This document shows positions 1 through 64,000 of a stretch of DNA of 64,000 nt, piece after piece. Source of the stretch: Podarcis bocagei (lineage: Eukaryota); NCBI GenBank assembly GCA_964188305.1, contig OZ076888.1; one strand, 5' to 3'. Each line of letters opens with the position of its first letter. The first letter of the stretch is position 1. The notes under the pieces were generated by a model. That model did no database searches and was not told the DNA's origin. It saw only the letters and a program-made list of their open reading frames with translations. Made by a program: the position numbers and the translations under genes.

Positions 1-1586
1 GGTGCTACTTTAGTTGTACGTTTATATTTCTCCATGTGAAAACATTCTTTAAAGAAACGTGTTTCAACTGATGCTTTGCACAACACTTAAAAGTGATGAA
101 AATGTAGAAGAAAAGGTGGACGTTGGGAAGAGGTTGGAAAGAGAGAGGTTCTCAAGGGAATCAACAAGATTTGAGGGATTACATCTCATGGTTAAAAATG
201 CCTCTGCAGAGATTTTTGCCTCTGGAGGCAAGAGCTAGCAAATTACATTTGCTGCATGGTCTGTAACCTGCATTGATTCATTCTCTAACGTGGGTCTGTA
301 AAGTCACATTATGAGCTGTGTGAGATTTGAATAATGTTTTGATGATCACATCTGTCTTTCTTTTATTTATTTTCCTTCCTCTGAGATTGATCAACAGGGG
401 TTGTTTTATACAATTAAAATTCCTGAGAAGTTATTACAGCAAAGCTTTCAATTACACATCTTCAATGTTTTGTTTTCAAGTGGCATGTAATTAACATACA
501 CTTTCTTATTAAATCAAAATATCATTATTCATTAGTAAGTATCTGGAGAAATCCTTATATACAAAGTGTAGCTTCTAGTTCTGTCCTCTGTTGCTATGCA
601 TTGATGTGTAAATATTTTATTAAATATGCACACATGTTCCTGAAACACTGAAAAGTAACACGGTGCTTAGAGTGAACCATCTGCTTGGTGCCTCTAATTT
701 TTAATAGGCAATTGTTAGGTAGATATGGATTTGATGTATCAACCATACTACAGTTTTGAAATTGCTTCATTCATAAAATAAATATTGCTTGCCAAAATCA
801 TTCAGCAAAATCTTATTCATGAAACAGCACAGCTAGCTATGCAAGACTTTTCATGAATAAGACAGAAACTTTGCCTGTCATAAAAATATTGAATTAGGCA
901 AGGATTTGCTTATTTCATGAATGAAGCTGAGAATGTGGTTAATTCATGTATTAGACAGAGCTATTCGGCTATATTATTTCATGAATAGAGCAAGTTCACT
1001 CATATATACAATGAATGGTCTTGAATAACTAAAAAGTGGAACAAAAAGCAGAATGGCTTTGTTTATGTAAGGGAGTATAAGTTTTCCAAGCCTTCAGTCT
1101 TAATCTAGTAACATTCTTAAAAAGAAATATGATAATAACTTGAGGTGTAAAAGTATACCATCGTTGATGGATACAATAAAAGAAGTATTCAATTTTAGTG
1201 TGTGATTAGCTAGCAGGAATTGTGATAGTTAAAAGTTTACCTATGGAGCAGTGTAGGTGGAGAGATAAAATATTAAGACCGAGAACTGAAATATAGCTGG
1301 AGCTTAATTGTGTGAAATGTTATCAATATAAGAATAATGAACTTGTGGTTGAACTGAATTTTCTGGATTGTGAATGACTACTGGAAGCATTCAGAAGGGA
1401 GGAAAGTCAAAAAGACATTCAGGTGAGGTCACCATTTAGTTATCAGTATTTTGCTCTTTTGGTTGTGTTTCCTTAGCACTCCAGTCTTCATCTTGGAAAT
1501 GGAGACATGTCTTGGTATCCTGATAATGTTGTTTTTTGTTAATTGCAGCCAGTAATTCTTCTTTTCTCCTCCCTCTCCCCACTTAG

Positions 1587-1737
1587 GACTTTCTCGGATT
1601 TTGAGAAGTCGACTGGAAATGACAAAGAACCGAGTTGTCGACTGGGCCTTGGGGGAATACATGGCTTTTGGGTCTTTGTTGAAGGAAGGTATCCATGTCC
1701 GACTAAGTGGGCAGGATGTAGAAAGGGGCACTTTCAG
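1587..1737 (+). CDS. OGDHL: 2-oxoglutarate dehydrogenase-like E1, internal exon ([51 protein letters not shown])
   Basis: ttag|GA acceptor, AG|gtgag donor, 151 bp; [13 protein letters not shown] motif of 2-oxoglutarate dehydrogenase E1; upstream exons lie outside the window. Confidence 0.95.
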
Positions 1738-2590
1738 GTGAGTTGTATAATACAGCTGCTGCTCATCCGGTAGAAAATGTCATACAGATTTTGCTGTGAG
1801 TTAATGCTAAACTGGGTCACTCTGAGGGATGGCTGTCTTGCCGTTTGTAACAGGTAATATGTTAAATGCTATAGGGGAATGTACATGTAATTGCATGAGG
1901 TAGTTGAGTATGAACATGAATTTGAATTAAGAAGTAATTGCAAAAGCTCAGGAAGAGGTGTTAGGGAGAGCTACTGCGATGGTGGAAGGAAAGAGATCAG
2001 GCAAAGAAAAACAGGTATATAAACAGCATAAAAGGGTAGGTGAACTAACTGGGGTGGGGACTCCCAAAACAGCACGCTGAGCATGCTGACTTGCTGCTTT
2101 GGTTTACATCAGAGTGGCCTAGAAGGGGGTCTTGTCATTGTAGCAGCCCATGACCTCCATATATGCTGCCCAGGCTTGTGTCCTGGAGAGATCACTCGGG
2201 TGCTACTAACACAGCAAAAACAACACGGGAGGCAGAGGTTAAGAGTTACCGGTCTCTGCAGCCACAGCAGGCGCTGTGATTCTCTGGAAGTTTGGCTTCA
2301 CCCCCGGAGGTGCTTTCCATTGTCTCTCGAGACAGACGGATGCCAACGACAACATGTTACAGGGTGAAAGATTCGAGTGGGAAGGAGAATGAAATTGAAC
2401 AGGAATGTGGAATAGGGACACTTCACACTGCAATCTTTTGTCGCGACAGGGCAGCACATAGCAATCACAAAATACAATCATAATCCTGCAGTAATTAAAA
2501 TTATTTGATTTTATATGATAGCAAACCTGTTTACTGAGAACTTAGATAGCCAAAACAGCACCATCCATACTGAAGACTGGATGTATCAGC

Positions 2591-2960
2591 TGTTGTAGGG
2601 GAGTTCTAAGATTTGCAGATGGGGGAGAACTTTGGGGAGGGGACTGAGATCAGGGAGAAACCCTAAACAGCTGGGAGGAGTATACTCAGTGACCACAGAA
2701 CCCTGAGTGTCTTTTTGTGGGAGGAGGGATAATAAAACTGGGGGAGGGGAAATAGAATGGAATGTCCAAACTATGGCATTGGTTGGCTGGAACCCATGAA
2801 CAAAGAGCACTTCATATGCTGCAATAGATCCCATTTGGACCCACTGAATTCTTTTCTCTTTCAGTTTGCTCGTGCAGGTTGGACGATATTTGACTTTTAG
2901 AGCCAATCTGTACATTATTTGGATCAATAATGACCTGTTAGACTGAAGTAAGCTACAACA
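2591..2960. mobile_element. Possible solo LTR
   Basis: Perfect 8-bp inverted termini TGTTGTAG...CTACAACA; no matching TSD seen. Confidence 0.3.
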
Positions 2961-4239
2961 CTTCAGATTGCAAATGGCAGATCGGGGACTACATATGGGA
3001 GAACGTGCTTTTTTTAATGGTTACCCACAAAGGAAGTCACTGAATGTGGCAGACTAGCTTATCCGAGTGAATGCTACAGTAAACCCTTTGGTGTGCTTGG
3101 TTTGGTGGGCAGGTTTTGGTTTTCAAAAATGGGGCTCGTGCAAAAAAACAGGACACCTCCGCTTGCTTCCGAAAACCATATGGTCTCGAATCCCACCATA
3201 TTTGCCTACTGTCTTTTGCTACACAATGTGTAAATCGTTTGCTAGAGGGGTTTTATGGGGAAACGGGTCAACAAAAATGGCCACCTCCATTGCACTTCTG
3301 TAGTTGTCACATTTTAACCTCCGGCATACCGTTGGTTTTACGATATTAACTAGTTTCTATTTAGAGTGGTGAACAGTTCTTGCTAAGATGCTTTAGAAGA
3401 ACAGAATTTCTGCTTGCAATTTGTTCAGCTTCGGCGGGCGTGCACTGCAGAATAGCTATTATCAGGGTAATAGCCCTTCTTCCTTTAGTGGTTGTAGAGC
3501 TTGAACATATTGGTGTGTTTCACTCAGTTAGTCTTGCTCAGGGAGTTAATGGATTACAGTAATTACTTCAGTCATCTCTGTTTTGATAATGTTCCTTGGT
3601 GCACCATTCTAATGCTGATTAATGGAGCTCTAGAGGGCACTAAGCAGTGAGCCGATGAAGGGTGGGCAGCGAGGACCGGAGGATGCAGCTCTTTCAAGAC
3701 TTGAACCTGAGAGTGTTCAAGGAGCTGAAAGCCGGTGCACAATACAGGCTGCACATGACTCAAGGCACGAGGAACAGAATTTCACAGCTAATTATAATTT
3801 GAGCGAAAGCAGCCCTGTTGTGTAATGGCTTCCACACTTCATATTTTATGGAGTGTAACTGCATGCCACTAAAAGCTTCATGCACCGCGCAGCAACAATT
3901 GCAAAGTTATCTGCAGCAGCGTCAGCCTGTTGTCAGAAGTGAATACTTGAGATATTGAAGAGCTTTAATTTAAAATAACAGTAACGGTTAATCCCTTGCG
4001 ACTGCCTAGATGCAGTGAACGGTAGCTTCCATATTGGAGGCCGCTGTTGATTTTTTTATAACTTTAGCCGTAGCTTTAATCTTTCCAAACATGTGGAAAA
4101 ATAATATGAGACTTTGTGTAATGGGAAAGGGTGTGAACTGAGAAATACCTGATTCAAATCTAAGCTCAGTCAGAAACTCACTTTGTGGCCTTGGACAAGC
4201 CATTATCTCCCAGTCTCTCTCTTTTTTAAGGGTTACTTT

Positions 4240-4938
4240 GTATTTATTTATTTATTTTAATATATATATAGTTATTAGATTTTCTGTTTTACAGTTTAGA
4301 ATATTCATTTAAACAACCTTAACGTATCAATGATTTCCCTTCTTCTCTTTCCGTGGTTCATTTTGCATAACATAAATCCCTGCATATTTTACATAAACTA
4401 AACCATTCAGTACAGTCATACCTTGGATCCCAAACGCCTTGCAAGTCGAACGTTTTGGCTCCTGAATGCCGCAAACCCAGAAGTGAGTGTTTCGGTTTGC
4501 AGATGTTCTTTGGAACCTGAACGTCCGACGGGGCTTCCATGGCTTCCAATTGGCTGCAGGAACTTCCTGCAGCCAATTAGAAGCTGTGCTTTGGTTTCCA
4601 AACATTTTGGAAGTCAAACGGACTTCCGGAACTGATTCCATTCAACTTCCAAGGTACAACTGTATTCCATTATCACATCCATCAAAACTTATGTACACTG
4701 TTGAATTTATTGAAAATGTTGCCGTTTTCAAATGTATGCAAAACTCCCCCCCCCATATATTCAGTAAACATTTTCCAGTCTTCTTATGTTCTTCTTGTTC
4801 TCTTATTCTATATGTTAGGTTTGCAAGCTGTGCATATTCCATGAGTTTAACTTGCCATTCTTCTTTAGTTGGGACCTCCCTTGCTTTCCATTTTGGGGCT
4901 AACACCATCTCCCAGTCTCAGTCCTCTGCCTGCAAATA
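4240..4938 (-). mobile_element. L1-type LINE 3' fragment, interrupted by a MITE
   Basis: ORF2 C-terminal-like peptide (APKWKAREVPTKEEWQVKLMEYAQLANLT) similar to the L1 pieces at 12.2-12.8, 24.1-25.1 and 42.1-42.9 kb; A-rich tail on the minus strand; boundaries approximate. Confidence 0.7.
4413..4662. mobile_element. Tc1/mariner (Tigger-like) MITE
   Basis: TA|CAGTCATACCTTGGA...TCCAAGGTACAACTG|TA; related copies near 34245-34480, 40099-40341, 48788-49329, 55376-55609. Confidence 0.8.
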
Positions 4939-5093
4939 GCTATAATATCGAGTTGCCTTGCTGGATGATAGTTGTAATAATTGCGAAGAACTCTGAACAT
5001 TCGAAAAGTGTTCTGTGCGTGCTGTTGCCACAGTTTCCTTTTCTAAAAATATCTTTTCTTAAAACGTCATTGTGTTTTTAAAAATCTTTGTAG

Positions 5094-5221
5094 CCATCGC
5101 CACCATGTGCTCCATGATCAAGATGTTGACAAGGGCACCTGTGTTCCTATGAATCATCTGTGGGAGCAGCAAGCCCCTTACACTGTATGCAATAGCTCCC
5201 TTTCAGAATATGGGGTCTTGG
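5094..5221 (+). CDS. OGDHL: OGDHL exon ([42 protein letters not shown])
   Basis: tgtag|C ... G|gtaag, 128 bp, phase continues the previous exon; [10 protein letters not shown] motif. Confidence 0.95.
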
Positions 5222-5470
5222 GTAAGTTTGGCAGTTTTTTATTGGATTACTTGAGTACCTTGAGATTATATAGAACAACATACCATACTTTTCCGTGTAT
5301 TAGACGAGGGTTTTTTTACTCTAAAATAAAGTTTAAAATGGGGGGGGGGGTTCGTCTTATACATTCTAAATAACAAGATGAAAGATGAAAAAATCTTTTT
5401 AAATAATTCCAGTGGCACCTTTAAGATCAACTAAATATAAGCTTTCAAGGTATGAGCTTTTGTGTGTAAT

Positions 5471-5695
5471 ATGAACTTAATTAGTTCTGGAGGTCCGTTC
5501 TTAACCTGAAACTGTTCTTAACCTGAAGCACCACTTTAGCTAATGGGGCCTCCTGCTGCCGCCGTGCCGCTGGAGCACAATTTCTGTTCTCATCCTGCAG
5601 CAAAGTTCTTAACCTGAGGTACTATTTCTGGGTTAGTGGAGTCTGTAACCCGAAGCGTCTGTAACCTGAAGCGTCTGTAACCCGAGGTACCACTA
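5471..5695. mobile_element. Truncated Tigger-like MITE nested in the Tc2-like element
   Basis: Right end CCCGAGGTACCACTATA resembles the GGTACCACTG|TA terminus of the other Tigger-like MITEs; internal TAACCTGAAG repeats. Confidence 0.6.
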
Positions 5696-5807
5696 TACAC
5701 TTCATCAGATACTCTGAAGCAGAGGTCGCTTCGACCTTATAACTGTTGATGACTGTTATGGCAGTTGGTTCCACAGGGAAGGGCAAGGGATTTTTAAAGG
5801 GATAGAT

Positions 5808-6452
5808 CAGTGTTTCCCAAACGTTTTTGGGCAACGGCACACCTGTTTACTGAAAAAAAATCTCGCGGCACACCACCATTAAAGCCCCGCCCCGTGACGT
5901 CAGCGCGCAGCGTCACGCCGGGAGGGACGCACGAAAGTGAAAGTTTTTCCCCTCCCCCTTGCCGGGGAACCTCCAAGCTTTGGGCAGGCAGGCAGGCAGG
6001 CAGAGCTGGGACGGGGGTTTCCAGGGGACACGGCAGCTCCTCGAAAGGCTTCTCTCGGCTGCGCTCAATCCTCCTCGGAGAGGATTTCCCCTCCGGTCCC
6101 ATGCGCTCATTTGGGGGAGCCCTCCGGCTGCTCCCTCTCCCGCCGCGCAGGAGCGATGCCTCTCTCTGGCTCTCCCTCCGCGCAGGCTGAGGGAGGGAGG
6201 GAGGGGCGCGTGTGACCCGTCTCTGCTGGGAGACCAAACCCAGCGAGGCAGAGTCGCGCGGAGGCGCCCAGGCAGCGCTGCCGGCTGCGAGGAGGAGCGC
6301 CAGGCAGCAGCAGGAGGCGCGGCCTCTCCTCGCCGCCGCCGCCCCGCCTCTCGCCGCCCGACTCGCCCGCCTCCCTCCAGGCATCTCGCGGCACACCAGC
6401 CGATGTCTCACGGCACACTCGTGTGCCGCGGAACACCGGTTGGGAAACACTG
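5808..6452. mobile_element. Young GC-rich hAT (Charlie-like) MITE
   Basis: TIRs CAGTGTTTCCCAA...TTGGGAAACACTG; perfect 8-bp TSD GGATAGAT (5800-5807, 6453-6460); CpGs undecayed. Confidence 0.92.
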
Positions 6453-8712
6453 GGATAGATGACCAAAATTGGCTTCAGTATGTATAATGGGACATGAATC
6501 CAATATCTCTGTTCAGACCAGGTCTCTCCATAGGTCTCTCCATGTCTTATACATGGATAGTGCAGAGGGGGGGCGGGTGATTGGTTGCAGCCACCAGCAG
6601 GATCTTGCGATTGGGTGGGTGAATGGTGTCTGCTGCAAGGGCTGCTTTTTATTGGCTGCTGCTTTGTCCAGTGGGTGGGTTATTTGCGGATGCGGCAAGG
6701 GCTGCTTTGGATTGGCTGCTGCTTTGTCAATTTGGTGTGTGTTGCTTGCGATTGTTAGTGTTTGTCAGTTGGGTGACAACTCTGGGCCATCCCACCCCAT
6801 GTTCTTTAATTTTAGTCCCCCAAAATAGGGAGCGTCTTATACATGGGGGCATCTTATAAACGAAAAAGTATGGTAGCTTCGCTTATTAGAGTCAGCAGTG
6901 CTTTGAGTGTATCCAAATCTATACACTTGGACCTTTGTCTTTATTTTTTAAAACTGTGACCTCACTTTTCGGATAAACAAGCAAATGGATGATTTTTGCC
7001 ATATGCTTGTCAATACTGGGCTCCACGCGCATTAAAACTCTTGAAATTTTTCATTCACTTTAGCCCGGGTTTCTTTATCATTGAAGGTTGGGGAAATGAG
7101 CTCTCTGCATTCCTTCTGATTGCAAGTCATTTTAAATAGTAATTAGAGAAGGACATTTGACTGCGAGGCAACGTTTTTGAGAATTACCACTTTGAAAGAG
7201 AGAGAAATTATTAATGTTCCAATATGCGTATAGACCAACAGCATCCGATCCAGAAATTCCTGCTTTGTTTTTCTAAATTCATCCCATCATAAACACAAGT
7301 AAGCACAACTCCAAAAAGAGAGAGAATAATTAAGCCCTGAACTTGAACTTCCATTTGCGTAAACAAGCAAAATGATTCTGTCATTTTAGGAATTCCCATT
7401 AGTGTCTTAGATTGCAGCTAATTAAGTAAAAATGAATTGAATAGCCCTGCATGATGAAGCTTCAAATTGTTTTTCTGGCAGGTGCACAAGCAGGGAGCTG
7501 GCACCTGTTCAGAGCTACGAGTCAGTGCTGAGTTATTATTGAACCACTAAAGAGCACCAAGTGTATAATAGTTCTACTAAAATGTTATTCTTGCTGGACT
7601 AATTTGCTACAGGGATAAATCCACTGCAGCCTAGATACTCTGCAATGTATAAGAGCATTTTTGGGAAAAGGAAGAATTATGTTAAAGATAATGGAGAAAA
7701 AACATCTTGTTTAGCTTGCATTCCTTCACTGTAAACTGGCTTCATCACTTATTTTGTAATTTTAATAATGGGGATTCTGTAGACAGTGCCAGCCTTGGAT
7801 TTTGCCAGTCATCAACTTGCCCATGCTAAATAGCAGCTGCTCCTGTTTAAACATATGTGGCAAACTGCCCAGGAAACATCCAGGTAATGCCACAAAAACA
7901 TAGCACAGCATTTTAGTTTTCTTCCCCATATTGAAAATGCAACCATTTTTTCCCTTCCGCGATTACTGTTAGAAAGAATCTTAGAACCTAATGGCAGTCA
8001 CCTCCTTATTGGTCTTCATTGAGAAATATAGGAGGAGATCCGTTTAGAAAAGTGAAGAAGACATTACAGTAAATTAAGTGCTACACTGCCATTTCAAAGC
8101 ACTTTGGGTGTTTTCTTATTTGTTTTAAATCCCAGCCTGAGAACCCTTGACTAATGACAAATCATGTTGCATTAAACTGCAGCTTAATTAATTTTAATTG
8201 AAAGACTCTTGCTCTTTCTGACAGTCACGCAACTTGCTGTCAGGGAGAAGGGGGAGAGATAGCATAATATGAAGTGCAAGCTGACGCTGCGTCTCAACAC
8301 CTCTGTCTGTCAGAGTGACACATGAAAACAAAGAGGAGAGGCACCAAAAATTGGGCTGATCGCTGTTTCCTCATCTGATGATTCTGTTATCTGAAGTTCT
8401 CCAGATAACAACATAATATTTGTACCATCATTGGACTCCACCTTTAGAGGTTTTCTACTAAAGAACACTTGCGCTTATAAAACCCCAAATTATTTTAATA
8501 AAGTGTACTCATCTGTTAGTTAAACCCATCATGATCCAAAAATGATTTCCTTCTTTATACACTATCAGTTCCTGTCCATACACACATGCCACCAATGTAT
8601 TGCTTCATCCTTAATGTCACCTCCCACCTGAAGGTCAAACTAAAATATGTTTGCTTTAGATTTTTGATTCGTGGGGTTCCAGCCCCTCTTTTTGGAATAA
8701 CTGAGTTGAGAC

Positions 8713-9073
8713 CAGGGCCGGATTTAAGTTTGATGAGGCCCTAAGCTACTCAAGGTAATGGTGCCCTTTATATGTCCAGCTGTCCTTTGACGACAACAAA
8801 TTGTCATTTTTGTGTGTGTGTTTTTGCGTTGAATATATGCTATATGGTAATTTATGGACCTAATAGGTATCTAAAGCCATTTGCACATAACAAATAGGAG
8901 CCTACACAACACAAAACACTGTTGCTGTACGTAGGTTTTATTTTATTTGTTTTTTATCTTATATTTTGGAAATGTACATCCAGGGTTTTTGTCCCCTTTA
9001 ATTTTTTGGGGGGCCCCAAGAGAGTGGGACCCTAAGCTATAGCTTGTTTAGCTTATACGTAAATCCAGCACTG
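8713..9073. mobile_element. hAT MITE
   Basis: CAGGGCCGGATTTA...TAAATCCAGCACTG; perfect 8-bp TSD GTTGAGAC. Confidence 0.88.
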
Positions 9074-10679
9074 GTTGAGACCAATTGCCACAAGTGACTT
9101 TCCACATGTGGAATTGTTTCTTAAAACTGTTCCTGTAAATAAAACCACCAGCACCTTACTAGTAAGGTCAAGGACACATTCCTGTATTGTGGAATTATTT
9201 ACGACTTGGGAGACCTGCCCTATCACTGGAAATCATAAGGGAGAAAGCAGCTGTTAGCCTGTCTTTTATGGTATTGCTTAATTTAGTGGTTTTTGACAGT
9301 GTGCTGTTATAGTAGAGTTAGGAGAAAGGAATTAATGTATTGTCAGTTTGAAGACACAGTATAAATCTACAGGGCAATCTTTAAGATTAACCAGAATATA
9401 AGTATTGAAATCTTTCATCCTATGTGTACTTTAGTAGGATCTTTGGCTGAGATTAAACTGAGTTTCCATTTTTATCTTGACAAAGCCTGATTTCTCTATT
9501 CTAATATAGTAGCATGTGTGTGAATAAGGATTGAACAAATGAGCCATCTTGGGTGTTTCCTCATCCATGTCACCCAATCTGTAGAAAAAGTCTTTGAATG
9601 CTTGTTTAAAAATAGAATTGGACTAAAACCTATCCAGGAAAGCCTATTTAGCTTCTCCCTTTATTTAAAGAATACCTTCGGGAACTTGCAAGAAGAGTTG
9701 CAAAAGATTTTCACTATTTCAGCAGATGATGACACAGCATGACAATTAGGATGGTTTTTTATTTTTTTAAAAAATAAATTTGTCTTGCTGGAAATGAGTA
9801 TTAATAGCTTGAAAGAGTATGAATCTCTGTCAGAGAATCAGTAGTACAGACACCTTGAATGAAAGGTTAGAAAGCTAGTATGTCGTGCTTTCTAACTTTT
9901 TGGCAGAGGGAAACATAGAAACGTGTTTACAGATGGGTTCTTCATGGAGTTCAGCACTACAGAAACCAAAGCAATTTATTGACATACCTTCATCAAGATC
10001 TGGCTGAATGTCTTGAATACAATTAGCATCAGGATAGCACATAAAAATTCACATCCTCTGCAAATGAAGTCTGTTTGTGCATTCATGGATGGACATTATA
10101 AGTGCCACATTCCTGCACATATTTAGACTATTCAGCATATTTGCCTGGCATCAGGAATGTTACTCTGGGTTGCAAAGTTGTCATTTTGCCCTCGTTCGCA
10201 GCCTCTTCTGATAGACATCTAGCACAGGACTGAGGGAAACCTCCAACCTGAGGGTGGGATGCACCTCCAACTTTTAATTAATTTCTGTTCCAGGAATTTT
10301 GAGAGACCCCTTGAACATTGAGGTTGGTGGGTAAAGCAGTTTGTCAAGGCCAAGCCAGTGTAAAAGGCAAGGACTTGTTCCAGTAGTGTCTAGGAGGAAG
10401 TTGAACAGTGCTGTTGAAGAAGGCAGCTCTGGACCAAGAATGGCCTTGGGGGAAAACAGAGGGAAAATGGAGAAGAGGTTGAGAAGCCACCATTTTTGTA
10501 GGCGTGAAAGAGCAAATTCTGAGCCAAGAGGCCAAAAGTATGCAGAGCTGGCAGTGTTAGACAGTGGCTCAACCATCCCATTACCTCCCATGTGGTGCTA
10601 TGACAGTCACCATCGACTGGGAGTTCTGCTTGCTCCACCCATCATGAGGTCAGGCAGTCATCATCATCATCATCATTTA

Positions 10680-10882
10680 TTATTTATACCCTGCCCATCT
10701 GGCTGGGTTTCCAACAAAAGATTAAAAATACATGAAAACATCAGTCATTAAAAACTTCCCTATACAGGGCTGCCTTCAGATGTCTTCTAAACGTCAGATA
10801 GTTGTTAATTTCTTTGACATCTGATGGGAGGGCGTTCCACAGGGGGGCACCACTACTGAGAAGGCCCTCTGCCTGGTTCCCA
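10680..10882 (-). mobile_element. L2-clade LINE 3' fragment
   Basis: Reverse complement of the RQRAFSVV...FRRHLKAAL.REVFN 3' end shared with the copies at 32.6, 35.4, 37.3 and 60.0 kb. Confidence 0.8.
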
Positions 10883-12167
10883 GATTTAATAAAGAAATAA
10901 TGTAAAGATAATAAAAGTGGCAGGACATGAAAGAAAAATGGAGAGTTAGCAAGGCTCTCTTCATGTCAGCAACAATCAAAGGTTTCTGTCTCCGTCCTGG
11001 AAGAACCTTCCCTATCCCCATTTCAATACCTGTAATGAAAACTCACACTGCATGCTGTGATCCTACATACACTTCCTCGGGAACAAGTCCCATTTCAATG
11101 CCATCTTATTACTTCTGTGTCAACGTGCACTGAGTTAGGCAGAGAAATGGCAATCCTAACCTAGTTTACCTGGAACTAAATGTTACTACTATAAACGTTT
11201 GTGTTGGGGGGACAGCTTACCTGCTAGAGCCCAATAACCAGCACTGCCTGATCATTCAATAGTGTTAGGGATCGTCTCATTTTTATTTTAAAGTCTCAGT
11301 TCTGTCCCCCTAGGTACAGTGGGATTGCATCTTATCCAAGGGTTAGATTCTGGGCAGAGTGCGGATACGCAAAGTTGCTTATAGTCCAGGAGCCTTAGAC
11401 TCCTTAGATTGCTGCTTTCCAGCCCAGCTGGGACACTAGACTGCCACCTCTCTCTTTCTCCCTTTGGTAACTCTAAATGTTTGCTGTGGGGCTGACTCAG
11501 ACCACACTTTCCCTGCCGTCAGCTTCTTGCCCAGAGAGCAACCGCAACGCATGTTGGGATTGGCAGTGCCTTTCTCTACTGAACAGGCAGCTTCCTTCCA
11601 GTGAGTGAGCCAAAGCCAGCTAAGCTGGGAGAACGGAAACTTTCCCCAGTCACCCAGAGGCCGCAGTGTTTGACCAACGCCAAGCGGGGCAGCCACAAAA
11701 CCTCTGCTGCCATACACATGCTTCAACCTCTAGCTCTGGGACTGTGGAGGAGCAGGGAGAAGGAAGAGGTGATGGGTGTGAGGCAGGGGAAGAGAAGCCA
11801 CGCCAAGTGCTTACCCAAGTTTGCTTTCTCCTCCCCCTGCCATCCTTCCTTCCCCACCCTCCACAAATACCCTGAAATCCCAAGGAAAAGCCCCCTCCAA
11901 GGAGATGCTGGTGGGGCACCACTGTTCTCGTGGCTCCACCCACTTCTCCCCTGCACTTGGGGATATTCCTTGCAGAGAAGTGACAATGAACACCACTTAA
12001 AGGAGAGCTTTCTTCCTTGGCTCTTTGCTTTCGAAGGGTCTTTTCCCCCAATAAACGCAGACGCTGCAGCCAAGAGTGTAAAGCAGAATCTGTGTAAGTC
12101 AAATGTGTCCAAGATGCAATCTTATTTTATGGTGTATCTGTTTATTTACTGTATTCAGACTAGATAT

Positions 12168-12822
12168 TTTTTTTAAAAAAATAATTTTTACAAGTATAAA
12201 AATATGACAATACAATCATACACCTTAATATTTAAAGATTCCTCCAAATCTCTGTACTTCCCACCTTCCCTGCCATGGGTCCTATTGTCAACCCTTTCAA
12301 CTGCTTATTATTCAGTAGTCCATATTTTATATCACTGCATTGTGTCCATAGTATTTGCTACATTGCAAGTGTTACTGCAATCCTGCTAACGTTTTCATCT
12401 GCTTACAGTGGTCTCCAAGATAAATTATAAAATTTCCCCACTCTTTGTTAAAGTTTTGGTCTTCTTGGTCCCTGAGCTTCCCGGTCAGTTTTGCCATTTT
12501 GGCATAATCAACAGTTTAATTTGCCATTCTTCTCTGGTAGGGACTTTGTCTTCTTTCCAACTCTGGGCTAGCAACATCCGTGCTGCTGTCATCATGTACA
12601 TAAAAAGTCTTTTCTGCTCCTTTGGAATGTCAGCACCCACAATTCCTAGTAGAAAAGCCTGTTTTTTAAAAAAATAAAAGTTAGTTTGAACATTTTTTTC
12701 AACTCATTATATATAATTTCTAAGAATGCTTTTATTACCATACAAGACCACAACATATGATGCAAGGTGCCTTCTTTTTCTTTACATTTCCAGCAGATAT
12801 TTGTACCTGTCTTATGCAAACT
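12168..12822 (-). mobile_element. L1-type LINE 3' fragment
   Basis: CWKCKEKEGTLHHMLWSC (CCHC zinc knuckle of ORF2), frameshifted, A-rich tail; boundaries approximate. Confidence 0.8.
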
Positions 12823-15603
12823 AGATTTTTTTTGAAGCCTACAATCCACTTAATAAAGACAATTAGTGGAATACTTGTGTGTGGCCCAGGATTGATTTTT
12901 TCTTCTGTAGAACAGTGGTGCTTGATGGGGGGGGAGACACCCCCCCTTGATGTAGGGCAGTAACCGTATGCATTTGAGTGGATTTTGCAGAAATCTACAG
13001 GTACCAAATACACATTTTAATTATGATGAATATGGCTGCAACGTTATAATGTCAGTGGACCTCCTTGTTGTCAAGCTTGCGTTGCCCATATTGATATACA
13101 TTCTGTGAAATAAAACAGACCTCAGATTCCCACAGGCGCATTACCCTTGGCTACATTCTGCAGTCCCCACAGTATAAATCACAAATGACAAGTACATGAG
13201 ACCTGTCAGTGACTGCTTGCTGGTGGGTTTGAAGTGGTAGCCTACTGTGTGCAGAGCATATCAAGAGCCAAGTTGCCCTCCTTTGGTCAGCAGGAGTTTC
13301 AGAGTTCACAAAACTTTCCTAATTAAAGGTAAGAATGCAAATTCTTATCACAGCTAGAAATGGAGTCTAGAGACTTCATTCTGTGCTTATTAATAACTTC
13401 TCCCTAGGTTGCCTCATATATTTGCAAATGGTACTCTTGGGAGTAAAATTACTCCAGCTACCTGAACATAGTAAATTTGACAGATAATGGATTGCATAGA
13501 TAATTGCAATTGTAATTAATTTGGGTTTTGAGTGTCGTCATCGTTTTATTTGTATGTCGCTTTTCCGCAAAGAGAATCATGCTCAAAGCGGCTTACCACA
13601 AAGGAATCAGTAAAACATCTCAAAATCAACCATCACTAGAACGATTTCATAATAACTAGAAATGTTTCAGCACTATAAATATAACAAGATTACATTAATA
13701 ACATTACACCTCCTGGTGGTAGCCAGAATAACACCTTGGTTCTATAAGTCCCTCTCAGTCCCTCCCTGAATCTGCTTCTTATAAGGCTTTCAAAGGCAGA
13801 GGGTCAGGTACTGAGAAGCCCCTTTGCCATGATGTTGCTCGTGAATAGACCCTTAGATACAGAGTTTTGAGTAGATTGTTAGATTCTGAATTGTCAGTTT
13901 TCAAAGTGTTTTCCATAATTATAGATCATGTTCCCCAGTTTGTAGTTTTGTTTTGTTTTTGAAATACAGAAATCACAAATGAACACTTAGATTTAGGACA
14001 ACTCAAAACATCACACTTGTTGAAAATAACACTGAAGTTTCCTGCAGCACATAAGTAGTTATTTAAAAATATGTAATATGCGCAGCCGCCCTAACCTCTG
14101 TTTCACTATTGGCTAACTACTGTCTTTTCCGTTCAGTATCGTGGTATCCTTTTCACAATCTGTGCTTTTCTCTTTCTTGTATTCTCCTGATGAGAAATTT
14201 CCTTGATGGATTCCCATCTGTAAGACAGGTCCAAGCAGCTACTGCCTTCTAGTAGTGTGACTATGTGGAACTCTCTTTTCTTCACTCAATTCCATATGAA
14301 GCGCCAATAAGGAGTTCAGGGTTTGAGTTAGTGCAAATTCAATATTCTGGAGAACATCCAATACCTTATGGTTATTTGCAAACAGTTCCCTGCTTTATTT
14401 TTACCATAGACTCAAAAGCAGCACCTTAAACTTTGTACTGGACTAGCCATACAGCAGGGGTCCCCAACGTTTTTGAGCCTGTGTGCACAATTAGAAATCT
14501 AAAACCATTGTAGATACCCCAAGGGACTCGTTTCACAGAGTGGAAATTGGTGATGCTCATAATCTTCCTCCAGACGAAACACGTACACCCATCCCCAAAA
14601 ACATACGGACAAAAAACAGGCAACACCCACCAGAAAAAGGCAGCTGCCTCACAAAAAAAAGACAAAACCATTAATCAGCATAAATTGGAAGGAACAGGAA
14701 GCCTCAAGGGACACAGGGTGAAGGGTTCCAGCCCTTTAGCAAACCTTTATGAAAGTTTGATACTTTAGAATGTGCAAAGAAGGTTTCATTTATAATTTCC
14801 AAATCTGCCCAGTCTCCCCTTCTCTCTTAAGTTTTCGCAGCACTTAAATTGTAAGATTTTTTTTTTTCATTTTCTGTGCAGCAGAGAATTTAAAAAATGA
14901 ATTGTGTATTGCTTTGTAACGATTTGTTGGGTCTCTGGACCGTAATAAAGGTTGATTGATTGATTGATTGATTGAATTTTATAAAAGGACCATACAGATA
15001 AATACAACATGTTTCAGAGCACAGCCTCATCAGATGATTATTTTTTTTTTTTAAAAAGAATATATCTAAATGTTTACTTTAAACAGTGTATTTTTTTATT
15101 GTTGTTGAAAGGGACAATCTTGTTTTAAGCGCTATGTATTAACAGTGCGCCTAACTGCAACTCTGCTTGTCCTCCTCTTCCTGAAATGCTTTGGCGGTTT
15201 GGATAGGAGCAGGTAATGGGATATATTCAGAGAAATTATCTGGGAGATCAGGGAACCTCAACCCAACACCTTTCCTGCTAGAAACTGCATAGGGCAATAT
15301 TATTGAATCCTATTCTTGAGTTATCTTATGTACCAGTGCTGTTGTGGCATCGGCACCCACCATTACTTGAGTGCATACCTCACATTCAGGAAGAGATCAA
15401 GAATTGCCATTCTTAACAATCCTGGAAGCAAGCAGTCAAGAATGAATATTGCTTTTGCCAGCTGACTGGCCGCACAGCTGGTGATGGTTTTTAACCTCTC
15501 TTGAGAACAGAGATTCATATGACATGCTGGGTACCCATTCAGTAAGGTGGCATTTGCACATATTAATCCGTGGATTAGATCTAAAAAGCCTCAAGGTGTA
15601 AAA

Positions 15604-16122
15604 TAGGGTTGCCAGATTTCAAAAAGTGAAAATCTGGACACAAACGTTGTTGAGCTTTTTGCTTTGCCCAAAGTTTTTGAGTGATTTTAAAGGAAATTCA
15701 CCAAAATCTACACTCCCAACATGGGTTGCCATATGTCTGGAGTTTCCTGGACATTTCAGCGATTTCCCCCCAGAAGCTGTTTCCAGCTGCCAAGTCCCAT
15801 CTGGCAAATTACAGACGTATAAAAAGGTAAAGGGATCCCTGACCATTAGGTTCAGTCGTAACCGACTCTGGGGCTGTGGCGCTCATCTTGCTTTATTCGC
15901 CGATGGAGCCAGCGTACAGCTTCCGGGTCATGTCAGTACCTATTTATCTACTTCCACTTTGATGTCTTTTGAACTGCTAGGTTGGCAGGAGCAGGGACCG
16001 AGCAACGGGAGCTCACCCTGTCGCGGGGATTTGAACCGTCGACGTTCCGATCGGCAAGCCCTAGGCTCTGTGGTTTAACCCACAGCGCCACCCACGTCCC
16101 ATACAGACGTATAGCAGCCCTA
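15604..16122. mobile_element. hAT (Blackjack-like) MITE hosting a SINE
   Basis: TAGGGTTGCCA...TAGCAGCCCTA termini; an uninterrupted relative in opposite orientation lies at ~36413-36680. Confidence 0.65.
15822..16101 (-). mobile_element. Sauria SINE (internally deleted)
   Basis: tRNA-like head GGGACGTGGGTGGCGCTGTGGGTTAAACC...GGTTCAAATCCC, ACCTTT tail, 12-bp TSD TACAGACGTATA. Confidence 0.88.
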
Positions 16123-17300
16123 TAAACATATCTTCTTTGAGAGCAGGACTGTTTCTGCTTATAGAACTGTGGGGTTTTTTATCCATTTGAATGGATTGCA
16201 TGCCCCAACCAGAAACTGCCTTTTTCCAGATTCCTTAAGCGTATGTGATTTGCCTCAGTAGCTTCACACGAGAGTCTCCTACAGGGTGCAATGCATTTCT
16301 AGATATCATACCGGGAAATAATCGACCATTCTGCTCACTTGACATGAGTCCATCTGATGTATGTTGATGATCATGGCATCATTTAAAGTTGCTGCAGGAA
16401 TATTTGTCCTCATGCCAATCCAATGACCAATTTAAATGCAAATGATCTTGGGAAAGGGGGTAAAATGAGGGGCAAAAGGGGGAGGAGGCATTTTGTCTAA
16501 CAGGCACTATTAGCTGGAAGCAGTGAAATGAATAAATAAGACCCTGGAGTCAAGGTGGGTCATTAAAAGAGAAACTAGGTTAATATTATATTTAATTATG
16601 TTTCTATGAACTCTCTGGCTCTGCTTGAAATCTCGTATTTTGAAACAGCACAACAAAGCAGCATTGTGATTGCAGCTGTTAAAGCAATTTACCGTCAATC
16701 TGCCTTAGCTGAGTTGCTGGGCAAGAACTATGATACTTTAGATTTTAGTAAATTCCTGTCCCATTATTTAAGGCCCTAATTCCTACCACGGAAGTAAAAT
16801 TTTACTATATGGTCGTTCAGAACACATACAAACTACACAGAGGGGAAAATTTTACTCGCTTCCTACGAGAATCCCACATAAGATTCCAGACGGACCCAAT
16901 TGTGTTGCTGTATGTCAGATTTTAGGAAATATTGCAACATCACTGTGCTGTAAGCTATAACATGTTAAGTATAATGGAAGTGCCACAGCGTATCTTGCCA
17001 CAACCACTCCACATTTTTGAAATGCTACCCAAGCCATTCTGGTATTTGCTTTTTTATTGCAGAATATGGTTTACTTAGGCCTCATTTTTTCCTTTTCATT
17101 AGTCATTTGTGATGGTTCAGAAGACTGAGATACACAAAGTTGTATTGAATCAGTTTTTGACATAGATGTTTTGTATATTCGTATATACTGAAAGTGTCTA
17201 ATTCTTGGATGCATAAGAGGCATAGTCCTAATTTACTTCATTCTGTAATGCCATTCTGTAATTCAGCTTCAGGATTTATTCCCAATACATTTTGTCATAA

Positions 17301-17971
<671 letters not shown>

Positions 17972-18106
17972 TAGATATCTCTAATATTTATTTAAATAAG
18001 AAGAAGGAATTGCTTTTTACAGATGTGTATCAGTGGCTATTTCCCGAAGAACAAATGTGTCATGATTGAAAGAGAGAATAGCCCCCCAAAATGAATATAG
18101 TGGTTA

Positions 18107-18489
18107 CGTAAAGGTAAAAGGAGCTGTGGTCTAAACCACTGAGCCCCTTGGGCTTGCCAATCAGAAGGTCAGCGATTTGAATCCCCATGATGGGGTGAGC
18201 TCCTGTTGCTCTGCCCCAGCTCCTGCCAACCTAGCAGTTTGAAAGCACTCCAGTGCAAGTAGATAAATAAGTACCGGTGTGGTGGGAAGGTAAATGGCAT
18301 TTCCGCGCACTCTGGTTTCCGTCACGGTGTCCCGTTGCACCAGAAGCGGTTTAGTCATGCTGGCCACATGACCCGGAAAGCTGTCTGTGGACAAATGCCG
18401 GCTCCATCAGCCTGAAAGCAAGATGAGCACCGTAACCCCATAGTCGCCTTTGACTGGACTTAACCGTCTGGGGTCCTTTACCTTTTACC
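18107..18489 (+). mobile_element. Sauria SINE
   Basis: Homologous to the 56465-56826 copy; tail CCTTTACCTTTTACC; 9-bp TSD TAGTGGTTA. Confidence 0.85.
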
Positions 18490-18792
18490 TAGTGGTTAAT
18501 CCTGGGCATTTGTACTTGGAAATAAATTCCACTGCATTCAATGAGTTTCATCATCTGAGGAATAGTGTGCACTTATAAGGTGCTTCATTTATACAATAAA
18601 CATGTTATAGTCAGCCACCTATTAAACCTATGTCAGAGAGGGCGGTTATAAAGGCCACACACAACCACTTCTATCAAACCAACTAAATTCACATCATCCT
18701 GCCCAGTATGGAAATTAATGACAATTATGTTTAGGATCTAGATTCTTCCAAGGCATGCCAACTTGTTTTTCTTTACATGATGTGATTCTCAG

Positions 18793-18864
18793 GGCCCAGA
18801 GCATTCTTCAGCCAGGCCAGAGAGATTCCTTCAGATGTGTAATGATGATCCTGATGCCTTTCCA
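18793..18864 (+). CDS. OGDHL: OGDHL exon ([24 protein letters not shown])
   Basis: ctcag|GGC ... CCA|gtaag, 72 bp; GPEHSSAR motif. Confidence 0.95.
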
Positions 18865-18868
18865 GTAA

Positions 18869-18870
<2 letters not shown>

Positions 18871-18900
<30 letters not shown>
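18871..18900. repeat. (TA)n microsatellite
   Basis: About 15 TA units starting 6 nt after an OGDHL donor. Confidence 0.95.
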
Positions 18901-18903
<3 letters not shown>

Positions 18904-19034
18904 CTTCCTACCCAGTCATCTCTCTTCAGGCACCACCTCTAATAATATTAACATTCACATTCACATCAACATCATCATCAGCAACAACAACAACATTTAT
19001 TTATTTATACATACATACATACATACATACATAC

Positions 19035-19230
19035 ATACCCTGCCCATCTGGCTGGGATTCCACAGCCACTTTGGGTGGGTCCCAGCAGAATATTAAAAAC
19101 ATGATAAAACATCAAACATTAAAAACTTCCCTAAACAAGGCTGCCTTCAGATGTCTTCTAAAAGTCAGTTAGTTGTTTATTTCCTTGACATCTGATGGGA
19201 GGGCGTTCCACAGGGTGGGTGCTAGTACTG
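19035..19230 (-). mobile_element. L2-clade LINE 3' fragment abutting the duplicated C10orf53 exon
   Basis: Same 3' end as the other L2 copies, preceded by a (CATA)n tract. Confidence 0.8.
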
Positions 19231-19251
19231 AGAATATTATTATTATTAATC

Positions 19252-19591
19252 TCATTCCCACCCCATTTTCCTTCAGCATGGGACATGTCTGGCAGGCTAC
19301 GTCACACACTTTGTAAGCCCTGCAGACGGAAAGTCCTGTGTTCAACAATGCCGCAGCTCCTGTAGGCCCCGTATCTGAGAGTTACCAGTGCATTCCTTGG
19401 CATTGCTGGACCACGTTGCAGCCCTTGCTGGGAGGGTCCAAAACAAATAGGGGGGAAGGCTGTTTCAGGACAGAAACAGTTGTGGACACTTTCCTTCCTC
19501 TGCTGGAGACTGTGGAGTAGCCTGCTGCTGCTGCCCCTGCTGCCTAAGCTGTGTCTGTTGTGTCATTCACTGCCTACTGTTGTGTCATTCA
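19252..19591 (-). pseudogene. Duplicated C10orf53 exon 1 with flanks inside an OGDHL intron (coding-like part 19403-19310: MPRNALVTLRYGAYRSCGIVEHRTFRLQGLQ)
   Basis: Aligns without gaps to 37852-38191 (offset 18600); 23 mismatches in 340 bp by hand count; no copies of exons 2 or 3 seen downstream in the window. Confidence 0.85.
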
Positions 19592-19792
19592 CCACTACTA
19601 TGGTTAAACCAAGTCATGTGTACATTCAGTGTAGCACAGCTGCAGGATGACTGGGGAGAAGCAAATCTGCCACATTCTCCTTCCAGAGTCTACATATTCA
19701 CAAATTCACACCAAGCCATTATTTGGCTTAGCAAGATGTGCAAACCAGGCTATTGGTTTCCTTTCTAATGCCCATAATCTGCCTTTGTTCAG

Positions 19793-19918
19793 GAATTTGA
19801 TGATGATTTTGCAGTTTCCCAACTCTATGAATGCAACTGGATTGTGGTGAACTGTTCAACTCCAGCCAGTTACTTCCATGTCCTCCGAAGGCAGCTCTTG
19901 TTGCCATTTAGGAAACCT
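19793..19918 (+). CDS. OGDHL: OGDHL exon ([42 protein letters not shown])
   Basis: ttcag|GAA ... CCT|gtaag, 126 bp. Confidence 0.95.
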
Positions 19919-20432
19919 GTAAGTATTGACATTTAGTGCTTTTGTACTAATTAAAACTATTTCAGTCTTTTCTGTAAAAAAATAATGAAGTATGGATGAT
20001 AGAGGACTAGGCCTGTACTGTAGAAAGTGGGTTTAAATTCAATTATAGTTAAAAAATTAAAGATCCCAATCGCTTATTTTAGGAAACTTCTAGAATATTC
20101 AAAATTGTTTCAGAAAGTCATACTGCAATTTGTTTAGATATAGGTATGCCACACAACAAACCCCTGCCCCACTGAGACAAACTATTTCGGCTAATGGTTG
20201 ACTACTTTGTCCATTACTGATTTATGTAACGTACTTTTTAGACATCAGAGGGATTAGGGCAGGCAGAGGTATCCAAGGACAGCAAAGTGCTCAAATCTCC
20301 ATGAATTTTATTAAACTTAAGACCCTTTAGATAGGGGTGCTTCTACCCTAGTTCATCTCCAGGCACTGAACCCATTACTTTGTTGTATGGAAGTCAAATT
20401 CTTTGCTTGTGTGAAGTAATCTGACTGAATAA

Positions 20433-20705
<273 letters not shown>

Positions 20706-21134
20706 TAGCTGCAACTGGATCCGCGATTGCTGGGGGAACTAATTTGTGAGATAGGGTGCTCAAGGTCTTCACTGATACAAAGCAAATCTCGTATTTTTTC
20801 TTAAAATTATAATAGTTATAACACTGATTGTTGTTCCTCTGCCTGTTCAGAATATTATTGAATTTAAGAATTACAGAACCGATACAAATACATGAGAATT
20901 AGGGAAAATTGCCACTGAGAACCAGTTGTGTTTCATGAAGGGAGTCATTTTCTCTGTTTAATACTAGAGAGTGGCAGTAGCCCTAAGTTATGGTGAGAAT
21001 GGAAACTATGGAAGGAGGGAAAGAAGGCTTTCTAATCCAAGGAATATACCAAAAACTACATCTATTTTTGAGAAATCCTCTAGGGTTGATCAGACTAGGC
21101 ACCTTGTAGTAAAACACTTTTGTTGCACATCTAG

Positions 21135-21298
21135 GTACCAGCTTCAGGCGTGTGATCCCTGAAGAAGGACCTGCAGCTGAAGCTCCCGGGGAGGTCAAGC
21201 GGGTGATTTTCTGTACTGGGAAGGTATACTATGATCTTGTTAGAGAGAGAAAGAACCAGGATTTGGAGAAGGAGGTGGCTATAACCAGACTGGAACAG
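21135..21298 (+). CDS. OGDHL: OGDHL exon ([55 protein letters not shown])
   Basis: ctag|GT ... CAG|gtaaa, 164 bp; CTGKVYYDL motif. Confidence 0.95.
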
Positions 21299-23090
21299 GT
21301 AAAGCAAAGAGAGAGAACTTGTTGTGTGAATTATTTTTTAAATGTACATGCCTGTGAAGTACACATAATAACCTTTCTCATACTGAATCTGTTGTTAATC
21401 TGATATGAGATACACAAGTGGTGGAAGTTGCTCCCAGTACCAGTCATCACATGGAAACAGCCTAAGGTCCAAATAGCTTACTGTTGCAGAAGATAAGGCT
21501 CTGTAAAACAGTTCTGAACATAGATACAGACAAATACAGATACAGACAAAGTATCTCTGTTGCTCCATATAACACTGAACAAGCAACACCAACAGACTGA
21601 GGACCGACAGACTAACTAACAGACTGCTGAGTTGACATGCATTAATCACAGATATAGTTGGGGCACTGGGCCGTTACCATCGCAACTGGCTTGGCTGACT
21701 GTGCACCTGAAATTAGCTCATCCATGGGGTGATTTAACTCATGAAGGAAATTAACCCCATCTCATGTCCAGTTACTTCAGCAAAGTCAGACTAACGGTTC
21801 ATCTAGTTCAGTACTGCCTTACACTGACTGATAGCGTCTCTTCAGTATTTAAGCAGGGAGTCTGTCCCAAGCCTACCTGATGATGTGGTAGCTTGAACAA
21901 GGGGCCTTAAACCTAGACATGTAAAGCAAATGTTGTGCCATTGAGCGACAGCCCACCCTGTTGACACTTTTTGGTGTCAAAGTAACAAAAACTTGAAGAG
22001 TTCTGTTTTTTTAAATAAATGAAACACAAGGTGTTTCGATTTGGTGAGTGGAGCATAAGATTATGTAGAATAACTGGACTGTAACTTACCTTGATGGGAA
22101 TTGACTAGGCAAATTATGGATCCCATTCTGTATTTATAAAATGTAAATACTTAGTGATCTGCTGCCTTCACAAGGGTATTCTAATGCTGCTTTTCACAAG
22201 TGATGCTTAAAACTGTTTTTCCATTTCCTTCATCTGAAAATGAAAAAAAAAAATACTATATTGACCAAAATGAACATTTGATTTTAAAAATGGTAGTTTC
22301 CCACTTTCTGCCTTCTCAACATTAACAGGTAGTGCATTGCAAGTGAAAGTGCTTTGGCATCACTTTTGATCTGAGGATTCTCGTGATGAGGATTCTCAAG
22401 ATGACATCCAAACCCTGCATGCCATTGTGACACACTTTCGGTTCCTTTTGATGTGAGCAGGAATGTATCTAAGTCCAAGAATAACAGTAGGATTACTCAA
22501 CAAATGTAGTGCCTGGGCAGAATATATCATTTGCAGAAAGCAACATGCTCTTTTCTTCGCTGTGACTGTATTGTATAATTCTTTTTAACCAAAATTAATT
22601 TTTTTTAAAAAAAACAGCAATGTCATATATACTCATATTGGTAATTTTCATATGTCCATATTAACTAGTTGGATTCTGCCCCATGTATAAAAAGGTAAGC
22701 ACGGTTAAGACTCATTGATTTCAAAATGAAAGTTTAAACATGGTCAGTGCCACTCTTTTGCCAAGACAATGAGACCTGAAAGTGCTTAGCTTTGACTGTA
22801 TTGTGTCTATAAGTATTCATGTGAGTGAAATAAAAAGTACATTTATGATGAAAGTGGCAGTACATGTATTGTCTGTCGAACAAATGACAGTACTCGCACC
22901 ACCTTCAGAAATTTGCAGCAGAAGTGAAATACACACAACTCTCAACTTTCTTGGGAATAGCCTGTAAAGCCAAAATTAAATTTAGTCAAAAAACATTGGG
23001 TTAAATGGAGGGTTGGATTGCCAAAGCCTTTGTCCTTATATGCCCATCCGCTCCCTTGTACATTTCCTTGTATGCCCATCTTCTCTGCTC

Positions 23091-23156
23091 TCCTCCTCCT
23101 CCTCCTCCTCCTCTTCTTCTTCTTCTTCTTCTTCTTCTTCTTCTTCTTCTTCTTCT
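23091..23156. repeat. (CCT)n(CTT)n microsatellite
   Basis: Direct reading. Confidence 0.95.
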
Positions 23157-23452
23157 GTTACATTTTTTTGTGAAGCACGTAAAGCTGAGTGCACAAAATT
23201 GCTAGCTACCTGCATATACTTGCTAACTGTTCTTGCCTTCACCAGTGTAACTGTTGTGTGTGGGTCAGATCGGGATATTAGAACATTCCTTACATACTAA
23301 TTTGGAGAGATTCCTTTTTTGAAATGTGCCACACTCACTGGGAGCGGTAGACGATATTCCTCATGTATTTGAGGAATAAAGATGTGTTGGCTGTATACGC
23401 AGTGGGGACCTGTTACCATGCCAGAAATTTCTATATTTCCATTTCCTTCTAG

Positions 23453-23607
23453 ATCTCCCCTTTCCCTTTCGACTTGCTAAAATCGGAAATTGAGAAGTAT
23501 GCTAAAGCTGATCTTGTCTGGTGTCAAGAAGAACACAAGAACATAGGCTACTACGACTACGTCAAACCTCGTTTCCGCACCATTGTGAACCATACTCGAC
23601 CCATATG
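23453..23607 (+). CDS. OGDHL: OGDHL exon ([52 protein letters not shown])
   Basis: tctag|ATC ... TG|gtagg, 155 bp; WCQEEHKN motif. Confidence 0.95.
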
Positions 23608-24104
23608 GTAGGATGCTTGCAGCGGTTTTCTTTTCATTCAGGGCTGCTGCCCCCTTTTGTTTTTGTTTTTGGTGCATTGCCAAGAACATATGAATTAAGA
23701 AGTTGAAGATGAAGCCTTGATATTTCCGTCTGGGCTGCTGGGCTGTACTCTGGCTGGCAGTGGCTTCAGTGGCAACTTTTCCTAGCCAGGCTTCCTGGGA
23801 CAAAAAATGGAGATGCAGAGCACTGCCTATGTCCCTTTTGTAGGCTGCGTCTCTGCCACTTTCAGATATGCCATACTTTTCCGTCTATAAGATGCCCCCA
23901 TGTATAAAACTATTTTGGGGGACTCAAAGTTAAGAAAATGGGGGAGATGGCACAGAGTTGTTGAGCTTTTTTTGTGGAGGATTGCCCAAAGTTGTGGAGG
24001 ATTGCCCAAAGTTTTTTTGGGGGGGTTACCCAGGGTCGTTGAGCTTTGGGGGGGGGGATTGTCGAAAATCACTCACTCACACGCATCGCAAAATCCACTT
24101 CCCA

Positions 24105-25110
24105 CGAAGAAATAAAGAAAATATTAAGAATATCATATAGTAAAAGGCCAGAGGCATTTCTTTTAGGAATTTTAAATGACAATATTCCAAAAGACAAAAC
24201 TACCATATTTTTTGCACCATAACACTCACTTTTTTCCTCCTAGAAAGTAAGGGGAAATGTCTGTGCGTGTTATGGAGCGAATGCCTGCGGGTGGCGGGGG
24301 GGGGGGGGGGATCTGCTGCAGTCGTGAGCAGAGGATCCATGGTTCCCCTTCGTGGTTGCAAAGCATGGATCCACATGGATCCTCAGGATTTTTGCATTGG
24401 GCTACTCCAAACTCACTGTCAGATCACATGTCTGTGGCCACAGCATGAACCACAGAAATCATATATCCACTATTTCGTTTAGAATATTTTTTTTTCTTGT
24501 TTTCCTCTAAAAACTACGTGCGTGTTATGGTCTGGTGCGTGTTATAGAGAGAAAAATACGGTAAATTTTTCTTATACACGTCTGCAGCAAGAATCCTGGT
24601 GGCTAAGTATTGGAAAAGGAATCAGTTACCCACTAGGGGAGAGTGGTTATGTAAGCTTTCAGAATACTTAGAATTAGCCAAATTGACAAACATAATAAGA
24701 CAAAAACCAAAAAGTGAAGTAAAAAAAGAATGGGATTGCCTAAACGAATACCTCAAAAGTCAAGGTTCGAGGACAGAAATCTGGCTGAGTCTGGAATAAC
24801 CTTGTGAAGTGAAAGAATAAGAAAGAGGGATTTATATCTAGATGCTAGGATAGAGATGATAAGGAAAACAGGAAGACACAATGAGAGATAAAGGAGGTGC
24901 TGTGGGATTGGTGGAAGTCAATGTCTTGTTGTTGTTTTAGTGTTTATAGTATTAGCTTGTAAGAGATGGATTTGGTGGTGTGTTTTTTTAGTTGTTGTTG
25001 CTTTCTTTAGTTTTAGGTTTGTGTGTGTTGTGTATTGTTATTTTTCGATATTTTTCGTGTTGTTATTGCTGTGTGGAAAATATTAATAAAATTTATTTAA
25101 AAAACAAAAA
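24105..25110 (+). mobile_element. 5'-truncated L1-type LINE
   Basis: 16-bp TSD CAAAATCCACTTCCCA (24089-24104, 25111-25126); AATAAA and A-rich tail; ORF2 C-terminal peptide PEAFLLG...AARILVAKYWK. Confidence 0.9.
24203..24561. mobile_element. Tc2-like MITE inserted in the L1
   Basis: TA|CCATATTTTTTGCACCATAACAC...GTGTTATAGAGAGAAAAATACGG|TA; removal restores the L1 frame. Confidence 0.85.
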
Positions 25111-26190
25111 CAAAATCCACTTCCCATCTGTCCCATCGCCAGCAGAACCTGCCATTCGCCCAGCCAAATGCATCAGCCATTGACGCAGCAACCAAAAACA
25201 CGCACAATAGCCGCTGACAGCCGTAGCAGCAGCTAATCAAACGCCCACCCTCTGCACTTCCCATGTATAAGACGACCCCACTTTTTAGCATGAGTTTTAG
25301 AGGAAAAAACCGCATAGTCTTATACACGGGAAAGTACGGTATGTGAACTTCCTATAGAACCTTGAGGTGTTGCACTCAAACTATGTATGTGAGTCTGCTC
25401 GAATCGGCGTCTACCAATTAATTTATTTCTACTGCCGTACTTTAAAAGAGCAAGTATGACAGGCCCCTTCAGATCCACAGGACCTTCAATCTGAAACAAA
25501 GAAAGGGGGAAATGGAAACGAGAGTACACAGAGAAAGAATATGATCATTACAATTACGCACACTTAGTTACTGTAAGGCATACGGATTGGGGGGATGGGA
25601 CACCCAGAAAAGGTGTTTTGAAATAAGGGAGGTGGTTGCACAGAGGCATTCTGAGAGGCAGGCCCCGGCATACTGGACAGCACGGGGAAATGGACAGAAT
25701 ATTCAGGAAGCAGGGGGCTTTTGGACAGCTAAGGCTGGTCGAGCTAGATAAAATCACAGAGAGGGAATATAAGAATGGAGAGAGACAAGGCAACAACTGA
25801 TGGTGAGGAGAAGTTTGTGCAGGATCTTGGAGGGAAACAGAAACCAGAGAAAGGATTTAAGTAGGAGAGTACCAGTGAAGTTTCAATAAAGCAAGCATCT
25901 TGTACATGAACAACAGTTTGAGGAGTCACTCACAATGGAATTCATGAAGCTTAACAGTACAGGTTGGCTGAAATAGTTTTTACCCACATAATAAGTGGAT
26001 AGCCTAAGCAAGTAAGCCTAGCCTGGGGCAAATAGTAACTAGAATCCTATACATATAAGTAAAGGTCTATAGAAAGTATCTAATATAAGAGGTGACTAAT
26101 GTAAGAGGTGTTTATTATCAGTGTGTCTCTGCTTCAAAAAACGTCACATCTCATTTGTGTCATTTGCCTCCTTGTCTCTTCTGCTTCAAG

Positions 26191-26314
26191 GTATGTCGGC
26201 CGTGAACCAGCTGCCGCTCCAGCAACTGGTAACAAGAACACGCATCTCGTGTCACTCAGAAGGTTTTTGGACACAGCCTTCAACCTGGAGGCATTTGAAG
26301 GAAAGATGTTTTGA
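26191..26314 (+). CDS. OGDHL: OGDHL last coding exon ([40 protein letters not shown])
   Basis: tcaag|G acceptor, TGA stop; C-terminus resembles OGDHL ([20 protein letters not shown]) rather than OGDH; synteny with C10orf53 and CHAT. Confidence 0.93.
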
Positions 26315-28450
26315 TTGTAACGTTGTGGCCCATTATCTCCGTATGTAGTATAGTATGTATGTATTTAGGGAAGGCCATGACCATAACATGAAATAAAATT
26401 CAGCAGGGAAAGACTTCTTGGAATTTTTTTTGAGGTTGGCTTTTTCAAAGACCTATTTTAAAGCTTACCTCTTCTAAACCACTGTGTGTATGTCGTAAAT
26501 GTTAAGGGTTCCTCTTAATTCTCATCCGGTCAATGTGGTTCTGTTGATTACATCACCGCTACCTCTTGTTAGGGAGATGGAAGAAACAATTATTTTGCTT
26601 TAAGTTTGGGAATATTCAAGAAAACTGGTGTGCATATTTTAATGGGATTTCCTAACATCAGATACTAATTTCTCTTTTACTGCAGGCTGTATAAATGGTC
26701 TCATATAGTTCAAATGAGCAACGTTTTTCTTGCAGATTCCACCCCACCCTGCCCCCAACCATTCTTTGTTGAATTCTCACATATCTGAATGCAGCAAACA
26801 ATTTAGCAGGCTTGCTTTCCATTTAGCCACCAGAACTGGGACACGAAACACATGGTACTGTTTCCTCTCCCTGTTAAGTGCTGGGGGGAGTTAGTGAGAG
26901 CATGTAGGAACCCCAACAAGAGCTGCTGCTGTGCTTACACTGGATTTTGGCATATTTCTTGTGTCAAAAAATGTGATCATTGCCCTTCAAGGTTGGTGGG
27001 GCAGTTGCAGACACCATTATAGTTCATGTTGAGATCCCTGCTGCTCCTTCCTGATTTACCCGGCAGTGGGGAAGTCTGCTTTGTTGTTTAAAAATCACAA
27101 GGTAAGTTTTGAATAAGTTACTGGGGGAAAACTGAGCAGATCTGGCTGTTTCTGATCAACTCTGGGCATTCTTGAAGCCCTGTACACTGTAGAATAGTTG
27201 AAACTATCAATGCAGTGGACAGGCGTAACAGCTGGGCTTTCTAAACAAGGGTTACAGTTCTGGTTTGCTTTACTCTAACAGGATCTAAAATATATTGGAA
27301 TTTTGCTTTGCATTATTTAACTCTAAATTGCATTAATTAGCTAGCTAGGCAGTGATCCTGTGCCCAGTTACATGGAACTGAGCAGCGTAGAGCACAATAG
27401 AACTTCTCAGTGAACATACTTAGGGTTGTGTTGTAAGTAGCCCCAAGGCACAGCATTTTGAGCTTTTTTAGAAACAAGAATTTTAAAGGGAAGAAGGATG
27501 CTGTCTAAATAATAATAGGTCTATATATTTTGCTCTGTTTTTACAAGGAAGGCCATCTCGGTATAACTTGAAATATTTTCTGTCTCCTTTTGAGTGATAA
27601 ATGCTCTTGTGGCTGGGAACGCACAAATTTAGGGAACACAATTAACATAGACATAAAAAGTAGGAAATGGCAGGCTTCCATTTTCATTGCTGGTTGCGGA
27701 CTGTAGCATTATATTTTAAAAAATAAATTCTATCCAAGAATGTGAAAAATAAGCGGTGGAATATAATGTCTGTTTTCTTTATGGTTGTTTTTTGACAGCT
27801 TATCCCCTGGGAATTGGTATTAGCATCCCATTCACAAAAATGCTGGCATCTTGCAGATCTTCTTTTCTGTATTTTTCTCTTCCTCTGTCTTCTCTATATT
27901 TTGACTTGAAGTCTGTAGAATTTAATACAGTGAAAGGAACTAGTCTGTTTGGGTACAGGTTTTTAAAGAAATCTGTTCTATTTTATTTTTTTCCAAAAAG
28001 TTGATTACTGTTGGCACTGGTGAAAGAGAAGATGAAGTAATTAGAACATGTTAACAAAACTGTTCATACCTCTGGCAAACTCAAAACAAAGCTAGTTTCA
28101 TTCATTTACCAAAACTAGTGAGCCATTGTCTTTATATATCCGTAACAGCAGCAAAGCTCTAATTTCTCTAGAGAAATTAAATGTTTTGAAATCTTGGGTT
28201 ACTTACTTCCCATTATAGAGATCTCTATCTTTACATCACTTCGTGTATATTTCATAATTTACAAGTGTCATTTACCTCAAATCAGCTGACAAGTATAAGG
28301 AGTTTTTCCGATGTAGCCCATTTTTCTCCCAGAAAATCACTCTGTGTTAGTGTGTCTCTTCTGGTATTTTCAGAAACTTTATGAAATTCACTGGCTTGCT
28401 TATTATTTTGCATTGTGGCTTTCGTGCCTAAGACACCATGAATGAGTGAA

Positions 28451-28500
28451 AATAAAATGTATGCAGAAAAGAGCAATGTCTTGTGTGTTTCTTGTTTTTA
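28451..28500 (+). terminator. Candidate OGDHL polyadenylation signal
   Basis: AATAAA at 28451-28456 followed ~20 nt later by a GU/U-rich tract (gtcttgtgtgtttcttgttttt); other AATAAA hexamers occur earlier (e.g. near 26392, 27722). Confidence 0.4.
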
Positions 28501-28588
28501 GTTGGAAAGGGGTCTCTCAATTCAGCAAAAAGAACAGTATGCTTAGGTGACAATTCTATCTAAGTTCCATTAAACTTAATGGGACTTA

Positions 28589-30254
28589 CCGTATTTTTCG
28601 CCCTATAGGACACACTTTTTCTCCTCCAAAAATGAAGGGGAAATGTGTGTGCGTTCTATGGGGCGAAAGCCTTGGGAGCCCAGTGGGAGTTCCCGCGGAA
28701 GGCACCCACTCCGTCTCCAGCAGGGACGCGGCGTGCGGGGAGCCTCCGCCTGGGTGGGAGACGAGGCAATGCCGGGGCCTCCGGCCGAGCTCCGCGGTGC
28801 CTGCAGCCGCACTTGCTGCTGCTTCTGGAAAGGCGAGCTGCTCCTGACGCGGGGAGAACCAGGGACATGCAGCCGATGCCCCTCCGGCCCTGGCCAGGTG
28901 AGCTGGCGGGCAGGTTGGGTGGCCAAGCGGGGTTGGTTGGGGGAGCAGGCGGGCGCGCAGCGCGGGGCCACGGAGCCACCCAATGGGAGAGCCGAGCGCA
29001 GCCCCTGCAGGAGGACAGCGGGGCGCCACCCATGGAGAGCCCCGCTGCGCTGGAGGACACACTCTTCGGCTGCCCACCCACCTCGGGGCTGCCTGGCGTT
29101 GTGCGTCCGGCTGCCCCTCTTTCCTTGGAAGCGGTGCAGACTGCGAGGGAAGGGGGGATCCCAGATCTCTGCCCGGTACAGCGGGCCTGAGTCCCGACGC
29201 AGCTGAGCTGGGGTGGGCGGCGGGAGGCACCGGGAAGAGAAGCTGGAGCGGTTCGGGAGGGATCTCCCAACTTATTTTCGGAGCGTTGTGGAGGGAGGGG
29301 GACTTGCGCGCTTAAGGCGGCAAAGAGCCACTTGCAAAACAACCGCTGATCTTTCGGCACTTCGCATTAGCAGAGGGGGTGGCGAGGGGAAGCATCTGCC
29401 CAAGGAGCGGCGGGAGGGGAGGCATTGCTTGTTCTTGTTTCGTTAGCCTTCCGGATTTGCCTGCTTCTGGTGGTGCTTTGGGGCTGGTCACCGCGCACCT
29501 GCTTATCACTTGTGGACTTGTTGCTTGGAGACGCCTAGCTCCAGCTGTGCTAACTTTCTCCGCTGAAGTGCAGTGCACCTGAGTCAGCTTCGGAGCAGAC
29601 AAAGAGTTCTGCTTGCCGCCTGTGACTCGCCCGGATGGCTCATTCATGGGCAAGTCACTGCAAAAAAACCGGGGATATGTCTTCTTAGCCCCGCCGGAGT
29701 ACTTTTTAAAAGGCAGTGAGCCTTAAGGCTAGAGAGGTAGAGGAAGCAACACTCCAAGTGAACGACTGCAGACTTCTTTGCCTTTGCAAATGCATCATTT
29801 GTCAGACTTCTGAAATGTCAGTTTGTGCATCATTGCTTTGGCTATGGTGCAGACCCCTCCCAAAGTTTTTATAAATAACACAAAACAATTTGAAGTGCTT
29901 GGTTGTCAGGGTGCTGCCTCATTTTCAGGGACTGTCTCTTAATTCTGGACATCACTGCCCCATAAGGAGCACGATCCCATATTCACAACTGCTAGGCACT
30001 GTAGAGACTTCTTAGGATGAAAACCTTATCAGTGCTGGTTGTGTATAAACTTTCTGAGCAGTCAATTATTTGTAGCGAAGCTGTGCTTTGTGGTTGCTTT
30101 TTTAAAAAGGGGGTTAAACTTAAGACTCTGTAAAAGGAAGGTTTTACCTGTGGGTTCTGAGATCTTTTTTCTGAATTCCCCCCCCCTTTATTTCCCCCCA
30201 AAAAAACTAGGTGCGCCCTATGGGCCGGTGCGTCCTATAGGGCGAAAAATACGG
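28589..30254. mobile_element. 1.67-kb non-autonomous Tc2-like element with a CpG-rich interior
   Basis: Perfect 23-bp TIR CCGTATTTTTCGCCCTATAGGAC, TA on both sides; no transposase ORF. Confidence 0.88.
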
Positions 30255-30334
30255 TATTTTTGAGAAAACATGTATAGGGTTTACTGACAGTCAACAACTA
30301 ATGTTTATTCAGAGTAGATCTGATGAAATTAATC

Positions 30335-30950
30335 GTAGAATTGTAGAATTGGAAAGGCCCCGAGGGTCATCTGGTCCAACCCCCTGCAACAAAGGAATTA
30401 CAACTAAAGCACCCATGACAGATGGCCATTCAACGTCTGCTTAAAAATCTCCCATGAAGGAGAGTCCACCACCTTCTGAGGGAGTCTGTTCCACTGTCGA
30501 ACAGCTCTTACCAACAGAAAATTATCCCTGATGTTTAATCAGAACCAACTTTCCTGTAACTTGATGCCATTCATTTGCCTCCGGAGCAGGAGAAAACAAG
30601 CTTGCTCCATCTTCCATGTGACAGCCCTTTAGATATTTGAAGATAGCAATCATATCTTTTCTAGGCTAAATATACCCACTTCCTTAACCGTTTCTCATAA
30701 GGCTTGCTTTCCAGACCCTTACTCATCTAGCTTGCCCTCTGCACACATCTGAACTTGTCCATATCCTTAAATTGTGCTTAGAACACCTCACCTGCTCCTC
30801 AAAAGATTATAGTCAGAGGCTCTGAGATTACACCCACAAACTCCTTTAATACCCTTGGGTGCAGCTCATCAGGCCCTGGAGACTGGAAATCATTTAAAGC
30901 AGCTATGTGTTCCCTTTCCACCTCTCCTATCTTGAGCTACATCATTGATC
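30335..30950 (-). mobile_element. Degenerate CR1 LINE fragments
   Basis: CR1-like 3' end (GGTTGGACCAGATGACC...ATTCTAC tail on the minus strand) and RT-upstream peptide SPGPDELHPRVLKE...SEPLTIIF. Confidence 0.75.
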
Positions 30951-32305
30951 CTTGCGTCATTGATGCTGTTATCTCCATGTTGGGCAATTCCGCCTTCTCT
31001 CTAACCCAGGTTAGTCCCGGCCATTAATTTCAGTGCGCCTGTTCTGATTAAAACTCAACTGAATCCATTGCCAAGTGGTTTACCAAAAAACAGGCAAGGG
31101 ATTGTTGTATCGCAATGCAGTCTTGTGTAACGCTCTCCGGCCAAACATTTGGATGCCTGTCACACCCCTTTCCACTACTGCCTCTGAAGGACGCTAGCTG
31201 TTTGTGAAATTAGGAAAACGATGGAAGATATTGCACAAATTGTATGTAAGGGTCTCGCTCGGAAAAGGGAAATAGTTGGAGTAATTGTGGTGTTCTGCCA
31301 TTAATGCCACTCGACTGCTGATTGCAGCACCATTGCTGCACAGCTGGCAAAGATCTAAGTATGCTTCCCCCCCGACGGCAAACAGTTCTGAGGACTGATG
31401 GGGGCGCAGGGCAAAAGCACTTAATGATACATTTTCTTCAATGATGAAGAATACTTCAGATCCATTTGGGGGATGAGAAATGTGTCCTAATGAGGCAATT
31501 AGTCAAGACAAAAAAGGCTGTAAAGCAATTTAATTAACACTGCTCCTGGTACATTTGAGGACAACTTTGTATCTTCTGGAGATTACATTTCTCATTGGAG
31601 TGAACAATGGCCTGCTGCAGTCCAGGTTTTGCATGGGTAAGTCATTGGAGGATGCAAATACATCTCATAAACGATGGGATGCATCGCAAAAGAAAGCCTG
31701 TGTAGCGGATAGAGTATTGAGCATCTAAGCAACCGAGATTCAGATCCCCACTTAGTTTGCTGGGTGCCACCACTGGTCCCTTTCAGTCTCAGTTGGGACC
31801 AGATCGTGGTGGACTGCGCTGAGGTCTTCGGAAGAGCTGTAAGATGCAGGTCAGATCCACACGACACATTTAAAGCAGGACTGTCTTGTAATTTGATATA
31901 TCTAGAAGACATCATACAAAGTCTACAGTTTGAGGAGTTGCAGATCATGGGTAGATGCAAGACTAGCCACTACCCAAACGTATCTCTCCAAACGTAGTCA
32001 TCTGAGGATGGTGGCCTTATATCTTAATCATTGTTTGCACATCTTGATTGCACATGATCCAAAAGAAACAGAACTGTCATCCCACACTGCCTATCAAGCC
32101 AATACCAGCCCTGAGGTTAAATCTCTGTGGCCAGTTAAACTGCCTCTTCCACCTGGATGCTTTTAGCCACACTGGTGGTGAAATAAGAGGACTCAATAGA
32201 ACCCTTTTGAAAGACAGGGTTAACAACGTAATGGACGATGCAAGGAAAGAGTCTTATTTATTTGATGTGAGATTTGCTGTCAAGAGCACACACTGGGCCT
32301 CTTAC

Positions 32306-32370
32306 TCAGTAAGCGTTTAACACTGCATGTCTAGCTTCTTGGCAAAGTGGGTCCAACAGGCCATCGCCTC
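32306..32370 (-). CDS. C10orf53: C10orf53 exon 3 (GGDGLLDPLCQEARHAVLNAY*)
   Basis: (ct)n-cag|GA acceptor, TGA stop; spliced CDS 279 nt = 92 aa; conserved DPLC..AR.AVLNAY terminus; AATAAA on the minus strand at 32262-32257. Confidence 0.9.
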
Positions 32371-32559
32371 CTGAGAGAGAGAGAGATGGACAATGTTAAA
32401 ACATAAATAGGTCATTGGAGGTTTCCCCCCACCTCTTAAAAAGGACACTGCTGTTCATGGCTTCAGGAAGCCTGGAAAAGTTTTGCAATGCTATTCAAGC
32501 CTCTTGATTGGTGTGTGTGTTGATTTCCCTCTGCTGTACCATATAACGCTAGAATTCCT

Positions 32560-32890
32560 CAGCCCAGTATATCTGAAGGAGCATCTCCACTCCCATTGTT
32601 CAGCCCAGACACCGAGGTCCCGCTCCGAGGGCCTTCTGGCAGTTCCCTCCCTGCGAGAAGTGAGGTTACAGGCAACCAGGCAGAGGGCCTTCTCGGTAGT
32701 GGCGCCCACCCTGTGGAATGCCCTTCCATCAGATGTCAAGGAAATAAACAACTCTCTGACTTTTAGAAAACATCTGAAGACAGCCCTGTTTAGGGAAGTT
32801 TTTAATGTTTGATGTTTTATTGTGCTTCTAATATTCTGTTGGGAGCTGCCCAGAGTGGCCGGGAAACCCAGCCATATGGGCGGGGTACAA
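32560..32890 (+). mobile_element. L2-clade LINE 3' fragment
   Basis: YLKEHL...RQRAFSVVAPTLWNALP...FRKHLKTALFREVFNV. Confidence 0.85.
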
Positions 32891-32907
32891 GTAATGAATT
32901 CTTCTAA

Positions 32908-33001
32908 TTCTTCTTCTTCTTCTTCTTCTTCTTCTTCTTCTTCTTCTTCTTCTTCTTCTTCTTCTTCTTCTTCTTCTTCTTCTTCTTCTTCTTCTTCTTC
33001 C
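32908..33001. repeat. (TTC)n microsatellite
   Basis: About 31 units. Confidence 0.95.
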
Positions 33002-33634
33002 ACCAGCCCAAACCTGGGCACTGTATACTGTATTTGATTGTTGTATCTAATATTTGTGGGAGGCTGAGGATGTGTTGCTCTGGAGGCAGGAAGGGCTCTC
33101 ACACAAGGGTACACAAACATCCAGGTCGATTTCATCTCCTGCCCTCCATTTTTCTTTTGTGTATGTGCTGTTTTCAACTCACCCATCTCAAACAGCTCTG
33201 CACAATAACTCGCAAAGTCAGCCTGAATAATAGTTTCCTCTCTGCAGGCTCAATTTCCACCAGTAGTCTGCAGGTTCTTATCTGGGTCCCCCCCCCCTTG
33301 AATACCATTTTCTTTTAATTCACAAACATGTCTTCCATATACCTAGCTGTTTGGGGGCAAGCTGGGGGAAGGGTTTGGGCAAGCTGTGAGGGGAGAGTCA
33401 ACAGAGTAGGTGAGGTGTCAAGGGACGAGGGGTTGCCTAGTTGTGGGAGAAGGGATCGGCAGTGGGGTTGGGGGCTAGGGATTTTTGGCGAGCAGATCCC
33501 ACAGTTAGAATCAAAATCTATGAGCCCTACTAAAGAACGGAAGGAGCCATCTGTATTTCTTCTATCATTTTTTTTACATTTCTTAGAAATGTTTTTTAAA
33601 AGCAAAACAGAAAACAAGTTTATATTGTACCCAC

Positions 33635-33754
33635 CGAAATCCAGATCGTTAATGTTGCACTGAAACACAGTCTCTCCATTTACTATGAGCTGCACTTCAT
33701 TCCAATCTGGTATTTCTTCAAGGATTACCTGGTGTCCATCGGCTTTCAGCACAG
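33635..33754 (-). CDS. C10orf53: C10orf53 exon 2 (AVLKADGHQVILEEIPDWNEVQLIVNGETVFQCNINDLDF)
   Basis: ctgtag|CT ... G|gtgggt, 120 bp, phase 1-1. Confidence 0.9.
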
Positions 33755-34599
33755 CTACAGAAAGGCAGTAGGTAGGTAATGTTGCTAAAATACAATGCTA
33801 TTGACAACCAGATTCAGATAAGAAATGGAGAATACTGCTGGTTTGTAGTACTTCTTGTTACTTTAAGGGGTGCGTCATCCGAGTAAGCAGCTGAATTTCT
33901 TAAAGACACTTAAGATTTATATCAAGACAGCTAAGAATAATATCGTGCATTCATTTGGGAGGAATATGCATTAATACGGTTTAAAAATAGGAGGAGCAAT
34001 ACCGAGTCGGATGCTGAAGTTTCGTCATGTGTTCTCTGAGTCTGTAGCAGGAAAGCAACAAACATGGTTTCAGAGTCAAGGGTAGGGTACGAGGGTTTGA
34101 TATAAGGCAAAAAAGATGGTTTAAGGAGTGAAAGTTACTTTAGACATTTTGGCTAATCCGACTATACATCATCTAAAACATTTTGAGAGAGGGAGAACCT
34201 GGCATATCAGGACCTTCTCACAGAAAGAGGTTTGCTTACTTTGCAAGTTGAGTGGAATCTGTTCTGGAAGTCCATTCAGCTTCCAAAACATTTGAAAACC
34301 AAAGCGCGGCTTCTGATTGGCTGCAGGAAGCTCCTGCAGCCAATCGGAAGCTGTGGAAGCCCCATCAGATGTTCGGCTTCCAAAAAAAGTTTGAAAACCA
34401 GAACAATCACTTCTGGGTGTCAATCGTTCGAGAGCCAAAACGTTCGAGAACTAGGCTGTTCAATTTCCAAGGTCCAACAGTACCTTGGTAGGTGGGCACC
34501 AGAATGTTATGGAGAACGGCATTTGACAAAATGAACATGCGGGCTCAAGGAATATGGATTGCAGCAGACTTCATATCCCTTTACAAGCATTGTCACAAA

Positions 34600-35990
34600 C
34601 ACTTATTTCAAAACTGGGTTTAGGCCCACGTTCGGCACTGAAGTAGCCTTCATCACCCTGTTGACCTCTTGTGGGAGAAAGCATAGCCTCCGGCATTTCT
34701 CTGATTAAAATAGGGGTGTCCTATTCAAAAACAACAATTTTACTATTCATACCCCACCTATCTGACTGGGTTGGTTATATTTATATCCAACAAATATAAA
34801 AACGTAAGGGGGAAAAAAATAAACATTAAAAAAAATTCCCTATACAGGGCTGCTGCCTTCAGATGTCTCTAGGGCTGGATAATGCCATACCCTCCAATAT
34901 TTCTACAATGAAAATAGGGACACCCTAAGGAAAAGCAGGACATTCCAGAGTCAAATCAGAAACTGGAGCTGCTTCTGTGCATCCAGGACTGTCCCTGGAA
35001 AACAGGGGCACTTCGAGGGTCTGAGAAAGATGATGTTTCACTAAAGCAGTGGATCCTATCAACCATGGTATCTCACTGGTTTTATAGATTGAGAGTAGGA
35101 GTAAGAACAGTGATAAGCTGGTTCTGCTTCTGCTTACAGGGCCGCTTTTAGAAGACAGCACTGGAGGCGAGATTGCTTGATTCCATGGCAGTTGTGCTGT
35201 GGAGTCCTGTAAGGTTCTATCTTATCTCCCATGCTTCTAAACACCTATATGAATCCTCTGGTTAAGGTCATCGGGGAATGTGGAGTGAGATGCCATCAAT
35301 ATTCTGGTGACATATAATAATATTATAATAATTTATTATTTATACCCCACCCATCTGGCTGGGCTTCCCCAGCCACTCTGGGCGGCTTCCAAAAAATGTT
35401 AAAATACTGTGATACATCAAGCATTAAAAGCTTCCCTAAACAGGGCTGCCTTCAGATGTCTTCTAAAAGTCTGTTGTTGTTGTTCTATTTGACATCAGGT
35501 GGGAGGGCACCACTACCGAGAAGGCCCTCTGCCTGGTTCCCTGTAACTTGGCTTCTTGAAGTGAGGGAACTGCCAGAAGGCCCTCGGTGCTGGACCTCAG
35601 TGTCCGGGTAGAACGATGGAGGTGGAGACGCTCCTTCAGATATACTGGACCGAGGCCGTTTAGGGCTGTAAAGGTCAGCACCAACACTTTGAATTGTGCT
35701 CGGAAACATACTGGGAGCCAATGTAGGTCTTTCCAGACTGGTGTTATATGGTCTCGGCGGCCTCTCCCAGTCACCAGTCTGGCTGCCGTGTTCTGGATTA
35801 GTGTTCTGGATTAGAACACTGTGTTGTTCTCCTGCTCCTTGGGTTCAGAGACAGGCGATGCTGTGTCAGTACTGAATTTGTGTCTGGACTTGGCAAGGGT
35901 TTGGAAGAAGACCAATAAACTGAAGTTGAATTCTAATAAGATGGAGGCCCTATAGGTAGATGGTTCTCATGCCTGGGAATTAAGTGTAAA
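34600..35990 (+). mobile_element. Old degenerate L2-type RT fragment interrupted by younger elements
   Basis: Decayed motifs resembling GFRP..GTE.A (~34615) and GVPQGSILSPML.N.YM.PL..VI...GVRCHQY.DD (~35195-35312). Confidence 0.55.
35335..35800 (-). mobile_element. L2-clade LINE 3' fragment
   Basis: RDHITPV..DLHWLPVCFRAQFKVLVLTF.ALNGLGPVYLKERL peptide. Confidence 0.88.
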
Positions 35991-36412
35991 GGCCTTTCTG
36001 AAGTAAGCCTGGCTTTGACTTATAGGGGATTTCTTTTCTTGTTTTTAAATGAAAGGGATCTAAAGTCATTGAATCAACAGATGGATTTGGTATGATTAAG
36101 AACAATTGGAGGTTGATTGAACTCAAAAGTCGAGAGTAACTTACTTGTTGTGGCATCACACCATAATAGCCAATAATTAGCCTCCAAGTGGCCACAACCT
36201 TTTCATTTCTAATCTATTTTCTCATGCAGTCCGTTGCCCACTTACCTGGGTGTTAGCCCCACTGAACTCAATAGGATTTCTTTCTGAGTAAACATGCATA
36301 GCATTGCACTGTTAGTTCAGGAGATATGACTGCTTTTCAAATTTGCCTTGCCTGCAAATGTACAGGAATCACGTATGCTTGATTTAAAGATGGCCTTCTT
36401 TTGATTTTTAGT

Positions 36413-36680
36413 CTACGGTTGCCATACGTCCAGAATTTCCCGGACATAGCCGGGATTTGGCTGTTGGAAGCAGTATCTGGGTGGGAATCACTGTAATGTC
36501 CAGGAAAATCCAGATGTATGGCAACCCATGTTGGAAGTGTAGAATTTGGTGAATTTCCTTTTAAAAATGCAACAACTTTGGCAAAAAACTTGTTTTTCCC
36601 CCCAGATTTTTCAAAAACAGAAAACAAAACTCAAAAACTGTTGTGTCTGGATTTTCACTTTTTGAAATATGGCAGCCCCA
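36413..36680. mobile_element. hAT (Blackjack-like) MITE
   Basis: TACGGTTGCCATA...TATGGCAGCCCCA; inverse of the 15604 element. Confidence 0.6.
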
Positions 36681-36987
36681 CTCCGGTGTGCAAAAAAAGA
36701 GTGAGAGACTCAAAGTTGTTCTACTCCCCGTACTATGAAAACTTCTCTTCTGTCCCTTCACAAATGTAGCTTGGGTTGCCAACTAAGCTCATTTGCCCTT
36801 AGCTAGAGGAGGATGTGAAACTAGAAAAAGCCCAGCTATAGAAAAGAAGGGCATCCATGGTTTAATAACAACAAAAGCAAAATGAAAGTCGAAATCATAG
36901 AATTGCAGAGTTGTGTTTTTATATTGTAAACTGCCCTGTGATCTTCGGATGAAGGGCAGTATAGAAATTTAATAAAGAAAATAAAGA

Positions 36988-37045
<58 letters not shown>
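36988..37045. repeat. (AAT)n microsatellite
   Basis: Direct reading; probably a LINE tail. Confidence 0.95.
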
Positions 37046-37049
37046 TATT

Positions 37050-37275
37050 TCTACCCTGCCCATCTGGCTGGGTTTCCCCAGCCACTCTGGGTGACTTTCA
37101 ACAGAACATTAAAAACAGAATAAAACTTCAAACAATAAAAACTTCCCTAAACAGGGCTGCCTTCAGATGTCTTCTAAAAGTTGGATAGTTGTTCATTTCC
37201 TTGACATCTCATGGGAGGACGTTCCACAGGGTGGGTGTCACTACTAAGCAGGCCCTCTCCCTGGTTCCCTGTAAC
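37050..37275 (-). mobile_element. L2 3' fragment, head-to-head with the next copy
   Basis: Reverse complement of ~37590-37815. Confidence 0.82.
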
Positions 37276-37840
37276 CAGATTTACTGCAATGCGCTCTATG
37301 TGGGGCTACCTTTGAAGAGGACTCAGAAACTATAGCTAATCCAGAATACCGCAGCTAGACTGGTCAATGGGAGTGGCCTCTGAGACCATATAACACCTGT
37401 CCTGAAAGACCTATATTGTTTCCCAGTATGTTTCCGAGCACAATTCAAAGTGTTGGTGCTGACCTTTAAAGCCCTAAACGGCCTCGGTCCTATATACCTG
37501 AAGGAGCGTCTCCACCCCCATCGTTCAGCCCGGACACGGAGGTCCAGCTCCGAGGGCCTTCTGATGGTTCCCTCACTTCGAGAAGTGAAGCTTCAGGGAA
37601 CCAAGCAGAGGGCCTTCTCGGTAGCGGCACCCTCCCTGTGGAATGCCCTCCCATCAGATGTCAAGGAAATAAACAACTACCAGACTTTTAGAAGACATCT
37701 GAAGGCAGCCTTGTTTAGGGAAGTTTTTAATATCTGATGTTTTATTGTGCTTCTAATATTCTGTTGGGAGCCGCCTAGAGTGGCTGGAGAAATCCAGCCA
37801 GATGGGTGAGTTATAAATAATAAAGTATTATTATTGTTAT
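37276..37840 (+). mobile_element. L2-clade LINE 3' fragment
   Basis: YCNALYVGLPLK...HITPVLKDL...FRRHLKAALFREVFNI followed by an AT-rich tail. Confidence 0.88.
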
Positions 37841-37909
37841 TACCATCATCATCATTCCCACCCCATTTTCCTTCAGCATGGGACATGTCTGGCAGGCTAC
37901 GTCACAAAC

Positions 37910-38003
37910 CTTGTAAGCCCTGCAGACGGAAGGTCCTATGTTCAACAACGCTGCAGCTCCTGTAGGCCCCATATCTGAGAGTCACCAGTGCATTCTTTGG
38001 CAT
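37910..38003 (-). CDS. C10orf53: C10orf53 homolog (UPF0728 family) coding exon 1 (MPKNALVTLRYGAYRSCSVVEHRTFRLQGLQ)
   Basis: gcaATG start, G|gtttgt donor, 94 bp; matches the recalled N-terminus MPKNAVV.LRYG.Y...VEH.TFRLQGLQ. Confidence 0.9.
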
Positions 38004-38257
38004 TGCTGGACCACGTTGCAGCCCTTGCCAGGAGGGTCCAGAACAAATAAGGGAAAAGACTGTTTCAGGACAGAAACAGTTGTGGACACTTTCCTTTCTC
38101 TGCTGGACACTATAGAGAATCCTGCTGCTGCTGCCCCTGCTGCCTAAGTTGTGTCTGTTGTGTCATTCACTGCCTACTGTTGTGTCATTCATTGGAACTA
38201 TGGTGAGCCTCCCTCTCTGAGATGTAACAAAGGACAGCTCCTGATGTCCAGCTCTGG

Positions 38258-38759
38258 TGTCAGGGACCGTGCTGAGGAGGGCTGCACTGAGGAGGAATGG
38301 TGGGAGCCTCCCCCTCCCCCCTGATCAGGATCCTGAATCCTCCCAGGAGCAGGAGGACAGTGTACATTTGGAACAGTGGTTTGCAGAGGGGCATAGTTCA
38401 GAAGGCAGAAGCTGGGAAATACTGGATGGGGAACAGCTAGGAGAAGAAGCACTGGGGGAGAGAGGGTTAAAGATTTACTGTCTCTGGAAAGCACTCATCC
38501 TTCTCCACAAGGTCTAGAAGAGCTGAGAAAGTGGCAGAACAGAAAGCACACAATGCACAGAGGGTACAAGCTCAGATTACAAGATGTGGATTAATAGGGG
38601 GTAGGATTCTTAACTGGGAGCACTGCCATTCCTAGGAGATGGGTTCTTTGTTTTCTCGCTGTGGTTATTAAAGTTACTAACTGGTAAGAAGACTCCTTTT
38701 CCTTTGTTCTGCTTATCTACTGCCCCAGGAGGAGGAAGCCGATTCCCTGAAGCCTGTCA
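38258..38759 (+). mobile_element. Solo LTR
   Basis: TGTCAGG...CCTGTCA termini, perfect 5-bp TSD TCTGG, ATTAAA near the 3' end. Confidence 0.75.
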
Positions 38760-38854
38760 TCTGGTGGTATTTGATTTCCAGAGGGAGAAAGGGGAAATTG
38801 CTGGGGCTCATACTTGTTTGAACAGACTGTGGTCACTTAGTGGCAAAGGGCAAG

Positions 38855-39435
38855 TGTCATGGACTGGTTGGACCCAGAGGAAGGGTGGGAGGCATCAGCT
38901 GGGGAACCCCCAAGGGAAGAAGGCTCAGAGCCTGGGGATTGGTGGTAGGATGACAGTGAGTGGTCAGAGGGAGAATGCCTGGGAGGAGGAGGTGTTGGAA
39001 GCCAAAGAGGTAACAGGGCGTGGTGAGCAGGGAGAATCTGTGGCAGAGAGGTCTAGAATCAGAATCAGAGGTGGAAGCAGGAAAGGAGGGAGAACAAGAG
39101 GCAGAGATAAGTCAGACTGATGAATAAGCCTGGGTATCTCCCCTTCCCGCTATGACAGGCCCCCCCCGGTGTTCCAGGACCAAGAGAGGTATGAAGAGGA
39201 AGGAGCAAAGGCAGCATGCCAGCATAGTCTCAGATTGCTTGGGAAAGGCCCAAGAAAGGAGGAGACTTAGGCAGTTGTGAGACCTCCAAGCTCCACATGG
39301 CCTCACAGAGGCAAGACCTATCAAGAACAGTTGTTCTGTTCATTAGGCTTGGAACTCCTGAGTGGATCTTGTTTCTTCTAATAAAGAGTTAACTTCACTT
39401 CCACTGTGTGATTTATTGCTGGCTTGTTCCCGACA
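38855..39435 (+). mobile_element. Probable solo LTR, similar in style to 38258-38759
   Basis: TGTCATGG...CCCGACA termini, purine-rich body, AATAAA at ~39380; TSD imperfect (GCAAG/GCACA). Confidence 0.6.
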
Positions 39436-40098
39436 GCACATGTACAAAATGAAAGCCACGCGTCTTTTCTTTGATATACTTTTTTATTGACTACAGATTT
39501 TAAACTGTTTTCTGGATTCATCATAGCTGGGCTACAGTTCACTTTGATATCATCTATCAGAACGACTCGTAGACCTTAAAGCATAAAACATATAGCTCAG
39601 TCTAAACAAAGACACTATAAATACACTTTAGATTTGCCATAAATCTACACTATGTTATAAAAATAAAATATCACTAAAATAGTAACTTTAGGTATATAAT
39701 ATAATGCTCACATTATAAAAAGTTTGGGACATATTGCCACTTCGTATTGTATCATTAGCTCCACGAAGACAGCTCACCTGAGTAAGTCCAGGGGGCTTCT
39801 AAATTCTGACACTATGGGAGAAAGTTATTTCACTTTTAGCTATGCATTGGGGCAAGCTAGACATGACACTAACTTGTGAATGCAACTGCCATGCAGTACA
39901 TATGGGTGGGGGGACAACCTTTCCCCCATATACTCCAATGACCTCCCGCCAAGCTGTTGTTAGTCTCCAAGGGTGAATCTTCCATGGGAAACTCAGAAAA
40001 GCTCTCATGATCTTCCACAAGGCTTTGAACTTGCTCTGTGTGTGTACATACGGTACATGCACTGCAGCAAACTTGAGTTCTTCAAGTGAAACGTTGTA

Positions 40099-40341
40099 CA
40101 GTGGTGCCTTGGTTCTTGAACGGCTTAGTTATTGAACAAATTGGCTCCCCAATGCCACAAACCCTGAAGTAAGTGTTCCAGTTTGTGAACATTTTTTGGA
40201 AGCCAAGCATCTGATGCAGCTTCTGCTTGAGTACAGGAAGCTCCTGCAGCCAATCTGAAGCCATGCCTTGGTTTTCAAACAGTTTCGGGCATCAAACGGA
40301 CTGCCAGAATGGATTAAGTTCGAGAACCAAGGTACCACTGT
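40099..40341. mobile_element. Tigger-like MITE
   Basis: TA|CAGTGGTGCCTTGGTTCTTGAAC...GTTCGAGAACCAAGGTACCACTG|TA. Confidence 0.85.
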
Positions 40342-42106
40342 ACCTAGGAACATGGGCTGGTGCTTTGGTGTTTCCAATCCATGAAACACACAAAGGCCAT
40401 TCCAGCTTTTCTGGGTTCCTCCAGCGATCCACCCAGAAGAGAGAAAGACTTGTATATTTTCTTTTGCCCGATCTCCAAGGAGCTTGGGACAGCATTCATA
40501 GACTTCCCTCATTTTTATCTTTGCAACAACTGCTTTGTAGGATAAGTCAAGTGGTGAGAGAGGGGCTGGTTAGCCCATCCAGTAACCTTTAGGAATGATC
40601 AGGGAATTAAAATGCAGGACCCCCAGTCTACATCAGGGACTATGTCTACTACATATCACCATCAGTCAGGAGGGTGGGGGGACCAGACCAGACTGTGCAG
40701 TGAGTCTGCAGGTGTGACTTCCTACGGTGATGTGAAGATGCCCTGGAGAAATGCTGCCTTTTCCCAGGACACTTCACACAAACCCAGCCATATATAGCAG
40801 TAGCACACTCTTGGCTTCAGTGGAGGCAAAATAAGAATGCGGAATAGTATTTCCTAGGAGGAATTAAATTCGCTTGGAGGACATTCAATTCCCAGTGTTC
40901 AGGTTCTGAATGCCCTTGGACCACTGGCACACAACAGGGAGGAGTCAGGCTTATGGGAACCCCAAAGCTGCCAAAAGTACAATTTTTAGGACACCCCCAA
41001 AAGGAACTGAGTGTGCTCAGTGGGGACATAACTGGCTATTGGGGTGGGGAATGGAAACCCAGAGGAGAATGGAATGGAATATCCAGGAAAAGGGCATGGC
41101 TGGCTGGCTGGTTGGCTGGTTGGTTGGTTGGCTGGCTGGCTGGAACCCTGAACAGGAGTCCTCCATGCCACATCTTTATTGCAGGTCCCACACGTAATAT
41201 TTCTAAATTAATCTCTCCATTGAAATGCTCAACGTGCTTATTGTGGATGGTCCATCCTGCAGTTCTGTAGCTGACACTTGTGTAAATCTACTGTTAAGTT
41301 TGCATAGATACACATGCTGCGGTTATATATTTCAAAGCTGCAGAATAAGCTTGCGTTCTACTGCTCTAATACAGCTAATTTTAAATGAAGTTATTGAGCA
41401 CTAACAATTCCCTGAAATCCACAAAAAAATGAAACCCACTAACCTCTATTACGTCACAAGTTATTACATGACCTGGCATGTTCACAGAAGGGTATTCAGA
41501 CAGTATGTGCAGAAAACAGCCACATTTCATTTGACAGCACATTGATGAGTTACATAGCATCCCATATAAACACTGATTCCACCTGATTCAAAGATAGCTT
41601 GATGCATCCCCAACTCTGAAGTTTCCATCGTTACCCAATTTTAATTGTGAGCTATGTTGCCATTTACGGAGTTTAGGACGTAGCTGGAGCTTATTCTGCT
41701 ACTAGATCTGAGCCTTAGCCCTAAACCTGAAAGTTTCAGAAGATACCCCAAGGGGGAATAATGCACCATGTTATACAGGGCAACATATCCCTTGAGTTTA
41801 GATCGTCAGCTGCATCAACTGTTAGATAGATACAAATCTCCAGGTGACTTGCAGGGATCAGAAGCAGAACATTTTCACACAGACATATCCTAAGAGAGCC
41901 TTTGCCAACCTGGTGCACCCTCCAGATGTGTTGGGCTACAACTCCCACTGCCTGTGGCTGGAGTTGATGGGAGTTGTAGTCCAAAACACTGAGATGGCAC
42001 CAGGCTGTCCTGAGATATCTTAAGATGCAGAGTAATGATGGGGAGGAGGAGGAGGAGGACAGTGGTGATGATGACAATGAAATTGTTCATGAATGGATGC
42101 AGCCAA

Positions 42107-42897
42107 ATTAAAATTTACAAATTAAAATCAAATACCTGTTGGAGATGCAAAAAAGGAAATAGGAACAATGTTTCACATGTGATGGGAATGCCGACCTATT
42201 AAACAATTCTGGAATGAAATTTATGAAGAAATCAAAAAGATGTTTAAAATATCTTTCAGTAAAAAACCGGAGGCATTCCTTTTAGGTATAATTACAAACG
42301 ATATTCCCGACAGTCAAAGGAAAGTATTCCTTTATGCAACGACAGCTGCCAGGATGCTTATAGCAAAAAAATTGGAAAGGGAGAAAAATACCATCAATGA
42401 AAGAATGACAAATTAAATTTTGTGAATATATAAAACTGGCAAGACTCACAGCATTCATAAGGGGACAATCGGACCAGAAATTATTAAAAGAATGGGGATA
42501 TGCTAAAGAGTATATGAAAAAACATTGTTCTGGAGTAAGCATATCGGTAAGTAATGAATGATGCTTTACAGGGTTAAAGAAAAAGAAAAATGGTGTAAAA
42601 AAGTACAAAGATGGAAGTAATCTACATTAGACACAGCAATACAGTAAGAGTAAAAATTCTGAGGTCTTAGAACAAAGGAAGGAAGTCAATATGTGTATAT
42701 GTATGTAATGACTAAATTAGAATGATGATATGGTTTTATTTGTAGATGTATGCTTTTTTTGTTTTGTTTTCTTTTGTGTGTGTGTGTTCTGTTTTTCTTT
42801 CTTGGTTGTATAGTATTATTTTGGATTCAATGTTTGTAATTTTTGTTATGATGTTATGATTTTGCATTGAAATAAATTTTTTTTTATTAAAAAAAAA
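42107..42897 (+). mobile_element. 5'-truncated L1-type LINE
   Basis: 16-bp TSD GAATGGATGCAGCCAA (42091-42106, 42898-42913); CWRCKK zinc knuckle, KPEAFLLG; AATAAA plus A tail. Confidence 0.9.
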
Positions 42898-43514
42898 GAA
42901 TGGATGCAGCCAAGAGAACACAGGATGAACATAAGGATTGGTCTTATACCAAACTGGACCATTGGTCCATCTAGCTCAATTTCACCTAAATTGACTGACA
43001 GGAGATCTCAAGGGTTTGGGGCAGGGGATGCCAAGAACTGAAGCTGGGCTGTTTTGCATACAAAGCAGATTCTCTGTGCATCTGAACCCTTTTAAGAGAG
43101 ACCCTGTAGGTTTGCACAGGCATGTGTACAAGAGACTTCTCTGCACCCGACAGCAAGAGGAACTTCACCACTTCTGAAGCTGCCACAAATTCCAGTCTTG
43201 CATGCGGCTTAGCAACTGGGAAAGATGACGCCGAAGCTTCTCAACCCACCCTGCCAAAAAACCTCAGACATACCACTTCCAAGCGGTCTGTGCACAGAGT
43301 CTGATGGGCAGCCCCCTGGACCAAAGTCAGAGGAAGCAATAGGGGTCTCTCCATGAAAACTATGATGACACAAAATTAAAACCCGCAGCGACAAAATATA
43401 TAAAAATATATGCTGTACCACCTGAGGTCTGAGAGCTATTCTAGCAGACTTTCATCTGCCTGCTAGTTTAGTAAGTTAATTTGTATGAGGTGGTTCAGAA
43501 AGGTCCTTTGGGTA

Positions 43515-43515
<1 letters not shown>

Positions 43516-43559
<44 letters not shown>
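43516..43559. repeat. (CAT)n microsatellite
   Basis: Direct reading. Confidence 0.95.
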
Positions 43560-44527
43560 AATTATTATACTGCCCTATACCTGGGGAACTCAGGGCGGTT
43601 CACATCAGGACTTCTCTGCTTATTTGTGTATGTGTGTGTGTGTGTTTGAAGGAAAATATAATCTAATAGAAGCTCCTTGCATTTTCAAAATGTCCACAGT
43701 CTTTTTGCATTTCTATCTCATCTTTCTTCTGTGGAGCTTAGTGCAGTCTTGCATGCTGTTATTCCCTTTATATCCACACTTGTGGCAGGTTAGGCTGAGA
43801 GGGTGTGAATGGCTCAAAGTCACCCCATTGAGTTCTGTGGCTGACAGTGGAGGCTGGTTCATGAGGGTGAGTGGAGCTCCATCAACATCAGTCTGCCCTC
43901 AGCCAGGCCCATCTTCCTGCCTTTGGCTCTGGCTCCATCTCCTTTTGGTTTCACTGCCTTCCTACCCCACCAGTCTCAATGGGAACTAGTCACAACCCAT
44001 GACCGTGATGCTGTCTACAATACCATGTTGTCTCCTGAGAGGTCAAGTGGTATGTTGGGGTGACCACTAAGAAAAGAAAAGGCTCAGAGTTGCTTCACAT
44101 ATCACATGTGCAGGACAAAAACACATCCCTAACATACATTCATGCTGGGAGCCTTGACTCAGAACACTCAACAATGAACAATTTGGCTTCTGAGCAATGA
44201 CGGATGTCTTGGGCGATACACTGCGCTTCAGCCACAACCTTTCGCAAAATGTTACTTATTGATAACTGGATATTTCTAAGCAAGCATGGAGATGAGTTGC
44301 ATTCTAGCTCAGATTGATAATTAGCAGTCGTGTTCTGCAGAACTGAAACACCAGCTTTTTAGATCATTTACACTCTCTTCTTGATAAATACTGGTGGAGA
44401 CCACAGCTAAAGATAAAAGAAATCTCCTCCCTGCAATATATAGGGTCTTTATAGCTTGCATTTGTACAGTGACAACATTCTACCTTAAGAAGCAGCTGCA
44501 AAACAGAGGAAAGACATTGCACCCTTA

Positions 44528-45014
44528 GGGCCATGGTTCACACATAACACTTAAGCCATGGTTTGCTTAGACAAAGTGTGGTTTGTTTGGGCATCTGCAC
44601 CCAGCTCAGCAGAGTAACTGTGGTTTTGTTTTGGCTTATGAACCATGGCTTGTTTCAATTATAGTTTGGCACTATGTCTGAACTCAACAGCCCTGCTTAA
44701 CCATGGTTGGTTTGGCTAGCCCATCCTAGATGCTCTAACACAGGCATCCCCAAACTCGGCCCTCCAGATGTTTTGGGACTACAATTTCCATCATCCCTGA
44801 CCACTGGTCCTGTTAGCTAGGGATGGTGGGAGTTGTAGTCCCAAAACATCTGGAGGGATGAGTTTGGGGATGCCTGCTCTAGCAAGTATAGTTAGAAAAG
44901 TTTTGGATAAACAAGTTGTGGCTTGATTGTTCATCTGTGAGATGACTCATGGGTTGCTGAACAAACCACGGTTGAAACAAATCAGAGCTCAGCGTAATGT
45001 GTGAATGCAGCCAC
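44528..45014. mobile_element. Old PIF/Harbinger-like MITE at the start of the CHAT 3' UTR
   Basis: Flanked by TTA on both sides (44525-44527, 45015-45017); degenerate TIR (14/21) with a shared TTCACACAT core; internal CCATGGTT/AACCA(T/C)GG repeats. Confidence 0.55.
44741..44876. mobile_element. Palindromic hAT MITE
   Basis: CAGGCATCCCCAAACTC...GAGTTTGGGGATGCCTG; TSD CTCTAACA/CTCTAGCA. Confidence 0.9.
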
Positions 45015-45284
45015 TTAGTGCTTACTGCCAGGTCGAGGTGTTGAAGGTGTTCCTTGTTTAGTCGGAGTGGTTGTCTTGGGCAAGTTGCATTTGTTGCACA
45101 GCTGTTTCATATCCATGAGGCTTTCTCCCACAGCTTTAGCAAATTTGCTGGAGGAGGTCTCTTTGCAGTCTTTAAAGCTGGAGATGCAGAATAATATATG
45201 CTCTGGCTGTGGATTATAGCAAGCACCATAGCCATTAGGAATCACAGGTCCATAGCAGCAGAACATCCCCATGGTGGTTGGAAC
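45015..45284 (-). CDS. CHAT: CHAT last coding exon ([52 protein letters not shown]...PGSKH*)
   Basis: ttcag|GTT acceptor, TAA stop at 45017-45015; [14 protein letters not shown] motif. Confidence 0.96.
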
Positions 45285-46025
45285 CTGAACAAAGAAATGA
45301 AGCTACATTAAAGTATCATTATTTTCTTATTATTTATTGAATATATATGCCGCTCTATTACCCAGAGGTCTCAGGGCGGTTTGCCGAATAAAAAAGTACT
45401 GTTGAAATAACTTGGTAATTGTAAAGAATTACAAAGTGTCAGCTCAGATCTTGCCCTCTTAGTCTACGAGTACAGGAAATGCAAAATAATAGTTACAATT
45501 GGGACTTGCAATAAATGGTTCCAGAATATGCTAACCTGCCCCCCATGAGCAGGAGTGGTCCTGTTCAGGGTTCCAGTAAGCCACCCACCCATAACCTCTC
45601 ATAGGATGCTATAAGTTCGGAGGGGCTCTGGCTGCCCAATTTATCCCTCTCTCCAAAGTTTTCCAACCAAGGTTCAACTTTATGTTGCTCCTCAAAGCCT
45701 CTGAGCATGCTTAAGTCTTCATTCAGCTGGTTGATTTTTTTAAAAGAGCTTCTTTATTTATTGCATGAACCAATCTATTTTTTCACAAAAAGTGACCCCT
45801 TTGGTGCTTTTTTTTTAAAAAAGGTGTCATTCTTCTCCAAACAAACATGCAAATTTGTTTCTTAGTGGTCCTGCTCGGACTCTTATTTCTGTTGGTAACT
45901 CAGACACAAGTTTTGCTGTTTGAAGGAGAGAGTTTTGCTTGATTTAGTATTTATTGAAATATCTTTTCCGGTATTTGGGCCATTGCTTAAAATTGTTCTT
46001 ACATACAGTTGCATGATCTTGGTAC

Positions 46026-46067
<42 letters not shown>
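46026..46067. repeat. (AAT)n microsatellite
   Basis: Direct reading. Confidence 0.95.
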
Positions 46068-46068
<1 letters not shown>

Positions 46069-46266
46069 CACCACCCTTCATAATATCTCAGGGTGGTTCA
46101 CAGAATAAAACACAGGATTAAAACAAGTAAATCAAAACAGCAAAACAATAACCACCCCCTTCCCACAGAGACATTTGAAAGGCTATAGAATATTAGCTAA
46201 AGGGATCTGAAGACTGACACAAGATGCATAGACAAGCCCAGTGGAATTTTTTACTATTTTAATTTG

Positions 46267-46270
<4 letters not shown>

Positions 46271-46332
<62 letters not shown>

Positions 46333-46333
46333 A
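46271..46333. repeat. (CT)n(CA)n compound microsatellite
   Basis: Direct reading. Confidence 0.95.
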
Positions 46334-48787
46334 CCACAAAATGCTTTTGAAACCCCGATTTTCAAATACAGTTTGCCGCATGTCAAGGGAGCAGGTAGCA
46401 CCTGTTCTAGTAAAGCAAGTCTAAAGTCTTCTTGGGTTTCTGATCTTGCCTAGAGTGCTTGCCCGATATGATTTGATTATCTTTGTAAAAAAAAAATATG
46501 GTATGATCTTTAAATTTGCACAATGTGCTCATTGTTTCTTTTGCTCATTGTCTCTTTTGAATAAGAACTGTACTGGTGGTTAAAGATTGCTTCCGTATTC
46601 CTGTGGTTTTAATACCCAACTGCACTTGAGATTTCATTCAGTTTACTGGAAGGGCTTACATAAATCTCAAAGATTTATTGTTGGGAGGAAGCTTAAGAAT
46701 CAGTACACACTGATGGTATCGCTTAGCTGGATCCACACCCCCTCCAATCAAAGCTTTGATTATTCTATAATGTTGTAATGGGATAAAATGCTCCCTAGTA
46801 AAGCGAAGATGTTATTTGTTCAGAAATCCATGCATTCCTGCTTTTTGTTGTACTCAAGCTTTCAGAGATGACATTTGGCTTTTTAATGGCACAGGACAGA
46901 CCATTAGTCCCACTAATAGAGTCATAGAATTGTCAGATAAATTTGCTGTGCAACAGCCGAAGGCTATGAAGCTATTCAGATTCACTTTTTTGCCCATGGA
47001 TAGTTTCTTGGAGAATTTATGTAGTGGTATTCTGGTTACACTCTGTCATATTTGAAAAGCCACAGACATCATGGCTGGATACAATTACTTATTAAGGCTG
47101 TTGTGTTTGTGCATTGTATTAGCACCACCCCCTTTTAGTCCAGAGGTCTTCCGCCTATATATATGTGTGTGTGTGTGTGTATTGCTTTTTTCTGGGGGGG
47201 ACACACAGGGGTATGCATACCCCTAAACATTTTGTGAATATAAGTTTGGCCTCATTGAGGGGCAGTATTTCAATATGAGTAGGAACATGAAAGTACCCCT
47301 AAACATTTTTTTTAGGAAAAAAAGCGCTGTAGATATCTGACATACAGTTTCATCAAATTCATTATCTCAGGTGTATTAAATATGTCTTTAAAATGGCTAC
47401 TGCATATACAGAAATGTGATCTTGCTAAATGCCGGTGGGTTTTGTAGCTTGAAGAATGCTTTAATTTAAACAGTAGAAATTACAATTTTAGAAACAAAGA
47501 ACCCAGATAATTAATCAACTTGCAATGCCACACTCGGTCTGCAGAATAAATAATGGCTTTTGTATCATGGAGTTTGTCCTGAGCACGATGCAAAGAGGGG
47601 CATGGGTGATTTCTGAGGTCAGCTGTGTGTTTTTTGCGGCTTAAATCCAGCAGATAGGAATTATTATAGGACTCCTTTTCTACAAAGTTTGAAAATTTTG
47701 GTGAGGGCATGATGGATACAGCTAGCAATTCAGGTTTAGGAGGAGCCCATGGAAATTGGTTTCTCTTGTCCCCAAACTTTCTGCTGAGGGATAGTTGCCT
47801 AGGATAAAATTCCTACTTATCATGTAGTTAGTGGGTGGCTTTGAAGGAATATCTATCTTTTCAATTCTCGGTCTGTAAAATGAAAAGAGTAGTGACCTAT
47901 TTACATGACAGTGTTGTTTTGAAGACGAATGAGACAAGAGACTATACAGCACTTTGAAAATTAAAAGCACTTTCTTTAATGATGACACCAATAAGTAATA
48001 CTGATGTATGAGCCATCGGGCTCTCGACAGTAGGAATGAGCCAGCAGGAGAGAGTGTTTCCCCTTTTTCTCCTACAGCAGTGGAGTCCCATTGACTTTAA
48101 TGGAAGTGGTCCTCGTATCATATTTGATGTTTCAAAATCTGATCTGTTTCTTTGTTGTGGACTTACACACCCAGGCACACTCAGCGAGTTGGCAGTGCGT
48201 GTAAGAGATAGAGAAGGAGAGCCTTATTTAATTAATTGGACTGCTAGCCTACTTTTCCGTAGTGCTTGGGGTGGGTAAATAATATGCTCTGTCCAAACAA
48301 GACATTAGACTGGCTCTAATATTGTGATCCCCCAAGAGTCTGGCAAAATACCCAGGTATTTTAACAAAGTTAGTTTCAGCCTGTTTTATGGCTTGTCTGC
48401 TGTTTTATTTTTGTTTTATTGTATTGATTTTATTTTGTACGCTGTCCTGAAATCTAATGTGACAAAGACTGTCATATGATTTGTTTTTTATAACAAAAAC
48501 AAGCATATCCACCCCTATTCTACTCAACTTGTAGCCACCAAAAGCCCATGTGAATAAAACTATCTTATGCTGCCATTGGGAGAGGCAGATGCTCTCCAGA
48601 GGAGCGGTCCAAAATTAAGCAGCTCTGCCTCTTTCTGTGCCTCTTGGAGTCCGAGTGATGTAACAAAATATGGACTTTGTCTTCCATGCAACATTTTGGA
48701 AACCACTTTCATTTCTTTAGGAATGAGTTAGATAAAACAGATTTATCTGGTAGTTTACAAATGATGATTAGTCATGGCAACTGTGTA

Positions 48788-49329
48788 CAGTTGTACCTTG
48801 GATCTCAAATGCCTTGGCTCCCAAACAAATCAGCTCCCAAACGATCAAAACCCATGAGTGTATGTTCCAGTTTTCGAATGATTTTCGGAAGCCGAATGTC
48901 CAATGAGGCTTCTGTGGCTTCCGATTGGCTGCAGGAGCTTCCTTCAGCCAATCAGAAGCCGCTCTTTGGTTTCTGAATGAAATATACTCAGAGTCGAGAG
49001 TGGATTTCATGCTCTTTATTCAGCTCATAGTGGTGAGGAGGAATGAATGTTTCCCCAAAGTATCTGCTTTATATACATTATTTACACAATGGGCTGCACG
49101 TGATTGGCTAATTCCGGAATTCTCCTGTAGGCCAATCAGGTTGTGGATTCACTTCCGTCTGGAGCTGGATTGGGTGGCTCCTGCAGACCAATCAGACTGC
49201 TGCATTGTTCTAGGACCAATCAGATTGCTGCATTTTGGATCCTATTCAACTCAGTACATAACACCGAATGTTTTGGAAGTCGAACGGACTTCTGGAATGG
49301 ATTCTGCTTGACTTCCAAGGTACGACTGT
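48788..49329. mobile_element. Tigger-like MITE split by a solo LTR
   Basis: TA|CAGTTGTACCTTGGA...TCCAAGGTACGACTG|TA; collinear with 4413-4662 once the LTR is removed. Confidence 0.85.
48978..49263 (-). mobile_element. Solo LTR (286 bp)
   Basis: Minus strand TGTTATGTACT...AGTATATTTCA; TSD CTGAA/CCGAA; several CCAAT boxes, TATATAAA (49075-49068), AATAAA (49020-49015). Confidence 0.82.
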
Positions 49330-49762
49330 ACTACACCTGCTATTTCAGGGGATCTGCCTCTGAATATCAGTTCCTGGTGATCATGAGTGCGTGAAGGCTG
49401 CTTTATTCACGTCCTGCTTGTGGCCTTCCCATGGTTGGCCACCATGTGACTATGTAGCTTGACCAGAGAGGCCTTTGCTTTGATCCATCTGGGCTCTTTT
49501 TTGTGGAAAGCATCAGGTCTGTGGACCACTGTTTGCCCATCCCTTAGACTTCACCCTCTTAGCTTTTTGTTGCCACTGGGCTATTAATTTTGGTTGTCAA
49601 AAATGAAAGGGACAAGAACCCCCGAGGCATTTGGAAGTGCTGCCGGAGTCACTAAACCTCCACAACATATGTCAAAAGGTTGTCACTGATTCATAACATC
49701 TGTCACGGCGAGAATAATGGGGTTCCTTTTTTATGACTAATCCCGATATGAATTTCACTCAC

Positions 49763-49900
49763 CTGGCTGGTGGAGAGAATAAATCGATTGCTTGTCAAAT
49801 ACGTTTCATCAGTAAATATGTCTGGCAGCTCCTTGAAATGTTCGCGGGCTATCTCTCGCAGTCCCAGCAAGTGGTTGTCTATTGCCATCCCTGTAATAGC
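49763..49900 (-). CDS. CHAT: CHAT exon ([46 protein letters not shown])
   Basis: cccag|GCT ... CAG|gtgag, 138 bp; IDNHL and LSTSQ motifs. Confidence 0.96.
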
Positions 49901-51394
49901 CTGGGCAAAACAGCATATAGAATGGGTTGTAACTGAACATGCCCCAAATTGAAGACACGTCCCTTGGATGTCAGTACCAATGAACTTAATTTCATGCTGC
50001 TTAGTTGGAGTGGGAGGGATTCATTATTCCCTCAATTTCCGGTTTGGGTTCAATGCTCACTTACCTGGCAGCATGTCCCACTGAACTCACTGGAACTTAG
50101 GTCAGCATATAAAGGAGAGCTCTATCAGTGTAATATACTATTGCCTGCAATTGTTTCTGGTGGGTTCAGAGCACACTTCCAGATCCTACACACTGTGGCC
50201 CCATTGGCACTATGGATTTAAACCAGTGCCATATCACTTTAAATAGTCATGGCTTCCCCCAAAGAATTCTGGGAACCGTGGTTTGTTGAGCAGTGCTATT
50301 TTTCTTGAAAAAGAGGTTCCAGAACTCACCATAAATGCAACCCTCATTCACTTATAATGACAATGGTGCCCACCTGGGAGGTGCCATAACTGAGTTCCAG
50401 CTGAAAAAAATTCCTGGTGTTGATAGTTGCTCAGAGAACCTATACCCCTCACAGAGCTACAGTACTGAGAGTGACCGGACAGTCGGCGATGCGCAATGGA
50501 AATGTTTGCTTTTCTATACTTTTCCCATGAGAAAACCCCCTACCTTCTAGTGTTTCCTAAAATTAGCAACACATTGAAGGAATGTCATCTATGTCAACGT
50601 AGATCAGGCAACTGGAATGGATACAATATTAGTCAAATCTAAACTCAAAGTAGTAAATTAAGTTTGCAATCCTAAACACACCTGGGAATACATCCCACTA
50701 AACTCAGTGAAGTTTCTCGCTAGACCTGCACTGCACATTTTTTCAGGTGACTATCCCTAGAAATCACACATATGTGTGTTCACAGCTCTTCAGCACTTTT
50801 AAATTTGTATTTTAACAGTGTTCAGTTCCTTAATTTCTCACATAAAAATCTAAATAATTGTAAGAGAAGTATAACCTACTGAGTTGCAGAAAATTTTAAA
50901 ACATGACAAATGCCACCAATAATTTTTTTTCCAACTTAAGGTTAGAATTTGTTCAAACACCACATTTAGTGCATGTTATTGATTCCTCTCCCTCCTGATC
51001 AAATATTCAATTGAGGAGCCTGGTGACAGATAATATTTTCTCCTCAGACAGCCAACCATGATATGTGAGGCATGATAGCTTCTGGTATGCAAGCTGATCT
51101 TGTGGTCATCTCTGTTTAAAACAGGTTTTACAGGTTGTTACAGTGCTTCGAAAACCTGCCAAACCTATTTAAACATTGATGTGAGCACACTAAGAGAAAT
51201 GGTGTCTCTCTCATATTACCTTCCACTTGGTTTGTTTCCACCTAGAAATAAATTGGGGAACTATTGATGAGTTAGAGCAGAAAAACTGCAGAAATAACAG
51301 GAAGAGGCACAGGTCCATAAGAAATGGGAAAGTATGTATGTATTTATTTCATTTATCATTATATCATTATATCAGTATAGTTATGTCCGTATAG

Positions 51395-51858
51395 TTATGT
51401 CCGTATAGTTAAAGCTATGGTTTTCCCAGTAGTGATGTATGGAAGTGAGAGCTGGACCATAAAGAAGGCTGACCGCCGAAGAATTGATGCTTTTGAAATA
51501 TGGTGCTGGAGGAGAGTCTTGAGAGTCCCATGGACTGCAAGAAGATCAAACCTATCCATTCTTAAGGAAGTCAGCCCTGAGTGCTCACTGGAAGGACAGA
51601 TTCTGAAGCTGAGGCTCCAATACTCTGGCCACCTCATGAGAAGAGAAGACTCCCTGGAAAAGACCCTGATGTTGGGAAAGATGGAGGGCAGAAGGAGAAG
51701 GGGTCTCATGGTTGGACGAGATGGTTGGACAGTGTTCTCGAAGCTACCACCATGAGTTTGGCGAAACTGCGGGAGGCAGTGGAAGATAGGAGTGCCTGGC
51801 GTGCTCTGGTCCATGGGGCCATGAAGAGTCGGACACGACTAAACGATAAAACAACAAC
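51395..51858 (+). mobile_element. BovB (RTE-clade) LINE 3' fragment
   Basis: VKAMVFPVVMYGSESWTIKKADRRRIDAFEIWCWRRVLRVPWTARRSNLSILKE...DSLEKTLMLGK is characteristic of BovB; ends AGTCGGACACGACTAAACGA plus (CAA)n. Confidence 0.93.
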
Positions 51859-53366
51859 ATCATTATACCTTGCCCTCGGTGGTGGAATTTGGTGTCTCAA
51901 ATTTCAGTGGGGCCCTGTGCGATGCCAAAATCCGGCACCCCCTGTCTCCCACCTTCTGTTGGATGCCATAGTTGTGGCACCCCAGAAGTTCTGTGCCTGG
52001 TGTGATGGCACTGTTAACGCTCCCCTAGATCTGCCTTTGCTTCCTTTCCTCCAATGAGCAATGTGGTTCTGCCCTTCGCTATTTAATCTGCACAACAACC
52101 CTGGAAGGTAGCATATGGTGGCCCAAGGTGAGCATTTACAAAAAGTAAATACACCGTAACAGTAATATTTACAAGAACCCTATAAAGTAGGGTTTGGGGT
52201 TATTATTCTCAGTTTACGGAGAGGGGTCTGAAAGTGGGAGGCAGTAGCTTTCCTTGGGCCATGTAATGAGTTTGTGGCAGAGGCAGAATCTAAATGTCCA
52301 GTTTCACAGAATTGAGGAAGGGAGAAGAAGAAGGTTCCAGCTAAGGAAAATGGTGGTTTCCTTTGCTAATGTCTTAGATGGATGATGCTAAGGCCAAGGA
52401 ATGAATTAACCTTTCATGCCTCATTTGGAAAACTTACACCCTGGAGACTAATACCGGCATGTCCACTGGTGCACATATTAAATGACTTTTGAGAAAAGAT
52501 CATAAAACCTAAGACTGGTCACCATCAGTTCTACCCCATCAAGAGGAACAGACTGAAGGATCAATGGAAATATTTTGCTATCCAACATGATTTATAAGCC
52601 TCTGACCCACGACGTTTTTCCAAGATAGATTAATATCATGTCGGAAGAGAAAGAGACTAAGCTGAGCTTACAAAATAAAAGGTGAGTCAACGCAGGGGTG
52701 GGGGGATGGATATACTATTAAATTTTTAATTTTTTTTAAGATGACAAGTGTAATCTAGCAGCACTGTTTTTCTAACAAAGGGACAACTAAATAACATTAC
52801 TCTGTGATGAATTTTGTTGTTAATAATGAGATGGGTATTTTTCCTATTTGGGTTTGGGTTGTCAGTGGGCCAGAAAGAAAACCAGCTGTGGCTTTCCTGT
52901 TCTTCACTTTGAACGGAAGCCAGATGTTGTGGTGTATTAATCCAATCTACCAAGTTGTGGTATATTTTGTGCTACTTCATATGAAGGACGTTTTATCGTC
53001 CATCTTCAGAAATGCTTGCAAATAAATAATGAAGCTCCTACTAACTGCTGCAGCAGATCAAGTGGCTGTTAAAGGCCCAGCAGCGGAAGCAAGTTCAAAA
53101 GTTGCCAATTCAGGCTCTGTCATCCTTCACACCCCAACTGATGAGCTACACAAATGTTTCAAAGTGTGCTACTTTAAAAGTAATTAGGAAATATAAATGA
53201 TCAAAGCTGACGGGAAATTTACATCTAGTCTCTGAGAATTAAATTCCTGAGTCTACTCAAGGATGTACTATTAATTATTAGTTTATTTCAGTCTGCATCC
53301 CAACCTAACTCTGAAGCACAAGAGATTTGTCATCCATTAATTAGCATGCCAATCGTGGGATTAAGA

Positions 53367-53503
53367 CAGTGGTGGCCAAAATTGGCCCTCCAGCTGTTTT
53401 GAGACTACAATTCCCATCGTCCCTGACCCGCTGGTCCTTTCAGCTAGGGATGATGGGAGTTGTAGTCCAAAAACAGCTGGAGGGCCAAGTTTGGCCACCA
53501 CTG
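53367..53503. mobile_element. Palindromic hAT MITE (same family as 44741)
   Basis: CAGTGGTGGCCAAA...TTTGGCCACCACTG; perfect TSD GATTAAGA. Confidence 0.9.
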
Positions 53504-53748
53504 GATTAAGAGGATGATCTGAGATCAAGTGATGCTGTACCGCTGAAGCTAAGTGAGGGATGAATCAAACAGTCTCCAGGATGGGAGACCCCTTGGATAT
53601 CCTATGTAGGTGCAATATATAAATTTAGGGGAAGAGCTAGACTAAGCTAGTTGCACACAGATCTCACTGAAATGAACAAGTCTTCAGTTAGTCATTACTA
53701 ACATTTCACATTGACTTCAGTGGGACTGAATTATAACTAATATGTGTA

Positions 53749-53756
<8 letters not shown>

Positions 53757-53793
<37 letters not shown>
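53757..53793. repeat. (GT)n microsatellite
   Basis: Direct reading. Confidence 0.95.
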
Positions 53794-53796
<3 letters not shown>

Positions 53797-54286
53797 CTGG
53801 CTGTTTGCCATAATAAACATTGATTGATGCTGTTTTGCACCCATCCCCCCAACCCCGCTAATGAGATCTTGACAGCGAAACTGAATCTGAAAATTCAAGA
53901 ATACCTTAACCATTTAAACTAGGTTCAATTAGATTAGATTGTTTGGTCATTATGGCTTTTGTGAGAATCATTGTTTATTTTGATAACTGAGAAGAAGAAA
54001 GCATTCATTGTCACCCTATTATTCAGTGTGCAAATAATGATCCAGCTAATTCAATAGACCAAGGGTGGATCTCCACACAGGGAAAAAGACCCAGCTCACA
54101 TTCCAAATCTGGTAAAGATGGAGGACTGTTTTCTTTGGTCTGTATGCTCTACATTTTGTGGAAACATATAGGATGTTTGTCAGTATTGTGCTCCATTTTT
54201 TAATCTACTGACTTTTGAAGAATAAATTAATTTCATGGTTAGGCATGCCAAACAACTGAGTTTTATCAAGACAACGTTTTGCTTAC

Positions 54287-54349
54287 CAAAATAGTGTAAT
54301 TTGTCTGAGCTGCTATGGCATCCTTAAATTGTTGCATTTTCTCAGAGTC
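54287..54349 (-). CDS. CHAT: CHAT exon (DSEKMQQFKDAIAAQTNYTIL)
   Basis: tatag|GAC ... TTG|gtaag, 63 bp, phase 0-0. Confidence 0.9.
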
Positions 54350-54458
54350 CTATAGGCAAAAAGAAATATTTTGAAATAATAAACTGGCAGAAGGCTTTGT
54401 AACCAAAGTACTATTACTATTAGATTAAACAAATTTCATTAAAGATAGTGGATTGAAT

Positions 54459-54606
54459 CATGGGTGTAGCCAGGATTGTTGTTAGGGGGTGCAGTCTTTT
54501 GTTGGGGGGCAGGGTTTTTTGGGTGGGGCAGAACCTCAGATTTGTATTGATTTTATTGATTTGGGAGGGGGCAGCTGCCCCCTAGCCTTCCTCAGCTATG
54601 CCCATG
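54459..54606. mobile_element. hAT MITE
   Basis: CATGGGTGTAGC...GCTATGCCCATG; perfect 8-bp TSD GATTGAAT. Confidence 0.85.
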
Positions 54607-55375
54607 GATTGAATGCAGCCTTTACAAGCAGTAGACAAGCAAATAAAAACCATTCTCATTTGTCCAATCTTACATTCAGTTTGCCACATTTCTGTAGCAA
54701 TTTTTAAAAAATGCAGTCTTCATGAAAATTCTTCAGTGTTTTTGTGCAAATTTCTCCTAATAAGCAGGAGAATGTACACATTTCTGAACGCATTTTCCAG
54801 TAATATAATGCATTTTTGTATGTTGCTTTCACTAATATATTTATTAAAATATTTTAATGGATTTTCCATGTAAACCTATCAAACATACATGCATCTGAGT
54901 AAACCTAATGCAAATATATTACTTTTTATGTACATTCCCCCTCCCTCCGATGCATTTTTGTGAACACAAGTTGGTTGGACAACTGTATCACAAAATCTGG
55001 ATAAGTGTGCATTTTGAAGGATGGCTGTGTTTTGGTTCTCATATTGCTTTGGAAGTGCAAATTTTATACATTCAGCTTTAAATGTGAACTGAATTGAATT
55101 GGTTCCCCATCCCTATCCTTTGCTATCCCAAATAGTTATTGTGTGGTGGTTACTTAGAATGCATTGGATTCTTACTTTTGCTGAGAAGTTACAACTGAGT
55201 TTTGCAAGGTCTCCAGTGACATTGTCTAAGGAAACCAAGCCCAGTGTATGTTATGGCTCCCCTGAGGTCTTTCACTGCTTGGAAACGGGGGTTCATGTAA
55301 CATTACCAAATATTAACAGGGGCAGGTGGAACAGATGATGGTGCTCCACTGTTTTTAGCATCAGCCCTAACATGT

Positions 55376-55609
55376 ACAGCAGTACCTTGGTTTTTGAATG
55401 TAATCCATTCCAGAAGACCATTCGACTTCTGAAATGTTCGAAAACCAAGGGTGGTCTGCAAATTCAATAGAAAAAATTGAAACAAACTCAGCAGAAGCCG
55501 TTCGACTTCTGAGGTGTGTTGAAAAACGGAAGCATTTCTTTCTGGGTTTTCAGCGTTTGAAAACTGAAACATTTGACTTCTGAGACATCCAAAAACTGAG
55601 GTACCACTG
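55376..55609. mobile_element. Tigger-like MITE
   Basis: TA|CAGCAGTACCTTGGTTTTTG...CAAAAACTGAGGTACCACTG|TA. Confidence 0.8.
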
Positions 55610-56464
55610 TAGTTCCATTTTTAAAATAGAGACAGGCTCTTTCAGAGTTACAAGTGGGATGTCAAAGGCACTATCGCCATGGCATGTGGCACACTCATCC
55701 CACTGTCTTCTCCATTTGCACTTTTCTCATATTTTCTGGGTGCTTCTCAAACATGCACCAGGTCTGTTGGGTCAGAGAAAACACCTGGGCAAAACCAGTG
55801 AGGGTGACAGAGTCTCTTTTACACCTCTGAGTCGTCCCCCCCAAAAAAAAACCCTATTGTCTTCAGCTGCAAAAAGGAAGTCAAAATGTTGAAAGGAAAC
55901 ACTAAAGTATATTGCATTTGTAGCTGGAAGGATTTAACGAGTTCAAATGCTATGAGGTGAGATGGGATAATTACCTCAGAGGGAAAAAATATAGTGGGAG
56001 AAGGTACAGAATTGGCCCACTGAGCTCCCTGCTGTGCTCATTTGTACTGCAAGCACCACTGAATTGCTTTCCTTAGGGGTGAAGGGCACACTTCACGCAA
56101 ATGTGTGCCTTGGCAGACTTTTTGTTTGTTCGTGAAGAAAAGCATCTTTGGGACGTTGCAGTCGAGAGCTGCGAGTGGGTGCTTAATTCTTTGCTTGCCT
56201 GCCTACCATTTTCCCACACTGAAATGGCTCTCCAAGCTGATTTCCCCCTGTAGGATTCCAGATGTACGTTTGTTTCTGGAGCTTTATGTCGATGTGAAGA
56301 GGGTGGGGTGGAAGGGTGGGGGAAGCAGCTGGGTTGATGTGATTTTGAGCTGAAAATTGCCAGATAGGCAAAGAGTTCATCCCTCTTTTCCCTTCTCCCT
56401 TTTCTGCTTAGAACTGCAGACTCCAAACCACTGCTTTTCTTTGTTGTGTGTACATTGCCCCTTA

Positions 56465-56826
56465 AAGGTAAAGGACCCCTGACAGTTAAGTCCAGTTGCG
56501 AACGACTCTGGGGTTGTGGCGCTCATCTCACTTTACCGGCCAAGGGAGCCGGCGTTTGTCCGCAGACAGTTTTTCTGGGTCATGTGGCCAGCATGACTAA
56601 GCCACTTCTGGCAAAACCAGAGCAGCGTACAGAAATGCCGTTTACCTCCCCGCCAGAGCGGTACCTATTTAACTACTTGCACTTTGATGTGCTTTCAAAC
56701 TGCTAGGTTGACAGGAGCTGGCACAGAGCAACGGGAGCTCACCCCGTCGCAGGGATTCGAACCGCTGACCTTCCAATTGGCAAGCCCTAGGCTCAGTGGT
56801 TTAGACCACAGCGCCACCCGCACCCC
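56465..56826 (-). mobile_element. Near full-length Sauria SINE
   Basis: Head GGGGTGCGGGTGGCGCTGTGGTCTAAACC, B-box-like GGTTCGAATCC, ACCTTT tail, 14-bp TSD TACATTGCCCCTTA. Confidence 0.92.
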
Positions 56827-58192
56827 TACATTGCCCCTTACTAAATGTTTAAAAGGCAATCCAGGGCCTATACACACTGGAACTTATGTGGATTTGCAGC
56901 GGCTTCTAAATTAATTTGGTTATCATGTTATTACTATTACTACTATTTCTATTCGCCTGGGTTGCCCCAGGTACTCTGGGCAGCTTCCAGCACATATAAA
57001 AAACACAATATAACATCAAACATAAAAAAACAAACTTCCAAATACAGGGCTGCCTTCACATGTCCTCTAAAAGTTGTGTAGTTCTTTATCTCCTTGACCA
57101 AAATTTGGTCATTTGGACAATGAAAACGAAAGCATCTTATTCCATTATGATATCAAACAAATTGAGAGTGCCCTCCTTTAATTTTTTTAACAAAGGTGCA
57201 CACCTTTCTCTGAGGGATGGAAAACCCACTATGGCAAGAGGCGTCATGGCATGGGCCATCCCTTTATGATAGTGCAATGTGGGCAGCTGCACTGTGTGGA
57301 AGCTGCCAACTCTCCAAGTCACCCTTAAGAAAACAAAAAACAAAACACACCCTTTACAAAATTGGTGCGGCCAAATCTGAAGTCAAATTAAAAGCTCAAA
57401 TTTGCTTCCAAAAATTATGGGCAATCTATCACAACAATCTCATTGCTTTGCCAACTGGATCCTTTAATTTAGGGCTGGTTAATCTGAGGACCACAGGTAG
57501 ACTCCAATTTTTAACTGCAAGGGGGGGCTGAGTATTTGTCAATAATATCTCTTAGAGTGGCAAATGGCACCATTTAGTGGGAAGAAATTCCAATGAAAAT
57601 TCTTGTTACTACGTATTATGCATGGCTGTTTATTTGTATATATTTTAAAACTTTATATATGGATGTTTTATGATGGCCTATACTTGTAATGCCTGATAAA
57701 GATTTGGCAAAGTAAGTACTCTGATTTTTTTGTGGGTTCCCAACTGCCACAACTGTCATTTAAAAATCTTTCCCTCAAGTTATTTATTATTAAAAACTGA
57801 CACAGCCAAGTGGTACTCTGCTATGATGCCCAAAGCGTTGTTGTTTTTTTTGTGGACCTCCAAGTCCCCATCCCTTTGTCCATTTTAGAAACATGAGCAG
57901 CAGTAGCTCTCTAAAGTTCCTTACAGGACATATTCCCAACTTTACCTGGAGATGACAGGTATTGCACCTTTCACCTTCTGCATGCCAGGCACATGCTCTC
58001 CCACTGAGCTATGGCCCTTCCACAGGAACTGAGCAGGAGCAGGGCCAGAGAGAGAGAGGAGTGTTGAGAGTGGTCTCATTCAGAGGAGTCTTACTAAGGA
58101 CATCTTATTCAAGCCCCGCCTCTGCAAATCTAGAGTTGGCCCTGTTCCTGCAGGATATAACAGCATAAAGGGGTGTGTGTAAATACTCTTAC

Positions 58193-58334
58193 CTGCAGAG
58201 ATGATTTTTTATCAATCATTCCTTTGACAAAAGTTAAAGCTTCGGGAGTCGCAGATCGGATGTTGTCTACTCTTCCTTCTTCAAACCGCCTTATGGAAGC
58301 GCTTTCATAGGTGGGAACAAGTCTCCCGTATAAT
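58193..58334 (-). CDS. CHAT: CHAT exon ([47 protein letters not shown])
   Basis: tgtag|A ... CAG|gtaag, 142 bp; [10 protein letters not shown] and the ChAT-type GRVDNIRS motif. Confidence 0.96.
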
Positions 58335-59946
58335 CTACAGGCATGGTGAAATACATATAGTGATTTTAGCGGGGGGTGATGGTATGAAATAAAAATAGGC
58401 TCTCCGGGTTTTCGTTTTGCAGCCTTGACTTTTATTTGGCATAATATTTCATGTTTATGCTAATAGAGTTCTAGACAAAGGCTAGACATGGCACCCCCCT
58501 TTTAAACGACAAGATTGATGCACATATGGCTGAATTCATTTTGGTTAATGCGGTACTAGCCAAGAAATCCTTTATGTTTGACGACAGGGCTAGTAAAGCC
58601 GTTTGCTTGTTGTAAGCTCAAGGAATATGTCATTTGTGCTACATAATGAAATCACGGCATGATTCATCATTGGCTTGTGGGATGGCAACTCTTTTTATTT
58701 CAATTCAATAGGAAAAACAATACCATACTGTATTTAGTTAAATCATTAACTATGGTTTACTATAGTGTGTAAACTAGGGTGGTATATTTTTCAGAAGTTT
58801 ATTTAACAATGGAAAGTATGAATGTGACAATTGTGAATGTGACATATTCATGAGCAATTGGTCTATCGGCAGCTGTGTATAATCTCTTTTAAAAGCCATC
58901 TAAACGGGTGACTGTTATCACAGTTTGTGACACTGAATTCCATAATCCAGCTGTGAATATGTGCTTGTTGCAGTGGAATGTGTGAAATGGCCTTAAAGTT
59001 AAAGCATAGTATCTATAGACACTCTAGCTGCAGTTATCACATCTGTATTTCCTCCACTGTGGGGTCCTCCAGGTTGTGGTTGACAGATGGCACTTGGTTG
59101 AGGCAGTGTTGGTCCTTAGCTTACAGTGGAGGACACATCGAACCAATTTACAGGCACAACTATATTTCCTCCTCAGAGTCTATTGCACAGAGATAGGATA
59201 TCACATTGTTATTGTGGCATTGAGGCTTGCAGTTGAAGGAATGTGCTTCCCTACCAAGGCTAGAATGAGGCCAGGGCATGCTTGGATCAACTGGGTGGAA
59301 AAGCTTGCTGTTTCACGTTAAGATCCCATGCTGAAAAGCAACACAGAGAAGGCTCCATGGGAATGTATATGTTGCTCCCTACCCCACTCTTTAGATTAAT
59401 TTACTAAAGAGAATTCCAAAGCCATTTATCTACACTGAAAGCAAACCTGGCTGGGTCACAGAGCAGCAGCTAAGCACCTTAATTTTGTAGAATGCCCTTT
59501 GTTCACCTCCATCTTCACATTCCCCTTTTTCTTTAACGCTATGCTGATAAATGTTTGCTGTCTAGCAAAGCTCTCCCCCCTTCTTTTTTACATGGCTCCA
59601 GGGCGCCTCATTTAATTTCCCAGTTAAATTCATGATGCTTTAAGCAGGGAATGTTTGCTACTCTTCAGATTCTAATGGCAACGAGGATAATCTGCATCTA
59701 TATACTCTGATTTGTCTGCTAATTAGGGCCTATTACTCTTCTGCTTGTTCACTGCAGAGGGGGCTTTGTTTCCTTCCTGGCTGCACCACAACTAGGAGGC
59801 TGGAAGTGGTTGGACAGCTACTTATTGGTATGACCATTTTACTTTGGTAAAATGGCACCCTGAGTGAGGACACCCTCCCCCCCAATTCTTATTTTCACAA
59901 TAATTCTTTTTGGTACAGTTGCTTGGATCTTCTCAGTAGGCATCTG

Positions 59947-59995
<49 letters not shown>
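59947..59995. repeat. (GTT)n microsatellite
   Basis: Direct reading. Confidence 0.95.
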
Positions 59996-59996
<1 letters not shown>

Positions 59997-60021
59997 TGTG
60001 CCCCCTTGGCTTGACTCCCTG

Positions 60022-60222
60022 TGCAGGGGAACCAGGCAGAGGGCCTTTTCTGTGGTGGCGCCCGCCCTGTGGAACACCCTCCCATCAGATGTCCAGGAAA
60101 TAAACAACTACCTGACGTTTAGAAGACATCTGAAGGCAGCCCTGTATAGGGAAGTTTTTAATGTTTGATGTTTTATCATGTTTTTAATATTCTGTTGGGA
60201 GCCACCCAGAGTAGCTGGGGAA
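60022..60222 (+). mobile_element. L2-clade LINE 3' fragment
   Basis: GTRQRAFSVVAPALWNTLPSDVQEINNYLTFRRHLKAALYREVFNV. Confidence 0.85.
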
Positions 60223-60564
60223 ATTATTATAATATTCTTATTATGTGCACTGCCTTAAATCCAGCACTGCTGCTAGCAACAGCCAAGGAAGTGGATCAGA
60301 GGTGGGGAAATGCACCATGTAATGACATTAGGCCAAGGCCTAGGTTGTACTACAGTTTATGCAGAGAAGGAAGGAAATGCCACACAGGGCTGCCCTTTTC
60401 AGAGGTTGGTTTGATTGGGCAACAGGAAGGTGGGAGTTGGGACCTGATCTGCACACTGGAAGCAGAATGACTGAAGACAGGTGTAGCAAAAGCTGGTCAA
60501 GGGGAGGGAGGGTCATTTGTTCAGTTATCCTATCTGTTTGCTTGCTTGCATCTTGTGCATTGAT

Positions 60565-60654
60565 CATAGCTGTCAACTTTTCCCTACTCTTGCGAGGAAT
60601 CCTATTCGGAATAAAGGGATTTCCCTTAAAAAAAGGGAAACGTTGACAGCTATG
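60565..60654. mobile_element. 90-bp mini-hAT MITE
   Basis: CATAGCTGTCAAC...GTTGACAGCTATG; TSD GCATTGAT. Confidence 0.9.
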
Positions 60655-61335
60655 GCATTGATATACCTTCTCCATTCAATCATTTGGTTCCCAAGGTGGT
60701 GTGGAATAAGATTCATAGTGATGAAAACAATAGAGGCATCTGATGAGAGATGAACTTGGACCAAATGCAAGAAGCAGGAAGAGGAAGGGGAGGTAGACCT
60801 CCTGCTTGCATTTCCTGCTTGCATTTTCTAACCATTATAGTTAGACCCAGAATTTAACACCCAGGATGGCCAGGTTCAAACACCACAGCTTCTCTAACAC
60901 AACCTCTATTCTGTCATTCTACTTGGTGCTCCAAAGATGAGCAAGTATGAATTATAATGTTCTCTCTGGACAGACTGTGTGTCTCCACTGGTGATCTCAA
61001 GGCTTCCTGGATGTCAGGCTTGACCCAGATGTCAGGCTGGAGGGCAGGGAGAGACAGAGACAAATATTAGCTCTCTTATTTTGTGCTCTGTGTCCCAAAA
61101 TGCTGGAGGCAGCATAACCTTGGCCTTCCTGAATATCTGATGGAAACAGATATTCATCTCAGGGCCAACCTAGATGATATATTTGTGTGAAGAATGTCTT
61201 TAAGTGTAAACTGTAGGTGTGAGTCCCCATCACCACCAATCCAGACTTAGATCCTGATGGAAGACCCCCATGATGGTCTTGAACTGGATTGGGTCCTGCA
61301 TGTCTGCTATTTGCATGAAGAAGAAAGCTCCCATT

Positions 61336-61426
61336 CATAGTTGTCAACTTTTCCCTTTTCTTGCGAGGAGTCCTATTTGGAATAAGGGAATTTCCCTTTA
61401 AAAAAAGGGAAACATTGACAGCTATG
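61336..61426. mobile_element. 91-bp mini-hAT MITE (same family)
   Basis: CATAGTTGTCAA...TTGACAGCTATG; TSD CTCCCATT. Confidence 0.9.
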
Positions 61427-61892
61427 CTCCCATTGCCTACCAGTGGGAGCTTTCCTCCTGATGCAAATGGCTGGTAAAGGGTTCCTGATGTAGATTGGAA
61501 ACAAGGGAGATAAAGGGTTAAATAAGTAAACCCACTGCTAGTGCCACACTGTCCCTGTCTTGATTATCATTTCCCCAAAACCTGCAATTTATACTTACAT
61601 AACCATCCACACAGTTACCAGTAGTGTGAACAATTTCTACCTTGACTCTCACTCTCCTAAAGGTGAGCAAGAAGGTGGGTTCCCTGGGTCATGAGAAAAG
61701 GCTCTGATATTTTGCTCATTCTTGCCTGGAGGTCTCCCAGAGCATAATCTGTGGTCAGCTATTGAACTGCAAGCTTCAAATAAGAGCTGATAGCTGGTTT
61801 ATTGATTTTATTATGTGAACTGCTCTGAGACCTCTGGGTATAGGGCGTTATATAAATCCAATCAATAATCAATAATCAAAATAATTACATAC

Positions 61893-62015
61893 CTGTAAAA
61901 TGCCAGCTGTAGTGCCACTTGGATGTAGGCATCTGGGCTCATCTTCTGTTTCTTGATAAACTCTTTTCCGTAGTTTTCAAATTTATAAGCAATAAAATCT
62001 AGATTTTTCACCATC
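61893..62015 (-). CDS. CHAT: CHAT exon ([41 protein letters not shown])
   Basis: tctag|G ... AG|gtatg, 123 bp; SPDA.IQ.ALQLA motif of carnitine/choline acyltransferases. Confidence 0.96.
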
Positions 62016-63088
62016 CTAGAAAATGATGAAAAACTCCAGAAGTGAGAACAGGAAAGTTATTGTGTAATTTATTTATTTTAATCTCTCTTTTTGTTTCTCC
62101 TGGACTATGCCCCAAAGTAGTTAGGCAGGTGATCTTGGGATCTGGGCCATTGTGACAAATTCCTTGTATTATATGTCTTGTTCAGAGCTGTGCTATAAAA
62201 GCTATATGATCATATGGCATGTTGGAAAATGCAATGCAGGAGAAAAAGGCTTTGTAGGGACAGAAGGGAACATGCAAAGAACTAATACTTCAATTCAAAT
62301 TGTCTACTCAAATGAGTTGTTTGCTGTCACTCTTGCCTATACATTCCCCCCCCCACTCTGTATGTCTTGACTTATTCATTTGCTTGCTTAGGGTGCACCA
62401 TGTGTACAAATAGAGGTTGCTCTTTGCATTTTATGCAAAGGCTAAATGCTGTATCCAATTTACTTCCTGTCATGTTTGCAGTCATTTATTATGTGACAGA
62501 AACATACCGGTAATAATAAGTATTACATTGCCATGGCAAATGTGGAGGCACAATCTTGCGTGACGCTTAGCCCTCATAGTTTGCTTTTGTTCTGTTATTC
62601 CTCTCCACCCCCTGTTATACTAAGGATGAGATATCATTGTGGTGTTCTCAAAACCCTTATCAGTGCAAATTTCCAAGGTTTGCCACAGCAAATACCCTGA
62701 ATTTGATTTCCCTGGAATGAGACTAACTGATGTTTTGTGGTAGATCAGATATTTTTGCATATAAACAGGTTTTGCCGGTGCTATTTTTTCTTGAAAAAGA
62801 GGTGCCAGAACTCAGCATGGATGACTCCCTTGTTCTCTTATAACGGCAATGGTGTCCACCTGAGAGGTGCCAAAACTGAGTTGAGCAAATTTTAAAATGT
62901 CCTGGATTTACCATATTGGAGAGTCACATCTTAAGTTGCTGCAGCAGATACTTCTTCAGAGCTGCCAGCTCTGACCTTTTCCTCAGATCACCTCAGTCAG
63001 AACCTGCAGCTCCTGCACAAACAGCTGGTGGACATCAACCCACAAAGAGAGGGGGAAGGCACGCCCCTTTCACAAAGAAGGCTCCACC

Positions 63089-63273
63089 CATAGGAGCCAA
63101 CTATTAGTAGCTGAGGTCCTTTAGCTCCCCCCAATAAAATATTTGAGGGGGCCAGGCCAAAGTTGATGGGCATTGCCATTCAAATGCTGTGTGTGTGCCA
63201 CATCATGTGATTGATTATGTGGGGCAGGGCTTACCAGTGCTCTCCCAATATTTTATTCAAGTTATCACCTCTG
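63089..63273. mobile_element. hAT MITE
   Basis: CATAGGAGCCAACT...AGTTATCACCTCTG; 8-bp TSD GCTCCACC. Confidence 0.7.
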
Positions 63274-63858
63274 GCTCCACCCATCTCCTTAGTTATGCAT
63301 TGGACAACCATTTAGGCCCGTTGGTGCCAATTATCCTAATGAAAGGGATTCTGCCAGGCTGAGCGCATATTGGCGATCCACTCTAGCACTCTCTGATGAT
63401 AAAAAGAGTCATGGAGATTATTCAGACTCCTACCATCTCATTGCAAGGTATTTGTCCTCTAAAAAGGTGTCCATAGCTTATCCCCAAGGGGGCAAACAAC
63501 AGCTTTAGTGAAAGAAAGGGGGATGTTCATTGGGAAAATGACAGAGAAGAAGAATTAAAGCCCTTTTCTTCAGCCGCAATCTCTCTCTGTGGCTGATATG
63601 GGTCAAAGCAAAAAGAAATAGGCAATTCAGTCAATGAATTTACTGATTACAATCAGCTCCCACTCAGCAGTTAGTCAATCTGAAAGTCAATAAAAGCTTG
63701 CAGCCCTAATAACTTAAGTTGAAACCACTATGTTCTATAGCTGATCTTTCTCTCAGCTTTTACTGTTTTTATTCATTGATTATATTATTAAGGAAAGACC
63801 AACACATTAAAATAACCACCCATACACACAAGTTGAAATTCTAATGAAACGATGGTAC

Positions 63859-63987
63859 CTTTGAAGTTTTTCTGCTGATGACGCCAAGTGTCCCTGAATT
63901 TCTGGAGAACATTTCCACCTTAGTCTCCTTGGAGCAGGAAGTTCACTCACTGAATCTGCTCTGACCAATTTCTTTGCACCTTCTTTC
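63859..63987 (-). CDS. CHAT: Choline O-acetyltransferase exon ([43 protein letters not shown])
   Basis: atcag|G ... AG|gtacc, 129 bp; [33 protein letters not shown] is ChAT sequence. Confidence 0.95.
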
Positions 63988-64000
63988 CTGATTTTTTTAA

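Follow-up and report, generated by a model that had tools for sequence, protein, structure and literature searches.

A short duplicate of the first coding exon of C10orf53 lies antisense in an OGDHL intron of the wall lizard Podarcis bocagei

The window analyzed here, a 64,000-nucleotide stretch of the Podarcis bocagei genome (assembly GCA_964188305.1, contig OZ076888.1), contained two closely similar versions of one short segment, the first inside an intron of one gene and the second at the start of another. This raised the question of which version was the original, how the other came to lie where it does, and whether it has any role. The version at 19.2–19.6 kb is called copy A below, and the version at 37.9–38.2 kb is called the parent; all coordinates are positions in the window, in which runs of N were absent.

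Positions 19252–19591 and 37852–38191, exactly 18,600 apart and in the same orientation, could be aligned without gaps; of the 340 bp, 23 differed (19 transitions and 4 transversions; K2P 0.072). The blastn match had an E-value of 1.6e-148, and gapped extension carried it to 19235–19604 and 37829–38204 at 90.7% identity, the gaps falling in an ATT/ATC microsatellite. The duplicated piece measured 350–370 bp and ran from the leader through the first coding exon into the beginning of intron 1. Read on the minus strand, copy A (19235–19604) consisted of about 200 bp copied from upstream of the ATG, which in the parent is 5′ UTR and/or proximal promoter sequence (19404–19604; 14 mismatches in 188 bp), an open frame of 31 codons starting with the ATG at 19403 and followed by the split-codon base 19310 (19310–19403, 94 nt), a retained GT splice donor (19308–19309) preceded by the polymorphic base 19310, and some 56 nt from parent intron 1, beginning directly after the donor (19252–19307; one mismatch). 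An AT-rich microsatellite (19235–19251) and a short patchy end (19592–19604) formed the edges outside the ungapped core. Only two copies of the segment were present in the 64 kb, and a sensitive self-comparison of 16–23 kb against 34–42 kb showed that nothing was shared except the 370-bp segment and copies of a SINE-like element. The alignment, offset, mismatch count, coding differences and intron size given in a first-pass annotation of this DNA were all reproduced.

Two small features of the segment were also observed. A 16-nt direct repeat, CTGTTGTGTCATTCAC, occurred twice, 6 nt apart, in the leader of both copies (19555–19592 and 38155–38192); its units in copy A were at 19555–19570 and 19577–19592 and adjoined a CTG-rich run. 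The right end of copy A showed five consecutive mismatches (19592–19596, CCACT, against 38192–38196, TTGGA), after which eight bases matched. A change of several nucleotides at once or a patchy junction may account for this run.

Both copies displayed, on the minus strand, an ATG (19403 and 38003), 31 codons, a GT donor and a stop two codons into the intron, so that the features the first-pass annotation had read in copy A (ATG, 31-codon frame and donor) were all found again. The coding differences comprised K3R, S18G and V19I together with four synonymous changes, and the donor read CAA A/gtgtgt in copy A and CAA G/gtttgt in the parent. The copy A peptide matched positions 1–31 of the 88 in the Pfam family UPF0728 (PF15092) with an E-value of 1.2e-11 and 44.7 bits (cut-off 27), and the peptide of parent exon 1 matched the same positions with an E-value of about 1e-11. 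The parent peptide also matched the PDB chain 9d2f_V, "UPF0728 protein C10orf53 homolog" (E = 3.5e-07). Chain V of 9D2F is a subunit of 10 kDa in the stalk of radial spoke 3 of mouse motile cilia (10.1101/2025.05.19.654877). Residues 1–31 of copy A resembled both the family profile and the mouse protein. The full UPF0728 domain, of about 88 profile positions in three coding exons, was not present in copy A, which held exon 1 only and encoded 31 of about 93 residues, roughly a third of the protein; the complete gene was the parent copy. Exact-product look-ups returned no record for either of the 33-residue ORFs. Two matches with repeated LVTLRYGAY motifs (P0008 and P0011) were considered as parallels for exon duplication and set aside, since they look unrelated.

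The segment at 37829–38204 (minus strand) contained the upstream or 5′ UTR sequence, exon 1 (coding part 37910–38003) and the start of intron 1 of an intact C10orf53 homologue. A tblastn search with the UPF0728 proteins that the parent peptide had retrieved located exon 2 at 33635–33754 (33636–33755 in the tblastn match) and the coding part of exon 3, which ends in a stop, at 32309–32371, both on the minus strand and each in a single copy in the window. These two exons had proper splice signals and an open frame, and the reading frame of the parent was checked by joining exons 1 and 2. The copy at 37.9–38.0 kb, which is continued by exon 2 at 33.7 kb and exon 3 at 32.3 kb, was on that ground identified as the true first exon. 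Relative to its source, copy A was displaced 18.6 kb downstream, which places it some 12.7 kb past the last exon of the parent. The same search over 1–19251 found no match to exons 2 or 3, the only matches being those at 33.7 and 32.3 kb beside the parent; this bore out the earlier statement that no copies of these exons follow further down the minus strand. Likewise, the profile match and the absence of partner exons agreed with the description of copy A as a second version of the C10orf53/UPF0728 first coding exon, with an orphan exon as one alternative. As the parent has the sole exons 2 and 3, and a snake has a single exon 1 (see below), the segment at 37.9–38.2 kb was taken as the parent and that at 19.2–19.6 kb as a derived, lineage-specific copy. 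At codon 18 (37950–37952) the parent encodes Ser, and the snake, most retrieved relatives and copy A encode Gly (SCG to SCS). The derived state of this codon sits in the functional parent and not in the orphan copy.

The exons on both sides of copy A (18793–18864 and 19793–19918, plus strand) translated to 2-oxoglutarate dehydrogenase E1 sequence, and the second corresponded to residues 688–725 of the OGDH chain 7wgr_A (E = 4e-18 against OGDH chains). The host intron therefore spans 928 bp, of which the core of copy A fills 37% on the minus strand; it had been described as filling more than a third, in antisense. We take the host gene to be OGDHL rather than OGDH from the order CHAT-C10orf53-OGDHL, as in human 10q11. 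The closest relative retrieved was C10orf53 of the snake Crotalus tigris, the locus of which (L001) was colinear with the window: CHAT (Carn_acyltransf), C10orf53 (UPF0728) and a convergent OGDH-family gene. The snake locus had one exon 1 only, and a search of the orthologous OGDHL intron (L001 26873–28569) found no copy of it. The lizard and snake host introns did not align outside the exons, so the snake indicates the absence of an exon-1 copy and does not provide the sequence of an empty site. Copy A is specific to a wall-lizard lineage, being absent from a snake and present in several closely related species labels.

The coding sequence of C. tigris C10orf53 begins 123 nt upstream of the homologous ATG, in the same exon. 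Accordingly, the ~190 bp upstream of the ATG, which the first-pass annotation had pointed out and which is indeed present in copy A, may be 5′ UTR rather than promoter. In addition, isoform X2 of the snake gene was annotated with a last exon of 13 codons at L001:54800–54838 (plus strand), about 36.8 kb past exon 3. This exon lies deep inside the convergent OGDHL, so the annotated snake C10orf53 overlaps OGDHL in antisense for more than 30 kb. An exact-product look-up of C. tigris isoform X2 returned no record.

Four sequencing runs were mapped to 19100–19792, the OGDHL exons being left out. In run X1 (DNA, organism A), the left junction was crossed by a 204-nt contig over 19195–19395 and the right one by a contig of 1984 nt that included 19550–19792. 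The right junction was also bridged by a 1965-nt contig of run X5, from organism B with a second species label. Run X1 departed from the reference at several sites, which indicated that it represents an independent sample. Unique depth was about 9–16 in X1 and 49–94 in X5, compared with 1e5–1e6 on the SINE-like element; the depth over copy A fits one or two copies per genome, not dozens. In each of fourteen runs from organisms A–E, 57% or more of the sampled words were present; no more than about one-tenth of these words could be shared with the parent, and copy A is common to several closely related species labels. The junction-spanning contigs and the depth thus showed that the segment is neither an assembly artefact, a concern raised at the first reading, nor a multi-copy element. 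Both X1 and X5 had parent-like bases at 19310, 19383, 19441 and 19518, indicating that four or more of the 23 differences are either polymorphic or of recent origin on the reference lineage. At 19310 the minus-strand base was A in the reference and the parent-like G in X1. A further change in run X1, 19318 C>A, produces Gly29Val within the LQGLQ motif, at a Gly that all retrieved relatives share.

Copy A was joined at 19234/19235 to a 5′-truncated SINE-like retroelement (19036–19234, minus strand) in the same orientation as the duplicate, followed by the microsatellite 3′ tail of that element (18953–19035, minus strand; (ACAT)n and GAT/GTT-type runs on the plus strand). Its body was truncated at GAGAA, where other members of the family go on GGCCCTCTGCC. 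Family members ended in GGGTATAAATAATAAAT and then passed into a variable microsatellite. At least eight copies were present in the window (10680–10884, 19036–19234, 32557–32963, 35314–35801, 36975–37276, 37336–37856, 56957–57098, and 60027–60224), with a shared 3′ end (…CCAGCCAGATGGGC.GGGTATAAATAAT…) and varying 5′ ends, and the microsatellite after each copy differed, consisting of ATT, CTT, ATG, or ATGT units. The member in parent intron 1 (37336–37856, plus strand) had an ATT/ATC tail that formed the left edge of the duplicated segment. Reads of this family were abundant in the RNA run X24. Neither a tRNA head nor an Rfam family was found for the element at 19036–19234. APOBEC-like hypermutation at its end was considered and dropped, there being about three differences in the last 15 nt relative to the window copies.

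How the segment reached the OGDHL intron was approached through its junctions. We favored, with moderate confidence, a short templated insertion at the DNA level, in which a repair or replication template switch onto the nearby donor would have taken place at an AT-rich microsatellite, and the abutting SINE-like element would be a separate insertion at the AT-rich site; it is plausible that the AT-rich edge served as a target for such an independent insertion. The donor lay on the same strand at a distance of only 18.6 kb, and no poly-A was present. A nearby donor on the same strand is typical of DNA-templated insertions. No convincing target-site duplication was found around the SINE-like element and the duplicate together: the best candidate, ACCCAGTCAT / ACCAAGTCAT, was a 10-mer with one mismatch, was reached in 9.6% of shuffles, and was separated from the tail of the element by non-repetitive sequence. 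By comparison, a 12-mer matching at 10 of 12 positions flanked the SINE-like element alone, but it lay in low-complexity sequence, which counts against the DNA-level route. So does the exact fusion of copy A to the end of a 5′-truncated, co-oriented element, which fits an RNA route better than two independent events. The motif CCCAGTCATC was seen near the edges of the SINE-like element and the duplicate (18908–18920, 19608–19617, and 19646–19658), once direct, once as a near copy and once inverted, each at chance level alone.

Orphan fragments left by small dispersed duplications are alike in that a few hundred base pairs come from a donor tens of kilobases away on the same chromosome and strand, in their non-coding and intron content, in the lack of poly-A and of partner exons, and in their neutral-looking divergence. 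Copy A differs from them in that precisely a gene's 5′ end was captured, with leader, ATG exon and donor, and in lying antisense in the intron of a convergent neighbor, directly against the end of a retroelement.

A chimeric retrocopy is a possible but rather doubtful explanation. Here, the SINE-like RNA would have been undergoing target-primed reverse transcription at the OGDHL intron when the reverse transcriptase, still short of the 5′ end of this template, switched to a nascent unspliced C10orf53 transcript of the adjacent gene and copied it from intron 1 to the 5′ end. If this was so, the right edge (19604/38204) would mark the transcription start of the parent and copy A would hold no promoter, a proposal to be held just as tentatively. 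The order on the minus strand (duplicate, truncated body, tail), with both parts co-oriented and no spacer at their joint, matches the architecture described for LINE-mediated chimeras (10.1101/2025.02.02.635956). Given the position of the snake coding start in the same exon, 123 nt before the ATG, the duplicate would hold only transcribable sequence. The element diverged by 7.1% from a rough consensus, which is compatible with the age of the duplicate and does not separate the scenarios of origin. Moreover, snake isoform X2 indicates that transcripts of C10orf53 can extend antisense across OGDHL, so the source RNA would be locally available. However, the composite is without a convincing target-site duplication, the better candidate flanks the SINE-like element alone, and no clear microhomology was seen at the junction. 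Retrocopies normally land genome-wide, so that insertion as close as 18.6 kb to the source would further require the RNA to have been still tethered nearby; the scenario also rests on a putative transcription start of the parent. In U6/L1 and mRNA/L1 chimeras, which arise by template switching or RNA ligation (10.1101/2025.02.02.635956; PMC2104539; PMC4476161), the 5′ cellular-RNA part is likewise fused, in the same orientation, to a 5′-truncated retroelement with its own tail. Here, in contrast, a SINE-like squamate repeat ending in a microsatellite takes the place of L1 and poly-A, the part of cellular origin retains intron sequence and comes from a source 18.6 kb away, and a flanking target-site duplication was not found.

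Two other RNA routes were rejected. Copy A kept the donor and about 60–80 bp of intron 1 and was therefore not a spliced retrocopy, as had already been argued from the retained intron sequence; the 3′ end on the minus strand was the ATT-type microsatellite shared with the parent and not a poly-A. Transduction of 3′ sequence from the retroelement in parent intron 1 was judged unlikely from general knowledge of SINE and LINE transcription: the right end of copy A bore no new tail, and a T-run lay past the tail of the element.

With regard to function, copy A is real and is probably a neutrally drifting orphan pseudo-exon of C10orf53, a DNA duplicate most likely without function. Its existence, structure and two-copy state were observed directly, and its neutrality is what we infer to be most likely from the comparisons that follow. 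At 8.5%, divergence of the exon was not below that of the upstream part (7.4%), which means that coding sequence was no better kept. The pairwise dN/dS was 0.20 (3 non-synonymous and 4 synonymous changes; borderline, Fisher p = 0.052), a value that mixes the branch of the copy with that of the constrained parent under a 19:4 transition bias. When the changes were polarized by the snake, the branch of copy A received K3R, V19I and 2–3 synonymous changes (two fixed), and the parent branch received G18S and one synonymous change. In simulations, the ATG, the open frame and the GT all survived 5–8 neutral substitutions with P = 0.52–0.66. Counted against the neutral reading were the lack of indels in the 340-bp core, the association of the parent family with cilia, and the fact that only ~12% of one RNA run was covered. 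From a divergence of 5.6–7.2% and an assumed squamate neutral rate, the duplication may be put roughly at tens of millions of years.

The first-pass annotation had also proposed an antisense transcription unit or micropeptide overlapping OGDHL, in which the promoter of copy A would fire on the minus strand within OGDHL and yield a non-coding RNA or a peptide of 31–33 residues, possibly spliced. The proposal drew on the intact ATG, frame and donor, and it gains from the stronger G before the donor in X1, the family-typical Gly18 that copy A keeps and the parent has lost, and the pairwise dN/dS of 0.20. In run X15, which is RNA only by guess, a 192-nt contig (19336–19525) carried copy-A-specific bases and lay wholly within the would-be exon, with the neighboring intron uncovered; this is ambiguous, and would mean local transcription if X15 is truly RNA. 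Nevertheless, depth was zero over 19244–19792 in the RNA-seq run X24 (raw bulk reads of one run, about 12% of it read, tissue unknown), intactness was expected by chance about half the time, and Gly29Val was polymorphic. Furthermore, exons 2 and 3 do not follow downstream, 31 residues make up only about a third of the UPF0728 domain, and the ORF of copy A had no product on record. We consequently regard a working antisense unit as improbable, and the proposal was not upheld. It would be equally surprising if copy A fired in ciliated or germ cells to give a young antisense transcript or a 31–33-residue N-terminal fragment of the radial-spoke-3 stalk; if it did, the antisense product could modulate OGDHL or spoke assembly, and an intermediate of gene birth would have been caught early.

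The segment is short and repeats abut it on the left, but an assembly artefact or a Pack-type transposon carrying a captured exon is very improbable in view of the X1 and X5 contigs across the junctions, the depth of one or two copies, the mere two copies in the 64-kb window, and the lack of terminal inverted repeats at 19235/19604, where the sole long-range pair (13 nt, 18908/19646) was at chance level and had no matching flanks.

Returning to the reading of a neutral duplicate, copy A looks like an ordinary orphan gene fragment of a known kind, among the small gene-fragment duplicates and orphan first exons. As it stands, it is one more small duplicate and matters little in itself. Its value is that source and copy lie in one window with junctions confirmed in independent samples, which makes it a case for sub-kilobase copying between neighboring squamate genes. 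For annotators, neither a second C10orf53 start nor an antisense gene of OGDHL should be placed here without RNA evidence.

Elsewhere in the window, an AT-rich non-coding block at 39591–39745 showed about 75–82% identity to L001 8135–8281 of the snake. It lay ~1.6 kb upstream of C10orf53 exon 1, between that exon and the last CHAT exons, and had no match in Rfam. This block could be an element of the CHAT 3′ UTR or a conserved regulatory element.
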